IMG/VR virus record: IMGVR_UViG_3300025151_000041
Coordinates: 1 to 56,594 of that record
Strand: one strand, 5' to 3'
DNA: 56,594 bases
Source: a virus
Taxonomy: Duplodnaviria; Caudoviricetes
Shown here one piece after another: positions 1 to 56,594 of this stretch (position 1 is its first letter; every line of letters starts with the position of its first letter). The notes under the pieces are model-generated. The model saw nothing but the letters and a program-made list of their open reading frames with translations. It was not told the origin of the DNA and made no database searches. The translations under genes and the position numbers were made by a program.

Positions 1-213
1 TTTGACGGTAAAAGAAGAGGAATCCCAGTATTATCTATAGTGGGAGCTTTGAATGAAGATTATGAAGGTGGAGATTTTATAATGTGGGAGACAGAAAAAA
101 TAGAATTACCTCAAGGATCTATAATGATCTTTCCGAGTAACTTTATGTACCCACACAAAGTTACACCAGTAACGCAGGGAACGAGATACAGTTATGTATC
201 GTGGACTTTTTAG
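1..213 (+). CDS. 2OG-Fe(II) oxygenase (prolyl-hydroxylase-like), C-terminal part, truncated by window start
   Basis: Manual frame-1 translation ...LNEDYEGGDF...GSIMIFPSNFMYPHKVTPVTQGTRYSYVSWTF*: YEGG, FPS, distal His and RxS motifs. Confidence 0.85.
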   Translation, partial: FDGKRRGIPVLSIVGALNEDYEGGDFIMWETEKIELPQGSIMIFPSNFMYPHKVTPVTQGTRYSYVSWTF

Positions 214-222
214 GAGATTGAA

Positions 223-588
223 GTGGCACATTTTGCAGAAATAGATTCAAATAATGTTGTGTTAAGGGTTATCGTTGTTGATAACTCAGACACGGCTATG
301 GCAGATGGAACGGAAACAGAAAGCATTGGTATAGCACATTGTCAGAAATTGTTTGGCGGTACGTGGGTGCAGACTTCGTATAATGCTACCCAAAGAAAAA
401 ACTTTGCTTCAAAAGGTTATACTTATGATTCAGGTCGTAATGCTTTTATTCCTCCAAAACCTTACAGCTCTTGGGTTTTAGATGAGTCTACTTGTCGTTG
501 GGTAGCTCCTGTAAATGCACCGAGTGATGCTTCAAAAGAAAACCCTTATACGTGGAATGAGGAAACAACAAGTTGGGTAAAGGTTTAA
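223..588 (+). CDS. conserved phage protein, tail region
   Basis: 121 aa ORF, AGGAG RBS; MAHFAEID..N.V.RVIVV start recalled from aquatic phage tail-region proteins. Confidence 0.6.
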   Translation: MAHFAEIDSNNVVLRVIVVDNSDTAMADGTETESIGIAHCQKLFGGTWVQTSYNATQRKNFASKGYTYDSGRNAFIPPKPYSSWVLDESTCRWVAPVNAPSDASKENPYTWNEETTSWVKV

Positions 589-592
589 ATAA

Positions 593-1093
593 GTGATTGA
601 GATTGGTGTTGCATTAGCTGCTATCAAGTCTGCTCACGGAGCATTGATGTCTGCCGTAAAGGTAGGAAAAGATTTGTCGCAACTTGGCACAGCAATTTCT
701 AAGTATGCAAAAGGAGAAGCAGCCCTACAAGCCAAAGCAGAAGCCAAAAAATCATCTTTCTTTAGTAAATTGTCTGGCGTTGAGAACAGTGCCATTGACG
801 AGTTTATGCATAAAAGACAACAAGACGAAATGAGAGATCAGCTTAGAGAGACCTTTCAGTTATATGGCAAGAAGGGTGACTGGGAGATGCTCCAGAGCTT
901 TATTGCCAAAGAAAGAGCCAGACTAAAAGAACTGTATGTAAAAGAAGAAAAACGTAGGCAAATGTGGAAAGATATTGGGTTTGCTTTTGTTATTACGTGT
1001 TGTGTTGGTTTAATTCTTTCTATTATAGGATTTGTTGCTTTTCAAGCTCAAGCCTATCAACAACCGTTTTATATTATAGGGAGTATGTACTGA
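593..1093 (+). CDS. hypothetical protein with C-terminal TM helix
   Basis: 166 aa; coiled-coil followed by hydrophobic IGFAFVITCCVGLILSIIGFVAF. Confidence 0.6.
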   Translation: MIEIGVALAAIKSAHGALMSAVKVGKDLSQLGTAISKYAKGEAALQAKAEAKKSSFFSKLSGVENSAIDEFMHKRQQDEMRDQLRETFQLYGKKGDWEMLQSFIAKERARLKELYVKEEKRRQMWKDIGFAFVITCCVGLILSIIGFVAFQAQAYQQPFYIIGSMY

Positions 1094-2970
1094 TGCCGTT
1101 GACTAAATTACAGTTCAAACCAGGAATCAATAGAGAAACCACTTCTTATACTAACGAAGGTGGGTGGTTTGATTGCGATAAAATAAGATTTAGATCAGGT
1201 GTGCCAGAAAAAATAGGTGGGTGGACAAAGAAAACCAGTAATACTTTTTTGGGTATATGTCGTGCTATGCACCATTTTGTTGCGTTAGATGGCACTCTAT
1301 TTACAGGTATGGGTACTAATTTAAAATATTACATAGAGGAGGGTGGTGCGTTTAATGATGTAACTCCTTTACGTTCCACTACTAGTGCTGGTGATGTCAC
1401 TTTTGCTGCTACCAATGGTTCTGCTGTTATTACAGCATCAGACACAGATCATGGAGCAGTAGAAAATGACTATGTAACATTCACTGGAGCGGCAACTTTA
1501 GGCGGCAACATCACAGCCGCAGTCTTAAATCAAGAGTATCAAATTACCGAAATAGTCAACGCTAACAGTTACAAATTTACGGCTACAGCTACCGCTAATT
1601 CTAGCGATACAGGTAATGGTGGTAGTTCTACTGTAGGCAAATATCAAATAAACACAGGGCTAGATACGTCTGTTGGCGGTTCTGGTTGGGGTGCAGGTAC
1701 TTGGGGTCGAGGTACATGGGGATCGGCAACAAGTTTGATTGCGGCTGGTACTACACTTAGGTTGTGGTCACACGATAACTTTGGTGAAGATTTAGTTATG
1801 AATGTTCGCAATGGTGGTATTTTTTACTGGGATAGGAGCGACAGTTCATCTAGTTTTGTTAGGGCAGTTGCATTGTCCGACGAAAGTTCTGATGCAAAAA
1901 CTCCTACGATAGCAACACAAATAATGGTGAGTGATAGAGATAGACACGTTATAGCATTTGGCTGTGACCCTGAAGATGCAATCGGTACACAAGACCCTTT
2001 ACTTATAAGGTTTAGCGACCAAGAAAACTTAACAACGTGGACAACTTCTAGTACAAATACGGCAGGTAGTTTAAGACTAGGCTCAGGCAGTGAAATTGTT
2101 TGTGCAGTAGAAACAAAACAATTTATCCTTGTTTTTACTGATGTCAGCCTTCACGCAATGAAATTTATTGGTCAACCTTTTACTTTTGGTATAGAGCAAG
2201 TAAGCGAAAACACAACAATTATATCTCCTAATGCTGCTAAATCTGTTGATGATTTGGTATTTTGGATGGGTATAGAAGATTTCTATGTGTTTGACGGTAA
2301 AGTGCAAAAACTTCCTTGCAGTGTAAAAAGTTATGTTTTTAATGATTTTAACTTGAGTCAAGCTCAAAAAGTATTTGCAGGGTTAAATTCCTCGCATAAT
2401 GAAATTTGGTGGTTTTACTGCACAGCAGACAGTGAAGATATAGACCGTTATGTAATTTACAATTACCTAGAACAATCTTGGTATTTCGGCTCGTTAGTAA
2501 GAACAGCATGGTTAGATAGAGGTATAGATAATTTCCCTACAGCTACCGATAGAAACAGTAACTTGTACTATCATGAATATGGCTTGGACGATGGATCAAC
2601 AGTTCCTAGTTCTGCTATTGAAGCTCATATCGAAAGTAGCCAGTTAGCTATTGGTGATGGACATCAGTATTTATTTTTATCACGTTTAATACCTGACATT
2701 ACTTTTGATGGTTCAACAAGCAATGACCCTACAGTTACGTTTACGTTAAAAACACGAAACTTTCCTGGAGGAGCATACCTACAAAGTGATGCTAATACAG
2801 TTGCACAATCAGCAAAAGAAACAAGCACAGTTGTAGAGCAATTTACCAGTGATGTAGATGTAAGATTAAGAGGTAGAAGTTTTGCACTTAGAGTTTCTAA
2901 TTCAGATATTGAAAACCAATGGCGTTTAGGTACGCCAAGAGTTGAATTAAGACCAGATGGAAGACGTTAG
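1093..2970 (+). CDS. tail tubular / DNA stabilisation protein (P22 gp10-like nozzle)
   Basis: Likely start ATG 1093 (MPLTKLQFKPGINRE), overlapping the upstream stop; beta-rich, GWGAGTWG repeat, RFSDQEN, AGSLRL; lies just before the internal virion genes. Confidence 0.7.
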   Translation: MPLTKLQFKPGINRETTSYTNEGGWFDCDKIRFRSGVPEKIGGWTKKTSNTFLGICRAMHHFVALDGTLFTGMGTNLKYYIEEGGAFNDVTPLRSTTSAGDVTFAATNGSAVITASDTDHGAVENDYVTFTGAATLGGNITAAVLNQEYQITEIVNANSYKFTATATANSSDTGNGGSSTVGKYQINTGLDTSVGGSGWGAGTWGRGTWGSATSLIAAGTTLRLWSHDNFGEDLVMNVRNGGIFYWDRSDSSSSFVRAVALSDESSDAKTPTIATQIMVSDRDRHVIAFGCDPEDAIGTQDPLLIRFSDQENLTTWTTSSTNTAGSLRLGSGSEIVCAVETKQFILVFTDVSLHAMKFIGQPFTFGIEQVSENTTIISPNAAKSVDDLVFWMGIEDFYVFDGKVQKLPCSVKSYVFNDFNLSQAQKVFAGLNSSHNEIWWFYCTADSEDIDRYVIYNYLEQSWYFGSLVRTAWLDRGIDNFPTATDRNSNLYYHEYGLDDGSTVPSSAIEAHIESSQLAIGDGHQYLFLSRLIPDITFDGSTSNDPTVTFTLKTRNFPGGAYLQSDANTVAQSAKETSTVVEQFTSDVDVRLRGRSFALRVSNSDIENQWRLGTPRVELRPDGRR

Positions 2971-3078
2971 CATGAAAAATATGGTTGCGAGAAAGATTGT
3001 TCAAGCATATAGTGACAAAAGCGACAAACAGCGGATCGCAACCCTGCTTTTCATGGAACACAATAAAGTGAGAAATCT

Positions 3079-4374
3079 ATGCAGGGAATAGCCAGTTTAC
3101 CATACGAAGTTGTCGAACAACCAATGATTCCTTTTACAGGAATTGGTTCAATGCCAAAGCAAGCCGAGATGCTTGCGGAGTTTGGTCGTAACGGAGACAC
3201 CTATATTGTTCACGCAGCAGAGGGTGAAACTGTTATACCAATGGAAGTTTTAAACGAAAACCCACGTTTGAAAAGTATGCTTTGGCAACAAATGGCAGAA
3301 ATGGGTATAGAGCCAGAGCGTTACATAGTTGGTAATGAGTTAAACAGTATAAACCCTGTAACTGGACAACCTGAGTTTTTTCTTAAAAAGATATTTAAAG
3401 GTGTGAAATCAGTCGTAAAAGCTGCTCTACCCGTTATAGGATTTGCTATTGGTGGTGCAATAGCTGGTCCAGTAGGTGCTGGTGTAGGAGCAGGGTTAGG
3501 AGCAAAAGTATCAGGACAATCTTGGAGTGACGCTGCTGTTACAGGTGTTTTAGCTGGAGTTGGTGCAAGTGCAGGTGGTATGTTCCCAAAAACCGAACAA
3601 GTTTCACTGTTTGAAGCTCCAGGAAAAGTATTAACTGATTTTGAAACAGGTATTAGAAATTTAGGAAAAAGTGGAAGTGAAAGAACTCTTGGTGGGTTTT
3701 TTGGTGGGACTACTCCTGCTCCTGTAACACCAGAAGGTTATACTTTTACTGATACTTTTGGAAATGTAACTAATGTTCCTGTAGCAGATGGAGTAGCCCA
3801 AATAGGATCAAACGTTCCACCAGCAACAAGCGGTTTAGGTGGTTTAGGGAGCGATATAAGAGCTGTTTTAGATACTCCAGGAAAAAGACTTTTAGCAACG
3901 GCGGCTGTTCCTTTTGTAGTGAAAGCTGCAACAGAAAAACCTCCGCCACTCCAAGACCCTCCAGCGACAGGTGTAGACTATTTAAGAGAAAATCCAGAAA
4001 AATATGGGTTTGATATTGCACGTTTTACTTCACCTTTTGATAAAACCTATACCGAAGGCGGTAGCAAACTTGGAAAAGTTGGTGAAAAAACTTCAGGTAT
4101 TATGTCTATGCAACCAAATATAATTGGGTACGACCAATATGGTAATCCTGTTTATGGACAACAACCAAACCAAATGCAAGTTGTTGCAGCAGATAGTGGC
4201 GGTGAAATAGTTGGTCCAGGAACAGGTACAAGTGATAGTATACCAGCAATGTTAAGTGATGGTGAGTTTGTAATGACAGCCAAAGCAGTGAAAAATGCAG
4301 GTAATGGCAATCGTAGAGCTGGAGCACAAAAAATGTATGCTATGATGAAACGTCTAGAAAAAGGAGCAGCATAG
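3079..4374 (+). CDS. internal virion / ejection protein
   Basis: Gly/Ala-rich hydrophobic segment; GPGTGTSDSIPAMLSDGEFV motif; position. Confidence 0.6.
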   Translation: MQGIASLPYEVVEQPMIPFTGIGSMPKQAEMLAEFGRNGDTYIVHAAEGETVIPMEVLNENPRLKSMLWQQMAEMGIEPERYIVGNELNSINPVTGQPEFFLKKIFKGVKSVVKAALPVIGFAIGGAIAGPVGAGVGAGLGAKVSGQSWSDAAVTGVLAGVGASAGGMFPKTEQVSLFEAPGKVLTDFETGIRNLGKSGSERTLGGFFGGTTPAPVTPEGYTFTDTFGNVTNVPVADGVAQIGSNVPPATSGLGGLGSDIRAVLDTPGKRLLATAAVPFVVKAATEKPPPLQDPPATGVDYLRENPEKYGFDIARFTSPFDKTYTEGGSKLGKVGEKTSGIMSMQPNIIGYDQYGNPVYGQQPNQMQVVAADSGGEIVGPGTGTSDSIPAMLSDGEFVMTAKAVKNAGNGNRRAGAQKMYAMMKRLEKGAA

Positions 4375-5507
4375 TGTCAGAAGTTACACAACAAACCCAG
4401 ATTGTAAGAGAAGCTCCTGCAATAGAAGCCTATAAACTTGGTTTGTTAGAGCTTGCAAAAGAAAGAGCTAATATACCTGTAGATGTTGGTGATCCTAGGC
4501 TTGCAGTACAAGTAGCAGATTTATCACCGCAACAGCGTAGAGCAATGGAAATGTATGAAGCTGGTTTAGGTTCATACAGGCCGTATTTTGACGAAGCCTA
4601 TAGTACAATAGGTGAGGGTGTAGATACTACAAAAGCAGGACTTACTTTTGCAGACGAAGCCGCAGATTTAGCAAGGTTAGCTCCTGGAACTGCTGGGACA
4701 GCCGCCGCAGGAATTACAGGTATTGCACAGGGTTTAACAGGACAAACAGCTTACGACCCTAATCAAGCCCAAGCGTTTATGGATCCATATCAGCAACTTG
4801 TTACACGACAGGCAATAGCTGAACTTGATCGTGCAGCCGCTCCACAAAGGCAACAAATAGATGATGCTGCATTAGCTGCTGGAGCTTTTGGTGGTTCTCG
4901 TAGAACATTAGCCCAATCAGAGTTTGAAAGAAACTTAGCCGACATAAAATCTAAACGTATAGCAGAAGATTTAAGCAGAAATTATATGCAAGCATTGGCT
5001 GGTTCTATGCAAGCAGATGAAGCCGCAAAAGCTAGAGAGTTAGAAGCTGGTCGACTTGGTATTGGTGCGTATGGACAAGCTGGTCAGCTAGGGTTGGCAG
5101 GACAAGAACTTGGTTTACGAGGGTTGCAGGGTATTGGTAGCTTTTATGGACAAACAGGTGGTCAACTTGGCGAAATGGGAATAGCACAAGGAAGAATTGG
5201 TGAAGCACTCCCAGCACTCAGAGGTGAGGAGGCTCGACTACTCAGTACATTGGGTGGTGTAGCACAACAAACAGACCAAGCAAGATTAGATGCAGCAAGA
5301 GCAACTGCTATGCAACAGGCTTACGAGCCATTCCAACGTATTGGGTTTTTAAGTGATATTTACAAAGGAGCTCCTACCAGTCAATCAAGTTTCTTACGCA
5401 CAACTGCTCCTGGAACTTCTGCACTTAATCAAATTATTGGCTCTGGTGTTTCTGCATTGGGAGCATATAAAGGATATCAAAGTTTATTTGGAAAGGATGA
5501 CGCATAA
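4374..5507 (+). CDS. DNA transfer / ejection protein
   Basis: Ala/Gln/Gly-rich helical; FMDPYQQ and AGAFGGSR motifs typical of podoviral pilot proteins. Confidence 0.65.
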   Translation: MSEVTQQTQIVREAPAIEAYKLGLLELAKERANIPVDVGDPRLAVQVADLSPQQRRAMEMYEAGLGSYRPYFDEAYSTIGEGVDTTKAGLTFADEAADLARLAPGTAGTAAAGITGIAQGLTGQTAYDPNQAQAFMDPYQQLVTRQAIAELDRAAAPQRQQIDDAALAAGAFGGSRRTLAQSEFERNLADIKSKRIAEDLSRNYMQALAGSMQADEAAKARELEAGRLGIGAYGQAGQLGLAGQELGLRGLQGIGSFYGQTGGQLGEMGIAQGRIGEALPALRGEEARLLSTLGGVAQQTDQARLDAARATAMQQAYEPFQRIGFLSDIYKGAPTSQSSFLRTTAPGTSALNQIIGSGVSALGAYKGYQSLFGKDDA

Positions 5508-8413
5508 TGAAGGTCGCCGCAAGAAAATTATTTAAGAAAACAATGCTTCCAAGTTATGCAAATGGCGGTATAGCTTCTGGTATGGATACGCCTCCACCAC
5601 CTATGGATACGCCTCCACCACCTATGGATATGCCACCCCCAGCTCCTGCAACCCCACCTATGGGTATAGATTCATTAATGAATACACCAGAGGCAGGAGC
5701 GACTATGAATATCATGAAAACTTTGGAAGATGTCGATAAGCAACTTGATATGGTAGGTGACAATCCAGCAGGTGTTATACAAGCCCTTACAGGGAAAAGT
5801 GTACCCGAAGCAAGAAATGATCTTGCAGGGATAGTGGGCTTACCAGATGCAGAACAAACACCAGATAGTGTACTTGCCCTTGTTCAACCCACATTGCTAA
5901 TGGCAGAGCAAGCGGCTGGAATGGAGCAAGGTGGTATACAAACACTCGGTATGGGTGAACCTCCGCCAATGGATATGGCAGGAGCACCCCCTGACCCTTT
6001 ATCACAGGCAGCGTTGGGTGATCCTTCTAACCCAATCGCTGCTCCAACGGTAGAAGTTCCAGCAGCAAGGTTCGGAGGATATGTACAGGGATTTGCCGCA
6101 GGTGGTATACAAAACATTATTGATAAATATACACCTTATCGTTTAGGAGATATGGCAAGAACATTAGCTCCTATTGGTCAAAATATTAGATATGGTTTAA
6201 GTCAAGCATTAGAAGTTAATCCATACACACAAGCAAAATTTAATTTAGAAAGAAATATTTCTTATCCTGGAAGAGTGTCACAACAAGAATTTCTTTTAAG
6301 ACCCGACAGTGGTATTGAAAGTTTGGGCGGAGCTCCTATAACAGATGAACAATTAAGTAGTTTGATAATTCCTAGAAGTGTGGAACCAGTAACAGGAGTG
6401 AAAGCTAACGTAACAGAACCTGATATGGAAGAGGCTACAGCAAGATTACAAGCAGAAGGTCTAACACCTGAAGATCTTAAAAGTCAAATTCAACAAGAAG
6501 AAAATATACCGCCACAAGTTAGTGGTGTACCCGTTGGGGAAGATGCAGATTTAGAAGAGTACAAGAAAACACAAGAAACAAGTTATCAAGACCTTTTAAA
6601 AAAAGAAATAGAAAAATTAGGTTTAACAAAAACTGCTGAAGAAATATCTGAAGAAAGATTAAAATACTTAGATGAGAAAGGTTTATTAACACCACTGATA
6701 ACACCTGATGAGGCTCAAGCAAAAGTTGATAGAATATTTGGTGATGTAAAGCAAGATACAATAACTGATTTTTGGCTCAGCCTTGCAAAAGCTGGAGGAG
6801 AAATAGCTAGTAGTCGAGGAACAACTTTGTTTGAAGCAATAGGTCAAGCTATGCCTGAGTTTTCTCAACAGTTAATGGTTTCTGCTCGTGAGCAAAGAAA
6901 ATTAATGCGAGAGAAAAATTTAGCCGCAGAAGATTTAGTAACAGCAGCCGAAAATGCAAGAAGACAACAACAACTGGCAGTAGCAACAGGAGCAATGGAT
7001 TTAGCAGGTCAACTTGAACTAAAAGCAAAAGAATATGAATACCAATTATATAAAGCGTTAATGCCAGATATGAAAATGAAAACTGGTATTTTATTTGGTT
7101 CAGAATTTAACAATGGGGTATCTGGTCCTGTAAACATAATGGTAGATGAAAACAACCCTACTGTTGCTTTTTATGGAGACAAAAGATTTACTCCAGGAAA
7201 GAATGCGTATATAGGCGATAACATTGATTCTGTTTACAAAACGGAAGTATTACCAACAGGAGCTCTCCGACACTTTGTTCAGTTCCCAGGAATAGAACCA
7301 TATAGTTTTATTACAACTTCTGGAGGAAAAAATACATTAATACAAACACCCGAAGCTATAATGGAAAATCCAGAAAACGCTGAAAGATATGGGTTTATGG
7401 AAGTGCTTGATTATACAAACCCTGATAATAATTCCGCAGAAAATAAAATGAAAGTACGGACTGATCTTGTAGCTAGGAGATTAGCTTTAACAGATCTTAG
7501 TTATAATAAAAATTTAGCAAAAGGAATGGAACGAGCTGAAAAAGCATCTGTAGATACCCAAGATATAATTTCTTTATTAGAAAATAACTTAGACAAAGGT
7601 GTTGGTCTTAGAGCAAAAATAGCTAGATTTGGTAATAACATAGCAGGACTTTTTGACGAAGAAAGTGCTCTTTATGGTGCGTTAAATTCTGAGCAACAAG
7701 CCGTTGCAAATGCAATGATTAAGTTAAGAATAAGAAGTCAAATTCAACCACAACTTTTAAGCGATAGAAATAGTTTTCAAGAAATTAGAATGGTGCAACA
7801 AAATATTTTACCAGACGTTGAAGGTACGTTTGTAAACCCACAAACTTTCCTTGCCCAATCAAAAGATCTTGCTATGAGAGCTTCAAATGAATATGCTAGA
7901 ATAGCAAATATTTTATCGGATACAGGGACAGGAACTCAATTAGCAAATATTGCTCAGCAAACAGAAGTTATTCCAAATATGAGTTCAAAAAATTCAGCCT
8001 TAGATATAGCTAATCCTAGACATAGAGCATTTTTATACAGATCTTTAAGAAAAAGAAAACTTGCTCAAAACAGAGGAGAAAAATTAGATATAGGTTCTAT
8101 TGGTTCTAAACTTGATAACGCTTATGTATTTGTTCCAGAAGAATTTGTGAGTGCTGGTGATGTGGATCAAGGACAATTTGCAAAGTTCACAAAACAATTT
8201 AATGTTCCAAAAGAAAGAGCAATGCACTTCGGTGGTAATGATCTAAGGTACTCCCCTGATAGAAAAGGTTACTATTTCAAAATAGATCAACTTGGAAATG
8301 AATTTTATAAAACTGGTATTGCTGAAAAATTAGGGATAAGTGCTTCGGTAATAGCAGACCCAAGCAGAAAAAAACAAGTTCAAGTTTTACCAAGAGATTT
8401 AAGAGGTCAGTGA
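5507..8413 (+). CDS. large internal virion protein
   Basis: 968 aa, Pro-rich N-terminus, helical; in ejection-protein cluster. Confidence 0.55.
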   Translation: MKVAARKLFKKTMLPSYANGGIASGMDTPPPPMDTPPPPMDMPPPAPATPPMGIDSLMNTPEAGATMNIMKTLEDVDKQLDMVGDNPAGVIQALTGKSVPEARNDLAGIVGLPDAEQTPDSVLALVQPTLLMAEQAAGMEQGGIQTLGMGEPPPMDMAGAPPDPLSQAALGDPSNPIAAPTVEVPAARFGGYVQGFAAGGIQNIIDKYTPYRLGDMARTLAPIGQNIRYGLSQALEVNPYTQAKFNLERNISYPGRVSQQEFLLRPDSGIESLGGAPITDEQLSSLIIPRSVEPVTGVKANVTEPDMEEATARLQAEGLTPEDLKSQIQQEENIPPQVSGVPVGEDADLEEYKKTQETSYQDLLKKEIEKLGLTKTAEEISEERLKYLDEKGLLTPLITPDEAQAKVDRIFGDVKQDTITDFWLSLAKAGGEIASSRGTTLFEAIGQAMPEFSQQLMVSAREQRKLMREKNLAAEDLVTAAENARRQQQLAVATGAMDLAGQLELKAKEYEYQLYKALMPDMKMKTGILFGSEFNNGVSGPVNIMVDENNPTVAFYGDKRFTPGKNAYIGDNIDSVYKTEVLPTGALRHFVQFPGIEPYSFITTSGGKNTLIQTPEAIMENPENAERYGFMEVLDYTNPDNNSAENKMKVRTDLVARRLALTDLSYNKNLAKGMERAEKASVDTQDIISLLENNLDKGVGLRAKIARFGNNIAGLFDEESALYGALNSEQQAVANAMIKLRIRSQIQPQLLSDRNSFQEIRMVQQNILPDVEGTFVNPQTFLAQSKDLAMRASNEYARIANILSDTGTGTQLANIAQQTEVIPNMSSKNSALDIANPRHRAFLYRSLRKRKLAQNRGEKLDIGSIGSKLDNAYVFVPEEFVSAGDVDQGQFAKFTKQFNVPKERAMHFGGNDLRYSPDRKGYYFKIDQLGNEFYKTGIAEKLGISASVIADPSRKKQVQVLPRDLRGQ
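5581..5640 (+). repeat. 21-bp tandem repeat encoding MDTPPPP
   Basis: tatggatacgcctccaccacc x2 plus a degenerate third copy. Confidence 0.85.
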
Positions 8414-8416
8414 TAA

Positions 8417-11400
8417 ATGGCAAGAGAACAAAAAACAAGAAAAGTTGATGTTGAGTTTGGTGCTTTTATTCCTGATGACCCTTTTGCAAATGACCCTGTT
8501 ATTGGTGACGAAGCTCTTGGATTAGGAAAAGAAGGAATCACTGGTACGGCTGATGTTGCTATAGAAAGGGCTGGTGGTCAAGCAGAGTTTGGCGAAGGTG
8601 CTTTAGCAGGATTTGCGGAAACTGTTGTAGATGTTGGCACTGGTTTTATTACGGGTGCGATAGATGCACTTGCATATATTCCTGATGCTGCACTAAATAA
8701 AATTACAGAAAAGTTAGCAGAAGAAAACATAATAAAAGGTGAAGATGTTGGTTTTTGGGCAACAAAAGATAGATTAAGTCGTTTGCTTACCTCTGGTAAT
8801 TATGAACAACGACGTAAAGTTGGTAATGTTATTCTTGGAATGGGTGAATTTGTAGGTCAATCTGGTGCTTTAGGTCAGATAGCTGAGACAGCAGGTCAAT
8901 TTGCTACTTTTGCTATACCTCAAACAGCCGCCGTAAGATTAATAGGTAATGCTCTATACGGTGGTACACAAGCATCTAAAGCAGCTTTAAGAACCAGCAC
9001 ACTCAAAGCTATAAAAGAAGCAAAGCAAAGTGCTTTGAATAAAGCAACAACAGCAGCAGAAAAAAGAAAAATTACCAAAAAATTTGCTGACAAACAAACT
9101 AACTTCAATGAGGAGTTAAAAAAGTTTAAATGGGATAAAGATAAAAAAGTTTATGTAGGACCAGAAGGCAAAATTATAAAAGATAAAACACTTGCAAAAG
9201 CAGAAGTAACAGGAAAGGTTGCCGAAGAATTAGGAGAAAAAGCTGCTTTAGGTAGATTAAAAAGTTATGGTGCAAGAGAAGTACAAAGAGCTGCAAAAGA
9301 TCCTAGTAAATATTTAAGAAGAGAAGCTAAAGTAGGTGCTGGAGTTGGAGCTGCTTACGAGGGGTTAGAACAAATTAGTCCAGGACTTGGTGACACATTG
9401 ATCATAGGTGCAGGAGCTGCGATAGGTGGTAAATTTCTTTTTGATGGTATAAAAGACATAGCCAAAAGAACACCTTCTGGAAGAATTATTAATTGGGCAG
9501 ATGATGCTCTTACACCAGCAGTGGGAGATGACCCTGTTACAATAGGCTCAAGGATAAAATCAGGTTATACTAATGTAAGAGATAGAATAATAAAACCAAA
9601 AGAAGAAGACCTAAAAGAAGCAAGAGGCACTGTTCAAAAATTTATTTCACAAGAAGTATCAGAAGCAGAAGCTAGAAGAAATTTAGAAACTTATAAAAAA
9701 ATTGATGAAAAATTAGCAGAACTTGGTATTGAACCATTGGAACTCACAATAGCGGAAAAAAGTTTATCTCCTAGGTTACTTGATGCTCAGGCTTCTAGAA
9801 CACGAACTTATACAGGACAAGAAGCTACAGAACAATTTGCTAGGTTTGCAAGAAACCAAGAAAAAATAGCAAGGGTAGAAAAAGAATTAGGTTTAGAATC
9901 TGGAACAAATGTTTTTGCTTTTTCTGATAAAGATGCAAGGGGAAAACTAGACATTTTAGTGAAAAATTTACAAGGTGAAGTTGATAAAGTTTCGATTACC
10001 AGTTTAAAAGAATTAGATGAAATAAAAAATATAATGGAGGGAAAACAAATTTCTCCAAAAATATTAGAAGAAGCAGGAGAACAATTAAGGGGTATACTTC
10101 TAACAGCAAAACAAAACACAGAAAAAAGATTATTAGATGATTATAATTTTAATCCCAACAAAGAACCTAGCTTAAAAGCAAGTGAAATAAAAAAAGCTCA
10201 AGAAAATTTTCTTAGATATGTTTATAAAAAAGATAAAGATGCATCAATTAGTGATTTGATAAGCAAATATACACGAGAAGATGATTTTATAAAAAAATCA
10301 GAAGATTTAAAAAGATTTGTAAAGGCAGCTCCACGAAACATAACATTACCAGAGTGGATTACCATGCGACAACAATTCAAAAGAGCGTTAAATCGAGCTT
10401 TTGAAATGAAAGCAACAAAAAATGAATTAGATGAATTAAAAAAAGTTTTAGAAATATTTGATGAAACAGCTAAACGATTTGGTACAGATAAAAAAGCCGT
10501 ATCAGCACAAAGATATCAACAATTTTTAAAACAATGGGATGATGAAATTACAACAGTGTACAATGACGCTGCTGTTCAAAAAGTTTTAAAACAAAGACCT
10601 GTTTCAAGAGAAGATAAAATTTTGTACAAAACACCTGAAGAAAAAGCTGGTGAAGTTTTTTTACAAAATGCAGACACAGCAAAAGAATTTAACAGATTTG
10701 TTGACAATGCTGTAGGTGAAGAAAAAATTGAGTTATTAAGTTTAATGAAAGATGTTGTTTTAGGTAAGACTTTAGGAAAAAATATTTGGAATGCAAACAC
10801 AGGTAAAATTGATGTAAACAAATTAAGAGCGTTCATAAACAATAATGAAAATATGCTCAAAACAATAAAAATTGGAGATGAAGCAGGAGAATCTACAGGA
10901 TTTCAATTACTAAGTGATCAAGCAAAATTTTACGACGACCTTGTTGCAAGACAACAAAAAGTTCAACAAATGGCTAGTAAAATAAATCAAGACATTTTGG
11001 TAAACCAAGTTGCAAAATTGGATCCAAAAACATTTGATGTACAAACAGGTATTTTAGGTGCAAGGGGTGTGGACGCATCAGCAGATGCTATTATAGATAG
11101 TGCTATAAATTCAGCTATAGTAACGGGAGAAACAGGTAAACCTAATTTTAAACTTGTAAGAGCTTTACTGAAAAAAGTAAAAGAGTTAGATCCAAAAGGT
11201 GATAATGGTATAAAAGAAGAATTTAACAAGATTGTTTTAAATAAAGTTGCTGGGAAAAAAGGTTTTGCAAACCCCGTTGAATTTGATGGAATTATAAATC
11301 GTAACAGACCAGTTTTAAAAGAAGTGTTAGGAGAAAAACACTTAGAAGATATAATAGTTTTAAATGGAATTCATGCACGATTACAACAGGCGGCAACTGC

Positions 11401-12061
11401 TCTACCAAAAGGTAGACAAGCAACAAGTGCTGACGACTTCATAAAAGAGTTAGCAAGGTTAACAGGTGTTACACCACAAGGTTTTTCTGCACGTTCTATT
11501 GCTGTTATAGAAAATCGTTCAGGTTTAAGAACATCAGGAGTATGGTTAATAGGACAAGCAATAAGAGCAAGGCAACAAAGGGCAATAGACCAAGCATTGG
11601 AAAAAGCTCTGTTTGATAAAGATTTTGCTGCTACAATGACAAAAGAAATGCCAGAAAATGTTCCTATAGGAGCTATTGATGAGCCAACTGCTTCTGATTG
11701 GCGTACAAAAGCATTCTTTGCAGGAATATACGACCCTTCAATAGTTACAGATAAAAAGTATAGAAGAGAAGTAGCCCGTACACCTTATGTTGGTCAACCT
11801 GATACAGATGAGCCAGAAGGTTTTGCTAACCCACCAAGAACACAAAAAGTTGAAATTCCTAAAGGAATGCTACCAAGCAATGCTTTGTTGGATGTAACTC
11901 CAGGAGCAACCTCAACTTACAATATTGGAATAGCTCAACAACCTGTAAATCCACCAAGAGGAAACGTGCAAGTAAATAAATACGAAGCATTATTTCCTAA
12001 CGACCCCCTTGGAAAAGCACTTGCTGAATCAAGAAACAAGGGTATAGGGAGCTTACGTTAA
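8417..12061 (+). CDS. large internal virion protein
   Basis: 1214 aa, Lys/Glu-rich helical; C-terminal YEALFPND; last gene of the virion block. Confidence 0.55.
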   Translation: MAREQKTRKVDVEFGAFIPDDPFANDPVIGDEALGLGKEGITGTADVAIERAGGQAEFGEGALAGFAETVVDVGTGFITGAIDALAYIPDAALNKITEKLAEENIIKGEDVGFWATKDRLSRLLTSGNYEQRRKVGNVILGMGEFVGQSGALGQIAETAGQFATFAIPQTAAVRLIGNALYGGTQASKAALRTSTLKAIKEAKQSALNKATTAAEKRKITKKFADKQTNFNEELKKFKWDKDKKVYVGPEGKIIKDKTLAKAEVTGKVAEELGEKAALGRLKSYGAREVQRAAKDPSKYLRREAKVGAGVGAAYEGLEQISPGLGDTLIIGAGAAIGGKFLFDGIKDIAKRTPSGRIINWADDALTPAVGDDPVTIGSRIKSGYTNVRDRIIKPKEEDLKEARGTVQKFISQEVSEAEARRNLETYKKIDEKLAELGIEPLELTIAEKSLSPRLLDAQASRTRTYTGQEATEQFARFARNQEKIARVEKELGLESGTNVFAFSDKDARGKLDILVKNLQGEVDKVSITSLKELDEIKNIMEGKQISPKILEEAGEQLRGILLTAKQNTEKRLLDDYNFNPNKEPSLKASEIKKAQENFLRYVYKKDKDASISDLISKYTREDDFIKKSEDLKRFVKAAPRNITLPEWITMRQQFKRALNRAFEMKATKNELDELKKVLEIFDETAKRFGTDKKAVSAQRYQQFLKQWDDEITTVYNDAAVQKVLKQRPVSREDKILYKTPEEKAGEVFLQNADTAKEFNRFVDNAVGEEKIELLSLMKDVVLGKTLGKNIWNANTGKIDVNKLRAFINNNENMLKTIKIGDEAGESTGFQLLSDQAKFYDDLVARQQKVQQMASKINQDILVNQVAKLDPKTFDVQTGILGARGVDASADAIIDSAINSAIVTGETGKPNFKLVRALLKKVKELDPKGDNGIKEEFNKIVLNKVAGKKGFANPVEFDGIINRNRPVLKEVLGEKHLEDIIVLNGIHARLQQAATALPKGRQATSADDFIKELARLTGVTPQGFSARSIAVIENRSGLRTSGVWLIGQAIRARQQRAIDQALEKALFDKDFAATMTKEMPENVPIGAIDEPTASDWRTKAFFAGIYDPSIVTDKKYRREVARTPYVGQPDTDEPEGFANPPRTQKVEIPKGMLPSNALLDVTPGATSTYNIGIAQQPVNPPRGNVQVNKYEALFPNDPLGKALAESRNKGIGSLR

Positions 12062-13494
12062 ATAATCCACTGTTTGTAATCTTCGGCTAGTACGTTGCTG
12101 GCTATGTTGATTTTATTGCGTAGGGCTTTGAGTATTTTTTCATCTACTGTTTTTTCTGTTACTATATCTACATACGTTACTTTGTTGGTTTGCCCTATAC
12201 GGTGAGCTCTATCTTCACTTTGCAAGCGTACTTCTAAATCGTAGCCATTACTGTAGTATATCACTGTTTTAGCTTCGGTAAGAGTAAGCCCATACCCACC
12301 TGTTCTTGGTTGCCCTATAAAAAACCTGAGTGGGTTATCAGGGTCTTGGAACTTTTCAACAATGTTCTGGCGTTCTTCGGCTGATGTTTGTCCATAGAAC
12401 AAAGCACACGTTTTTTCTCCGTACTTTTTACTTAACTCTTTGTTTATACTTAACAAATCATGTGTAAAGTTAGCCCAAATAATAACCTTGCTTTCTGTTT
12501 CTTCGATTGCCGACAACAATTCTGGCATTTTGTTAGTGGGTACTTGCTTTACCGTACCGTCGTCCATATTTGCAAATCCACTACATACTTGTTGTAGGCG
12601 TAGTATTTGTGTAAGAACAGTATTTGCACTTACCATACTGCCTTCGATAATAGCCAAAGCAGAACTTTTGAGTGTTGCATAGGCAACTTCTTGTTCTTTC
12701 GTTAGCTCTACTGTTCTGCGTGTGTACACTTTGTCGGGCAAGTCTAAACAATCTTCTTTGCGTACTCGGAAACTAAATGGTTCTATGATTGCATTGAGTT
12801 CGTTTAGGTTTTGATACCCAACAATTTGATTAAATGTATGTGTGCCGACGTTCCTACGCAAAACTTTTGCATACCTATTCTGAAACGCCCAATAACTAGA
12901 TTGTCGTAGGCTTTCTTCTTTTAAAAACTCGCACTGCGTAAACAAATCAAGTGGTGATTTTGTTATTGGTGAACCTGTAAGTATCCTTCTAAAAACTGCC
13001 TCTTTACCTAGCTTTATAAGGTTTTTTGTACGAGCAGCAGATTTAGTTTTGATTGTTGTGCTTTCATCTATTGCCAACAAACATTCTTTTGAATACACAA
13101 ATTTTTGTGCAAATTCATAGCCTCGTTTTGTGCTTAACGCTTCTACGTTCATCAAAAATATTTTTAAATCTTCGTTGTCTGCAAACAGGGTTGCCAGTTC
13201 TGTTTCTTTTTTCTTTGTTTTTTCTGGTGACCACGCAACGACCGTGTAGTCAACATGATCTGGTATATGGGTTGGTATTTCTTTTTTCAACCAGTTTCTA
13301 TACACACTTTTTGGTGCAACTATCATTGCTGTGCATATTTCACCTTTGTCGTAAAGTATTGACATTGTATCTATCAATACTTTTGATTTACCAGTACCCA
13401 TATCCATAAACAAAGCAAAGTATTCTTTATTCCAGGACTTTTTGAGAGCGTCGAGTTGATGCTCATATGGTTGTAGTTTAAATTTATATCTCAC
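12058..13494 (-). CDS. SNF2-like superfamily 2 helicase
   Basis: MDMGTGKS (motif I), IDES (II), LTGSP (III), QSEDRAHRIGQ (VI). Confidence 0.92.
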   Translation of the reverse strand: MRYKFKLQPYEHQLDALKKSWNKEYFALFMDMGTGKSKVLIDTMSILYDKGEICTAMIVAPKSVYRNWLKKEIPTHIPDHVDYTVVAWSPEKTKKKETELATLFADNEDLKIFLMNVEALSTKRGYEFAQKFVYSKECLLAIDESTTIKTKSAARTKNLIKLGKEAVFRRILTGSPITKSPLDLFTQCEFLKEESLRQSSYWAFQNRYAKVLRRNVGTHTFNQIVGYQNLNELNAIIEPFSFRVRKEDCLDLPDKVYTRRTVELTKEQEVAYATLKSSALAIIEGSMVSANTVLTQILRLQQVCSGFANMDDGTVKQVPTNKMPELLSAIEETESKVIIWANFTHDLLSINKELSKKYGEKTCALFYGQTSAEERQNIVEKFQDPDNPLRFFIGQPRTGGYGLTLTEAKTVIYYSNGYDLEVRLQSEDRAHRIGQTNKVTYVDIVTEKTVDEKILKALRNKINIASNVLAEDYKQWII

Positions 13495-13580
13495 GTTGCC
13501 CTCTTTCTGATAGGGTTTGTATTGCTTAAACTTAACAAATATTGTAATATAAAACTATACTTTTTTTATCTTTTCTTAAC

Positions 13581-13735
13581 TTTACTATATAGATGTTATA
13601 GTGGAGGTTTTAAGGTGAAAAAGTTTTACAGTTTTATAATATACAATATACAATATATTTTCCGCTGATGGGGACTCAAAAGTTAGTAAAAAAATAAAAG
13701 CTGATTTCCCCACTAGCACATCTATATAGAAAACT
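13581..13735. repeat. inverted-repeat-bounded non-coding element, copy 1
   Basis: Left arm ctatatagatgttatagtgg (13585), right arm ccactagcacatctatatag (13710-13729); homologous to 36190-36359. Confidence 0.85.
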
Positions 13736-13749
13736 AGAAAGGTAGTCGT

Positions 13750-13968
13750 ATGGAAGAACCAAAATGTAATATTTGTAAGGATTTAAAGTACGTTTGTATG
13801 CTAGATGTAAATGATGCTCCACGAGCCTCTACGGTATGTCGGTGTTACAAGTGCAATGTACCAAGAGAAGATGCTGAAACTGGAAAAACAGCAGATTCTA
13901 TTGTTTTTCGAGGGAACAAAAAACAGGTGTACGAAAAGTTCTATGAACTAACAACAGACAAAAATTAA
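13750..13968 (+). CDS. small Cys-rich (Zn-binding) protein
   Basis: CxxC...CxCxxC; AGAAAGG leader. Confidence 0.55.
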   Translation: MEEPKCNICKDLKYVCMLDVNDAPRASTVCRCYKCNVPREDAETGKTADSIVFRGNKKQVYEKFYELTTDKN

Positions 13969-14027
13969 CTTTGCTTATGCTTTTTAGTATGGCATTGTAT
14001 ATAACTTATTAGCATGGGGAGAAAGCC

Positions 14028-14357
14028 ATGACGGTTTTTATAATTCAAGAAATGCGAGGTCGTGATGTTTCAGATGCCTCTGAGTTTGGCGACCTTGAAA
14101 TATTATTACCAGCCAAGGAACAGGCAAGTTTTAGTACTCAGCCTACGATAAGGCGTATGGTAAGAAGTTTGTCGAAGTTTTCCGACGACGATTATTTATT
14201 ATTAGCAGGTGATCCTGCTGGGATTGCTATTGCAGGTGCTCTCGCCGCACAGAATAACAGAGGTTATTTTAAAATGCTAAAGTGGGATAGGCTCGATCAA
14301 AAGTATTATCCACTCGAAGTAAATTTAAATCAAAAGTTAGGAGGTAAAAGTGAGTAG
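14028..14357 (+). CDS. hypothetical protein
   Basis: 109 aa, GGGGAG RBS, DDDYLLLAGDP. Confidence 0.6.
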   Translation: MTVFIIQEMRGRDVSDASEFGDLEILLPAKEQASFSTQPTIRRMVRSLSKFSDDDYLLLAGDPAGIAIAGALAAQNNRGYFKMLKWDRLDQKYYPLEVNLNQKLGGKSE

Positions 14358-14901
14358 TTTTGAAAATGTTGCCGAAGAACTTTCAACTGTTACAGAGCAA
14401 GGCATAAGCAGAGTTAGTAAACTTGCTAATATACAGTTAACATTAGAGCAACGCATAAAAGATTTAGAAGATGAGCTAAAGCGAATAAAGCGTGAACACC
14501 GTGAAATAGCTGAAGACCAACTTCCTGCGGCTATGTTAGAACATAACATTCGTGAGTTCACATTAGAAGACAATAGTAAAATTGCCGTAAAAACATTTTA
14601 CAGTGCAACCATACCTAAAGATAAACAAGACGAGTGTTTTGATTGGTTAAACAAAAACGGCTTTGGTGACTTAATTAAAAACCAAGTTACAGTGAATTTT
14701 GTAAGAGGTCAAGAACGTGATGCTAACGACCTGTTACATGATTTAGAGGGTCGAGGAATGTCGCCCTCTAATAAAAAGTGGGTAGAGCCAATGACGCTAA
14801 AAGCGTTCTACCGTACCGAGTCAGAAAAAGGTAATCTTTTGCCTGACGATAAATTTAGTCTTTTTATTGGCGAAAAGGCTACCATAACCAAAAAGAGGTG
14901 A
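14350..14901 (+). CDS. conserved replication-module protein (N-terminal coiled coil)
   Basis: AGGAGG RBS; FDWL..NG.GDLIKN and V.PMTLKAF motifs; precedes the SSB-like gene. Confidence 0.6.
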   Translation: MSSFENVAEELSTVTEQGISRVSKLANIQLTLEQRIKDLEDELKRIKREHREIAEDQLPAAMLEHNIREFTLEDNSKIAVKTFYSATIPKDKQDECFDWLNKNGFGDLIKNQVTVNFVRGQERDANDLLHDLEGRGMSPSNKKWVEPMTLKAFYRTESEKGNLLPDDKFSLFIGEKATITKKR

Positions 14902-14904
14902 TGT

Positions 14905-15708
14905 ATGGCTACCAAAGATGTAACCAAAGTCTCTGAGACTCAAAATCAGATCGCCCTTGCTACTTCTTTTGAAGATTTTCAAGGTGCAGGGTTTAGTGAA
15001 ACCCAAACTGACGATTACCAAATACCTTTTCTTCGTATACTTGCTCAGTTAAGTCCGCAGGTAAACAAAAGAGAAGGTGCATACGTAGAAGGTGCAGAAG
15101 CAGGTATGCTTTATAATACTGTGCTAAATAAAGTGTATGATGGTGAAAAAGGTTTGGAGTGTATACCTTGTCACTATAACCGACGTTTTGTTGAATGGGT
15201 TGCCCGTGAAAACGGTGGTGGGTATGTTGCAAGTTATGATCCAACAGACCCGATTGTAAAAACAACCACCAAAAATGATCGTGGGCAGGATATTTTGCCT
15301 AATGGTAACACATTGACAAATACAGCTCAGTTCTTTGTTATGTTGCTCGACCCAGACGAAGGGTATACAAAAGCAATCATTACAATGAGCAGTACTCAGT
15401 TAAAGAAAGCAAGGCGTTGGAATACGCAAATGCAATCTTTAAAAGAGCGTGGCAAAAATGGTTTGTTTATTTTGCCTATGATGTCTCACATTTGGAAACT
15501 AACCACTGTTCCCGAAAGTAACGATAAAGGCTCTTGGTTTGGTTGGAATCACAGTATGGTTCGTAGGCTTGATTTATCCAACGAAGACGACCAATCGCTT
15601 TTTGAAGAAGGAGTTTCTTTCAGTAAAAGTGTGTTAGCAGGTGAGGTAGAAGGTAAAGATGATGGTGGCGAAAGCACTGTTGTTGAAGATGATACTTCTG
15701 TAATGTAG
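14905..15708 (+). CDS. putative ssDNA-binding / annealing protein
   Basis: IPFLRILAQLSPQV, NDKGSWFGW, acidic C-terminal tail; upstream of primase. Confidence 0.55.
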   Translation: MATKDVTKVSETQNQIALATSFEDFQGAGFSETQTDDYQIPFLRILAQLSPQVNKREGAYVEGAEAGMLYNTVLNKVYDGEKGLECIPCHYNRRFVEWVARENGGGYVASYDPTDPIVKTTTKNDRGQDILPNGNTLTNTAQFFVMLLDPDEGYTKAIITMSSTQLKKARRWNTQMQSLKERGKNGLFILPMMSHIWKLTTVPESNDKGSWFGWNHSMVRRLDLSNEDDQSLFEEGVSFSKSVLAGEVEGKDDGGESTVVEDDTSVM

Positions 15709-15713
15709 GTGTT

Positions 15714-15744
15714 TGGGGTAGGGGAAACTCTACCCCATTTCTTT
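15714..15744 (+). terminator. intrinsic terminator-like hairpin
   Basis: tggggtaggg-gaaa-ctctacccca followed by tttcttt. Confidence 0.7.
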
Positions 15745-15755
15745 AGGGGGGCTTT

Positions 15756-17300
15756 ATGGAAAGTTTAGCCAAAGAATTTTTTGACCTTTTCGAAGGTAGC
15801 GATATTGCTCATGGTACTTTTCAAGTAAATGGTGCGGATAGAGCAGACGGTAAAAAACAAGGACAAGCAAAAGTTTTAAGAGAGCCACCAACGGTAGAGC
15901 TCTGGCAACAACATCTAGAGGGTAAAATAGGATTAGGTATTATCCCTATAAACAGTGAAAATAACTGTAAGTGGGGTGCGATAGATGTTGACAGTTACAC
16001 AGTTAACCACAAAGATTTAATTTTAAAGCTAAAGAAAAATAAAATCCCAGCAGTGGTAGGCAGGAGTAAATCGGGCGGAGCTCACATTTGGGTGTTTGTA
16101 AGTGAGTTTATACCTGCAAGCGAGATGCAAAGCAGTATGGCTGACCTTGCATCTTCGTTAGGGTATGCAGACAGTGAAATATTCCCGAAGCAAACTGCAA
16201 TCCTGGTAAATAGAGGAGACACAGGAAACTTTTTAAATATGCCTTATCAAAGTGGTGAGCGTACAGTTCGCTATGCTTTTGATAACGAGGGTGAAACACT
16301 ATCAACAAGTGAGTTTATTGAGTTTGCTAAGTTGTGTCAGATTACACCAAGTAAGTTTTATAAACTTGATTTCCAGTTTCTAAAAAGTAAAAAGGTAAAA
16401 TTAGAAGAAGGACCACCGTGTTTAGAACATTTATGTAATCAAGGTTTTGCAGAGGGCAGTAGAAACAACGCACTGTTTAACTTGGGTGTTTATGCAAGAA
16501 TGTACAACAGTGATGGTTGGGAAATTCTTGTACAGAAATACAACACAGATTTTTTGTCGCCTCCACTTAGCCATTCCGAAGTAGGGGCAGTGATAAAGCA
16601 GTTAAACAAAAAAGATTATTTTTATAAATGTGAAGACCAACCAATAAAACCATTCTGTAATAAAGAAGTATGTAAACTTCGTAAATATGGTGTTGGCAGT
16701 GGAGGTCTTTCAAGCGAGCTAAGTAGTCTTACAAAGATAGATGGCGACCCACCAATATGGATATTAAACGTAGATGAGCTCCGTGTTGAACTTTCAACAC
16801 AGGGGTTAATTAGTCAACAGCAATTTCAAAAAGATTGTGTGTCACAAATAAATAAATTCCCTGTTACGGTAAACCAAAGAGCGTGGCAAACAAGAATACA
16901 AACATTGTTAGATAACCTTACCATTGTTGAAGTACCACCAGATGCTACGTTGTCGGGTGAGTTTGAAGATTTGTTGAATAGTTTTTGTACAGAAAGAGCA
17001 AAGGGCGTAGAAAAAGAAGACATATTACAAGGTATATCTGTTTGGTATCAAGATCGTGTTTATTTTCAGGTAAAAGATTTGAAGAAACATTTATCCGCCA
17101 ACGACTTTACTCACTATACTTCTAACAAAATAACTTTAAAATTACAGGATATCGAAGCTGAAAAAACATTTTGGAGAGTAAAAGGGAAAGGGGTTCATGT
17201 GTGGAGTTTACCGACAAATTTCTTTAACGACGAAGAAATCGTAGAAGAAGATATACCGTTTGATTTACCACCGCTAAGTGGGGATAAGGAAATTCTTTAG
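15756..17300 (+). CDS. AEP-type primase with PriCT-like domain
   Basis: WGAIDVD, RSKSGGAH, GNFLNMPY, EGSRNNALFNLG. Confidence 0.8.
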   Translation: MESLAKEFFDLFEGSDIAHGTFQVNGADRADGKKQGQAKVLREPPTVELWQQHLEGKIGLGIIPINSENNCKWGAIDVDSYTVNHKDLILKLKKNKIPAVVGRSKSGGAHIWVFVSEFIPASEMQSSMADLASSLGYADSEIFPKQTAILVNRGDTGNFLNMPYQSGERTVRYAFDNEGETLSTSEFIEFAKLCQITPSKFYKLDFQFLKSKKVKLEEGPPCLEHLCNQGFAEGSRNNALFNLGVYARMYNSDGWEILVQKYNTDFLSPPLSHSEVGAVIKQLNKKDYFYKCEDQPIKPFCNKEVCKLRKYGVGSGGLSSELSSLTKIDGDPPIWILNVDELRVELSTQGLISQQQFQKDCVSQINKFPVTVNQRAWQTRIQTLLDNLTIVEVPPDATLSGEFEDLLNSFCTERAKGVEKEDILQGISVWYQDRVYFQVKDLKKHLSANDFTHYTSNKITLKLQDIEAEKTFWRVKGKGVHVWSLPTNFFNDEEIVEEDIPFDLPPLSGDKEIL

Positions 17301-18814
17301 TGAACATTTTACTTGGACCACCAGGAACAGGTAAAACGGAAACAAGTATACGCACAGTAGAAAAGTTTTTGTCGCAAGGTGTTCCCCCCGATAGAATTGG
17401 TTATTTTGCTTTCACACGCAGGGCAAACATAGAAGCCAAGCATAGGGCAATGGAGCGTTTTAATCTAAGTTCAGAAGATCTACCGTACTTTCGCACACTA
17501 CATTCCTTAGCATACTCTTCTATGGGTATCACTCGAAGCCAAATTATGACTCGTAAGCACTACGAAACAGTCAGCGAATGGCTAAAGATAGGAAGTTTTT
17601 TTGCTAGAGAAAGTGATCATGGACCATTTAAAGATATAGGCTACGGTGATAAGTATTTAGAGTTAATAAATATATCTCGTATTACTCGCACTCCGTTGAG
17701 ACAAATTTATAACGCAAGCAGAGTAAGATACAAAGCTGACTGGCGTGTTTTAGAATATGTAGATAGAGGTTTAAAACACTACAAAGAAACATACGGTCTT
17801 CATGATTACGCCGATATGTTGATACATTTTGTAAAGGCTGACCTAGCTCCACGTTTAGAGGTTGTTATCATAGACGAGGCACAAGACTTATCAGCAATAC
17901 AGTGGGAAATGGTAAAACTTCTAGCTCAAAAAGCAAATCATGTTTATATCGCAGGTGATGATGATCAAGCCATTTACCGTTGGGCAGGGGCAGATATAGA
18001 AAAGTTTCTTGGTTTGCAGGGTGATATACAGGTGCTTTCTCAAAGTTATCGTATCCCAGCTAAACATCACACTATGAGTCAAAAACTTATACAAAGAGTT
18101 ATTCACCGACACCCGAAACAATTTAGCCCAAGAGATGAAGAAGGCTATGTTCAATGGCATAGGCATAGCGAAGCGGTAAACATGGATGAAGGTAATTGGC
18201 TCTTGCTTTCTCGCACCACACGGGGAGCAAACCAATTAGAGGAAGAGGTAAGGCAAAGAGGAATACTGTATCGTTATGATGCAAGCCGAAGTTCAGACAG
18301 TAAAGTTTTACAGGCAGTTGTTTTGTGGGAAAAATTACGAGATGGTAAGCGATTGCATTTGGATGAGGTAAAACGTGTGTATGAACAAATGATTTTACAT
18401 AAGCAAGTTGGTTATGGATTTAAAAGTATGGTAGGTGTAGATGATGATTCATTTTTTAGTTTAGAAGATTTACAAAAAGATCATGGGTTACTAACCTCTG
18501 CTCCTTGGGATTTAGCACTTGGTAAAATATCAGAACGAGATAAACGGTACATAAGTTCTTGTTTGCGTAAGGGTGAGGTTTTAACAGCAGATCCACGCAT
18601 TACAATTTCTACGATACATAGAGCAAAGGGAGCTCAAGCAGACAATGTGTTGTTATTGACAGATACAACAGGGCGTTCTAACAGTCAGTGGCGGTATTCA
18701 GAAACAGAAAAAGAAGATGAAGCAAGAGTATTTTATGTAGGATTAACACGTTCCAAACATTCTTTACATCTTGTTCACCCTATGTTTTCGGGAGGTTATA
18801 ATGTTCCTAGGTGA
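17300..18814 (+). CDS. UvrD/Rep superfamily 1 helicase
   Basis: GPPGTGKT, IIDEAQD, AGDDDQAIY, STIHRAKG, FYVGLTR. Confidence 0.92.
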   Translation: MNILLGPPGTGKTETSIRTVEKFLSQGVPPDRIGYFAFTRRANIEAKHRAMERFNLSSEDLPYFRTLHSLAYSSMGITRSQIMTRKHYETVSEWLKIGSFFARESDHGPFKDIGYGDKYLELINISRITRTPLRQIYNASRVRYKADWRVLEYVDRGLKHYKETYGLHDYADMLIHFVKADLAPRLEVVIIDEAQDLSAIQWEMVKLLAQKANHVYIAGDDDQAIYRWAGADIEKFLGLQGDIQVLSQSYRIPAKHHTMSQKLIQRVIHRHPKQFSPRDEEGYVQWHRHSEAVNMDEGNWLLLSRTTRGANQLEEEVRQRGILYRYDASRSSDSKVLQAVVLWEKLRDGKRLHLDEVKRVYEQMILHKQVGYGFKSMVGVDDDSFFSLEDLQKDHGLLTSAPWDLALGKISERDKRYISSCLRKGEVLTADPRITISTIHRAKGAQADNVLLLTDTTGRSNSQWRYSETEKEDEARVFYVGLTRSKHSLHLVHPMFSGGYNVPR

Positions 18815-18881
18815 GCAAATACATAAACTCTTTTTTAAAACTTGTTGTATAATATAAATGTGTATTTAAAAGGAGTAGTTT

Positions 18882-19187
18882 ATGCACAAAATACGTTACT
18901 TTACAAAAGATGCATTGGTGTCTGCCGCTAAACAAGCAGAAACTAATGATGTTAACCGCCAAATTGATGTAAAGCGTTTAGAAAAAATAGTTGAGTCGGG
19001 TGTGTTATACCCAATCACATTTGCCCTCGTTCACAATGACGTAGAAATGCGTTGTCGTGTGGTTTTAAATGAGCAAGGCGAAAGTGCTTTTTTAGACATA
19101 CCTATTGAAGTTTGGCAAAATTTACCTTTACAGGAAGTGTGGGAGCCTCAACCTCTTGAAGTTGAGTCAGCACCGCCTGTAAGCTAA
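18882..19187 (+). CDS. hypothetical protein
   Basis: 101 aa; AAGGAG RBS; TATAAT upstream. Confidence 0.6.
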   Translation: MHKIRYFTKDALVSAAKQAETNDVNRQIDVKRLEKIVESGVLYPITFALVHNDVEMRCRVVLNEQGESAFLDIPIEVWQNLPLQEVWEPQPLEVESAPPVS

Positions 19188-19210
19188 CCGCTATAGAAGG
19201 AGAAAGTTTT

Positions 19211-20233
19211 ATGGCACACGCAGTAGAAACTATGGCTTATGCAGGACAAGTCCCTTGGCATGGGCTAGGAAAAAAAGTTAGTACCGATATGACCCCCGAC
19301 CAAATGGCAGATGAAGCAGGGTTAAATTGGACAGTTACAAAACGCAGAGCTTACACCGCAACGGAAAATGCTCCAAACATTTTTAAACCTGACCTCGATT
19401 CACTAGTTATGGTTCCTGACCATTACTTTTTGATGCGAGACGATAACAATAGTGTTTTATCACATTGCGGTGAAAACTATGTACCGTTTCAAAACAAAGA
19501 GGTTATGTCGTTCTTTAAAAAGTTTACTGAAGCTGGTGATATGCAAATGGAAACAGCAGGTAGTTTAAAGGAAGGCAGAGAAATTTGGGGTTTGGCTAAG
19601 TTGCGAGATGGTTTTACTCTTCCAGGAGGCGACGAAATAGAAGGTTACTTACTATTAAATAATAGCCACAAAGCAGGAAAAGCCTTGAGCATTATGTTTA
19701 CTCCTATAAGAGTTGTATGCAACAACACACTTACTCTTGCGTTGAACCAATCAGGGCAGAAATTTAGAGTGTTGCACTTACAAATGTTCGACGAAGAAAT
19801 TATGAACGCCGCAGAGGAAGCACTTGGTTTGAGCGACAAACAAATGAAAACCTTTACTGAGCAAGCTAATTTCTTGAGCAGTAAAAAAGCAACAGACATA
19901 CAGGTTACTAATTATGTTGCTGAGTTGTTTCAACCTAACATACTGTTGGAACGTGGCAAAGCAACGCACCAAGATAACTTACCGCCGTTGCGTGATGAAC
20001 TAAAGCACTCAGCTAATAGTGTTCTTGAAGCAATCGAAACAAGTCCTGGAGCTGGATTACAGTCGGCAAGAGGTACATGGTGGGGAGCATTAAACGGTGT
20101 GACATACGTTGTTGATCACCAAGGAAGAGGTAACTCTCGTGACAATACATTGCACTCCGCTTGGTTTGGCTCTGGTGCTAGTCGTAAGACAAAGGCATTG
20201 CAAAAAGCAGTTGAATACGCAAGAGCTGCTTGA
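19211..20233 (+). CDS. DUF932 / TIGR03299 phage-plasmid family protein
   Basis: PWHGLG, ETAGSL..GR, NSH, TPIRVVCNNTL, GTWWGALNGVT. Confidence 0.85.
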   Translation: MAHAVETMAYAGQVPWHGLGKKVSTDMTPDQMADEAGLNWTVTKRRAYTATENAPNIFKPDLDSLVMVPDHYFLMRDDNNSVLSHCGENYVPFQNKEVMSFFKKFTEAGDMQMETAGSLKEGREIWGLAKLRDGFTLPGGDEIEGYLLLNNSHKAGKALSIMFTPIRVVCNNTLTLALNQSGQKFRVLHLQMFDEEIMNAAEEALGLSDKQMKTFTEQANFLSSKKATDIQVTNYVAELFQPNILLERGKATHQDNLPPLRDELKHSANSVLEAIETSPGAGLQSARGTWWGALNGVTYVVDHQGRGNSRDNTLHSAWFGSGASRKTKALQKAVEYARAA

Positions 20234-20237
20234 ATAA

Positions 20238-20268
20238 TGTGGGGAGTTTCGACTCCCCACAATCTTTT
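20238..20268 (+). terminator. intrinsic terminator with UUCG tetraloop
   Basis: tgtggggagt-ttcg-actccccaca followed by atctttt. Confidence 0.8.
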
Positions 20269-20345
20269 ATATAGATAAAATAAAAGTATGTTTTGAGCCA
20301 CAAATGTTTTATAATAAAAAAACTAAATGGTTATAGAAAGGAATC

Positions 20346-20708
20346 ATGGTTATGGCAGTAGTACAGATACATTGGTACACTCGTATCAAACCACTTGTAG
20401 ATAAACCTCCAATTCGTGAGGGAACAATTCGTTATAGAAATATGTTTGTTGTCATTCGTAGCCAAACAGTACGAGAGGCTTTGCACAGGCTCAAACAATT
20501 AGAGCCAAAAGGCAGTATGAAAGACATACACTTAGCCGTAAAAAAAGAAGCGGTAGAACTTATGTATCCTGAGGACATGGCAGAAGAGCAATACGCAAGT
20601 ATTGATGAATCTATACGCATGAGTTTAGAAGGGTTGGAAAGTGTAGAGTCTAGAACACAAAAGCTAACAACGTATATGAAGGAGTTTAATGATGACAAAC
20701 CTTCCTGA
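20346..20708 (+). CDS. hypothetical protein heading the DNA-modification operon
   Basis: 120 aa; TATAAT and AGAAAGG leader; overlaps the next gene. Confidence 0.55.
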   Translation: MVMAVVQIHWYTRIKPLVDKPPIREGTIRYRNMFVVIRSQTVREALHRLKQLEPKGSMKDIHLAVKKEAVELMYPEDMAEEQYASIDESIRMSLEGLESVESRTQKLTTYMKEFNDDKPS

Positions 20709-21624
20709 CGCTACATTGAAAAAATACCAAGAATTTTACTATTGGATAAACGAAAGACACGCAATATATCAAAAGCGTAAGGAAAATCTTCCTCCTCCTT
20801 GGACAGATGACCCCATACTACAAGAATATAAATTTACAAACCCTTTTCGTGAAAACGATAGAGACACAATATGGATGAGACAAAATTGGACTAAGCCACA
20901 CCATAACAGACCACACGGAGAAATTATATTCAACTGTTGTTTGTTCCGTATGGTTGGCACACCAGAATTTGCCGAACATCACGGGTGGGTTCATGACATG
21001 AATGGCACTTGGGACTCAGAAAAAACAAAAGAAATTATAGAGCTTCGATTATCTCAACGTCAAAAAACTTTTACAGGAGCTTACATAATTCCAAACAGGG
21101 GTTTGACTTTACCAAAATCGCAAGTTGTTGTGGATCTTTTTCTTAAACCAATATGGGAAAATCGAGAAGTGATAGCAAATGTCGCCAAGTGTTCGCAGTC
21201 TTTACAACACACACATGAACACTTTGCCAATTACAATGGTTGGGGTGGTGGCGGATTTATGGCGTATGAAGTTGTAACAGATTTAAACAACACACCTGTT
21301 CTTAAAGATGCACAAGACCGTTACAGGTGGGCGAACGCAGGACCAGGAGCAAGGAGAGGTTTAAATAGGTTACATGGCAGACCACTCAAAAAACGATACC
21401 CTATGAGTCAGCTTAACGACGAGATGAACCATTTGTTAAGTTGGGCAGAGGCTTTTGCAGGTGATCATGTTCCTAAAAACGAAATTGATATGCGTGTTAT
21501 AGAGCATAGTTTGTGTGAATGGGATAAATACCAACGAGTATTGTTAAACGAGGGTAGACCTAGATCAAAGTACAATCCTGACTTAGTATCTAATCACAAT
21601 TTTGTAGCAGGACCGATTGACTAA
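20689..21624 (+). CDS. 5-hmdU DNA kinase helical-domain (aGPT-PPlase1-type) DNA base-modification protein
   Basis: WINERH.IY, PPPWTDDPILQEYKFTN..RE.DR.T.W, G.GGFMAYEVVTDL, AGPGARRGL, IEHSLCEWDKY. Confidence 0.8.
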   Translation: MMTNLPDATLKKYQEFYYWINERHAIYQKRKENLPPPWTDDPILQEYKFTNPFRENDRDTIWMRQNWTKPHHNRPHGEIIFNCCLFRMVGTPEFAEHHGWVHDMNGTWDSEKTKEIIELRLSQRQKTFTGAYIIPNRGLTLPKSQVVVDLFLKPIWENREVIANVAKCSQSLQHTHEHFANYNGWGGGGFMAYEVVTDLNNTPVLKDAQDRYRWANAGPGARRGLNRLHGRPLKKRYPMSQLNDEMNHLLSWAEAFAGDHVPKNEIDMRVIEHSLCEWDKYQRVLLNEGRPRSKYNPDLVSNHNFVAGPID

Positions 21625-22940
21625 TGAAATTTTTAATGACTATACACTATATTCAAGATTATGGTGGGATAATGAACCACGCCGAATATCTTGCAAAAGG
21701 TTTAAAAGCACTTGGGCATGAAGTTGATTTTGTTTCGTTGCTTCCGCAATTTTCGACAACACAAAGCAATCGACCACGAAAAGATATGGAAGAGTATCGT
21801 ACTGTTGGCACAGGATACCCCTACCACCAGAAACGAGGATGGATGGGTGTACCAAGAGTAGGCTATCGAGATATGTACACAAGAAAAAAGTGGCTAGAAA
21901 AATGCAGTAAGTATGATGCCGTGTTGTGGCACTTGCCTGTTCCTGCTCTAACAGCTCCAAACAAAAATGTTCAAGAGTGGGTAGAGCTTTACGATCATGG
22001 GAGCAAAAACATAGCAATAATACATGATGGTAATTTAAGAGAACGCAACTGTCATTTGCTTCATGTTTCGGATAAGTTTCATGCTATGGTTTGTGTTCAT
22101 GAATCCGCTATGGGTTCAGCAGATGTAATCGACATACCCCGAAAGCTGATTGTAAACCCTTTCGATTTTGACTTGGAGCAACTTGAAAACGACATATACG
22201 GTAACTCTAACTTTGAACAAAGAAGCGGTTTTTGTGCAGTACAGGTATTCAAAGGCTGGAAACGTGTTGATACTTTAATAAGAGCAATACCCCACATGAA
22301 AAACCAAGAACAGAAAACACTTGGTGGTTTGGGTATAGAGTTTCGTTACATGACAAGCAAGGATAAATGCAAGCCGAAGTATTTTGAAAAAGGAGAACGT
22401 ATTTGGGATATTGCTTTGCGTCATGGCATGAAACATTTAGGAGCTGTTCCGAATGACAATGTGTATAAGTTACTTCAAACAGCAAAGGTACAAATAGACC
22501 CTAGCTTTAGTGACAAGTATCGTAAGTTTGGTTCTCATTTTAACCGCACAACTATAGAAGCTATAATTAATGGTACTGTTCCTATGGCAACTGATTGGGG
22601 TATGCAAGACAGTAAGATATTCACTCCTGGAGAAAACTTCATTGAAATACCTAAAAGTAGTTCACCACAACAATTTGCTGAAATTGTTGACGGTGCGTTA
22701 AATGATCACGTTTTCTGGCAACGAGTGAGAGAAACTAATTTACAGATTATCGAGCAATTTCACATGGTAAACGTAGCAAGTGAGTATGTAAAACTTGTCA
22801 CTGACCCTGTTAATTCCTTACCAAAAGGAACACCAGATTTAACAACTCAATTAAACTGTGTGGAAACTTTAAAATATTTCAATGTAGAGCCAAAAGAGGT
22901 AGGAGTATTGCAAGCAGAGAAACAGGCAACACTTTTTTAG
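21624..22940 (+). CDS. GT-B fold glycosyltransferase
   Basis: N-terminal YGG...L.KGLKALGHEV; KGWKRVDTLIRA; HFNRTTIEAIINGTVP. Confidence 0.75.
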   Translation: MKFLMTIHYIQDYGGIMNHAEYLAKGLKALGHEVDFVSLLPQFSTTQSNRPRKDMEEYRTVGTGYPYHQKRGWMGVPRVGYRDMYTRKKWLEKCSKYDAVLWHLPVPALTAPNKNVQEWVELYDHGSKNIAIIHDGNLRERNCHLLHVSDKFHAMVCVHESAMGSADVIDIPRKLIVNPFDFDLEQLENDIYGNSNFEQRSGFCAVQVFKGWKRVDTLIRAIPHMKNQEQKTLGGLGIEFRYMTSKDKCKPKYFEKGERIWDIALRHGMKHLGAVPNDNVYKLLQTAKVQIDPSFSDKYRKFGSHFNRTTIEAIINGTVPMATDWGMQDSKIFTPGENFIEIPKSSSPQQFAEIVDGALNDHVFWQRVRETNLQIIEQFHMVNVASEYVKLVTDPVNSLPKGTPDLTTQLNCVETLKYFNVEPKEVGVLQAEKQATLF

Positions 22941-23052
22941 CTAATATAAGCAACGTAGATAAGCAGAACTAAGTGCTTGTAGGGTAGGGTAGCTAAAACA
23001 ATAAAAGATCACTGTATAAGGCTTAAAACGGCAAAGAAAGGCAAATTAACAA

Positions 23053-24102
23053 ATGACTACACAATTAAATGGTAAATTAGGCACACATAGGGGTGTGACG
23101 GCGTTTTCTTTCAAAGACATAAACGAAGCTCTGTATGTTTTAAAAGAGGAAGTGTTAGAAAATGGTGACAGAGTAGAAACTCGAAATGGAACAGCTTACG
23201 AAATTCCATCACCTGTTGCCGTAACATTTAACAGACCAACAAGGCGAGTTTTGTTCTACAGACAGAGAGATGCCAACCCTGTTTTCCATTTTTTAGAAAG
23301 TATATGGATGTTAGCAGGTCGTAACGATCTTGCATGGATACAAAATTATAACAAAAGAATGGCAGAGTATAGCGACGACGGTGAAATTTTCAATGGTGCG
23401 TATGGATATAGGTGGCGAAACCACTTCGACAAAGACCAAATAGAAATAGCTTGCCAAAGATTAATAGAATACGAAAACGATAGAAGAGCAGTGGTAACAA
23501 TGTGGGATCCTACCTTCGACCTTACAGATTCTAACAAAGGTAAAGATCACCCCTGCAACACTCACATATACTTTTCGGTAAGAAAAAACAGGCTCGATAT
23601 GACAGTATGCAACCGAAGTAACGATTTAATCTGGGGTATGTGCGGAGCAAACGCAGTACATATGAGTATGCTACAGGAATATATGGCTTCTGTTATCGAC
23701 GCAGGGATTGGTATTTACACACAATTTACCAATAACCTTCATGCTTACTTTGATACGCTAGAAAAACTTGTCGATATGCAACCTGACTATGATGCTTACA
23801 AGACAAGAGGATTAGTGCCATACCCATTAGTTGATGAGCCGTCAACCTTTTTAAAAGAAGCAGAAAAGTTTTGCTCTGAAATAATCGCAATGGAAAAGAT
23901 GACCGAAAAGAAATTAAATTACGTCTACGACAATACAGTTTTCGAAGAAGTAGGTTTACCAATGCACAATATGTATATGGCGTGGAAAGATAAAAATTAT
24001 GACGAAGCCTATTTGTGTGCTATGGACATAAAAGCCGCAGATTGGAGACTTGCTTGTAAAGAATGGCTCGAAAGGAGAAAACCGAATGGCAAACGTATAT
24101 AG
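23053..24102 (+). CDS. thymidylate synthase-family enzyme, probable dUMP hydroxymethylase
   Basis: GAYGYRWR, RRAV..MWDP, catalytic PC (KDHPCN), RSND..WG..GANAVH with Asn at the dUMP-specificity position, NNLHAY. Confidence 0.8.
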   Translation: MTTQLNGKLGTHRGVTAFSFKDINEALYVLKEEVLENGDRVETRNGTAYEIPSPVAVTFNRPTRRVLFYRQRDANPVFHFLESIWMLAGRNDLAWIQNYNKRMAEYSDDGEIFNGAYGYRWRNHFDKDQIEIACQRLIEYENDRRAVVTMWDPTFDLTDSNKGKDHPCNTHIYFSVRKNRLDMTVCNRSNDLIWGMCGANAVHMSMLQEYMASVIDAGIGIYTQFTNNLHAYFDTLEKLVDMQPDYDAYKTRGLVPYPLVDEPSTFLKEAEKFCSEIIAMEKMTEKKLNYVYDNTVFEEVGLPMHNMYMAWKDKNYDEAYLCAMDIKAADWRLACKEWLERRKPNGKRI

Positions 24103-24415
24103 TCCTACAATAGAAAAAGTTATGGAGCTATGCAACCAAGACTCACTTGCTTTGCACGAAGCTGAAAAATCGTATGCAGATAGTTGGAAAAAGCGTGGTG
24201 GCGTTGGTGCAATGATGATGCTTGCTCGAAAGTGGGATCGTATCGAAAACCAAGTTCAAAATGATAATTATGATATTTTTACTGCTATATCGAATGATGC
24301 AAGCAGTGATGGTATTATGGATGACATTCGTGACTTACGCAGGTATCTTCTTTTGGTCGAAGCAGAAATGGTAATGAGAGGTACGGTGAATGCCGAAAGA
24401 AGAAGAGAAACTTGA
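24086..24415 (+). CDS. DUF1599 / nucleotide-modification-associated (MazG-like helical) protein
   Basis: Start after AAGGAG; YADSW.KRG..G......RKWDRIEN...DDIRDLRRY. Confidence 0.6.
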   Translation: MANVYSPTIEKVMELCNQDSLALHEAEKSYADSWKKRGGVGAMMMLARKWDRIENQVQNDNYDIFTAISNDASSDGIMDDIRDLRRYLLLVEAEMVMRGTVNAERRRET

Positions 24416-24542
24416 TGAAAAAGTCCTAGCTGTCTGTGCCTGTGGGAAAGAAGAAAAATACCTTACATACCGAAACCTAAAAAACAGATGGCCTCATTGT
24501 TCCTGTAAAATGTCTATGAAAGTTTTAACCAATGCAACTTAA
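24390..24542 (+). CDS. small CxC...CxC protein (not in ORF track)
   Basis: Manual translation MPKEEEKLDEKVLAVCACGKEEKYLTYRNLKNRWPHCSCKMSMKVLTNAT*; fills the gap before polA. Confidence 0.5.
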   Translation: MPKEEEKLDEKVLAVCACGKEEKYLTYRNLKNRWPHCSCKMSMKVLTNAT

Positions 24543-26409
24543 AATGTTTATGCCACAGAGCGAATGGGTCTGCCCCGATAGTTTTCCAGACTTGAGCCGA
24601 TATAAAGAAGTTTGTATTGACCTCGAAACATATGATCCAGGATTACTGCAAAAAGGTTCTGGGTGGGCAACAAATCATGGTCATATTATTGGTATCGCTG
24701 TCGCAGTTGAAGGCAACCAATGGTATTTTCCTATCCGACATGAAAACGGCGGTAATTTAGACACCAAGCGAACTTTTGCATGGTTACGAGATGTTGTAAG
24801 CGTAGACCGTGATTATGTGTTTCATAATGCAAGTTATGATGTTGGGTGGTTGCTCTGTGAAAATATCGAGGTAAAGGGCAGGATTGTTGACACAATGGTA
24901 GTTAGTGCCTTACTTGATGAAAACCGATTTAGCTATAGTTTGAACGCATTGGCAAAAGATTACCTTAACGAACGTAAACAAGAAACCGAGTTACGAGAAG
25001 CCGCCGCAGAGTTTGGAGTAAACCCAAAAAGCGAGATGTATAAACTACCAGCTCAGTATGTAGGGTTGTATGCAGAGCAAGATGCCGCTATCACTTTACG
25101 ATTGTGGCAAAGATTCAAAGGCTTAATTATCGAGGAAAATGTTGAAGATATTTTTAAACTAGAGTTAGATGTTTTACAGTCCACAATTTTAATGCGGAAA
25201 AAAGGTGTAAGAGTTGATTTAGAAAAAGCCGAACTGCTAAAGGCAGATTTGCAGGAAAAAGAAAACACGATACTCCACACCATAAAAAAGCAATACTCTG
25301 TAGATGTTGATCTATGGGCGGCTGTGAGCATAGCCAAAGCCTTTGATTCTGCTGGTTTGAAGTATAACTATACAGAAAAAACAGAAGCACCGAGTTTTAC
25401 TAAAAGTTTTCTTACTAATCATGAGCATGAGTTACCACGTATGATTGTAAAGGCTAGGGAATATAACAAAGCTAGAACAACTTTTATCGACACAATACTC
25501 CGCCACCAACATAAGGGTAGAATTCATGCCGAAGCACACAGTTTAAGAAGTGACATAGGCGGTACAATCACAGGGCGGTTTAGTTACAGCAATCCTAACT
25601 TACAGCAAATTCCAGCCCGACACGCTGAGTTAGGACCAATGATACGCAGTTTGTTTTTACCCGAAGAAAACCAAGTGTGGGGAGCATTTGATTACAGTAG
25701 CCAAGAACCACGCATTGTTGTTCACTATGCGAAATTGTTAGAATTTAAAGGTGCAATAGATTTTGCCGAGCAGTATGCCAAAGATGCACGGACTGACTTT
25801 CACCAGATGGCGGCGGACATTGTGGGTGTTCCTCGTAAACAAGCGAAAGATATCAACTTAGGATTGTTTTATGGTATGGGGACAAGAAAACTTGCTAACC
25901 AACTAGATTTAGAGGTTGATGATGCCAAAGAACTATTTGCCGAGTATCACGACAAAGTACCTTTTGTAAGACAATTAGCCGATTACACAATGAACAGAGC
26001 CAACCATAAGGGTGTTATAAGAACATTGTTGGGGAGAAAATGCAGGTTTGACAAATGGGAACCAACCAAGTATGGGAGTTTTAAACCGCAAACATACAAA
26101 GATGCATATGCCGAGCATGGACCAAGTATAAAAAGAGCTTTTACCTACAAAGCCCTCAACAAACTTGTACAGGGGTCAGCCGCTGACCAAACGAAGGCTT
26201 CTATGGTTGCACTCCAAAAAAATGGTATACTCCCTATGATACAGGTGCATGATGAACTTGATATTTCTGTCGAAAGCGAAGAACAAGCTCGACAAATTAC
26301 AGAAATTATGGAAACCTGTGTGGATTTAGAAGTTCCCTCTGTTGTTGATGCCGAGTTTGGTAAGAGTTGGGGGGAGGCAAAGAAACCTTTAGCTGAGGTT
26401 AAGTTTTGA
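24532..26409 (+). CDS. polA: family A DNA polymerase with 3'-5' exonuclease, no 5' nuclease
   Basis: DLET, HNASYD, YAEQD exonuclease motifs; TGRFS, DYSSQEPR (A), RKQAKDINLGLFYG (B), QVHDE (C). Confidence 0.95.
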   Translation: MQLKMFMPQSEWVCPDSFPDLSRYKEVCIDLETYDPGLLQKGSGWATNHGHIIGIAVAVEGNQWYFPIRHENGGNLDTKRTFAWLRDVVSVDRDYVFHNASYDVGWLLCENIEVKGRIVDTMVVSALLDENRFSYSLNALAKDYLNERKQETELREAAAEFGVNPKSEMYKLPAQYVGLYAEQDAAITLRLWQRFKGLIIEENVEDIFKLELDVLQSTILMRKKGVRVDLEKAELLKADLQEKENTILHTIKKQYSVDVDLWAAVSIAKAFDSAGLKYNYTEKTEAPSFTKSFLTNHEHELPRMIVKAREYNKARTTFIDTILRHQHKGRIHAEAHSLRSDIGGTITGRFSYSNPNLQQIPARHAELGPMIRSLFLPEENQVWGAFDYSSQEPRIVVHYAKLLEFKGAIDFAEQYAKDARTDFHQMAADIVGVPRKQAKDINLGLFYGMGTRKLANQLDLEVDDAKELFAEYHDKVPFVRQLADYTMNRANHKGVIRTLLGRKCRFDKWEPTKYGSFKPQTYKDAYAEHGPSIKRAFTYKALNKLVQGSAADQTKASMVALQKNGILPMIQVHDELDISVESEEQARQITEIMETCVDLEVPSVVDAEFGKSWGEAKKPLAEVKF

Positions 26410-26410
26410 T

Positions 26411-26659
26411 ATGTTGCAAGAGTTTGAGCAAATTATAATAAATTTAGAAAAAGCCCGTATGGGAATGCAGAAACACGCCGTAAAGGTAAATCCTGGTCAC
26501 ACCGATACACAGTCAAGCCAAAAAAATTCGGAGGTAACTAAGGTGATAAGCATGATAAAAAGTGTAGAAGGTTTGGTAAAAGAGTTTGAAATGAAAGTTA
26601 AAAGAGGAATTTATTATGGAACCAAAACGACAACTGATGAAGAAACCAACAGTCGTTGA
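26411..26659 (+). CDS. hypothetical protein
   Basis: 82 aa ORF continuing the operon. Confidence 0.5.
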   Translation: MLQEFEQIIINLEKARMGMQKHAVKVNPGHTDTQSSQKNSEVTKVISMIKSVEGLVKEFEMKVKRGIYYGTKTTTDEETNSR

Positions 26660-26837
26660 TTCATTGTCAGAAGCAGTTTATCATTTAGAGCAAGCTGAAT
26701 CACAACTTAGACAAGAAGTGTTAAGTCAGCAACAAGACAAAAGGCACTTGTTAACTATCCATACACTTGTGAATGAAACGATTGATTTTTACCGTGATGT
26801 TTTAACGTATGAGGGGCGACATGAAGGAAAACTTTGA
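26616..26837 (+). CDS. hypothetical protein
   Basis: 73 aa, AGAGG RBS. Confidence 0.5.
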   Translation: MEPKRQLMKKPTVVDSLSEAVYHLEQAESQLRQEVLSQQQDKRHLLTIHTLVNETIDFYRDVLTYEGRHEGKL

Positions 26838-27360
26838 ATCTTGTTTAGAAAAAATTTTAAAACACGAAGGTGGGTTTGTTAATCACCCAGAAGATCCTGG
26901 AGGAATGACAAACATGGGTATCACTAAAAAAGTGTACGAAAAGTTCTTAGGTAAAGAGGTAAGCGAACAAGAAATGCGTGACATACCAAAAGAACACGTT
27001 GCTGAAATTTACCGTAAGAATTATTGGGATAGAGTAAAGGCAGATGATTTGCCCTCTGGTTTAGATTTATGTGTGTTTGACTGGGCGGTAAACAGTGGGA
27101 CAAAGAGAGCTGTTTGTGCATTACAGGAATCAATCGGTGCAGAAGTTGATGGTGTTATGGGACCAATGACTCTTGGTAAAGTAAAAGTTTATGACAACTT
27201 GGAACTTTTAAAGGTAATGAAAGAAAAAAGAGAAAATTTCTACCGTTCTCTTACTCACTTGTTTAAAACATTTGGAACAGGTTGGCTCAGAAGAAACAAT
27301 GAGACATACGAAACAAGTAAAGATTACGCTAAGTCGAGATCACAAGAAGGTTTCTTTTAA
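26821..27360 (+). CDS. endolysin, glycoside hydrolase family 108 with peptidoglycan-binding domain
   Basis: HEGGFVNHPEDPGGMTNMGIT, YW, FDWAVNSG, DGVMGP.T, FG.GW.RR. Confidence 0.9.
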   Translation: MKENFESCLEKILKHEGGFVNHPEDPGGMTNMGITKKVYEKFLGKEVSEQEMRDIPKEHVAEIYRKNYWDRVKADDLPSGLDLCVFDWAVNSGTKRAVCALQESIGAEVDGVMGPMTLGKVKVYDNLELLKVMKEKRENFYRSLTHLFKTFGTGWLRRNNETYETSKDYAKSRSQEGFF

Positions 27361-27443
27361 TCTAAATGACCAAAATATGTTTGGTTAGAATTACATTACA
27401 TATATAATATAATTATTGTAGCAACCGTAGAAAGGGTAAGCAC

Positions 27444-27668
27444 ATGAAATTATATATGGCAATTATACATGAGGACAGTGGGTGGACTCAACACTTTCAC
27501 GATAAAGAGCAACATGAAGAAGCCAAGGAACAAGCAAAGTTGTGGGAAGAACAAGGTTACTCAACTGCGAATGATAAATACACATATCTAGGCGACCCCC
27601 AAACGCCAGAAGAAACTCTAGAAATTATTAACAAACACATCTGGAAAGGAGAGCGTAATGACTACTAA
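27444..27668 (+). CDS. early hypothetical protein
   Basis: ccgtagaaaggg leader; TATAAT upstream. Confidence 0.6.
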   Translation: MKLYMAIIHEDSGWTQHFHDKEQHEEAKEQAKLWEEQGYSTANDKYTYLGDPQTPEETLEIINKHIWKGERNDY

Positions 27669-27912
27669 AGTAATTAAATTGCGAGAAGACCTTTTCGTGC
27701 CTTGGATGACTGAGGATTTTGAAGCGGAAGACTTAGTTGGAGTAGGGGATGTGCCACTCAGAGATCATTGTTTCTCTATAGCAGGATTAATTCCAATACA
27801 ACACATTGAGAATTGGGAAGAAGTTAAGGATGATTTATCTCATCTAGATGATGGGGGTTATCTATCGCCTGATAACCGTTTTATTTCTAAATACAAAGTC
27901 GTGTGGGTGTAA
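27658..27912 (+). CDS. early hypothetical protein
   Basis: AAGGAG RBS; acidic, 84 aa. Confidence 0.55.
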   Translation: MTTKVIKLREDLFVPWMTEDFEAEDLVGVGDVPLRDHCFSIAGLIPIQHIENWEEVKDDLSHLDDGGYLSPDNRFISKYKVVWV

Positions 27913-27922
27913 GGAGACGATA

Positions 27923-28162
27923 ATGAAAATTAAAGTTAACGAAATTAGAACAAGAGTTTTTGAAATACCAGAAGGCGGACACGAAGAGGACAAGCTTATG
28001 TCTGATTATTTAGATGAGGACAATCTTGCCTCAGATTGTGAGATAGCTGAGTTTTTCAAAGAAAAAGGCACTGTGTTGTCGGATACATCTGAGTATGCGG
28101 AGAATCCTATTTCGTTTGATGTAGAAGGTTTTTATTATGAGGAGACAGACGATGAGCAGTAA
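27923..28162 (+). CDS. early acidic hypothetical protein
   Basis: Likely start MKIKVNE after AAGGAG. Confidence 0.55.
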   Translation: MKIKVNEIRTRVFEIPEGGHEEDKLMSDYLDEDNLASDCEIAEFFKEKGTVLSDTSEYAENPISFDVEGFYYEETDDEQ

Positions 28163-28442
28163 AGAAATAGAAAAAAGATGGTTGAAAAAGATTAAGCCTA
28201 TTTTAGTCGGGGCTAAAATAACTCATGTGCAGTACATGGAAAAAGAAGAGTATTGGAGCAACAGACCACTTGAAATTTATCTGGATAATGGTTCGGTTTT
28301 GTTCGCCATGAAAGATGATGAAGGCAATGATGCAGGAGCGTATTCTTTTGCATATACCGACAAAATTAAACCAGAGACAGATAAGGCAATCAGAGAATTA
28401 GGTGGTGTTATTCCTGTTATTGGAGGAACGAACGATGAGTAA
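28152..28442 (+). CDS. early hypothetical protein
   Basis: Start MSSKE after GAGGAG; DDEGNDAGA motif. Confidence 0.6.
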   Translation: MSSKEIEKRWLKKIKPILVGAKITHVQYMEKEEYWSNRPLEIYLDNGSVLFAMKDDEGNDAGAYSFAYTDKIKPETDKAIRELGGVIPVIGGTNDE

Positions 28443-28617
28443 AGATATAACTGAAGACATAGATGACATTTGCCAATCTCAGTATGGACATACTAATTGG
28501 GCATTTGCTGATATGCTAACCGATAAAGAATTGGAAGAAATTAAAAATAAAAAGCTAGGTGATGTAATGCCAAGCATTGTTTTTTATTATGAGGAAAGAG
28601 AGGAAAACGATGAGTGA
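28435..28617 (+). CDS. early hypothetical protein
   Basis: Start MSKDI after GGAGG. Confidence 0.5.
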   Translation: MSKDITEDIDDICQSQYGHTNWAFADMLTDKELEEIKNKKLGDVMPSIVFYYEEREENDE

Positions 28618-28807
28618 AACAGAAAAAGAATTTAAGTTTGAGCTTAGTGAAGTTGTAACTACCGAAGTTACTGTCACAGCATCTTCTTACGAAAAAGCAA
28701 AAGAACAAATGCTTGCAGGTAACTGGGATTGCGAAGAAGTAATAGACGTAGAAGGTGCTGACTGGGTATGTACGGATAACCCCATGCCCGACTCAGATAA
28801 AGATTAA
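28610..28807 (+). CDS. early acidic hypothetical protein
   Basis: Start MSETE after GAGG; V.A.S.E.A.E pattern. Confidence 0.55.
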   Translation: MSETEKEFKFELSEVVTTEVTVTASSYEKAKEQMLAGNWDCEEVIDVEGADWVCTDNPMPDSDKD

Positions 28808-28870
28808 AAAGTTTTTTGTAAGAAATTTTTATATGTTATAATATAAAAAAGTAACATACCGCAGAAAGGG
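28801..28870 (+). promoter_or_regulatory. sigma70-like early promoter (extended -10) and AGAAAGGG RBS
   Basis: ttaaaaagttttttgtaagaaa...TGtTATAAT; near-duplicate at 31466-31510. Confidence 0.65.
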
Positions 28871-28877
28871 TACAGTT

Positions 28878-29384
28878 GTGAATATATTTTACTTAGACCC
28901 CGACATACAAAAATGTGTTGAGCTTCATTGCGACAAGCACGTTGTAAAGATGCCGTTAGAAACAACGCAAATGCTCTGCACTGTGCATCACCGATACGGG
29001 GGTGACGCACCATACAAACCTGTTCATGCCAAACATCCTTGTACGTTATGGGCAGGAAACTTCTATCTTAACTACAGGTGGCTCTGGGATTTCGGTATTG
29101 CCCTGTGCCAAGAATACACATATCGCTACGACAAAATTCATGCGTGTGAGGCTGTTCTCAACAAAATCAAATACCCACCAAAAGATATACCCGATAGCAC
29201 TGATCATAGCTTGTATACACACAATGAGTTGAGTGCTCCGCCACAATGTATGCCAGAAGAATACAAAGACCCACAGGATACAGTCAACGCATACAGGCAA
29301 TACTATCAGCACACAAAAGCAGATTTTTGCAGGTGGACTAAACGACCAACACCTAGTTTCATGAAAAAGTTTTTACGGGAGTGA
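28878..29384 (+). CDS. pyrimidine-dimer DNA glycosylase-like (T4 endonuclease V-related) protein
   Basis: MNIFYLD, HCDKHVVKM.LE..QML.T, YK..H..HPCT.W, PQCMP, AYR.YY. Confidence 0.7.
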   Translation: MNIFYLDPDIQKCVELHCDKHVVKMPLETTQMLCTVHHRYGGDAPYKPVHAKHPCTLWAGNFYLNYRWLWDFGIALCQEYTYRYDKIHACEAVLNKIKYPPKDIPDSTDHSLYTHNELSAPPQCMPEEYKDPQDTVNAYRQYYQHTKADFCRWTKRPTPSFMKKFLRE

Positions 29385-29809
29385 AGTATATGCAATTAAG
29401 TGTAGAAAAATCATACCTTGCAACTGTTCAATGTTTTGGCTTGATCACCAAAAGGCGTGTTCTCTTGCATGGACACGAGAGCGATTTAGAAAAGTGGATT
29501 GATGGAGGTTTAGAACAATGGCGAGAAAGACAAGAAAAAGTACATCAAAAGTTTGAAGCAGAATATCAATACGATGACACACATCTAGGTGACATGACAA
29601 TAGAAGCCGTACACAATGCCCTCATTGGACATGATATGGGATTCAAAGGAGGGGTTAATGATTACAAATATAGGATAATTAGGGTTTTAACTATTGATGA
29701 AATAGACCCTCTTGGTCTAGCAACTAAAACAGTATGGGAGGCAACAGATGACTATCCGTTCGACAACGAAGAAAGTGCGTACATCAAGAAATTTTCTCCG
29801 AGATGGTAA
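29381..29809 (+). CDS. early hypothetical protein
   Basis: 142 aa ORF overlapping the upstream stop. Confidence 0.55.
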   Translation: MKYMQLSVEKSYLATVQCFGLITKRRVLLHGHESDLEKWIDGGLEQWRERQEKVHQKFEAEYQYDDTHLGDMTIEAVHNALIGHDMGFKGGVNDYKYRIIRVLTIDEIDPLGLATKTVWEATDDYPFDNEESAYIKKFSPRW

Positions 29810-29810
29810 A

Positions 29811-29957
29811 ATGTTTGGGATGATAACGGGAAACTTTGAACGTGATGTAACAAACAAGAGGCTGTCACACGATGACCTTTTTATAATGCAGAAATATTTA
29901 GAAGAAGTTATGTGGGAAGAGTTACACAGAGATAAAATAGAACAAAACTGGAGGTAA
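29811..29957 (+). CDS. small hypothetical protein
   Basis: Start MFGMI; fills the gap. Confidence 0.4.
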   Translation: MFGMITGNFERDVTNKRLSHDDLFIMQKYLEEVMWEELHRDKIEQNWR

Positions 29958-29961
29958 AGTT

Positions 29962-30180
29962 ATGAACATGGAAGAAGCGTGTGGTATTGTAGGGTACAAC
30001 GCATCACAGTATGCTATAAGAAACATGACCAAAGCATTAAAGATGTTTCGGTTTGGTAACACTGAGGAAGAAGAGGCTCGATTACAGGCTGGTCTCTTTG
30101 TTCTCAGAAGATGGAAAAAGTACCAACAAGCCTGTAATGAATATAGAGATAACAGATATGGAAAACGAAGATTTTCTTAA
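29962..30180 (+). CDS. small basic hypothetical protein
   Basis: GGAGG RBS; 72 aa. Confidence 0.55.
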   Translation: MNMEEACGIVGYNASQYAIRNMTKALKMFRFGNTEEEEARLQAGLFVLRRWKKYQQACNEYRDNRYGKRRFS

Positions 30181-30445
30181 TAAATTAAAAGATCAATTTC
30201 CACAAATTGAAGAGGAAGGACTTTTACTTGCTGATGGTCTCGAAGAAGCCTTTATGGGTTTGGGTTGGCAGTTCAGAAAATTAGTTGCAGTCTACGACAT
30301 AGAAAAAGTTTTAATGAAATTTGAAAGAGATGGTATGACAGCAGAACAAGCGGTTGAGTATTTTGAATACAACGTGCAAGGAGCATACGTTGGAGAAGAT
30401 ACGCCCATTTTTCTAAGAAAATTCATAAGAGAAACAAAACATTAA
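30158..30445 (+). CDS. conserved phage hypothetical protein
   Basis: L.ADG.E.A.MG, AVYD, DGMT.E.A.EYFEYN..GAYVGE.TPIF. Confidence 0.65.
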   Translation: MENEDFLNKLKDQFPQIEEEGLLLADGLEEAFMGLGWQFRKLVAVYDIEKVLMKFERDGMTAEQAVEYFEYNVQGAYVGEDTPIFLRKFIRETKH

Positions 30446-30528
30446 TCTTACAGAGCAATTACTTGTTGTTTCTGTTTGGTTGTACAGTATTATATATATG
30501 TAAGGCAATTTTGTAGAAAGGAAATGCT

Positions 30529-30930
30529 ATGCCAGATTTACGCAGTGAAGAACTAAAAAGTGAACTTGCCCAATTTTGGGGTACAGAAAACTACTACGCT
30601 CATGTATTACCCATGTGCAATGAAAAACTTACATTGACAGATGGTGTTAAGTATTGGGCAGAAAAAGTCGGTGGCTATTGGTTTTTAGATATCGTGCTTA
30701 CCGAGATTATACCCTACATCAATGACCCCGAAAACAACGAGGGGGATTACCCTATTCAAAACTTTGCGTGTGTTGAGCTTGACGTTATCGACGACGAAGC
30801 TGACATTCGTTTTGGTGATGGTAGCGGTGAAACTCGTGTGTGGAAACACATTGACTTTACCGATTGTCCAGCAGGTACTTGGTCGTTTTGGATCGAAGGT
30901 GGGGTTATGCTTCTCCCTTCGGAACACTAA
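30529..30930 (+). CDS. DUF6876-like protein
   Basis: QF.GTENYY.H, LTDGV.Y.AE..G.YWFLD, I.FTD.P, MLLPSEH. Confidence 0.6.
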   Translation: MPDLRSEELKSELAQFWGTENYYAHVLPMCNEKLTLTDGVKYWAEKVGGYWFLDIVLTEIIPYINDPENNEGDYPIQNFACVELDVIDDEADIRFGDGSGETRVWKHIDFTDCPAGTWSFWIEGGVMLLPSEH

Positions 30931-30933
30931 CCT

Positions 30934-31212
30934 ATGGCAATCGAGCTAGACATAACACTTTTGCAGAACCTAACGTACCTTGTGTTCATAGATTTTACAA
31001 AAGCTGATTATGATACCTTTGGCGGTGTGAGGAGCAACAATCCTCGCATTGCTAAAGATCGTGACAAAACCATTTACATAATAGATGGGAGTCGTTTGAT
31101 GTTGGTGTACGAAGACGGTAGGGAGGAGCATTATGCTCTACATAATGATGTGGTTATTGATACTACTGGTTTTCTACAACCTGTTAGGAAAAAAGTAAGG
31201 GAGGCAGTGTAA
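30934..31212 (+). CDS. early hypothetical protein
   Basis: 92 aa ORF. Confidence 0.5.
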   Translation: MAIELDITLLQNLTYLVFIDFTKADYDTFGGVRSNNPRIAKDRDKTIYIIDGSRLMLVYEDGREEHYALHNDVVIDTTGFLQPVRKKVREAV

Positions 31213-31310
31213 TGACGTTGATGAAATTTATTTTAGAAACATTAACTTTTGTTCTATTCATAGGCTCTGTTTATGCTTTTTTCATAGTGAGCTATCTATA
31301 CTTTGGATAG
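31212..31310 (+). CDS. small membrane peptide (32 aa)
   Basis: Manual: MTLMKFILETLTFVLFIGSVYAFFIVSYLYFG*; GAGG RBS; start overlaps upstream stop. Confidence 0.45.
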   Translation: MTLMKFILETLTFVLFIGSVYAFFIVSYLYFG

Positions 31311-31316
31311 CAAGCT

Positions 31317-31466
31317 ATGGAAATCTTAACATGGGTTAACACTTTGATATCGTTGAGCTTTTGTCTTTCGCCAAGTATTCTTTTGTACAAAGTAGATTTG
31401 CATGGATTGACGCTTGCTTGGATTTTCTGCACCATGAGTATTTTTGCTTCCATGTTGTGGCTATAG
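31317..31466 (+). CDS. small membrane protein (49 aa)
   Basis: Manual: MEILTWVNTLISLSFCLSPSILLYKVDLHGLTLAWIFCTMSIFASMLWL*. Confidence 0.4.
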   Translation: MEILTWVNTLISLSFCLSPSILLYKVDLHGLTLAWIFCTMSIFASMLWL

Positions 31467-31518
31467 ATTAAAAAGTGTTTTGTAAGAAAAATTTAGTGTT
31501 TTATAATAAAATAAAGTT

Positions 31519-31617
31519 AAGCAGTAGAACGTGTTAACAAGGATATGCTGACGTTCTTGGCACAAAGGTTTTACAGGTGTTCTACTGTTTTGGTTAATCT
31601 GTAGAACCAAGTCAGCA
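31519..31617 (+). ncRNA. candidate pseudoknotted 5' leader RNA
   Basis: Three complementary helices between a TATAAT promoter and the RBS of ORF 31650 (see findings). Confidence 0.4.
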
Positions 31618-31649
31618 CCACTTTTACACAACCAAAGAAAGGGTTTGTT

Positions 31650-31898
31650 ATGGCAGATGTTCATTGTAGGTTTTGTGGAGAGCCTACCGAAATAGAATTT
31701 TTCCACGAAGCCGAAGATATTAATGGTCGGCTGATGAGTTTCAAAGAAGCAAGTGCAAAGTTTGTCAAGTATGGGTGTGGTTTTCAAGAAGAAGAAAAAT
31801 GCACATATTCAATGGTTGACAAGAACAGGGCAATAGAGGCAGAGGCTTTACAAGCACTCTCCGAACACCCTGACGATTGGTTTGGGCTACAATGGTAA
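31650..31898 (+). CDS. small Cys-containing early protein
   Basis: HCRFCGEP, GC...C; AGAAAGGG leader. Confidence 0.6.
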   Translation: MADVHCRFCGEPTEIEFFHEAEDINGRLMSFKEASAKFVKYGCGFQEEEKCTYSMVDKNRAIEAEALQALSEHPDDWFGLQW

Positions 31899-31911
31899 GA
31901 AAGGTAAGCAA

Positions 31912-32478
31912 ATGACAAAGTTATTTCCAGAAAGCGAAGACGAAGAAGACAATGCCGTGTGTACAGACATTGCAAGTCGAGACGAGTTAGGTCGAAAGGT
32001 AAATCGAGACGAGTTAGGTCGAGAAGAGTCTATTTCACCAACTCCAGAAGCAGAAGAACTTGCTAATTCTATGTTTGATTTCCAAAGTACATTAACCACT
32101 TTTGTTGACTCGACAGTGGCTCAAGAAGAACACCTTACTAGCAGGTTAGACAAGCAACTTGAAATGATAAAAGCTCTGCAGGAAAAAGTCGACGATCTTA
32201 CGTCACGGCACAAAGATATTCATGACAGTATTCAAGGTGATTGGTTGAAACAACAAGTCGAAGATTCTATAAAAGACGATTGGTTGCAGGAAGAAGTTGA
32301 ACGCTTAGTATGGCGAACCTGCGAAGAAGCCAAAGAAGACATAAAAGATGAAACACGAGACTTCGTTGCCGAAGAAACAAGAAACGATTACAAAGATAAA
32401 TTTGATGAAATGTTTGGAAACATGAGCGAGGAGCTTCGTAAAATTGACGAAAACCTTGCAAAGATATTGAAAAAATGA
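31912..32478 (+). CDS. acidic coiled-coil early protein
   Basis: Start MTKLF after AGAAAGG; very D/E-rich. Confidence 0.6.
   Translation: MTKLFPESEDEEDNAVCTDIASRDELGRKVNRDELGREESISPTPEAEELANSMFDFQSTLTTFVDSTVAQEEHLTSRLDKQLEMIKALQEKVDDLTSRHKDIHDSIQGDWLKQQVEDSIKDDWLQEEVERLVWRTCEEAKEDIKDETRDFVAEETRNDYKDKFDEMFGNMSEELRKIDENLAKILKK
31977..32022 (+). repeat. 19-bp direct repeat, 27-bp period
   Basis: tcgagacgagttaggtcga at 31977 and 32004 (RDELGR x2). Confidence 0.85.
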
Positions 32479-32489
32479 TTTAATAGTTT

Positions 32490-32600
32490 AAATGGTTTCC
32501 TACACCAAGCTGACCATATCCGTCCCCTTGTGAATGGTCGCACACTTAGGGCTAGATGTTCGCACCCCTTCTCTCCATAGAACATCTAGCCTTTTTTTCT
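32490..32600 (+). ncRNA. candidate small RNA with C/U-rich loops ending in a terminator
   Basis: TTGCAA-17-TTTAAT at 32456-32484; hairpins gaccat/atggtc and agggctagatgttc/gaacatctagcctt plus T-tract. Confidence 0.35.
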
Positions 32601-32862
32601 TGGTAAAGTTTTAAAAAAGCAAAGATTTACATGATTTTTTGCAAGGTAGGTAAGTACCCAAAAACACGAAAGACTTACTGTACGGTGATCTATAAGCACT
32701 CTTTTTTAGGCAGAAAACCGCCAATAAAGGCTTTTTACCCCAGATTACTTTTTTGTCTGCTAGAACACAAAAGGTTTGTGTTTGAACAATCCTGTTGTAT
32801 ACTGCTAGGGCAAGTGAGCAAAAGCTCATAAAAAACGCCAAACTCTTAGAAAGGGGGTTATC

Positions 32863-33324
32863 ATGGCAACACCTAAGAAAAAGGTAGTTGAGAAAAAACA
32901 AGACAAACTTGTTTCTTTGAAAACTGCTACTCCAACAAAGGCTATCCCAGTCGAGTTGGAAAGGGGTAAAGACGAACTTACTCCAGCACACGTTCTTACT
33001 TGGATCAATGAAAATGCAGGTGGGGACAAAAACAACGTCGAAGTTGTTCCAGTCGACACCGTTGACCAACAAGCCGAAAAGCCTGTTCCATTTGGCTACG
33101 GCGGAAAAGCTAACGGTCCACGGGCTACGTTCCAAAATTGGCACATTCGTGGTGTAGACGGCGACCGTCGTCTTGGCAAAATTTTGGAAAGTTGTCGTAA
33201 AGTAGATAAATCGCACAGCCAGACCGAAATGATCTGCACTATGGCATTACTGAACGGTGGCTATGGTCGAAATTCTAACACATGGGGTGTTCCCTTTATC
33301 AAGTTAAGGGCTATCCAACCCTAA
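32863..33324 (+). CDS. early hypothetical protein with basic N-terminus
   Basis: AGAAAGGGGG RBS; 153 aa. Confidence 0.65.
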   Translation: MATPKKKVVEKKQDKLVSLKTATPTKAIPVELERGKDELTPAHVLTWINENAGGDKNNVEVVPVDTVDQQAEKPVPFGYGGKANGPRATFQNWHIRGVDGDRRLGKILESCRKVDKSHSQTEMICTMALLNGGYGRNSNTWGVPFIKLRAIQP

Positions 33325-33333
33325 TATCCGCAC

Positions 33334-33428
33334 AGGGCTAAGTGTTCCACAAGAGCACTTAGCCTTTTGTTTCTTGCGTTTTTTGTGGCACTTTATAGTG
33401 TTAACAACAACCATAGAAAGGGTATATT
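33334..33428 (+). promoter_or_regulatory. hairpin-promoter-RBS cassette boundary, copy A
   Basis: agggctaagtgttc-cacaa-gagcacttagcctt; TTGCGT...TATAGT; gttaacaacaaccatagaaaggg. Confidence 0.7.
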
Positions 33429-33878
33429 ATGGAACCAGATTTAATTATAAATCGTACTTTACAATCCAGCTTGTTTAAGGATCCAAGTTTAAAGCATCAT
33501 GGCTTTATGTTTTTCGACAGTATTCTCGATAACAAAAATTTCTTGCAAGCCTTAAAAACAAGAAATTATAATGATCGGCAAATTACACATTTAGATCTTT
33601 TATACCAATCATTTTGCCGATATCCAAATCGTACAACGTGGGCTTTGGTTACTTCTTTTTCCGACGAAGCCAACGTATTTGTTTCCGATTACTGTAACAA
33701 ACATCTAACACACCAAGAAAAATTTAACCTGTTAGACGAAAATACAAATCTCGGCTACACACGTTGGATCGACAAAACAACAGGTGAAAAATACCACTGC
33801 GTCCAAGTCGTCGACGATCTCGACACCGACGAAAGTGCAGAACCAGCAAGCGAAATCTGGTTTTTCGGTGGCGTTTAA
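33429..33878 (+). CDS. early hypothetical protein
   Basis: 149 aa after cassette leader. Confidence 0.65.
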   Translation: MEPDLIINRTLQSSLFKDPSLKHHGFMFFDSILDNKNFLQALKTRNYNDRQITHLDLLYQSFCRYPNRTTWALVTSFSDEANVFVSDYCNKHLTHQEKFNLLDENTNLGYTRWIDKTTGEKYHCVQVVDDLDTDESAEPASEIWFFGGV

Positions 33879-33886
33879 AATCTAGC

Positions 33887-33922
33887 AACTAGGCACGTTC
33901 TACGGGGCGTGTCTAGTTTTTA
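33887..33922 (+). terminator. intrinsic terminator-like hairpin
   Basis: aactaggcacgttc-tacg-gggcgtgtctagtt followed by T-tract. Confidence 0.65.
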
Positions 33923-33947
33923 ATTATTTATTGTGAAAGGCAAAGTT

Positions 33948-34385
33948 ATGGAAAACAATTTACAATGGTTTTTAGAAAACTGTAAAAAACAATGTACTAG
34001 GGAAATGCTTTACAAAGATCCTTTAAACTTAGGTTCTGGAAGAAAATACCACGAATCTACTACAGTGGAAATTAAACATTACGACCCCGAAGTAGATACG
34101 ATACCCGAAAAATTCTTAGAAACTCCAGAAGATTGGTACTTCATTTATGATCACATAGAGTTATTAAAAATGTCAAGACCATGGATTAAACATAGCGAAA
34201 ATCCAGAATTTATTTATTCTGACCATATCGACAAAGTGGAAATTTACGTTACAAGACATTTCGGTACTATGAAAACCAGAGATAAACTTAAAGAGATGGT
34301 GCTAAAGGTAAATCACACTGTGTACGGGGAAGGTGGTTATCGTAGCACGGATTATTATCAATTAACTTTAAATGAAGTTAAATAA
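33948..34385 (+). CDS. early hypothetical protein
   Basis: Start MENNL after GAAAGG. Confidence 0.6.
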   Translation: MENNLQWFLENCKKQCTREMLYKDPLNLGSGRKYHESTTVEIKHYDPEVDTIPEKFLETPEDWYFIYDHIELLKMSRPWIKHSENPEFIYSDHIDKVEIYVTRHFGTMKTRDKLKEMVLKVNHTVYGEGGYRSTDYYQLTLNEVK

Positions 34386-34469
34386 CTCTTTGTGACCATT
34401 TGCCGTTTTGGTGGAACGTAGGTTTATGGTACTTTGTAATGTTAACAATTAGCCAAGAAAGGGCAAATT

Positions 34470-34961
34470 ATGAACATGATTGATGATATCGAAATTTCGA
34501 AAAACTTAAATTCCTGGGAAGAGATTAGCTGGGAATTTTTAAACCAAAACGTCTACGATAGTACCGAGTACGACGAAGACGGCAATAACCCATTAGCCAA
34601 AGAAATAGTTGCCAAGTTGCAAGAAATTTTAAGCGGTGATTTAAGCGGTACAGTTCACGACAAAGACAACGATTTTTTGGATAAAATATACCTGTACGAT
34701 CCCGAGATTGGTGGCGAAACACCCGAAGATTTAATTTTGTTTTGCACAAAACAAGACGAGTTTGTTGGGTCCACCGGAAGCCTTAAATGGGTAACAGTGT
34801 GGGAAAAGGACTACGCCGACACAAAAAACCAAACCTATCATTATATAAAAGTTTTAAATGATTACCCCGAAACCCTAGATTACCTTTACATGGAAATTGG
34901 GTTAAGCGGTAGTCCTAACAGTAGCATTACGCCATTCTTTGTAAAAGCAAGAATGTCGTAA
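34470..34961 (+). CDS. early acidic hypothetical protein
   Basis: AGAAAGGG leader; D/E-rich. Confidence 0.65.
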   Translation: MNMIDDIEISKNLNSWEEISWEFLNQNVYDSTEYDEDGNNPLAKEIVAKLQEILSGDLSGTVHDKDNDFLDKIYLYDPEIGGETPEDLILFCTKQDEFVGSTGSLKWVTVWEKDYADTKNQTYHYIKVLNDYPETLDYLYMEIGLSGSPNSSITPFFVKARMS

Positions 34962-34977
34962 CCCAATAACCAAGAAA

Positions 34978-35070
34978 GCAAAGTGTTCTGCGTGAACACT
35001 TTGCCCTTTGTTCTTGCACAACACTTGTTATAATTGCTTATCGACAATAACCATAGAAAGGGGGGTTAAA
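34978..35070 (+). promoter_or_regulatory. hairpin-promoter-RBS cassette boundary, copy B
   Basis: gcaaagtgttc-tgcgt-gaacactttgc; acttgtTATAAT; aaccatagaaagggggg. Confidence 0.7.
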
Positions 35071-35277
35071 ATGGAACCCAAAGTTTTGTTTACTAAAAAA
35101 ATCTTTTTTAACGGTAAGTGGGAAACCGTTAATGTTTATCCAACTGCCGTTGCCCGTGGATTTGGGGCATTGGATCGCAAAGGCACTCGTGGACTAAACA
35201 AAAGACCCACTAGCCTACACGTCACCGACCTTCACGGATTAAAAACCGTTCCTGTTAAATACCCAGAAACCGCATAA
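35071..35277 (+). CDS. small basic early protein
   Basis: Start MEPKV after cassette RBS. Confidence 0.55.
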   Translation: MEPKVLFTKKIFFNGKWETVNVYPTAVARGFGALDRKGTRGLNKRPTSLHVTDLHGLKTVPVKYPETA

Positions 35278-35282
35278 CCAAG

Positions 35283-35381
35283 AAGGGCAAAGTATTCCAC
35301 AAGAGTACTTTGCCCTTTTTTCTTTGGTCTTACTTGTTATAATTACCTGTTAACAACAACCATAGAAAGGGTTTACTAACC
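35283..35381 (+). promoter_or_regulatory. hairpin-promoter-RBS cassette boundary, copy C
   Basis: aagggcaaagtattc-cacaa-gagtactttgccctt; acttgtTATAAT; gttaacaacaaccatagaaaggg. Confidence 0.7.
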
Positions 35382-35846
35382 ATGAAAAAATACGATCTCG
35401 AAAAATGGCAAGGGTATTCTCAACTTGCCACCGTTCCAACCGAAAAGGTGCTTTTTGGTCTTATCGACACAGTTGTCGAAGAAGCAAATGCTAAATGGTC
35501 ATTTAAATGTTTTTTGGAAGTCGATTACGAAGCACAACAAAAAAGAATGCCAGGATCTTATACAGTACCAAAACCACTCTGGTACAATATCGAAGAACAC
35601 GGCGTTCAGCCACAACTTATCGAAGAAATTAAACAGGTTGTCGACAATCCTAAAAAATTGTGCGGTCAACCTATTGTTCTCAATATGCCTCTTGATTTTA
35701 TGGGTTTGGATAAAAGCACCGACGCTGTTCTGCGTGGTATAGAAAAAACCGAAATCAAGTTTTACCACCATCCACAGGGGTTGCTAATCGAAATTTCTTA
35801 CGACGATTACGGTCCTCAAGATTACATTTTATGTCATACAAAATAA
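35382..35846 (+). CDS. early hypothetical protein
   Basis: 154 aa after cassette leader. Confidence 0.65.
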   Translation: MKKYDLEKWQGYSQLATVPTEKVLFGLIDTVVEEANAKWSFKCFLEVDYEAQQKRMPGSYTVPKPLWYNIEEHGVQPQLIEEIKQVVDNPKKLCGQPIVLNMPLDFMGLDKSTDAVLRGIEKTEIKFYHHPQGLLIEISYDDYGPQDYILCHTK

Positions 35847-35865
35847 CCATAGAAAGGGGTTTATC

Positions 35866-36186
35866 ATGGGTTATACAAACTATTGGAAACAACACACAAA
35901 TATTCCAGACGAAGTTTGGGATTCAATACGAAAAGAAATCGAATGGCTAATAGAATATATTGGTGACGGTTGTATCGAAGTGTTGGAAAATAGCTCGGAA
36001 ACTATTGCCTTTAACGGCAGAAAACAAAACGCACACGAAAATTTTGTTCTCAAGAAAACAAAAACCAAGGACGGTTTTAACTTCTGCAAAACCAACAGAA
36101 AACCTTACGATCTCGCAGTATGGCATATTCTAACGTATACAAGCCATTTGTTAGGAACAAATTTCGAAATTAGCAGGGACGAATGA
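35866..36186 (+). CDS. conserved phage hypothetical protein
   Basis: MGYTNYW, FNG....HENF, FNFCKTNRKPYD.AV; aaccatagaaagggg leader. Confidence 0.7.
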   Translation: MGYTNYWKQHTNIPDEVWDSIRKEIEWLIEYIGDGCIEVLENSSETIAFNGRKQNAHENFVLKKTKTKDGFNFCKTNRKPYDLAVWHILTYTSHLLGTNFEISRDE

Positions 36187-36189
36187 CCA

Positions 36190-36359
36190 AGTTTTCTATA
36201 TAGATGTTATAGTGGAGATATTGATGTAAAAGTTTTTCACAAGTACAGAATATACAATATATCTTATATAGTCAAAAGTAACATTTTCCGCTGATATGGG
36301 GTCAAGATATATTTATTTTTTTGATGATCATTTCTTCACTAGCACATCTATAAAGAAAA
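36190..36359. repeat. inverted-repeat-bounded non-coding element, copy 2
   Basis: ttttctatatagatgttatagtg ... cactagcacatctataaagaaaa; shares internal blocks with copy 1. Confidence 0.85.
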
Positions 36360-36394
36360 GTATAAACTAAGCTAAGAAAAACTAGGAGGACAGA

Positions 36395-36976
36395 ATGGCA
36401 ACTGTAAAAATGACTCACAAACCCAAACTTGAGGTTGTAGCAAATCCCAAAACCGAGAAGGGAATTTCCCCAAAGCAAGAACGTTTTGCTCAAATTTACT
36501 GTAGCGAAGAACTCACGCAAACGGAAGCGGCAATCAAAGCAGGGTATCCAAAACAATCGGCTCACGTTTTGGCAAGTCAGCTACTCAATGGAAAACGATA
36601 CCCAAAGGTTGTAGAACGTATCCGTGAAATCAAACAAGAACTTGCTCGCAAGTATGAAGTCACATTCGAAAGCCATGTGAAACAACTTGCTTCGCTCCGA
36701 GACAGTGCCGTACAGAATGGCAACTTCTCAGCCGCCGTATCTGCCGAAAAGTATAGAGGTCAAGCGGCTGGATTGTATATCGACAGGAAAGAAATACTGC
36801 ATGGCAAGATTGATCAAATGTCGAAGGAAGAGGTTATGGAAAAAATTAAACAATTACAGCAAGAGTTTCCTGGACTGCAAGCAGTGGCAGAGGGAAACGT
36901 AATCGAAGTGGAGGCAGAGCAAATCACCGATGAAAGTGGAAAGCAAGCTATGGAAACAACTAAAACAAAACACTGA
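36395..36976 (+). CDS. terS: terminase small subunit
   Basis: SPKQERFA...TQTEAAIKAGY....A...ASQLL HTH; AAVSAE..RG...GLY. Confidence 0.8.
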   Translation: MATVKMTHKPKLEVVANPKTEKGISPKQERFAQIYCSEELTQTEAAIKAGYPKQSAHVLASQLLNGKRYPKVVERIREIKQELARKYEVTFESHVKQLASLRDSAVQNGNFSAAVSAEKYRGQAAGLYIDRKEILHGKIDQMSKEEVMEKIKQLQQEFPGLQAVAEGNVIEVEAEQITDESGKQAMETTKTKH

Positions 36977-37385
36977 GCGTGAGGTATTTTGGACACGTAT
37001 TGAGTCATGGTCGCTTCCTGGAGTACCAGATCTTCACGGCATTGTAGATGGTAAAGCATTTTGGTTAGAATTGAAGGTTCACAAACTAAAAAAGATTAAT
37101 AGCTTGCTATTGAGTCCACATCAAAAACTGTGGCAAATCCGCTACACAATGTCTGGCGGTAAAGTTTGGAACTTAGTTGACCACCCTTCCTCCTCCACCC
37201 TCTATTTATTTTTGCCTTCGGAATCATTGGTAAAGGATCAAAAAGTAAGAGTAGAGAAGAAAAGACCGTCATCAAAAGTTTATCATAAAATTGGTAAAGA
37301 TGCAGAGTTAAATAATCCTGTTTGGCAGTCCCCCTCCCCGTATGATTGGAAAGGTTTGATCAATCATATTCTGTCCTCCTTTTAG
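36930..37385 (+). CDS. VRR-NUC / Holliday-junction resolvase-like PD-(D/E)xK nuclease
   Basis: ESKLW, RIES...GVPDL, FWLELK, LSPHQ..W. Confidence 0.75.
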   Translation: MKVESKLWKQLKQNTEREVFWTRIESWSLPGVPDLHGIVDGKAFWLELKVHKLKKINSLLLSPHQKLWQIRYTMSGGKVWNLVDHPSSSTLYLFLPSESLVKDQKVRVEKKRPSSKVYHKIGKDAELNNPVWQSPSPYDWKGLINHILSSF

Positions 37386-37467
37386 AATTGACGTGGTAAG
37401 GTAAGAAAAGGAAAGACGGACAATGGTTTCTGGTCTGTTCTAATCCAGTCAGTAGAAAAGAAAAAAA

Positions 37468-37502
37468 TAGATTAGATTAGACCAGAGTAGATTAGACTAG
37501 AC
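37468..37502. repeat. 7 x 5-bp tandem repeat (consensus TAGAY)
   Basis: tagat tagat tagac cagag tagat tagac tagac. Confidence 0.8.
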
Positions 37503-37606
37503 CCTTTCATACTTACTTGCTCTACGTGACCATAAAACTGTTGTTTAGGACTTATAGTTTGGTAGTTTGTATTTGCTTAATATTAACACAACGAAAGGCA
37601 ACGGTC

Positions 37607-37981
37607 ATGAGCAACGATCATATCGAAAACGACATACTTATAAAAGGCGACCCCAACATAGTTTCTAAGTACCAGCAAATCCTCGAAAACGAATTTGGGT
37701 TGTTTGGGTCAATAGTAGTAAACGAAGGTCCAGGGTGGGCTAGTGTGGGTTGCATTTTCGACGACGATTACAGGCAATACAACGATCTAAAAACATTTGC
37801 TAAAAATTTATTGCAACAGTTAAACAAGTCTAGGGCAAGCCAACGAATATTCGACAGGCACGATCCTGCAAAACTCGAATACCATTGGTATTATATTTTT
37901 GGTAGCGAGATCGACAAACAGTTAAACGGTATAAGTGGTCATTACAGCATGGTTCGAAACTTTTTCGATAATAGGTGTTAG
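37607..37981 (+). CDS. early-type hypothetical protein
   Basis: Start MSNDH after acgaaagg leader. Confidence 0.65.
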   Translation: MSNDHIENDILIKGDPNIVSKYQQILENEFGLFGSIVVNEGPGWASVGCIFDDDYRQYNDLKTFAKNLLQQLNKSRASQRIFDRHDPAKLEYHWYYIFGSEIDKQLNGISGHYSMVRNFFDNRC

Positions 37982-37984
37982 GTC

Positions 37985-38056
37985 ATGGTTGTAGTAGTCA
38001 CAATGTTATTAACACTTTGGATCACTGTTCTTATTCTTGAGTTCTGGGATTGGTAA
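37985..38056 (+). CDS. possible 23-aa membrane peptide
   Basis: Manual: MVVVVTMLLTLWITVLILEFWDW*. Confidence 0.3.
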   Translation: MVVVVTMLLTLWITVLILEFWDW

Positions 38057-38112
38057 AGATGTAGAAGGTAAAGTTTGAGTGGGGAAAAAGATGTAAGGAG
38101 TAAAGCAGGAAG

Positions 38113-38162
38113 GTAAGATCCTAGAACAAGATTTGGTTAGTGTTCTTGTTCTTGGGTCTTAC
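38113..38162. repeat. long imperfect inverted repeat (19-bp stem)
   Basis: gtaagatcctagaacaaga / tcttgttcttgggtcttac. Confidence 0.7.
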
Positions 38163-38227
38163 TCCCTTTATCTATTCATTGCATCTAGCGTTTTTGCCTA
38201 CTGTGGTATTTTTACCACAAAATAGGG

Positions 38228-38295
38228 TTAAATTAAAAAAAGTTAAAAAAGGTTAAAAAAAGGGTTGCAATAGTGTTTTATTGGTGTAGGGTAGT
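38228..38295 (+). promoter_or_regulatory. putative strong promoter with three A-tracts at 10-bp phase (UP element / bend)
   Basis: ttaaaaaaag ttaaaaaagg ttaaaaaaaggg, then TTGCAA (-35) and a TAGGGT-like -10. Confidence 0.55.
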
Positions 38296-38356
38296 ACCTG
38301 TAGCTAGCAATTAACACATAGCTACATAACATTAACCAAATAAGGGTTTAACAATT

Positions 38357-39022
38357 ATGTTAAATAAAAAGCAAGTACCAAGTGCTAGTACTATAAAAAA
38401 AGCACTACCTAAGTTGGCTTTCGAAAGTTTGCCGATACCTGCTAATAGCGAAATGGTTAGCAATTTTTTAAATGCTAACCCTAACAGTGTGTTAACTGTT
38501 AACGTCGATAAGCTTAACCCTAACGCCGAAACTTTAAGTAGTATAGCTTTGGCTAGTGGTGTTAAGTTATACACCGATAAGGTTAAATATACTGTTAGCG
38601 TTAATGCTTACCACGTTGGTATGTACTTACAACAGTACGGCGTACACCCAACAAGTAAAACGCCAATTAGCGGTTTAAAAAAAGGTGTATTGCAGTTAAA
38701 TTTTGGTGCAAGTACTACACCAACTAACAAGCTAGCCGAAATTTATACAAGGGTTAAGCCTAGTGTTTATGCACCTTGTAACGGCGTACCATTTACGGCA
38801 ACGGCTTGTAGTGGTAACGGCAAGTATGCCCATTGCACCTTGTTACCATTGCTTAATGGTTGCAAGTTAAATAATAACAATGGTTACGACGCTAGGGGTA
38901 AACAAGCTAGTAACCCTAACGGTGTACTTGTTACTTTACATAGTAACGCTAACGCCATACAAACGGCTACAGTGCCACAAATAAAGTTTTATAAAAACTT
39001 TATTAAAATATTAAAAGGTTAA
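38357..39022 (+). CDS. basic hypothetical protein encoded in the GA/TC-depleted island
   Basis: 221 aa, only 7 D/E; TAAGGG RBS; terminator directly downstream. Confidence 0.75.
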   Translation: MLNKKQVPSASTIKKALPKLAFESLPIPANSEMVSNFLNANPNSVLTVNVDKLNPNAETLSSIALASGVKLYTDKVKYTVSVNAYHVGMYLQQYGVHPTSKTPISGLKKGVLQLNFGASTTPTNKLAEIYTRVKPSVYAPCNGVPFTATACSGNGKYAHCTLLPLLNGCKLNNNNGYDARGKQASNPNGVLVTLHSNANAIQTATVPQIKFYKNFIKILKG

Positions 39023-39028
39023 ACCTTA

Positions 39029-39058
39029 TGCCCCTAGGCTAACGCCTAGGGGCAATTT
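39029..39058 (+). terminator. hairpin terminator
   Basis: tgcccctaggc-taac-gcctaggggca followed by attt. Confidence 0.7.
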
Positions 39059-39259
39059 AACGGCGGTTTTTTGGCATGGTAATTGCAATAAAAAAGCAAA
39101 ACCCCCCCAAAACGTGAGGGCGAGTAAGCATAGGCTTACGAGCATATTCCAGCTCTAAAATTATGTGTCCAGAAAATACCGTAGTCCGTCGTACCCCTTT
39201 TTTGCATAATGGACTTTAGGTTCATTGCCCTTTGAAAAATTCTATAATATAAGAATTAT

Positions 39260-40720
39260 ATGAACTTGGACATTGCCCCCGAAGAAGCGTTGAAAACGTA
39301 TGCGAAGTTGCTGGGTAGAGCGACGGAGTTAACGGAGAGTGAAAAAGCGAGAAAGAACTTTATTGACTTTGTGCGGAGTGTTTGGCCTGAGTTTATAGGA
39401 GGCAAGCACCATAGTGTAATGGCGGATAAGTTTAACCGAGTGGCGAAGGGTGAGTTAAAGCGGTTGATTGTGAATATGCCGCCGAGACATACAAAATCTG
39501 AATTTGCGAGTTTTTTATTGCCAGCGTGGTTGATGGGTAGAAACCCGAAGTTAAAGATAATGCAGACGACCCACACAGCGGAGCTTGCTTTTAGATTTGG
39601 ACGTAAGGTTCGTAACTTAATGAACACGGAAGATTATGCGAAGGTATTTGAAAAAGTGAAGTTGCGAGCGGACAGCCAAGCGGCAGGTCGGTGGGAAACC
39701 AGTGATGGTGGAGAGTATTTTGCGGCAGGAGTGGGTGGTGCGGTAACGGGACGTGGAGCGGACTTGTTGATAATCGACGACCCACATTCCGAGCAGGATG
39801 CGTTGAACCCGAACAGTTTTGAACACGCCTATGAGTGGTATACCTCTGGACCTCGCCAAAGGCTCCAACCAGGAGGTTCGATAGTTGTCGTGATGACAAG
39901 GTGGGCGGAAAACGATTTAACGGGCAAAGTGCTAAAGCAGATGGCTCGTGATCCGTTGGCGGATAAGTGGGAGGTTGTGGAGTTTCCTGCGTTGTTGCCG
40001 AGTGATACTCCAACGTGGCCAGAGTTTTGGAAACAAGAAGATTTATTGGCGGTAAAGGGTAGCCTAAGTGTAGGAAAGTGGGAGGCACAGTGGCAGCAGA
40101 ACCCGACCAGTGAAACGTCGGCTATTTTAAAACGTGACTGGTGGCAAAAGTGGGAGAAGAAAGATTTACCGAAATTAACGTATGTGATGCAGAGTTATGA
40201 TACGGCGTTCAGTAAAAAAGAGCATTCCGACTATAGTGCGATAACAACGTGGGGAGTTTTTTATCCCCCAGATGGAGGAAAAGCGTGTATAATTCTAGCA
40301 GATGCGAGACGTGGTCGGTGGGATTTTCCTGATTTACGTCGGATAGCGTTAGAGGAATACAAGTATTGGGAGCCAGAAACCGTGTTGATAGAGGCGAAGG
40401 CAAGTGGAATGCCGTTAACACAAGAGTTGCGGAATATGGGAATCCCTGTTACAAATTATAGCCCAAGTAGAGGAAATGATAAATTGAGCCGTGTGAATAG
40501 TGTTGCACCAATTCTAGAAAGCGGTATGGTATATGCTCCCGACACAACGTGGTCGGAAGAGGTGATTGAGGAATGTGCGGCTTTTCCTGCTGGGGAAAAT
40601 GACGATTATGTAGATACGGTAACACAGGCGTTAAGAAGATTTAGAGAAGGCGGTTTTATAGTTCACCCCGAAGACTACGAACCAGAGGACAGCCAACCTC
40701 TAGCAAGGGTATATTACTAA
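39260..40720 (+). CDS. terL: terminase large subunit
   Basis: NMPPRHTKS, GRGADLLIIDDP, VMTRW, SYDTA, DYSA, IEAKASG, DDYVD. Confidence 0.95.
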   Translation: MNLDIAPEEALKTYAKLLGRATELTESEKARKNFIDFVRSVWPEFIGGKHHSVMADKFNRVAKGELKRLIVNMPPRHTKSEFASFLLPAWLMGRNPKLKIMQTTHTAELAFRFGRKVRNLMNTEDYAKVFEKVKLRADSQAAGRWETSDGGEYFAAGVGGAVTGRGADLLIIDDPHSEQDALNPNSFEHAYEWYTSGPRQRLQPGGSIVVVMTRWAENDLTGKVLKQMARDPLADKWEVVEFPALLPSDTPTWPEFWKQEDLLAVKGSLSVGKWEAQWQQNPTSETSAILKRDWWQKWEKKDLPKLTYVMQSYDTAFSKKEHSDYSAITTWGVFYPPDGGKACIILADARRGRWDFPDLRRIALEEYKYWEPETVLIEAKASGMPLTQELRNMGIPVTNYSPSRGNDKLSRVNSVAPILESGMVYAPDTTWSEEVIEECAAFPAGENDDYVDTVTQALRRFREGGFIVHPEDYEPEDSQPLARVYY

Positions 40721-40733
40721 AGGAGAATTAACA

Positions 40734-43202
40734 GTGGCTAAAGAACCTTCTGTTTTCAATAATGTTGAAAAGTCGTTGGTACGACCTCCAGCCGCCGCCA
40801 ACAGTTTAGAAGAAGCCGAACTGTTAGAAAAAGAAAACGATTTACTGGCAACGGGTGAGCAACAATTAGAAATCGAAATTGAGGAAGATGACGAGGGTGG
40901 TGCGGTTATCAACTTTGGCAGCGAAACGGAAGTTATTGCTACGGAGTTTGATGGCAACTTGGCGGAGGTGCTTTCCGACCGTGAGCTGAGCGATATTAGC
41001 AGTTATGTAACCCAGAGCCACCAAGATGACAAAAGTTCTAGAGAAGATTGGGAAGATACCTACAGCAAAGGACTTGACCTTTTAGGTTTGCGGTACGAAA
41101 TCCGTACTGAACCGTTTCAGGGAGCGACGGGAGTTATTCACCCAATACTTAACGAAGCTGTAACACAGTTTCAATCGGCGGCTTATAAAGAACTTTTGCC
41201 GAGCAATGGTCCTGTAAAGACAAAAATCATAGGCAAAGTAAATCAAGAAATAGAAAACAAAGCCGACAGAGTAAAAGAATTTTTAAATTATCAGATTATG
41301 TACGAAATGGAAGAGTACGAGCCTGAGTTTGACCAGATGTTGTACTATTTGGGTAACGCTGGCAGTGCTTTTAAGAAAGTTTACTTTGACCAACAGTTAA
41401 ATCGCCCTGTAAGTAAGTTTGTTCCAGCCGAAGATTTGGTTGTACCGTACACAGCGACCGACTTACGCTCTGCAGATCGTGTTACGCATGAAATAAGCAT
41501 GAGTATGAACGAGGCTCGGAAGCAACAGGTAAGTGGATTTTTCCGTGATATCGAGTTAATGCCAGAACAAGAGGGCAGCGAGGACTCAGTACAGGAAAAA
41601 ATGGACAAATTAGAGGGTGTAAAGCCTTCGTACAACGATAAAGACCGTGAACTAACGCTTTTGGAGTGCCATTGCTACCTCGATTTAGAGGATTTTCCTG
41701 ATGTTGGGGAAGATGGCGAGCCAACAGGCGTAAAACTCCCTTATATTGTGACTGTTTGTCGTGATAATGCGGAAGTTTTGGCGGTTCGTCGGAATTATAT
41801 GCAAGATGACCCTAAAAAAACTAAAATTGAGTACTTTGCCCACTATAAATTTACTCCAGGATTAGGGTTTTATGGCTTTGGGCTGATACATCTACTGGGA
41901 AATTTAAGTCGAACAGCGACAAGTACCCTTCGCCAGATGATAGATGCAGGAACATTAAGTAATTTACCAGCAGGGTTTAAAGCAAGAGGGCTGCGAATAG
42001 CAGACGATGAAAACCCTGTCCAGCCAGGAGAGTTTAGGGACGTAGATGTTCCAGGAGGAGATTTAAAAGGAGCTTTGCTGCCACTGCCTTATAAAGAACC
42101 TTCTGGAACTTTATTCCAATTAATGGGTTTTGTTATAGCCAGTGCTGAAAAATTTGTAGGAACACAAGATCTTGGCTTTGAAGGCAACCAAAGTGGAGAT
42201 ATGCCCGTTGGTACAACGGTAGCGTTGCTAGAACGTGGAAGCAAGGTAATCAGTGCGGTGCATAAACGCCTTCATGCGGCTATGCGTATAGAACTCAAAC
42301 TCCTTGCAAAATTATTTTCGGAACTTGCACCCGAAGAAGCCAAATACCCGTATGCTGTAGATGGACAACAAGCAGGACCTCAAGGACAAGTAGGACCAAA
42401 TATTTTTGCTCAGGACTTTAGTGCAGAAATCGACGTATTACCAGTTAGCGATCCTAACATCTTTAGTATGTCGCAACGTATTATGTTAGCACAGGAACAG
42501 CTCAAGTTGGCAATGGCTATGCCAGAGATGCACAATATGTACGAGAGTTTCCGTCGGTTGTACAGTGCGTTGGGTGTCGACAACATAGACGAATTGTTAA
42601 AAAGACCGCCAGATCCTGTGCCTGTAAGTCCAGCCGTAGAAAATGGAAAAGCACCGTTAGTTGTTACGGGTGGGGCTGAACCTCCGAAGGCGTTTCCTGA
42701 ACAAGATCATGATGCTCATATTGCAGCTCACTTGGCATTTTTACAGACAAAAGTGGTAAAAGAATCAACAGCTATATATGCTGTTATTTTGGAGCATATC
42801 TACCAGCACATAGGTTTTAAAGCTGAAATGATGGTTGCCTCAGAAATGCAACAACAGGGTATGCAACCAAACCCACAGCAAAAACCAATGATAGATGCAG
42901 CCATAGCACAGAAAATTGCACAGCTTACAGCCGAGTTTAATGAAATGGAAAAAGAAATGAGTGGTGGCGAACAACAAGATCCGCTTGTTGCGTTAAAACA
43001 ACGTGAACTCGACATAAAAGCTGGAGACCTTGCCCGTAAGCAACAAGATGACCAACGTGGGTTTGAGCTTGATAATAAAAAATTAACTCAAGCAGCTAAT
43101 CTACAAAGGGAAAGAATAGAGTCACAGGAAGACATAGCACAGCTAAGAGCTAATGTTGCAATGGATAAAACGTACAATGCACCAAGAGGAGCAGGACAAT
43201 GA
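40734..43202 (+). CDS. portal protein
   Basis: 822 aa right after terL; GSAFKKVYFD, GFYGFGLIH, PVGTTVALLE; C-terminal coiled coil (P22-like barrel). Confidence 0.85.
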   Translation: MAKEPSVFNNVEKSLVRPPAAANSLEEAELLEKENDLLATGEQQLEIEIEEDDEGGAVINFGSETEVIATEFDGNLAEVLSDRELSDISSYVTQSHQDDKSSREDWEDTYSKGLDLLGLRYEIRTEPFQGATGVIHPILNEAVTQFQSAAYKELLPSNGPVKTKIIGKVNQEIENKADRVKEFLNYQIMYEMEEYEPEFDQMLYYLGNAGSAFKKVYFDQQLNRPVSKFVPAEDLVVPYTATDLRSADRVTHEISMSMNEARKQQVSGFFRDIELMPEQEGSEDSVQEKMDKLEGVKPSYNDKDRELTLLECHCYLDLEDFPDVGEDGEPTGVKLPYIVTVCRDNAEVLAVRRNYMQDDPKKTKIEYFAHYKFTPGLGFYGFGLIHLLGNLSRTATSTLRQMIDAGTLSNLPAGFKARGLRIADDENPVQPGEFRDVDVPGGDLKGALLPLPYKEPSGTLFQLMGFVIASAEKFVGTQDLGFEGNQSGDMPVGTTVALLERGSKVISAVHKRLHAAMRIELKLLAKLFSELAPEEAKYPYAVDGQQAGPQGQVGPNIFAQDFSAEIDVLPVSDPNIFSMSQRIMLAQEQLKLAMAMPEMHNMYESFRRLYSALGVDNIDELLKRPPDPVPVSPAVENGKAPLVVTGGAEPPKAFPEQDHDAHIAAHLAFLQTKVVKESTAIYAVILEHIYQHIGFKAEMMVASEMQQQGMQPNPQQKPMIDAAIAQKIAQLTAEFNEMEKEMSGGEQQDPLVALKQRELDIKAGDLARKQQDDQRGFELDNKKLTQAANLQRERIESQEDIAQLRANVAMDKTYNAPRGAGQ

Positions 43203-43837
43203 GTGAATTTGGTAGCGACATAGTTTATGGACCAGATGGCGAAGTTCTTTACAACCCATCAAATCCAGGAGGTATAAACCGTACAGGAAAAAGAATGTAC
43301 AACATAGCGGATTTTGTAACTCAGTTTGATGTTTTGCCAGAAGGCTTAACACCAAATCAACCACCTGCGTTACCAGAAAGAGGCAGTCCGCCTCCTCCTC
43401 CGCCTACACCTGCACCTCCAACTGCACCTCCAACTACAGGTGGTGGTCAACCTCCTCCGCCTACACCTGCATCTCCAGGAACAGCTTACTTAGATTCAAT
43501 AAACAAAAGATATATGACCGATTTTAATAATTATTTGGCTGGTGGTAGAGATGAGGCTTCATGGATTTCTAGCCCTTTATATCAAAGTTACGAAAGTGAA
43601 ATAATCGGTGGCATAGATAGGCTTGGGTTAGAAGACTACGATAGAGCAACAAAAGATTTTGCATTTCACAGCAATAGAGCAGGACAAACAGGTAATCCTT
43701 ATGCAGCCAGTAGTGCTAGAATTGCCAATGCTTTGCAAAATAAATTAAATTTTTTTAACGCTACAATAACACCAGAGTATTTTATGGCGGAAGGTGGTTT
43801 AGTAAATTACAATAAAGGTATTAAAAGTTTAACTTAG
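43199..43837 (+). CDS. Pro-rich hypothetical virion protein
   Basis: PPPPPTPAP repeats; C-terminal FMAEGGLV. Confidence 0.55.
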   Translation: MSEFGSDIVYGPDGEVLYNPSNPGGINRTGKRMYNIADFVTQFDVLPEGLTPNQPPALPERGSPPPPPPTPAPPTAPPTTGGGQPPPPTPASPGTAYLDSINKRYMTDFNNYLAGGRDEASWISSPLYQSYESEIIGGIDRLGLEDYDRATKDFAFHSNRAGQTGNPYAASSARIANALQNKLNFFNATITPEYFMAEGGLVNYNKGIKSLT

Positions 43838-43847
43838 GAGAAAACTT

Positions 43848-44024
43848 ATGGGTAAAGGTAAAGACAACGTACAAACTTCTATGGAAGTTTTTCAAGCTGA
43901 TGGTTCTCACATGGTTGATTATGCCAAAACAGAACAAGTTGAAGTGCCAAAAGCTATGAAAGGTTTTAAAAAAGCTAGGGGTCAAGGTGACGCAATCGGT
44001 GGTGTAAAATTCACTGTACGTTAA
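43848..44024 (+). CDS. small virion-region protein (58 aa)
   Basis: Manual: MGKGKDNVQ...KKARGQGDAIGGVKFTVR*; AGGAG RBS. Confidence 0.55.
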   Translation: MGKGKDNVQTSMEVFQADGSHMVDYAKTEQVEVPKAMKGFKKARGQGDAIGGVKFTVR

Positions 44025-44036
44025 AAGGATTCTAGA

Positions 44037-44408
44037 GTGTTAATCACAAGTGCTCCCCAGTACATACAGGGGTTGACAAATGCAAAAGTAGATTTAACAG
44101 GAACAAGTGTTACGACGCTGTACACCTCTCCCAGCACAGTGTCGTTTTCTGTTGTAAACTCAATACTAGTATCAGAAGATTCAGGCAATGCCGATACAAT
44201 CACTGTTACGTTGACAAGTGGATCTGATGTTTTTAGTTTGTTTAAAACGAAAGCTGTTGATGCAAATGGAACGCTAGAATTATTGAGTAGGGATTTAGTT
44301 GTGCAATCTGGTGAAATTTTAAAAGTGACAGCTGCAACGGGTAATAGGCTACACGTTGTTGCAAGCATACAAGAATTCTTGTTGTCACGAGCAGGGGCGG
44401 TGAGTTGA
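44037..44408 (+). CDS. beta-rich structural protein
   Basis: TTLYTSP, SILVS, LVVQSGEILKVTA. Confidence 0.55.
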   Translation: MLITSAPQYIQGLTNAKVDLTGTSVTTLYTSPSTVSFSVVNSILVSEDSGNADTITVTLTSGSDVFSLFKTKAVDANGTLELLSRDLVVQSGEILKVTAATGNRLHVVASIQEFLLSRAGAVS

Positions 44409-44564
44409 TTAGTTATGATAAGTATTTATATGACGTAGTAAAAGAAAAAATTAAAAAACAGGAAAAGTTGTTAAAAGAACAAGAGCTATTGTTACAAAAA
44501 CAAGAAAAGTTAATAAAATCGCAGTTAGATAAAGTTATTTTTTTAAAACGCAAATGAGGACAAT

Positions 44565-44720
44565 ATGAGCTGGTTAGAAAGTATAAAAACATTTTTCTTT
44601 GGTGAGCCTACAGGTGAAAGAGCAAGAGATAGTAAAGGTCGTTACATACCAGATGATGAATCTACACCAAATATAAATGAAGCATATAAAGATGGTCGGA
44701 CTCCTATAAAAAAGGTTTAA
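44565..44720 (+). CDS. small conserved phage protein
   Basis: Manual: ...RARDSKGRYIPDDESTPNINEAY...; GAGG RBS. Confidence 0.55.
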   Translation: MSWLESIKTFFFGEPTGERARDSKGRYIPDDESTPNINEAYKDGRTPIKKV

Positions 44721-44721
44721 T

Positions 44722-44928
44722 GTGTCAGAGGGTTTACCAGATAAAGCAGGATATCAAAAAAACAGACGGTATATGTGCTGGGCTTTGTTGATTGCTATGC
44801 TCGCAACAACAATAGCAACATTATTACACCCAGAACGTATGGCAGAAGCAGAAAGTATTATTATGACTCAGTATTTAGCTATGTCTGGTGTTGTTGGTGC
44901 ATACTTTGGTTTTACCAGTAGGAAATAG
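44722..44928 (+). CDS. 2-TM membrane protein (holin-like)
   Basis: Two hydrophobic segments; GVVGAYFG. Confidence 0.55.
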   Translation: MSEGLPDKAGYQKNRRYMCWALLIAMLATTIATLLHPERMAEAESIIMTQYLAMSGVVGAYFGFTSRK

Positions 44929-44930
44929 TT

Positions 44931-45287
44931 ATGTATGAGTATAAATGCAAATTAATTCGTGTTGTAGATGCTGACACAGTTATATGCAATGTGGACTTAG
45001 GGTTTAGCGTTGTTCTTGCTAACCAAAGAATTAGGTTCTACGGAATAGATACACCAGAGAGTAGAACACGCAACAAAGAAGAAAAGAAGTTAGGCTTGAA
45101 CGCAAAAGCCAGAACTAAAGAATTAATACCGAAGCAATTTATTATGAAAACACACAAAGATGCCAAAGGTAAATTTGGTCGTATTCTTGGAGAGCCATTA
45201 ATAGATGGTGTTAGTATATGCGATATACTAATAAAAGAAGGACACGCCAGACCTTACTTTGGTGGAACAAAAGAGGAGTGGGTATGA
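44931..45287 (+). CDS. staphylococcal nuclease (thermonuclease)-like protein
   Basis: RVVDADT, VDLGF, RIR..GIDTPESRT, GKFGRILG, EGHA..Y.GG. Confidence 0.8.
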   Translation: MYEYKCKLIRVVDADTVICNVDLGFSVVLANQRIRFYGIDTPESRTRNKEEKKLGLNAKARTKELIPKQFIMKTHKDAKGKFGRILGEPLIDGVSICDILIKEGHARPYFGGTKEEWV

Positions 45288-45658
45288 TATTTAGCGGAAT
45301 TGTAAGTGCTGTAGGTGGTATAGCCACAGCATGGATGGAAAACAAAGTTGAGCAAACTAAAGCTAAAGGTGCTTTAAATGTCGCAATAGAGCAACGCAAA
45401 ACTAAAATGGCAACAGGTGAAATAGACTGGGATCAAACAATGGCAGAAGCCAGCAAAGATTCTTGGAAAGATGAGTGGCTGGTTCTTTTATTTTCTGTTC
45501 CGCTTATTTTAGCTTTTTGTGGTGATTGGGGCAGAGCTATTGTTGAATCTGGTTTTGCCGCTTTAGAAACTGCTCCAGAATGGTATCGGTATACGTTAGG
45601 TGTGATTGTTGCCGCTAGTTTTGGATTTCGTGGGGCAGCTAAATTTTTTAAAAAATAG
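45284..45658 (+). CDS. holin (3TM / GTA-type)
   Basis: SWKDEW, TM segment, P.WY...L...V.ASFG.R. Confidence 0.65.
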   Translation: MIFSGIVSAVGGIATAWMENKVEQTKAKGALNVAIEQRKTKMATGEIDWDQTMAEASKDSWKDEWLVLLFSVPLILAFCGDWGRAIVESGFAALETAPEWYRYTLGVIVAASFGFRGAAKFFKK

Positions 45659-45666
45659 GAGGATTT

Positions 45667-45897
45667 ATGTCCGATAGAGAAAAAGAAATTAGAAAAAAGA
45701 CAATTTTAGAAGAATATGTTTTGGATAAAACAGATTTAGATGAAAAAGTATTAAAAACAATAGACGATGTAGAAATCTTCTTAGAAGAAAGAAAAAGTAA
45801 CGTACAGTTTGTTTGGAATAAATTCCGTAAAACAGCTTATGTATTTCTTTCTATAGGTTTTATTGTAGGTGTTTTATTTGGTTGGGCGTTTCTTTAA
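45667..45897 (+). CDS. small protein with C-terminal TM helix
   Basis: AGGAGG RBS; hydrophobic C-terminus. Confidence 0.5.
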   Translation: MSDREKEIRKKTILEEYVLDKTDLDEKVLKTIDDVEIFLEERKSNVQFVWNKFRKTAYVFLSIGFIVGVLFGWAFL

Positions 45898-46091
45898 TGT
45901 CAGACCTTTACATTTATGAAAAAATGTTGAAGACTATACGAGATCGTAGAAAATCAATTGAAGAAACTATAACATATGGTGCTGTAGCTGATTTTTCTAC
46001 TTTTCAAGATCTTCGAGCAAAACTTGGAGAGCTTGCTTTTTTAGAACAGGAGTTAAAATCCCTGCATAACAAGGTAACTGAAAATGACTAA
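45897..46091 (+). CDS. small helical hypothetical protein
   Basis: Start MSDLY; precedes GroES-like gene. Confidence 0.5.
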   Translation: MSDLYIYEKMLKTIRDRRKSIEETITYGAVADFSTFQDLRAKLGELAFLEQELKSLHNKVTEND

Positions 46092-46548
46092 AACTTTACT
46101 TGTACCCGATCACATAGCGGAAAAGAGACAAAAAGAAAAAGAGGGTGTTTTATCCTCTGCTTATGTAAAAGAAGAAGAAAGGTTTTTCGACCCTTCTAAA
46201 CTACCACAAAAATCAATAGACAGATTGCCACAACCTACAGGCTGGAGAATTTTATTACTCCCCTATCGTGGACAAGTTAAAACAGAAGGTGGTGTACACA
46301 TACCAGACCAAGTTCAAGAAAGAGAAACTCTTGCAACGGTGTGTGGCTACATACTTCGTGTTGGACCAGATGCCTATAATGACACCGACAAGTTTCCTAA
46401 TGGAGCTTGGTGTAAAGAAGGTGACTGGGTTATTTTCGGGCGTTACGCTGGAAGTCGATTTAAGATAGAAGGCGGTGAAGTTCGAATTTTAAATGATGAT
46501 GAAATCATTGCTACTATAAATGATCCAAGTGATATCTTGCATATTTAA
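46084..46548 (+). CDS. groES: GroES/Cpn10-like co-chaperonin
   Basis: PTGWRILL, KTEGGV, VGPDAY, GDWVIFGRYAG, RILNDDEIIA. Confidence 0.85.
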   Translation: MTKTLLVPDHIAEKRQKEKEGVLSSAYVKEEERFFDPSKLPQKSIDRLPQPTGWRILLLPYRGQVKTEGGVHIPDQVQERETLATVCGYILRVGPDAYNDTDKFPNGAWCKEGDWVIFGRYAGSRFKIEGGEVRILNDDEIIATINDPSDILHI

Positions 46549-46565
46549 TCATGGAAAGGAATACC

Positions 46566-47498
46566 ATGCCAGAAGAAAAAGAAGAAAAGGTTGTTGATCT
46601 TGACGAAGGTCAAGAGCAGCCAGTAGAGGTTGTTGTTGAAGAAAAAGAAACGGAACAAGAGCCACCACCAGAGCCACCTCTTGCAGCTACAGAAGAACCT
46701 GAGCAAGAAGATGAAATGGCTGATTACAGCGAAAGTGTCCAAAAACGCATAAAAAAATTGACACATAAAATGCGAGAGGCGGAACGCAGAGAAAAAGCTG
46801 CTACAGACTACGCCCAAGCTATGAAAATACAGGTTGATCAATTGTCAACAAAAATTGGTCAAACAGATAATAGTTATCTAGGAGAGTTAGAAAATCGTTT
46901 GATACACGAAGAAAACTCTTTAAAAGTACAGTTAAAGGAAGCTATTGAGTCTGGTGATGTTGACAAACAGATGGAACTAAATAAGCAAATGGCAACTCAT
47001 GCTATAGATGCTGAAAAGTTCCGACAGGCAAAAGAGTTTAATAAACAACAAAGTGAAGGTAGACAGACTGCACAAACTGCACAAACTGCACAGACGGCAC
47101 AGACTGCACAAACTGCACAGCCAGCACAACAACCGCCAGATCCAAAAGCGGAAAAGTGGGCAGAAAAAAATGAGTGGTTTGGTGATGATGAGCCAATGAC
47201 TCTAACCGCCTTTAGTATTCATAATTCTTTAGTTCAAGAAGGCTATAATCCAACAACAGATGATTATTACTCTGAGTTGGATACTCGGATTCGCAAAGAA
47301 TTTCCTCATAAATTTAATGGAGAGGCTGCAAAAGCTAAAAGACCTAATGCAGTTTCAGCCCCAAATAGAGGAAAAAGTGGTTCTAGAGGTAAAAATTCGA
47401 TAACTTTATCAAAAAGTCAGGTTGCAATCGCAAAGAAACTTGGTGTATCATTAGAAGATTATGCAAAACAAGTTGCAAGATTGCAACAACAAACGTGA
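46566..47498 (+). CDS. capsid scaffolding protein
   Basis: Acidic N-terminus, YSESVQKRIKKLT coiled coil, W...N.WF, IAKKLGVSLEDYAK. Confidence 0.7.
   Translation: MPEEKEEKVVDLDEGQEQPVEVVVEEKETEQEPPPEPPLAATEEPEQEDEMADYSESVQKRIKKLTHKMREAERREKAATDYAQAMKIQVDQLSTKIGQTDNSYLGELENRLIHEENSLKVQLKEAIESGDVDKQMELNKQMATHAIDAEKFRQAKEFNKQQSEGRQTAQTAQTAQTAQTAQTAQPAQQPPDPKAEKWAEKNEWFGDDEPMTLTAFSIHNSLVQEGYNPTTDDYYSELDTRIRKEFPHKFNGEAAKAKRPNAVSAPNRGKSGSRGKNSITLSKSQVAIAKKLGVSLEDYAKQVARLQQQT
47064..47126 (+). repeat. 9-bp tandem repeat encoding (QTA)6
   Basis: cagactgca/caaactgca/cagacggca units. Confidence 0.85.
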
Positions 47499-47510
47499 GG
47501 TAGGCATTAA

Positions 47511-47966
47511 ATGACAAACAAAACCCCACGCTCTGCGACGACAAGATCAAAAACTTCTCGCCGTAAGACATGGTCTCGTCCATCTAGCTTGGACGCTCCT
47601 CCAGCCCCAGAAGGCTTTACTCATCGTTGGATTCGTGAATCAATCATGAACTACGACGATAAGAAAAATATATCTGCTCGGTTACGAGAAGGCTTTGAGC
47701 TTGTTCGATCCGACGAATATCCTGATTTTGAAGCTCCTACCGTACAGGACGGGAAATACGCTGGTGTTATCGGCGTTGGGGGCTTGTTGTTGGCAAGGAT
47801 TCCAAATGAGACACGTGCAGAGCGAAATGATTACTTTGCTCAGAAAACAGATGACCAGAACACGGCTGTAGAACAGAATCTAATGCGAGAACAACATCCT
47901 AGTATGCCTATTCATCAGGATAGGCAGTCTCGTGTAACTTTTGGCGGTGATCGGAAACCCGATTAA
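47511..47966 (+). CDS. head-region conserved protein
   Basis: LDAPPAPEGF.HRWIR, GGLLLARIP; between scaffold and capsid genes. Confidence 0.6.
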   Translation: MTNKTPRSATTRSKTSRRKTWSRPSSLDAPPAPEGFTHRWIRESIMNYDDKKNISARLREGFELVRSDEYPDFEAPTVQDGKYAGVIGVGGLLLARIPNETRAERNDYFAQKTDDQNTAVEQNLMREQHPSMPIHQDRQSRVTFGGDRKPD

Positions 47967-47996
47967 TCCGTCAGCAAACCGTGAGAGGTATTAAAA

Positions 47997-48614
47997 ATGG
48001 CAAATATAGATGCCGCTTTTGGACTTCGTCCATATAGAATACTCGGTTCTGCAGCAAACACGAATGGGATAGCTACTTATAAGATTCAGACCTCTGGAAC
48101 AGCAGGTACTTCTAGTGTTATTTATGAAGGTACTCCTGTTATTCCTCTCGCAAATGGTTTGATCGACATAGTAGGAGCCGCCGCAGGTGGCACTGTTCCG
48201 TTGATTGGTGCATTTATCGGGTGTAAGTATACAGACACGAATGGAAATGTCATCTTTGCAAACAAATGGCCTGGAACTTCGTCTGTAAAATCAAGCACAG
48301 CAGCAGAGTGTTTTATTGCGAACAATCCTGATCAATTGTTTTTGATCAATTGTGACGCCGCAGTAACTCAAGCTGCCGTTCATGCAAACGCTAATTTTGC
48401 TTCGGGTACAAGTGGTGATTCTACTACAGGTATTTCCTCTGCAGAACTTGCCGTAAGTACAGTCGCTACTACAAATACATTGAATTTGAGGATTATGGGT
48501 TTTGAAGACTCACCTTCAAATGCTGATGTGACTGCTGCGGGAATGTTGGCGATTGTGAAGCTCACTAACCACTTTTATGCCTATTCTCAGAATGGCACAA
48601 TAGCTGGTATATAG
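47997..48614 (+). CDS. capsid decoration / minor capsid protein
   Basis: MAN.DAAFGLRP; small-residue-rich; directly before MCP. Confidence 0.6.
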   Translation: MANIDAAFGLRPYRILGSAANTNGIATYKIQTSGTAGTSSVIYEGTPVIPLANGLIDIVGAAAGGTVPLIGAFIGCKYTDTNGNVIFANKWPGTSSVKSSTAAECFIANNPDQLFLINCDAAVTQAAVHANANFASGTSGDSTTGISSAELAVSTVATTNTLNLRIMGFEDSPSNADVTAAGMLAIVKLTNHFYAYSQNGTIAGI

Positions 48615-48628
48615 GGAGGATATAGAAT

Positions 48629-49537
48629 ATGCCGATAACCCGTGGACAACTCCTTAAAGAACTAGAACCAGGACTCAATGCCTTATTTGGACTTGAGTAT
48701 GATCGTTATGATAACGAACACGCAGAAATTTTTGAACAAGAAAGTTCCGACAGAGCTTTTGAGGAAGAAGTAATGCTATCTGGTTTTGGTCAAGCTCCTG
48801 TGAAAGGTGAAGGTGCAGCCGTTACTTATGACACTGCAAATGAAGCCTACACTGCTCGCTACACACACGAAACTATTGCTCTAGCATTTTCGATTACTGA
48901 GGAAGCTGTAGAGGATAACCTCTATGACCGCCTAAGTTCTCGTTACACAAGAGCTTTAGCTCGTTCAATGGCGAACACAAAACAGGTCAAAGCAGCTAAC
49001 ATTCTGAACAATGCGTTTGATAGTTCATTTACTTTTGGTGATGGAAAAGAGCTTTGTGCTACAGACCATCCAACTACAGGTGGTGGAACTCTTCGTAACG
49101 AATTGTCAACTTCAGCTGACTTGAACGAAACTTCACTCGAACAGTCTTTGATAGATATTGCAGCTTTCATAGATGAGCGTGGTTTGAAAATTGCTCTGCA
49201 AGGTCGTAAGTTAATTATTCCATCAGCTTTACAGTTTGTGGCAGAAAGACTTATGGCTTCAAACCTACGTCCAGGAACTGCTGATAATGATATCAATGCT
49301 ACTCGTAGTATGGGAATGTTACCTGATGGTTATGTAATTAACCATTTCTTAACAGATACAGATGCATTCTTTATCAAAACAGATGCACCAAATGGCTTTA
49401 AACATTTTGTTCGTGCTCCTATCCGTACTTCTATGGAAGGTGATTTCGAAACTGGAAATGTTCGCTACAAAGCTCGTGAGCGTTACAGCTTTGGTGTTTC
49501 AGATCCTCGTTGTGTTTTTGGTTCTCCAGGAGCATAA
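48629..49537 (+). CDS. major capsid protein
   Basis: LLKELEPGLNALFG, ITEEAVEDNLY, GDFETGNVRYKARERYSFG; strong terminator follows. Confidence 0.85.
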   Translation: MPITRGQLLKELEPGLNALFGLEYDRYDNEHAEIFEQESSDRAFEEEVMLSGFGQAPVKGEGAAVTYDTANEAYTARYTHETIALAFSITEEAVEDNLYDRLSSRYTRALARSMANTKQVKAANILNNAFDSSFTFGDGKELCATDHPTTGGGTLRNELSTSADLNETSLEQSLIDIAAFIDERGLKIALQGRKLIIPSALQFVAERLMASNLRPGTADNDINATRSMGMLPDGYVINHFLTDTDAFFIKTDAPNGFKHFVRAPIRTSMEGDFETGNVRYKARERYSFGVSDPRCVFGSPGA

Positions 49538-49565
49538 CAACTCGAATTTAAAAATTCGAAATTTT

Positions 49566-49597
49566 AGAAAGGAGACCTTGCGTCTCCTTTCTTTTTT
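49566..49597 (+). terminator. intrinsic terminator
   Basis: agaaaggagac-cttgc-gtctcctttct followed by T-tract. Confidence 0.85.
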
Positions 49598-49662
49598 GTG
49601 TACTGTTTAGTTTCCTGACAACTGCATGGTGCGGTTGACATTTGCCACGACAGGAGATTAAC

Positions 49663-50400
49663 ATGGCAGTACATTTTACAGGACCAATTTTGTTCGCAGG
49701 AAAAGATTCACCTCGCAAATGGTTCGAAAACCTACCTATAGATAAAAACCCAGATTATGTTGTCACATTTGATGATTATACTGGTGTTGCTCTGGACTCA
49801 ACGAACGACTGGACAGTCGTTAAAGATAGTGGAGCGTCAGCAGCAATAGCAGCAGACGTTGAGAGTGGAGTTCTTTTACTTAGCAGTACCGCTACTACTG
49901 ATAATGACGGTGCATCTGTGCAAGGTAATGAAATATTTAAAGTTGCTACAGGTTCAAGCGGTAGAGATATCTGGTTTGAAACTAAGTGTAAAGTTTCTGA
50001 CGCTGATCAAATGGACTTTTGCATTGGTATGACAGTGAATTTTGCAACAAATCCAGAGGCAATGTTAGCAGCAGCCGACAGAATTGTTTTTGAGTCTGAC
50101 GATGGAGCAGCAACTTTACAAGTTATTACAGAAAAAGACGGTACAGAAACAGCAACGGCTTTATCTTCTACTTATGATCTTGCTGATGACACTTTTGTTA
50201 CTTTAGGCTTTAAAGTTTCTGGCAAAAACAGAGACAGTGCAAAGGTTGAATTTTTTGTTGACAGAGTGTTAGTTGCTACACATACGACTAATATTCCTGA
50301 TGATGAAAATTTAACAGTTGGAGCTATGGAACTTTCTGGTGATACTACTGGAACTAAAACAGCTTCTGTTGATTATTTATTTGCGGCTCAAGATAGATAG
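49663..50400 (+). CDS. structural protein (beta-rich)
   Basis: Start MAVHFTGP after CAGGAG; ends VDYLFAAQDR. Confidence 0.6.
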   Translation: MAVHFTGPILFAGKDSPRKWFENLPIDKNPDYVVTFDDYTGVALDSTNDWTVVKDSGASAAIAADVESGVLLLSSTATTDNDGASVQGNEIFKVATGSSGRDIWFETKCKVSDADQMDFCIGMTVNFATNPEAMLAAADRIVFESDDGAATLQVITEKDGTETATALSSTYDLADDTFVTLGFKVSGKNRDSAKVEFFVDRVLVATHTTNIPDDENLTVGAMELSGDTTGTKTASVDYLFAAQDR

Positions 50401-50409
50401 GAGCAATAA

Positions 50410-50547
50410 ATGGTAACAGCAAAAAAGACTGTAACAAAGAAAACAGCTTCAAAGACTACTGTTAAAAAAAGCTCAAAGAAGGAACTTCCTCCCGTAGGAA
50501 GTTCCGAGCATAAAGCAATGGTTCTGCGAGGAGAAATCAAAGAATAG
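50410..50547 (+). CDS. small Lys-rich protein (45 aa)
   Basis: Manual: MVTAKKTVTKKTASKTTVKKSSKKELPPVGS...; AGGAG RBS. Confidence 0.55.
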   Translation: MVTAKKTVTKKTASKTTVKKSSKKELPPVGSSEHKAMVLRGEIKE

Positions 50548-50559
50548 GAAGGAGGGTGT

Positions 50560-51168
50560 ATGTCGGGATCAGATGTACAATCCACATTTATTGAGGCAGC
50601 AGCTTCTGATGATAATGGAATATCAACGGCGGCTACTTTGTCTGGAGCAGGTAATCTCACCATTAACGGTGCATTAGCAGATGGAGGTTCGGTTACTTTT
50701 GACCAGCCTCGTAATGTGATTATTACGTCTGCTGGTGACGATAGTGGTGACACATTCACTGTAACAGGAACGGATGAAACAGGTGCAGCTCAAACAGAAG
50801 CTATAACAGGAGCAGATACAGGAGTTGCAACAGGCTCTAAATATTTTGCTACTGTTACGCAAATTGCGGCTTCTGGTGCAAGTGCAGGTAATGTCGAAGC
50901 AGGTTCTGGTACAGCTATTGCTGCTCCTATATTTAAAGGTAGCTTAAGACTTCGTAATTTTTATGTAGTGAACACAGGCACAGCAGGTACAATTTCGTTT
51001 AACGAAGGCTCTGCAACAGGAACAAATATTATGAAGTTTAACACTGTAGCAAGTGCCAATACTAATGCTTACCCTGATATTGGAGGCGAAGGTTTGAGGT
51101 TTAATGGGGGAGGTTATGTTGTGTATACCCAAACTCATTTATCTTCTTTAACTGTATTTTATAACTAG
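50560..51168 (+). CDS. structural protein
   Basis: Gly/Ala/Thr-rich; FTVTGTD, GLRF..G. Confidence 0.6.
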   Translation: MSGSDVQSTFIEAAASDDNGISTAATLSGAGNLTINGALADGGSVTFDQPRNVIITSAGDDSGDTFTVTGTDETGAAQTEAITGADTGVATGSKYFATVTQIAASGASAGNVEAGSGTAIAAPIFKGSLRLRNFYVVNTGTAGTISFNEGSATGTNIMKFNTVASANTNAYPDIGGEGLRFNGGGYVVYTQTHLSSLTVFYN

Positions 51169-51175
51169 GTGGGTC

Positions 51176-51334
51176 ATGAAAACCGAAGAAGTATTGAAAC
51201 TTTTAGAAAAACATGAACACCAGTGTAATGTTCGATACGACAGGATTGAAAAAGCACTCGACAGATTTGACACAAAACTCTGGGGCATTTTTATTATCAT
51301 AATTGTAGCTTCGGGGTTAGAGCAGCTATTGTGA
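51176..51334 (+). CDS. small coiled-coil plus TM protein
   Basis: Manual: MKTEEVLKLLEKHEHQCNVRYDRIE...LWGIFIIIIVASGLEQLL*. Confidence 0.5.
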   Translation: MKTEEVLKLLEKHEHQCNVRYDRIEKALDRFDTKLWGIFIIIIVASGLEQLL

Positions 51335-51340
51335 GGTTTT

Positions 51341-51616
51341 ATGGCAAGCAGAAAACCGCCAAAAGGTAAAGCAAAAGTTAAAATTGTAAAAGGTAAATCT
51401 GGGCGTACAAGAAGAGTGGCGTATGGTCAAGCTGGTCAAGCAAAAGGTGGAGGTCCTAGAGTAAAACCAGGAACCTCCAAAGGTGATAGCTATTGTGCAA
51501 GATCTTTAGGTATCAAAAAACGGTTATCAAAGAAAAAACGAAATGATCCCAATACTCCTAATAACTTATCACGCAAGCGTTGGAAATGTCGTGGTGCAAA
51601 AAGCATGAGGGCTTAA
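51341..51616 (+). CDS. highly basic small protein
   Basis: K/R-rich; SYCARS.G...WKC. Confidence 0.6.
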   Translation: MASRKPPKGKAKVKIVKGKSGRTRRVAYGQAGQAKGGGPRVKPGTSKGDSYCARSLGIKKRLSKKKRNDPNTPNNLSRKRWKCRGAKSMRA

Positions 51617-51617
51617 A

Positions 51618-51839
51618 ATGGCTAAAAAAGGTTTATACTATAATATTAATCAAAAACGTAAACGGATAGCAGCAGGTTCAGGTGAAAAAATGCGAAAACC
51701 AGGAGATAAAGGAGCTCCTACAAAACAAGATTTTATTGATTCTGCTAAAACAGCAAAATTATCTGGTGGTGGTTATGTTACCACTAAAGGTTGCGGAGTT
51801 ATAGATTCAAATAGGAAAAAGAAAACTATGATAACGTAA
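51618..51839 (+). CDS. basic small protein
   Basis: GLYYNI..KRKRI..GSGEKMRKPG.KGAPT. Confidence 0.6.
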   Translation: MAKKGLYYNINQKRKRIAAGSGEKMRKPGDKGAPTKQDFIDSAKTAKLSGGGYVTTKGCGVIDSNRKKKTMIT

Positions 51840-52510
51840 TGTCTTATTTAGTAAGTAACATACCGTATTTTAAATGTTGGGTTAGGAAAGAATTTACACA
51901 CAATCATGAACAGTATCAAGGAGAATACTTACATTGTTTAGTTATAGCTGTGAATACAGTACCCGATAGATGTTTGAGTTTTCAAGTTGTGTTTACAGGG
52001 TGTGAAAGTGATATAGAAGAAACTGAAAATTTACATGGTGGAGCTATGTGGGCAAGATTACCAATTACTGCTTTAATTGCAGATACCCCGTTAAAGGAAT
52101 GGCCTGAAAGAATGCCCGTACACCTTGCTCAACCTTGGGATTGCAGTTCGCACTATCATTCTGTAGTAAAATTTGATAGAGTAAGTTCTAGTCCGTGGTT
52201 ATGTAAGATTGATGGTGAGTTTCATACTGGTCGGTATTTGTTCACTGTTGATTATACGGGTAACGAAATTGCAGATGACCCAGCCCAACACAAACAAAGT
52301 CATGTGTTGGAGTTGACAAATGCAGGTAAGTACACAGGGAATATTGTTGCATTACCAAACAATCGTGTAAGAGCAACAAGCCCTGCCCTCTGGGAGACAG
52401 GAACAGGTGCTCCCGATTTTAAACCAAGTCAGTGGATACATACAGCGGAATGTGATGATAGTTATATGGATCCCGACGTAACTTTTGATAATCTTTATTC
52501 GGAGGATTAA
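51839..52510 (+). CDS. conserved phage hypothetical protein
   Basis: GAMWARLPI.AL, QPWDC, YLFTVD, HKQSH, ALPNNR. Confidence 0.65.
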   Translation: MSYLVSNIPYFKCWVRKEFTHNHEQYQGEYLHCLVIAVNTVPDRCLSFQVVFTGCESDIEETENLHGGAMWARLPITALIADTPLKEWPERMPVHLAQPWDCSSHYHSVVKFDRVSSSPWLCKIDGEFHTGRYLFTVDYTGNEIADDPAQHKQSHVLELTNAGKYTGNIVALPNNRVRATSPALWETGTGAPDFKPSQWIHTAECDDSYMDPDVTFDNLYSED

Positions 52511-52511
52511 A

Positions 52512-52637
52512 ATGAAAAGAAAGAAAATGATGGGTGGTGGAGCAGCCATGAAAAAGAAAAAAGGTTACGCTAAAGGCGGAGCTGTTATGAAAAAGAAAAA
52601 AGGCTACGCCAGAGGTGGAGCTGTTAGGAGAAAATAA
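52512..52637 (+). CDS. tiny protamine-like repeat peptide (41 aa)
   Basis: Manual: MKRKKMMGGGAAMKKKKGYAKGGAVMKKKKGYARGGAVRRK*; GGAGG RBS. Confidence 0.65.
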   Translation: MKRKKMMGGGAAMKKKKGYAKGGAVMKKKKGYARGGAVRRK

Positions 52638-53543
52638 ATGGCAACCTCTGGTTCCAAAGATTTTCAGCCTGATGTTGCTGATTATATAGAAGAGGCTTTT
52701 GAGCGGTGCGGTTTTGAGGTGCGTACAGGTTACGATCTAAAAACAGCCAAGCGTTCTTTAAACTTGCTTTTTGCTGATTGGGCAAATCGTGGCTTGAATC
52801 GTTGGACAATTTCCCAGGATACACTTACGTTGGCAGACGGTATTGCTGATTATCCTCTAGGTACATTGACTATGACTGTAGGGGCTACTGCTTCATTTTC
52901 TGTGTCGGAAACTATTACAGGTGGCACAAGTGGAGCAACTGCATCTATCACAAGTAAACCTTCTGGTACAAGTTTGGCTATTACTGTACCATCTGGCACG
53001 TTCAGTTCTGGTGAAACTATAACTGGTGGCACAAGTGGAGCTACAACAACTGTGAGTAGTGCTGTATCATTTGAAAATATACAAGCAAGTATAGATATTC
53101 TTTCGGCGGTAGTTCGTACCGACGGGGGAACTTCTACACAATCTGATATGAGTATTTCTCGTGTTAGTCGAGACCAATACATAAACATACCAAGTAAACG
53201 CACAGAAGCAAGACCCACGCAGTTTTATGTTGATAGAACTATTACCCCTGTAATAAAACTCTGGCCTACTCCAAACAACAATACATACGAACTTGTGTTT
53301 GATAGGTTAATGAGAATGGACGACATAGACACCTATACAAATAATCCCGAAGTACCATTTAGATTTTATCCTTGTTTAACAGCAGGATTGGCATATTATA
53401 TTTCAATGAAAAGAGCTCCAGATCGTATACAAGTTTTAAAAGCAGTTTACGAAGAAGAGTTTGAAAGAGCAGCCGCAGAAGATAGAGATAGAGCAAGTTT
53501 GAGTTTAACCCCTAGTAGAGATTATTATTCGTTTATATCATGA
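52638..53543 (+). CDS. head-tail adaptor / tail tubular protein with Gly/Thr-rich insertion
   Basis: IEEAFERCG, A.RSLNL...WANRG, RP.Q..V.R, GLAYY; ETITGGTSGAT x2. Confidence 0.65.
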   Translation: MATSGSKDFQPDVADYIEEAFERCGFEVRTGYDLKTAKRSLNLLFADWANRGLNRWTISQDTLTLADGIADYPLGTLTMTVGATASFSVSETITGGTSGATASITSKPSGTSLAITVPSGTFSSGETITGGTSGATTTVSSAVSFENIQASIDILSAVVRTDGGTSTQSDMSISRVSRDQYINIPSKRTEARPTQFYVDRTITPVIKLWPTPNNNTYELVFDRLMRMDDIDTYTNNPEVPFRFYPCLTAGLAYYISMKRAPDRIQVLKAVYEEEFERAAAEDRDRASLSLTPSRDYYSFIS

Positions 53544-53845
53544 CAAAATATTCATCAGGAAAATATGCAAAATTTATATCCGACCGTAGTGGTATGGAGT
53601 TTCCGTATACTGAAAGAGTTAGGGAATGGGACGGTACAGTTGTGCATATTTCTGAGTATGAAAGAAAACACCCACAATTAGAACCACCCCCTCCACCATA
53701 CGAACCTCAATCTTTATACCAGCCAAGACCTGATAGAGAAGAACCTTTGCAAGTTCCTGTAGGGCAAGATTCTTTTCCTTTGTTTGAAAATTCTTCAACA
53801 CAGTGCGTAGGGCAAGTTGGTGTTGTAGGAGTAACCACATCATGA
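53540..53845 (+). CDS. conserved virion-region protein
   Basis: GKYA..ISDRSG..FPY, E.KHPQL. Confidence 0.55.
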   Translation: MTKYSSGKYAKFISDRSGMEFPYTERVREWDGTVVHISEYERKHPQLEPPPPPYEPQSLYQPRPDREEPLQVPVGQDSFPLFENSSTQCVGQVGVVGVTTS

Positions 53846-54486
53846 GTTTTACATTTACAACTTTAAAATCAGCTATACAAGATTACACAGACAATGGTGA
53901 AACTACTTTTGTAAACAATCTTTCAGTTTTTATAACATCAGCCGAAGAACGTATTTTAAAAAATGTGCAGTTATCTTTGTTCCGCAAAAACGCATCAGGG
54001 TCGACAACAAATGCAAACAAGTATCTTGCTTTACCTTCTGATTTTTTAACTCCGTTTTCACTGAGTATATTGAGTTCTTCAGAACACGTTTTTCTTGATT
54101 TAAAAGATGTAAACTTTGTGCAGTCGTTTAACCCAAATCCTGCAACAACAGGTACACCACGTTACTACGCTATTTTTGACAACGACAATCTTATCTTAGG
54201 ACCAACACCTGATGCTGCTTATACAGCAGAACTTCATTATTTTTATAGACCTACAAGTATAACCACAAGTGGTGATGGTACATCTTGGCTTGGCACAAAT
54301 GCTCCTAATACATTACTCTATGGTAGTTTAGTAGAAGCCTACACGTTTATGAAAGGTGAACCAGATATACAACAGTTGTACGCACAAAGATTTGAAGAAG
54401 CAGTGTTAGCCCTGAAAAACTTTGGCGAGGCTAAAGAAGTTACTGACCAATACAGGTCAGGAATGATTGTGAGGCAAAAACAATGA
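53842..54486 (+). CDS. tail adaptor / tubular protein
   Basis: LK.AIQDY, GTPRYYA, LGPTPD..Y..ELHY, WL..NAP..LLYGSLVEA. Confidence 0.65.
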   Translation: MSFTFTTLKSAIQDYTDNGETTFVNNLSVFITSAEERILKNVQLSLFRKNASGSTTNANKYLALPSDFLTPFSLSILSSSEHVFLDLKDVNFVQSFNPNPATTGTPRYYAIFDNDNLILGPTPDAAYTAELHYFYRPTSITTSGDGTSWLGTNAPNTLLYGSLVEAYTFMKGEPDIQQLYAQRFEEAVLALKNFGEAKEVTDQYRSGMIVRQKQ

Positions 54487-54779
54487 TGGAAGGTATATCA
54501 GCAAACGGGGCAACCAATTTTAATGTAAATGTTCTTACAACACAAAATAGAGGTATGACACCAGAAGAAATTGCAAAAATATGTGCGGATAAAATTGTTT
54601 CGGTGTCTCAAGATTCTCACCCTGTTATACGAGATCAAGCTATAGAATTTAAAGAAACAATAACAAAATTACTTACGTTTTATATGAAACAGGCTATAAA
54701 AAGTGATAGGACAACAATATATAATGAGCTGGTGAAAAATGGTCATAACGAACTAGCTGAGTTCATAAGGAGATTATAA
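54483..54779 (+). CDS. hypothetical protein
   Basis: 98 aa; TT.NRG..PEE. Confidence 0.55.
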   Translation: MMEGISANGATNFNVNVLTTQNRGMTPEEIAKICADKIVSVSQDSHPVIRDQAIEFKETITKLLTFYMKQAIKSDRTTIYNELVKNGHNELAEFIRRL

Positions 54780-55222
54780 TGGCTTTTAGTGGAAATTTTA
54801 TGTGTACGACTTTTAAAAAAGAACTTTTGTACGGAGTTCATGATTTTAAAGGTGACACTATGAAAATAGCATTGTATACAAACAGTGCTTCTTTTAATGC
54901 TTCAACTACAGCTTTTACAACATCAAACGAAGTAAGCGGAACAAATTATACCTCTGGTGGTAACACTCTTACAAAAGTAGATCCTACTGTTTCGGGTACA
55001 ACTGCTTTAACAGATTTTAGTGATACAACGTGGAGTTCTTCAACAATCACAGCTAGGGGGGCTTTAATTTATAACAGTACTCCTAACACAACTTCTTTAT
55101 CAGTTAGCAACCCAACGATTATTGTTTTAGATTTTGGTAGTGATAAAAGCTCAAGTAGTGGTGATTTTACGATTGTGTTCCCAGCAGCAGATGCAAGTAA
55201 CGCTATTATAAGGATTGCATAA
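54779..55222 (+). CDS. tail-associated structural protein
   Basis: FKKELL.G.HDF, KIALYT, TARGALIYN, LDFG.DK. Confidence 0.6.
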   Translation: MAFSGNFMCTTFKKELLYGVHDFKGDTMKIALYTNSASFNASTTAFTTSNEVSGTNYTSGGNTLTKVDPTVSGTTALTDFSDTTWSSSTITARGALIYNSTPNTTSLSVSNPTIIVLDFGSDKSSSSGDFTIVFPAADASNAIIRIA

Positions 55223-55563
55223 TGACAGATGTAGTAGTTCCATTTGGAGGTTGGGGAAGAAGCACTTGGGGTAGTGGCACATGGGATAATGATAATTTTA
55301 CAACAAAAGCAACAGGGAATGTAGGTTCAGTTACAATTTCTCTTGCCTCAGATGTATCGGTTACGGGATTAGCTGGTACAGGGAGTGTAGGTTCAGTTAC
55401 GATAAACACTGAATCAAGTGTATCAGTTACAGGATTAGCAGCAACAGGAGCAGTTGGATCTGCAAGTACAAATGCTTGGGCAGAGGTTGTTCCCGACCAA
55501 TCTCCAAGTTGGTCGGCAGTTTCACCAAGCCAAACACCTTCTTGGGAAGACATAGCAGCATAA
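55222..55563 (+). CDS. tail-associated protein
   Basis: GWGRSTWGSGTW; repeated VSVTGLA.TG.VGS. Confidence 0.55.
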   Translation: MTDVVVPFGGWGRSTWGSGTWDNDNFTTKATGNVGSVTISLASDVSVTGLAGTGSVGSVTINTESSVSVTGLAATGAVGSASTNAWAEVVPDQSPSWSAVSPSQTPSWEDIAA

Positions 55564-55573
55564 GGATAAGACA

Positions 55574-56594
55574 ATGGCAAGTACATATACAACGAACACT
55601 GGAATAGAAAAACCAGCCACAGGTGACCGATCAGGTACTTGGGGAACTATGACAAATACCAATATGGACTTGATTGACCAAGCCCTTGATGGATTTATTT
55701 CTATCACTGCGGCAGCAACGGGGTCTACAGGTTCTCCGAATACCCTTCCGATTACAGATGGGTCAGTATCAAATGGACGAAACCGAATCATTAAAATTGT
55801 TGATGGTGGTGATTTAGGCGGTACAGTTTACTATCAAATAACGCCAAATGATGCAGAAAGATATTTATGGATTGAAAACGGATTATCAGGTTCACGCTCA
55901 ATCCTTCTTTTTCAAGGCACATACAATGCATCTAATGACATAGAAATACCAGCAGGTAAAACAAAACTTGTTCGCTCAGATGGAGCAGGTAGTGGGGCAG
56001 TAGTTGTTGAGTTAGCTCCTAACCTTGCAGTAACAGGCTCTTACCAAGTTGATAATATCCTTTTAGATGGCAACACAATTAGTTCAACAGATACTAACGG
56101 TAACATCAACATTACCCCTAATGGTAATGGTGATGTGAATCTTGGTGCTGACACTATAATGATTGGTGATGATGATACTGATGTTACGCTGACAACACAA
56201 GGTACAGGAGACCTTACTCTTAGTACAAACAGTGGCTCAAACTCAGGTACGATTGTTATAGCTGACGCAGCTAATAATGACATAACTTTAACACCGAACG
56301 GTACAGGAAATGTTAATGTTGTTGCAGATACGTTAGTTGTTGGTGATTCTAACGCAACAGCAACCGTTACTTCAAACGGTACAGGAGATTTAGTTCTTTC
56401 AACGAATGGAGGAACAGACAGTGGAACAATTACGATTACAGATGCTGCGAACAATGACATCTCTATTGCTCCGAATGGCACGGGTAATGTCAATCTACAA
56501 GCTGACAGTGTTGTGGCTGGTGATTCAAATGCTGATTTTACTCTTACTACTAATGGCACTGGGGATTTAATCCTTAACACAAACTCAGGCACAA
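55574..56594 (+). CDS. tail fibre protein, truncated by window end (not in ORF track)
   Basis: Manual: MASTYTTNTGIEKPATGDRSGTWG.MTN.N; open to window end; 59-aa repeats with PNG.G at 56117, 56294, 56471. Confidence 0.75.
   Translation, partial: MASTYTTNTGIEKPATGDRSGTWGTMTNTNMDLIDQALDGFISITAAATGSTGSPNTLPITDGSVSNGRNRIIKIVDGGDLGGTVYYQITPNDAERYLWIENGLSGSRSILLFQGTYNASNDIEIPAGKTKLVRSDGAGSGAVVVELAPNLAVTGSYQVDNILLDGNTISSTDTNGNINITPNGNGDVNLGADTIMIGDDDTDVTLTTQGTGDLTLSTNSGSNSGTIVIADAANNDITLTPNGTGNVNVVADTLVVGDSNATATVTSNGTGDLVLSTNGGTDSGTITITDAANNDISIAPNGTGNVNLQADSVVAGDSNADFTLTTNGTGDLILNTNSGT

Follow-up and report, generated by a model that had tools for sequence, protein, structure and literature searches.

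The closest described counterparts of the phage studied here are those that encode a 5-hmdU DNA kinase, namely M6, ViI, phiW-14, PaMx11 and SH-Ab 15599. In the available passages of PMC6449724, the restriction-resistant sites of M6, ViI and phiW-14 have TG or TC in common, and it is the kinase that is proposed to confer specificity on hypermodification. For SH-Ab 15599, the available part of PMC13458397 describes strong protection at GATC and weak protection at TCGA. According to the accessible portion of Lee et al. 2018, the sequence motifs of hypermodification were not yet known at that time, and papers since then, in their accessible portions, infer TG or TC as the context; restriction patterns are still the sole source of what is known about the sequence rules of hypermodification.

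The sequence analyzed in this study, the window, is the whole 56594-bp stretch of an IMG/VR podophage that encodes the 5-hmdU DNA kinase pathway of thymidine hypermodification. As in the phages above, the kinase gene stands beside a ThyA homologue and near a DNA polymerase gene, and the kinase, ThyA-homologue and GT4-type glycosyltransferase genes form one cluster (Table 1). The predicted kinase gene marks thymidine hypermodification, and its homologues were present in 369 phage records, M6, YuA and SH-Ab 15599 among them. The ThyA homologue is probably a dUMP hydroxymethylase, its Pfam and PHROG matches fitting methylase and hydroxymethylase alike. The product of the GT4 gene, a possible tailoring enzyme, also matched Glyco_trans_1_4 at 28.5 bits (above the cut-off of 27) and Glyco_transf_4 at 26.7 bits (below the cut-off of 28.5). 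There was no Pfam or PHROG match to an aGPT-Pplase or an amino-acid transferase (AADT) among the scanned ORFs, and the window phage differs from the described kinase phages in having the GT4 glycosyltransferase without either of these enzymes being detected. It differs further in its dinucleotide-free stretch: none of the five other kinase phages tested (M6, Sonora, SH-Ab 15599, Cba120 and LuckyBarnes) has a long stretch of this kind, and no description of such an island in a hypermodified phage was found in the open-access papers searched. The phage also encodes an AEP primase.

Table 1. Features of the window discussed in the text, with positions, strand and supporting evidence.
Feature	Position	Strand	Evidence or remark
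5-hmdU DNA kinase gene	20689..21621	+	Pfam PF18723 HMUDK_hel, E 8.4e-50, 170 bits (cut-off 25)
GT4-type glycosyltransferase gene, adjoins kinase	21624..22937	+	Pfam Glycos_transf_1, E 3.6e-07, 30.3 bits (cut-off 26.4)
Thymidylate-synthase (ThyA) homologue, 349 aa	23053..24099	+	Pfam Thymidylat_synt E 4e-20; phrog_5131 E 5e-103
Small ORF that avoids DGA on the sense strand and has excess CGA/TCG, like ORF124	33429..33875	+	DGA 11 vs 19.5 expected from permutation of its codons (z -4.3); CGA z +3.4
Small ORF with sense-strand DGA avoidance	34470..34958	+	DGA 24 vs 33.8 (z -4.0); CGA z +2.7
Small ORF with sense-strand DGA avoidance	35382..35843	+	DGA 11 vs 20.3 (z -4.5); CGA z +3.9
Terminase small subunit gene (terS)	36395..36976	+	Pfam Terminase_2 E 1e-11; phrog_51
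Nuclease-like gene	36930..37385	+	phrog_2165 E 2e-16; phrog_93 endonuclease
Motif TTGTATT(T)GCTTAAnnTTAACA upstream of ORF124	37567..37588	+	other copy only at 13517-13537
ORF124, acidic orphan protein gene	37607..37981	+	no Pfam family; 7 close protein clusters only
Long hairpin and T-run	38089..38186	+	-40.7 kcal/mol, z -4.7, 0/200 shuffles as good; inverted repeat I1
TCH/DGA-free island	38185..39114		931 bp without TCH or DGA
Putative sigma-70-type promoter TTGCAA-16-TAGGGT	38265..38292	+	read by eye; absent from promoter-scan list
ORF221, island gene	38357..39022	+	without family
Perfect 11-bp-stem hairpin 3' of ORF221, putative terminator	39029..39054	+	inverted repeat I19, fold
Right-boundary element: C7 run, TGAGGGCGAG, hairpin GTAAGC-ATAG-GCTTAC	39102..39139	+	conserved
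AGGTTCATTGCCC...TATAAT element upstream of terL	39218..39248	+	conserved; AGGTTCAT core in 16/20 loci
Terminase large subunit gene (terL)	39260..40720	+	phrog_38 E 1e-109
SU10-like portal gene	40734..43202	+	Pfam SU10_portal E 1e-13; plus-strand TCH 51 vs 73.9 (z -3.8)

Between terS and terL, just upstream of the latter, lies an island without any TC that is not before G (TCH) and without the reverse complement of this motif (DGA). Its 2 TC (both TCG) and 8 GA (all CGA) compare with 47 and 61 expected, and the longest other TCH/DGA-free gap in the 56594-bp window measures 62 bp. Outside the island the genome retains ~5900 TC/GA steps, and the plus strand of the whole window holds 3959 GA vs 1937 TC. 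The island sequence is present as a single copy in the record, which is classed as linear and without end repeats. The island is a self-contained cassette of putative promoter, gene and putative terminator that is TC-free on both strands. Phased A-tracts (38226-38262) lie upstream of the putative promoter, and at the same place the relatives have TTGCAA or TTTACA and near-consensus -10 boxes, as read by eye. The island gene has homologues in contigs L105 and L106 of the window's sub-lineage; comparison with the genes that occupy the island in other relatives gave no detectable homology. Iterons and repeat arrays were looked for in the island interior and none were found.

Avoidance of restriction sites, which are short palindromes, occurs in phage genomes, and there too selection strips a short DNA word from the genome. 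The window differs in that the word is a dinucleotide, that it is avoided absolutely but over no more than a local stretch (0.4-1.2 kb), non-coding DNA included, and that the flanks are purged on a single strand. A second parallel is offered by ACA-less mRNAs, which resist the endoribonuclease MazF: as in the corresponding genes, a whole coding sequence can dispense with a short motif through the choice of codons and their neighbors, which ORF124 does by placing C before GA. In the island, however, the motif and its reverse complement are both purged, promoter and terminator included, which points to DNA and not to mRNA as the level concerned.

The island was identified at 20 of 80 TerL loci, all 20 of them at a TerL identity of at least 73%. 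In 17 of 21 islands there was at most one TC or GA per 0.4-1.2 kb despite GC contents of 0.31-0.63, and compared island ORFs had diverged mostly in the third position of their codons (20/20/65 differences in one example, with 47 synonymous codon changes). That the freedom from TC and GA was kept despite this synonymous divergence indicates selection; the significant and conserved depletion is maintained by selection and not by mutational decay, in phages in which the kinase pathway is present. The kinase was encoded in all five island-bearing records that reach far enough and in none of the three complete island-less relatives, and this clade-wide link may go back to a single evolutionary event. 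The genome-wide TC odds ratio was 0.74-0.82, a depletion confined to kinase-bearing genomes; among the island-less relatives it was 0.91-1.08 in five of six and 0.84 in L055.

The earlier note on this DNA had claimed that the TC/GA bias becomes single-stranded beside the island and flips polarity across it, each strand being TCH-poor as it leaves the island 5'->3'. The asymmetry is real, strand-specific and changes sign at the island: when the skew check that had been proposed was run, the cumulative residual of TC minus GA, corrected for amino-acid content, peaked locally at the island in 4/4 genomes, these being the window and 3/3 full-length relatives. The rule for outgoing strands was borne out for the plus strand of the right flank, where the effect is positional and clade-wide. 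For the minus strand of the left flank it held gene by gene and in one sub-lineage, and the left half of the claim also fell short because a hairpin dense in TC/GA interrupts the pattern directly beside the island. The flip is a positional, clade-wide right-hand effect meeting a gene-wise, lineage-specific left-hand effect.

On the right, terL has 18 TCH vs 39.2 expected (z -5.2), with the depletion strongest at the 5' end and GA not depleted. As previously counted, its first ~580 nt (39260-39840) contain only 5 TC, comprising 2 TCH (39497 and 39788) and 3 TCG, while DGA is abundant. The role of chance was assessed by recoding each protein with genome-wide codon usage or by permuting the gene's own codons, with 5000 draws each. 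For the 2 TCH in the first 579 nt of terL, genome codon usage gave a mean of 12.7 (0/5000) and permutation of its own codons over the whole gene a mean of 6.4 (95/5000), leaving a residual 5' gradient beyond codon choice at p ~0.02. The right-hand bias consequently survives correction for amino-acid content and is mostly terL's own codon choice, the deficit in the window's terL being mostly absorbed once its own codon usage was kept (z -1.0). The caveat that terL is generally C-poor fails as an explanation: relative to island-less relatives, TC is the sole deviating dinucleotide (ratio 0.47), with CC raised (1.36) and GA unchanged (0.93) in odds ratio. Serine codons in terL are shifted from TCN to AGY (TCN 7/28 vs 312/528 in structural genes). 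The TC odds ratio of terL was 0.18-0.71 in 14 clade loci vs 0.70-1.22 in 18 others; from the terL start it ran through 0.42, 0.51 and 0.64 to ~0.6 in the clade vs ~1.0 in other loci, and more than 4 kb out it was 0.76-0.95, the right-hand bias fading over 4-8 kb. Small ORFs, non-homologous, that are inserted between the island and terL in relatives had odds ratios of 0.36-0.54 for TC and 1.05-1.55 for GA (6/6 loci). The bias on the right is real and specific to TC, depends on position and extends across the clade. The other large operon start, at 13.7-15.7 kb, is without a comparable TC deficit.

The right edge of the island is marked by a conserved element, within which sits the first GA beyond the island. 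A C-run lies at or within ~20 nt of this boundary in 17/20 loci; there is none in L017 and L019, and the run in L034 is just four C long. Beyond the C-run, the relatives' TGAnGA/GAGA stretch and hairpin were read by eye and not counted. The left edge showed no conservation, left edges being unrelated among the 20 loci. The AGGTTCATTGCCC...TATAAT element upstream of terL is a putative late promoter; its AGGTTCAT core is followed by TTGCCC in 9/16 loci and is lacking in L017, L019, L021 and L030, in which a 75-76-aa ORF occupies that place. Two contigs start near the right edge, L031 within 5 nt of it and L006 47 nt inside it.

On the left, the counts given for ORF124 were all reproduced: 19 of its 21 GA are CGA, the plus strand retains 9 TCH (about 9 had been reported) and the RBS region reads aCGAaagg, with its CGA at 37592. 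The two DGA are at 37608 (ATGA) and 37908 (GAGATC). C precedes all Asp/Glu codons except one, and the template (minus) strand is nearly without TCH. Draws with genome-wide codon usage had a mean of 21.3 DGA (minimum 11) and draws with ORF124's own codons permuted a mean of 15.0 (minimum 8), with 0/5000 reaching 2 in either case, such that the left-hand asymmetry survives every codon and amino-acid correction. The z scores of ORF124 were -5.7 to -6.4 for DGA and +5.4 to +6.4 for CGA. The pattern is repeated in L105-L107 and in L002, whose ORF124 homologue is DGA-free, and the gene is missing from sub-lineage contig L104. The TTGTATT(T)GCTTAAnnTTAACA motif upstream of ORF124 (2 matches vs 0.06 expected) is a putative shared promoter or operator, and the region around it is duplicated before another cassette in L105 and L106. 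The extra cassettes of these two contigs are purged in mixed fashion, ORF68 having 0 TCH and 2-4 DGA and ORF70 having 9 TCH and 1-2 DGA. The long hairpin that adjoins the island, with a GA-dense left arm and a TC-dense right arm, is likely the terminator of the ORF124 unit. The caveat that terS, the nuclease gene and 38050-38185 deviate was correct: positions 38019-38184 are DGA-dense and then TCH-dense, and no TC/GA bias was detected in terS (TCH z +1.2, DGA z -2.0) or the nuclease-like gene (TCH z +1.3, DGA z +1.0). Depletion of DGA or GA in the left flank was absent in relatives outside the window's sub-lineage, G001-G003 included. The left-hand bias is sub-lineage-specific and gene-by-gene, affecting individual accessory genes only. 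Far from the island, mild depletion was also observed at 14028-14354 and, in its own sense orientation, in the minus-strand SNF2 gene.

We tentatively prefer, with somewhat less than even confidence, the reading that the phage purges its own modification context, strand-specifically, around an early cassette that stays modification-free. This marine podophage would replace thymidine by 5-hmdU and then hypermodify part of it through the 5-hmdU DNA kinase pathway, and TC would be under negative selection in particular places of the clade, the window's sub-lineage avoiding TC where it is not before G. The simplest reason for such avoidance would be that TC is the context of thymidine hypermodification, in which case TC-free DNA would stay without the bulky base. 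That TC is the modified context is suggested by analogy with other phages, in which TG features no less prominently, and the weak TCGA protection in the accessible part of the SH-Ab 15599 report (PMC13458397) matches the TCG/CGA exemption in the window. Three zones would result. In the first, an early-type cassette with a sigma-70-like promoter, a fast-evolving gene and a terminator is kept TC-free on both strands. In the second, to the right, TC is depleted on the plus strand only in whatever occupies the site (terL, portal or, in relatives, small inserted ORFs), most strongly in the first 500 bp and fading over 4-8 kb. In the third, to the left and in the window's sub-lineage only, individual accessory or early genes such as ORF124 are depleted on the minus (template) strand only by placing C before nearly all Asp/Glu codons, a route possible only where CGA/TCG is exempt. 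Modified T would not be tolerated on the strand along which a putative polar machine works; for the right flank the leading candidate is 5'->3' end-processing, packaging or replication start at the conserved right-edge element, and for the left-hand cassettes RNA polymerase reading the template strand is a candidate. Several points count against the purging of a modification context. Almost all genes use the minus strand as template, and it has ~2x the TC of the plus strand, so modified T in the template cannot be generally harmful. The left and right effects need separate explanations, which is unparsimonious. The five other kinase phages have no comparable stretch, the link of kinase and island may go back to one evolutionary event, and keeping terL's own codon usage absorbs most of its deficit in the window.

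In T5, long terminal repeats carry pre-early genes, and T7 has terminal repeats along with the gp6 exonuclease. Like these, the window has an early cassette beside packaging genes, and its polarity is consistent with 5'->3' resection starting at either end; the island differs in being a single copy in the record with an unconserved left boundary. The proposal in the earlier note that the island represents a ~0.9-kb direct terminal repeat in collapsed form is compatible with the modification reading and adds genome ends at 38186 and 39115 to it; we consider it doubtful. Absence of modified T from the 5'-ended strand at each physical end would let a 5'->3' exonuclease resect through the repeat, purged on both strands, and then some way into the unique flanks, each purged on one. 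A single rule would then cover island and flanks alike, and the position between terS and terL, the C-run at the right edge in 17/20 loci and the positional, graded depletion of the right flank all argue for it, as does the slower degradation of modified phiW-14 DNA by exonuclease III described in the available passages of PMC6449724. The lack of a left-hand signal elsewhere could reflect that the GA of Asp/Glu codons is unremovable unless CGA is exempt. Against the repeat stand the left flanks of G001-G003, which are without a GA deficit, the absence of bias in terS and the nuclease gene, and the left edge, which lacks conservation and adjoins a 100-nt hairpin dense in TC/GA, in the proposed path of resection. 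The contig starts of L031 and L006 near the right edge would fit genome ends but are equally explained by strain-level replacement of the cassette. Also unlikely in our estimation is the broader proposition that the phage's sequence maps its own base modification, in which a TC-free early cassette would form or abut the genome end and the outward 5'-ended strands would be poor, and the 3'-ended strands rich, in modified thymidine, leaving ends processable by the phage's own 5'->3' machinery and 3' tails protected.

Alternatively, there may be no polar process, the flip being a by-product of gene order in which each transcription unit is purged for its own needs: early or accessory cassettes would avoid modified T on the template, the island on both strands and the first late-operon genes on the coding strand. 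The gene-by-gene left signal, which skips terS and the nuclease gene, would be expected on this basis, as would an ORF124 with its own upstream element and terminator hairpin that is absent from L104, the other purging mixes of ORF68 and ORF70 in L105/L106 and the mild depletion at 14028-14354 and in the SNF2 gene. We nevertheless judge it unlikely, since unrelated genes at the same right-hand position share the depletion, the depletion is graded within terL and the operon start at 13.7-15.7 kb has no TC deficit. We also know of no reason why base modification of the coding strand should harm expression.

Deaminases of the AID/APOBEC type cause promoter-proximal, strand-biased TC mutation, and enzymes with TC-containing targets exist. 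The window is similar in that TC is deficient on the coding strand downstream of a promoter and recovers within a few kb, and a host enzyme acting on TC in exposed DNA, such as a TC-preferring single-strand cytosine deaminase, a DarT-like thymidine ADP-ribosyltransferase or a nuclease, could drive the avoidance in place of the phage's modification, with the purged strands being those that become single-stranded. Transient single strands would give a strand-specific, graded depletion, and the kinase alone is not predictive, given the five other kinase-bearing phages without an island. Such a driver is nonetheless quite improbable: decay by deamination sits poorly with islands that reach 0.51-0.63 GC in genomes of ~0.37-0.41 GC, the shift of terL serine codons from TCN to AGY is not producible by C-to-T changes and, together with the GC-rich islands, indicates selection, and the genome-wide TC depletion is confined to kinase-bearing genomes.

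The other suggestion of the earlier note, a bidirectional replication origin with TC purged from lagging-strand templates on either side, has the correct sign of polarity, a phage AEP primase that might be sensitive to template modification and a likeness to transcript-primed phage origins, which resemble a promoter-driven unit followed by hairpins, but is most improbable, as there is no replichore-wide skew, the cumulative GC skew rises monotonically without a turning point, the bias fades within 4-8 kb and does not run to a terminus, the left half is lacking in relatives and the island has no iterons and an interior unconserved even at 96% TerL identity.

Should the broader proposition of a sequence that maps its own base modification be correct, the sequence alone would reveal the recognition context of the kinase, TC with TCG exempt in one sub-lineage, and this would be the first demonstration that a local, strand-specific cost of hypermodification shapes phage genomes. 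An abundant marine phage clade would offer a natural "negative image" of the modification, in the form of a gene-sized TC-free stretch with graded single-strand versions beside it. Its testable claims are the kinase context, the local harm of modified thymidine to a DNA or RNA transaction and the strand that this transaction reads.

The interior of the cassette is not conserved even where TerL identity is 96%, and the window and L002 are unalignable between the ORF124 stop and the C-run. A strain in run X4 diverges from the window at 38261. Both L002 and run X4 show directly that the cassette is replaced at the strain level. The island genes form a hypervariable early gene family in which acidic residues are almost absent, and an arms-race function is a candidate for them.

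Avoidance of TC in the window is strand-specific and maintained by selection, in a phage that encodes a pathway for thymidine hypermodification: TC is avoided on both strands in the island (the stretch without TCH and DGA, where H is A, C or T and D is A, G or T), on the plus strand to its right and on the minus strand in some genes to its left. A recount reproduced every figure in the earlier note, including 19 CGA, 2 DGA and 9 TCH in ORF124, the small acidic orphan gene left of the island, and 2 TCH and 3 TCG amid abundant GA in the first 580 bp of terL. The TCH/DGA-free run in the island is 931 bp long, and no other such gap in the window exceeds 62 bp; the island holds 8 GA (all CGA) versus 61 expected, and 2 TC (both TCG) versus 47 expected. 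The window, 56594 bp long, is a whole IMG/VR virus record (class linear, completeness 96%) with nearly all of its genes on the plus strand, and its closest named relatives at the DNA level, Pelagibacter phage HTVC027P and phage 023Pt_psg01, match it in terL only (~67% identity). ORFs are cut at both window ends. A protein identical to ORF124 (protein cluster P0001) is recorded on a 62151-bp contig, so the full phage genome may be ~5 kb longer than the window.

Features of the window and of related loci (positions of the latter are those of their own contigs); z is the DGA score with a gene's own codons permuted
Feature	Sequence	Position	z	Remark
Motif-free stretches	window	13508-13569, 13616-13661, 13956-14018		TCH/DGA-free
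22-nt motif TTGTATT(T)GCTTAAnnTTAACA	window	13517-13537, 37567-37588 (both +)		head of replication module; upstream of ORF124
TTTACA...TATAAT-like site	window	13625
ORF	window	at 33429	-4.3
ORF	window	at 34470	-4.0
ORF	window	at 35382	-4.5
ORF	window	at 35866	-2.5
terS	window	36395-36976	-2.0
Nuclease-like gene	window	36930-37385	+1.0
Inverted repeat	window	37429-37491		GATTAGA/TCTAATC units after nuclease gene; fold z -3.2
ORF124	window	37607-37981	-5.7	no family; spacer, then island
Island	window	38185-39114		contains ORF221
ORF221	window	38357-39022		no family
Conserved element	window	39102-39139		C-run, purine-rich stretch, hairpin
terL	window	39260-40720
SU10-like portal gene	window	40734-43202
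GA-rich unit, ~16 nt	L002	~380-440		~3 tandem copies after ORF124 homologue; alignment columns 495-545
Island-family paralogues	L004	2306-2761, 3416-3835
Extra cassettes	L105	332-535, 584-793		between ORF124 and island
Extra cassettes	L106	341-544, 593-802		between ORF124 and island
Inserted ORF, type 1	L017	1459-1683		75-76 aa, coiled-coil-like N-terminus, hydrophobic C-terminus; also in L019, L021, L030
Inserted ORF, type 2	L005	1107-1271		acidic, 55-72 aa
Inserted ORF, type 2	L008	5066-5281		acidic, 55-72 aa

Two nulls were used for the coding sequences: in one the protein was fixed and codons were redrawn from genome-wide usage, and in the other the gene's own codons were permuted among synonymous positions. 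Under genome usage, ORF124 has 2 DGA versus 21.5 expected (z -6.4) and 19 CGA versus 5.9 (z +6.4), the island ORF has neither TCH nor DGA (22.1 and 17.6 expected), terL has 18 TCH versus 39.2 (z -5.2) with DGA at 115 versus 101.7, and the portal gene has 51 TCH versus 73.9 (z -3.8). The deficit in ORF124 withstood codon correction, and its DGA value was reached in none of 5000 draws under either null; since the gene is extreme even with its own codons permuted, the left bias is context-dependent codon placement, with a C before nearly every GAN codon. The TC deficit that had been noted in terL stands against genome usage but shrinks to z -1.0 when terL keeps its own codons, so the right bias is mostly codon choice itself, plus an extra 5' gradient: the TCH count of the first 579 nt is under every one of 5000 draws with genome usage and, with terL's own codon pool, below all except 95 of 5000. 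Serine is encoded by TCN at 7 of 28 codons in terL versus 312 of 528 in structural genes. G occupies 35% of third codon positions in terL versus 12-17% elsewhere in the window; terL of island-less relatives is also G3-rich (up to 0.52), so this trait of terL is independent of the TC effect.

When 80 TerL loci from IMG/VR were compared, 20 had a TCH/DGA-free tract, 180 bp or longer, whose end lies 150-540 bp upstream of terL. All 20 have TerL identities of 73% or more, and no island was found below that identity in this set. Of the remaining loci at or above 73%, L006 and L031 start at or near the island's right edge and L018, L028, L036 and L076 start within terL. The other two, L003 and L004, have relaxed islands with about 4 TC and 15 GA in 500 bp, where the stretch surrounds a gene of the island family and a paralogue of normal composition lies 0.7 kb upstream. 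In L004 (79% TerL identity) the paralogue adjoining terL has lost only part of its TC/GA and still has some Asp/Glu; with the upstream copy normal, the family is thus not intrinsically acid-free. Seventeen of 21 islands have no more than a single TC or GA, whatever its context, and those of the window (10) and of its close relative L002 (16) retain them solely as TCG/CGA. The GC content of islands ranges from 0.31 to 0.63, and each has one plus-strand ORF of 120-225 aa nearly without Asp and Glu. Related ORF pairs differ mostly at third positions (e.g. 20/20/65 with 47 synonymous codon changes), which shows that the island ORFs are real genes under purifying selection, and the TC/GA-free state was preserved through this turnover.

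Thirteen of the island ORFs belong to one family, to which ORF221 of the window and ORF221 of L002 are unrelated, as they are to each other, despite TerL proteins that are 96% identical. Between the ORF124 stop codon and the C-run (39102-39108), the sequences of the window and L002 are not alignable, and a strain in run X4 departs from the window at 38261. Five more sub-lineage contigs from metagenomes have islands (four of 944-971 bp; 564 bp in L103, cut by the contig start) with two distinct ORF types; one of the five is missing ORF124 and two have extra small cassettes. The island is therefore a hypervariable cassette within a fixed frame. The first extra cassette of L105 and L106 has a 68-aa ORF (TCH 0, DGA 2-4) with a copy of the ORF124 upstream region in front, and the second a hydrophobic 70-aa ORF (TCH 9, DGA 1-2). 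Putative sigma-70-like promoters, read by eye upstream of island ORFs, have TTGCAA or TTTACA instead of TTGACA, a word that would contain GA/TC; the window's own island promoter was not among the sites listed by a simple promoter scan. A hairpin lies 3' of the island ORF, and neither the island edges nor the region upstream of the island recur in the window. Searches of Pfam and PHROGs gave no match for 15 island proteins, a low-confidence model of the island family (pLDDT 58) had no fold match at E 0.001 in PDB or BFVD, and ORF124 is an orphan (7 close clusters) with a low-confidence structure model (pLDDT 55); the ESM Atlas yielded no usable match bearing on the function of the island protein or ORF124. 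The only Rfam match, a plant miRNA family on the 38093-38180 hairpin, scored 30 bits versus a gathering score of 85 and was taken as chance.

To the right of the island, the plus-strand TC odds ratio of terL is 0.18-0.71 in 14 loci of the clade; 18 relatives from outside the clade have 0.70-1.22. Binned by 500 bp from the start of terL, the clade values are 0.42, 0.51, 0.64, 0.56, 0.72, 0.55, 0.59 and 0.59, with 0.83-1.05 in the other relatives; counted from the island (15 sequences), TC is ~0.6 through the portal gene and 0.76-0.95 beyond 4 kb, and GA is not depleted (1.05-1.2). The earlier note had cautioned that terL is generally C-poor. TC is, however, the sole outlier among 16 dinucleotides in terL (clade/others 0.47) and CC is over-represented at 1.36, which excludes simple C-poverty as well as avoidance of Rho-loading (YC) sites; C-to-T decay was rejected given islands of high GC content and the shift in serine codons. 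Small unrelated ORFs of two families, inserted between island and terL in 6 loci, are likewise GA-rich and TC-poor (TC 0.36-0.54, GA 1.05-1.55), and thus the effect belongs to the position and not to the terL protein. No comparable TC deficit is seen where the other long operon begins (13.7-15.7 kb).

The left flank behaves differently. Inside the window its GA deficit is strong but patchy, gene by gene, with z near zero beyond 31 kb and a CGA excess accompanying every deficit. Averaged over relatives it is absent (odds ratio 0.84 in the first 500 bp, then 0.94-1.14), and in three full-length genomes of relatives (G001-G003) the per-gene z in the last 3 kb left of the island runs from -2.1 to +2.0. 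Evolvability is a plausible explanation for this limit to the window's sub-lineage: GA on the sense strand is part of every Asp and Glu codon and could be neutralised only if CGA is exempt, as it is only there. The proposed polarity flip was followed as the per-gene cumulative (TC observed - expected) minus (GA observed - expected), counted on the plus strand against genome codon usage. In the window this skew gains ~75 between 32.6 kb and the island and then loses ~60 over terL and portal, and it also peaks at the island in the three full-length relatives (+53 then -107 in G001, +23 then -18 before the contig end in G002, +15 then -71 in G003). The drop is the largest step in each genome and the rise is modest; outside the window it reflects surplus plus-strand TC in terS and its neighbours, not a GA deficit. 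The switch at the island is accordingly conserved, but its left part is weak and of another kind.

Between ORF124 and the island, a 98-nt hairpin with a T-run after it (-40.7 kcal/mol, z -4.7; arms GA-dense and TC-dense) resembles a terminator that would close a separate ORF124 unit, and the ORF124 upstream element also precedes another cassette in L105 and L106. The 22-nt motif, part of this element, has exactly two copies in the window (0.06 expected) and may be a shared promoter or operator. The inverted repeat after the nuclease gene may serve as a terminator or as a site for protein binding. At the site of the tandem GA-rich unit of L002, the window sequence differs.

The window encodes a 5-hmdU DNA kinase (PF18723, E 8e-50), near whose gene are a 349-aa thymidylate-synthase homologue, a GT4 glycosyltransferase and a family-A DNA polymerase. 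A gene set of this kind is the signature of phages in which T is replaced by 5-hmdU and, after replication, part of the latter is hypermodified. The motifs for thymidine hypermodification are described in Lee et al. 2018 as not yet known at that time; Flodman et al. 2019 (PMC6449724) has the restriction-resistant sites of M6, ViI and phiW-14 containing TG or TC and proposes the kinase as the source of specificity. For Acinetobacter phage SH-Ab 15599, a paper from 2026 (PMC13458397) has TG strongly modified and TC less so, with MboI (GATC) strongly blocked and TaqI (TCGA) weakly. TC with TCG exempt is the very word absent from the window's island and the ORF124 template strand, the match being a resemblance from one phage to another. 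The kinase was present in 5 of 23 related records searched, and these 5 are all the island-bearing records that reach ~18 kb upstream of terL; it is absent from three complete island-less genomes (the record of L072, MW574966.1 and MN698241.1). Because the island-bearers all form one clade, this co-occurrence is little more than one evolutionary event. None of five unrelated kinase-bearing phages (M6, Sonora, SH-Ab 15599, Cba120 and LuckyBarnes) has a long gap in any dinucleotide step, and so the island is a novelty of this clade, not something that kinase-bearing phages generally need. The motif-free start of the SH-Ab 15599 record (MH517022.1, L112) is apparent only, positions 1-105 being a run of 105 A, most likely an artefact of assembly or sequencing.

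We tentatively favor, at a little short of even chances, the reading that TC is the modified context, in which case the purged zones would be kept free of modified T. The right-hand effect is positional and graded and starts at the conserved element, which points to a polar DNA transaction that would begin there. The most economical specific version is the earlier note's proposal that the island is a collapsed ~0.9-kb direct terminal repeat, possible in our view but doubtful: a single rule would cover both-strand versus single-strand purging and 5'->3' resection would fit, but the hairpin at the left edge is TC/GA-dense, the terS and nuclease genes are unbiased and the left signal is missing in relatives. 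Island-covering contigs had 1.1-1.3x the depth of their neighbours in three runs versus 1.4, 1.7 and 2.0x under a repeat, contig depth not being copy number. The records of HTVC027P and 023Pt_psg01 both begin in the gap that corresponds by homology to 13.5-14.0 kb of the window; since the HTVC027P genome is described as assembled as a circle and the 023Pt_psg01 record is circular, these starts are uninformative on physical ends and were rejected as such. The IMG/VR 'terminal repeat' of G009, another relative, is in fact a 122-nt overlap within the SNF2 gene. Ranking slightly lower, and unlikely, is a pure gene-class account, against which stand the inserted ORFs, TC-poor by position. That the phage avoids a host TC-directed enzyme, and not its own modification, we consider improbable. 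The weakest rival, the bidirectional origin also suggested in the earlier note, has very little probability because the bias does not extend past 4-8 kb and the GC skew never changes direction.

The intergenic region that separates the minus-strand SNF2 gene from the replication module contains three further motif-free stretches, of which two (61 and 62 bp) are the second and third longest in the window and the other is 45 bp. The TTTACA...TATAAT-like site lies in this same divergent region, where early promoters may also be kept motif-free.

Follow-up and report, generated by a model that had tools for sequence, protein, structure and literature searches.

In this study, we have described a stretch of DNA, lying directly upstream of the large terminase gene (terL) of a phage, from which the dinucleotide TC and its reverse complement GA have been removed on both strands, except for a few copies in the CGA/TCG context. 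The window analysed here is the whole phage genome, 56,594 bp, and the site-free island found in it (Table 1) encloses what reads as a self-contained gene cassette. The feature itself is solid, as seen from its conservation among relatives, the anatomy of the cassette, the recoded paralogy of the genes that it carries and its co-occurrence with a 5-hmdU DNA kinase. As for its meaning, we regard as evenly poised the proposition that the phage would hypermodify its own thymidines in a TC context and that the cassette is kept free of this modification, probably so that the host RNA polymerase can read it.

Table 1. Positions of the island, its internal elements and the other genes discussed, in coordinates of the window.
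Feature	Position	Strand	Description
Island	38185..39114	both	Zero DGA/TCH; last TC on the 5' side at 38184 (TCT), next GA on the 3' side at 39116 (TGAG)
GA inside the island (8, all CGA)	38423, 38434, 38450, 38507, 38528, 38576, 38738, 38888		From the recount
TC inside the island (2, both TCG)	38421, 38505		From the recount
Candidate sigma-70-like promoter	38265..38292	+	-35 TTGCAA (38265-38270), 16-nt spacer, -10 TAGGGT (38287-38292); preceded by A-tracts
5'UTR hairpin	38300..38325	+	GTAGCT..AATTAA..AGCTAC, read from sequence
Putative Shine-Dalgarno	38341..38346	+	TAAGGG, read from sequence
Island ORF	38357..39022	+	221 aa, family F1; homologues 43-54% identical
Terminator-like G+C hairpin	39030..39053	+	T-run at 39067-39072, not adjacent
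Run of 7 C	39102..39108	+	3' edge of the island; C-run at the same edge in relatives
Conserved non-coding block	39116..39259	+	From island to terL, outside the island; hairpin, then GTACCCC-TTTT, TAGGTTCATTGCC box, TATAAT
Large terminase subunit (terL)	39260..40720	+	phrog_38, E 1.3e-109
Small terminase subunit (terS)	36395..36976	+	Followed by HNH endonuclease, 36930-37385
Gene X	32863..33324	+	Normal-composition family member, 17 Asp/Glu; in most relatives the island is occupied by its GA/TC-free paralogues
5-hmdU DNA kinase	20689..21624	+	PF18723, 170 bits (cut-off 25)
Glycosyltransferase-family-1-like protein	21624..22940	+	Adjoins the kinase; 30.3 bits (cut-off 26.4)
Thymidylate-synthase homologue	23053..24102	+	Presumed dUMP hydroxymethylase; phrog_5131, E 5e-103; PF00303, 72 bits

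The original prediction held that this region contains only eight GA, all of them CGA, and two TC, both TCG, and a recount agrees exactly. Over the whole genome DGA/TCH occurs 4900 times, on average every 11.5 bp, and the longest gap between two sites, of 931 bp, is the island, the runner-up measuring 62 bp. Apart from words that contain GA or TC, no strand-symmetric di- or trinucleotide is absent from the island. Whole-genome scans of the window and of three further genomes (G001, G002 and G003) found exactly one island in each, and for GA/TC only; in these four genomes the ratio of the longest to the mean gap is 25-80 for GA/TC and at most 17 for every other dinucleotide. Genome-wide, GA/TC is not depleted, the spacing being 9.6 bp against 8.9 bp in the kinase-less genome G007, and the scarcity is confined to a single island per genome. 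An assembly or synthetic artefact was rejected, as more than 20 independent and divergent metagenome contigs carry the island. A DGR-like mechanism, prompted by the presence of Asn-rich ORFs, was dropped: the ORFs scanned include no reverse transcriptase, and what marks the island is the exclusion of a dinucleotide rather than an A-specific variation.

The absence of GA/TC is not a by-product of the encoded protein. When the 221-residue protein was rewritten with the codon usage of the genome, 38.9±4.8 DGA/TCH sites were obtained, with a minimum of 21 in 5000 trials, against the 0 observed, so that the depletion holds against composition- and codon-aware controls. Synonymous shuffling of the ORF's own codons gave 24.2±3.2 sites, with a minimum of 11; as it never reached 0, the order of the codons at their junctions must be constrained too. 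The comparison with codon-shuffled controls that had been proposed as a check is thus in favour of the island. The claim that the constraint overrides coding is likewise confirmed in its codon details, since AGY encodes every one of the 17 Ser, AGG encodes the two Arg and each of the seven Asp/Glu follows a C-ending codon, with Asp+Glu amounting to 3.2% of the protein versus 13.4% genome-wide. The same holds outside the gene: there are no DGA/TCH sites in the non-coding 5' part (172 bp, 14.9 expected) or in the non-coding 3' part (92 bp, 8.0 expected), that is, none in 264 non-coding bases for about 23 expected. The site-free DNA extends into regions that would not be transcribed, about 80 bp on the 5' side of the -35 element and about 45 bp on the 3' side of the hairpin and T-run. 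Since the sites are avoided to the same extent on the two strands, and also in DNA that lies outside the transcript, the constraint acts on duplex DNA and not on the mRNA or the protein. An mRNA devoid of GA and UC, and thereby escaping an endoribonuclease, would fit the transcribed part, which is free of both words, but it would need two unrelated RNA words to be exact reverse complements by chance and would leave the equally clean non-transcribed DNA unaccounted for; we give this idea a nearly negligible chance.

The distribution of the island was followed in 80 viral contigs found with TerL, plus the metagenome contig L002, split at a TerL identity of 72%. At or above this value there are 28 loci, 24 of them with at least 600 bp upstream of terL, and in 20 of these 24 a clean run of 415 to at least 1170 bp lies directly upstream of the gene. 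In L023 the run is of 306 bp, with one GA/TC in the best 400 bp, and in L007 of 190 bp, with four; L004 and L005 are merely depleted, their best 400 bp still containing 12 GA/TC each. None of the 46 loci that fall below 72% (out of 53) and have at least 600 bp upstream of terL carries an island, their longest run being 173 bp and their count never dropping below 24 GA/TC per 400 bp. In L002, a 947-bp gap free of DGA/TCH occupies the same place and contains a homologue of the island ORF, 49-52% identical. With regard to the avoided word, TC[A/C/T] had been proposed, and this stands for the sub-clade of the window: CGA/TCG is tolerated in the window (10 copies), L002 (10) and L003 (16) only. It does not stand for most relatives, which exclude every GA/TC, CGA/TCG included, though CG is common in them; L017 has 117 CG and no CGA/TCG where 43 are expected, and L016 has 74 CG and none where 34 are expected. 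Because most relatives exclude all TC/GA, the TC[A/C/T] form is to be taken as one sub-clade's version of a general rule against TC.

All of the 17 islands that we examined read, at the sequence level, as a promoter-RBS-ORF-terminator cassette. The typical order runs from A-rich upstream DNA through a sigma-70-like promoter, in many cases a 5'UTR hairpin whose loop is AATTAA, a Shine-Dalgarno sequence and the ORF to a G+C hairpin with a T-run and, finally, a C-run. There is one ORF per island, except in L016 and L017, which show two units. The putative -35 elements are of the forms TTGCAA, TTTACA or TTGCTT, the consensus TTGACA being unusable because it contains GA, and the Shine-Dalgarno sequences are of the GGGG/GGGT type, avoiding GGAG and AGGA, as both contain GA. 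In the window, the ribosome binding site is recoded as predicted, in comparison with AGAAAGGG at about 31636. The candidate promoter was assigned by alignment with L002 (TTGTAT-16-TATATT), reading the sequence; a consensus promoter scan did not pick it up, and in a crude count of sigma-70-like matches and -35 hexamers in seven genomes chance matches dominate and there is no signal. The stem of the 5'UTR hairpin, with an AATTAA/AATAA loop, can be read again in the islands of L002, L015, L018, L027 and L028, as well as in the normal-copy unit of L007. The original prediction also placed promoter, RBS, gene and terminator all inside the island. The cassette does read so, but the element at its end falls short of a standard terminator, as the hairpin is not directly trailed by its T-run and was not listed by a terminator scan; the homologous hairpin of L002 does have the canonical form.

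Between the island and terL there is a conserved non-coding block, outside the site-free region, which could be a cos/pac site or a control region of the late operon. The stem of its hairpin varies in sequence among relatives yet stays paired, as judged by eye only; the block together with the start of terL (39116-39700) is 95% identical to L002, and an Rfam search over 37900-39400 returned sub-threshold rows only. This neighbourhood is the basis for regarding the island as a DNA-level element of packaging or ejection, in which about 0.4-1.2 kb by cos/pac would be kept free of bulky bases for a terminase-HNH complex, or as the DNA end held in the portal or tail, with the gene as a passenger. 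The fixed position between terS-HNH and terL and a 3' edge that is always a C-run followed by the conserved hairpin block agree with such a role. Contigs from four sequencing runs, when placed on the window, showed no molecule ends. We see only a slim chance for it, considering that the borders track the transcription unit, the two-unit islands of L016 and L017 being longer, that the island length varies threefold, and that a passenger would be more easily lost than recoded, yet recoded paralogues are kept with dN/dS well below 1.

The island ORF of the window reads as a real coding gene; in comparison with L002, dN is 0.43 and dS 1.34. In Pfam and PHROGs searches, no match above noise was obtained for the island ORF of the window or for those of 10 relatives, and neither a DNA search with 37400-40800 of the window nor a tblastn search with the island protein found a match in the phage collection. 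An AlphaFold2 model of the island protein, built from five sequences, is unusable (pLDDT 33), and neither this protein nor the product of gene X has a match at 0.9 or above in the ESM Atlas. The identity of the gene is not constant: ORF families that are unrelated by hhalign occupy the island site in different phages. The island ORFs of the other relatives group into a single superfamily (A3 versus A2, hhalign 93.9%, E 1.6e-7), whose paralogues of normal composition, encoded elsewhere at these loci, contain 12-21 Asp/Glu and have a GA/TC content of the usual level. Island copies of this X family have 0-1 Asp/Glu, and the island ORF of most relatives is an Asp/Glu-free recoded paralogue of the conserved gene X. 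Gene X encodes a hypothetical protein that is abundant and well conserved, the 120 homologues listed, of 207, being 76-99% identical. Its model has a pLDDT of 83; Foldseek returned nothing at E≤0.001, and in VIA-align the best Z is 5.3, with Fur/MecI/MCM/ORC winged-helix rows at Z 3-4, under the noise level stated for the tool. For the family of the window island protein (A4) against the X superfamily, hhalign probabilities of 0.1-5.9% do not show homology. By eye, A4 and the X superfamily look alike in an N-terminal F-L/I-x-A-N and a C-terminal L-L-N-G.

The island gene changes rapidly while remaining free of sites. Between the window and L002, 251 of 645 aligned ORF positions differ (39%), and neither has gained a site, with flanks that are 95% and 88% identical. 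L003, with a TerL 96% identical to that of the window, nevertheless has a different island ORF, and contigs from other samples match the window as far as 38261 and differ from it beyond that point. A pattern of this kind, in which the ORF is swapped or diverges at 39% versus 5-12% in the flanks, is what an arms race would leave. It would suit a reading in which TC is again the phage's modification context and the gain is invisibility to host type IV modification-dependent nucleases or glycosylases, a fast-evolving counter-defence protein being expressed, with its own promoter and terminator, from a fragment that stays intact as it is free of modification, either ahead of the attack on the modified DNA or during it. 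We consider this reading unlikely: sparing 1 kb cannot save a genome that is cut elsewhere, the island gene is in most relatives the paralogue of a well-conserved gene, which is atypical for counter-defence, and no host defence is known here.

The TerL of the window is 59-63% identical to those of the Pelagibacter phages HTVC027P and HTVC023P and of uncultured '023Pt' phages, and the phage can be classified from its genes as an HTVC023P-type pelagiphage. PMC9599517 places thymidine-hypermodification genes in clades V, VIII and IX of this type, and the word 'dinucleotide' is absent from its main text. Consistently with such a pathway, the window has a predicted 5-hmdU DNA kinase, a glycosyltransferase-like protein and a thymidylate-synthase homologue, presumed to be a dUMP hydroxymethylase although the family match alone cannot separate hydroxymethylase from methylase, all three genes sitting beside DNA polymerase A. 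No member of the aGPT-Pplase family was found among 10 ORFs scanned.

The kinase and the island occur together. PF18723 is present in all six island-bearing records that cover the region (the window and 5/5 long records) and is missing from all three complete genomes without an island (G006, G007 and HTVC027P) and from seven island-less fragments; a whole-genome scan of kinase-less G006 and G007 found no island. No kinase was seen in the island-bearing fragments G015 and G016 or in three fragments without upstream sequence, which are 28-39% complete and stop short of the region 16-18 kb upstream of terL. The comparison of relatives with and without the modification cluster, suggested earlier as a check, therefore agrees with the prediction, an island being present in 0/3 complete kinase-less genomes and in 0/46 loci with upstream sequence. 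Kinase-bearing M6 and Sonora, from another lineage, have no dinucleotide-free island of any kind, so hypermodification as such does not require one. The co-occurrence is strong, but it is close to a single evolutionary event, being found essentially in one clade, and it could be a coincidence of descent. The proposed tie between the island and the phage's own hmU hypermodification is thus favoured by the co-occurrence (6/6 versus 0/3) and by the TG/TC context published elsewhere, and weakened by the confinement to essentially one clade.

Several DNA deaminases prefer TC as their context, and DarT motifs contain TC. The avoided word might then be the target of a host weapon, such as a TC-directed DNA deaminase, a nuclease or a DarT-like ADP-ribosyltransferase, against which hypermodification would protect the remaining DNA of the phage; the total character of the avoidance is what one would expect where a single hit is harmful. 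We find this decidedly unlikely. It fails to explain why one unit alone forgoes the shield that all other genes enjoy, the kinase-less related phages have no island though they probably face similar hosts, and no such host system has been identified.

A number of reports bear on the reading that we prefer, namely a cassette spared from the phage's own modification. The conversion of 5-hmdU is sequence-specific, with motifs that were unknown in 2018, according to PMC5889632 and PMC8989533. Hypermodified T has been inferred at TG/TC in M6, ViI and phiW-14 (PMC6449724) and placed at TG in phage SH-Ab 15599 (PMC13458397). In the case of transcription, PMC6457204 describes an output of E. coli RNA polymerase of up to 350% on hmU templates, a drop to about 10% of the hmU-template level upon phosphorylation by 5-HMUDK, and a block of the polymerase by bulky major-groove groups. 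In our model, the phage would make 5-hydroxymethyl-dU DNA, on which the 5-hmdU DNA kinase would start a sequence-specific hypermodification; the kinase of this clade would act on T before C (TC, or TC[A/C/T] in the sub-clade of the window). With all such sites purged from both strands, the unit just upstream of terL would contain hmU or T and no bulky base, and unaided host sigma-70 RNA polymerase could read it efficiently from the incoming, fully modified genome. The unit would then be an immediate-early 'bootstrap' gene, represented in most relatives by a recoded, Asp/Glu-free duplicate of gene X and in the window by a different, fast-diverging family. A recoded duplicate makes sense in this model if it has to be active at a time when its normal counterpart is silent, most obviously when the parental genome enters the cell in its fully modified state and the host polymerase is the only one at hand.

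A stronger form of the model is possible, although we lean against it. In this form, bulky T modification at TC would make the DNA a poor template for the host polymerase, and the island product, specified in most lineages by a recoded duplicate of a conserved, regulator-like gene, would be made first and give access to the remaining genes. The island would then reveal the dinucleotide specificity of the 5-hmdU DNA kinase, which would have shifted from TC to TC[A/C/T] in the sub-clade of the window. GA/TC occurs in every other gene here, sigma-70-like promoter regions such as 31480-31507 included, so that the modification cannot shut out the host polymerase altogether, unless the island protein lifts the obstacle. 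Besides the TC in all other genes, what counts against the strong form is that M6 and Sonora are islandless and that the island gene of the window is not X. Against the spared-cassette reading itself stand the leaky islands of the close relatives L004, L005 and L007 and the island protein of the window, which has no usable structure or family and nothing tying it to transcription.

The island feature is common in nature, and its consequences would be several. If the spared-cassette reading is true, this would be the first virus that exempts one gene from its own DNA modification by deleting the target word, and hypermodification would carry a cost in gene expression that the phage must engineer around. 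It would also allow the sequence preference of a DNA-modifying enzyme to be read purely by computation, the specificity of 5-hmdU kinases being largely unknown and the inference published, in the available text, being TG/TC only. Moreover, it would represent a natural experiment in protein evolution under forbidden codons, with proteins of 100-225 aa without Asp/Glu beside their normal paralogues. A gene cassette that lacks a dinucleotide and is thereby exempt from modification was not described in any of the texts covered by a literature search, supplements, which may hold modification-motif data, lying outside the search.

Compared with known systems, the phage resembles the hypermodifying phages M6, ViI, phiW-14, SP10 and SH-Ab 15599 in having a thymidylate-synthase homologue and a PF18723 kinase, and it differs from 5-HMUDK-pathway systems in its glycosyltransferase-like neighbour and in the lack of aGPT-Pplase among the ORFs tested. 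The available parts of PMC6449724, PMC13458397 and PMC9599517 mention no modification-free island, and our scans of M6 and Sonora gave none. As in the avoidance of restriction sites and other short motifs, a word is depleted far below expectation and coding is bent to fit; here, however, the word has only two bases, its avoidance is total but limited to one unit of 0.4-1.2 kb and normal elsewhere, and it tracks the phage's own modification gene rather than a host enzyme. The cassette is also reminiscent of morons and of T7 gene 0.3 (ocr), small self-contained units of variable content between conserved genes: it has its own predicted promoter, ORF and terminator, is flanked by conserved genes and varies in content among relatives. 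Ocr is a highly acidic DNA mimic, whereas the island proteins have almost no acidic residues (Asp+Glu 3.2% in the window, 0-1 residues in most relatives) and do not belong with the acidic mimics, and exclusion of a dinucleotide is not known from morons. A conceptual analogue, with no evolutionary relation, is provided by the CpG islands of vertebrates, where a promoter stretch is likewise set apart in the dinucleotide that is the substrate of modification; CpG islands keep the dinucleotide and stay unmethylated, whereas in the phage cassette the dinucleotide itself has been removed.

Immediately 5' of the DGA/TCH-free cassette that precedes terL (the island), the DNA changes character: positions 38040-38184 hold a tract rich in purines, in which the words GGTAAG/GTAAAG recur, followed by its partial inverted repeat, which is pyrimidine-rich. 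At the equivalent position in three relatives (loci L004, L007 and L023), GA/TC reaches 8-14 per 50 bp. Taken together, the repeat tract and the GA/TC-dense relatives indicate that the island is abutted by a block of the opposite extreme, dense in the very word that the island avoids. Also 5' of the cassette are short ORFs that encode roughly 20-25 hydrophobic residues. They fall within the GA/TC-free island in L015, L018, L019 and L024; in the window the ORF (37986-38057) is just outside it.

Among the relatives, the island varies in number of units, composition and strictness. Two of them carry a double version, with G+C of 54% (L016) and 63% (L017); across relatives island G+C runs from 31% to 63%, compared with 36-39% in the four whole kinase-bearing genomes scanned. 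In most related phages the islands hold paralogues of gene X, recoded without Asp/Glu. The fold of gene X itself, predicted with confidence (pLDDT 83), has no clear structural relative. In the islands that we call leaky, the terL-proximal paralogue still has 4-12 GA/TC per 400 bp, a strong depletion but not a complete absence, and retains 4-8 Asp/Glu. In two kinase-bearing phages of a lineage other than that of the window, Pseudomonas phage M6 (L106 and L107) and Stenotrophomonas phage Sonora (L108 and L109), scanning revealed no island lacking any single dinucleotide, nor one free of TG and TC combined.

Features of the window and of related loci
Feature	Location	Strand	Description
SNF2-type helicase	window 12061-13494	minus	phrog_62, E 1e-122; only clear minus-strand gene
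Run of small ORFs	window 31400-36300		function not assigned; several with their own promoter-like sites
Gene X	window 32863-33324		153 aa, conserved, function not assigned; own terminator 33334-33366
Conserved non-coding block	window 39116-39259		between island and terL; equivalent position in L002-L028
Two-unit islands	L016 268-1353; L017 1-1170		promoter-ORF-terminator, twice in succession
Leaky islands	L004 907-1362; L005 3380-3835; L007 7469-7954

Elsewhere in the genome, the DGA/TCH-free gaps ranking second and third (13508-13569 and 13956-14018) span 61 and 62 bp, lengths that alone are not significant. Both overlap promoter-like sequences with a -35 TTGCTT, and they lie around a gene (13750-13968) that adjoins the sole clear minus-strand gene. 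The run of small ORFs, with strong terminators at 33334, 33887, 34978 and 35280, has the appearance of a region of accessory or early genes.

On its other side, the island is separated from terL by a block with a hairpin whose stem varies in sequence among relatives while its complementarity is kept. Downstream of the hairpin come GTACCCC(C)TTTT and then a near-invariant TAGGTTCATTGCC box, followed by TATAAT. Rfam returned no match for the block, which may serve as a cos/pac site or as a control element of the late operon.
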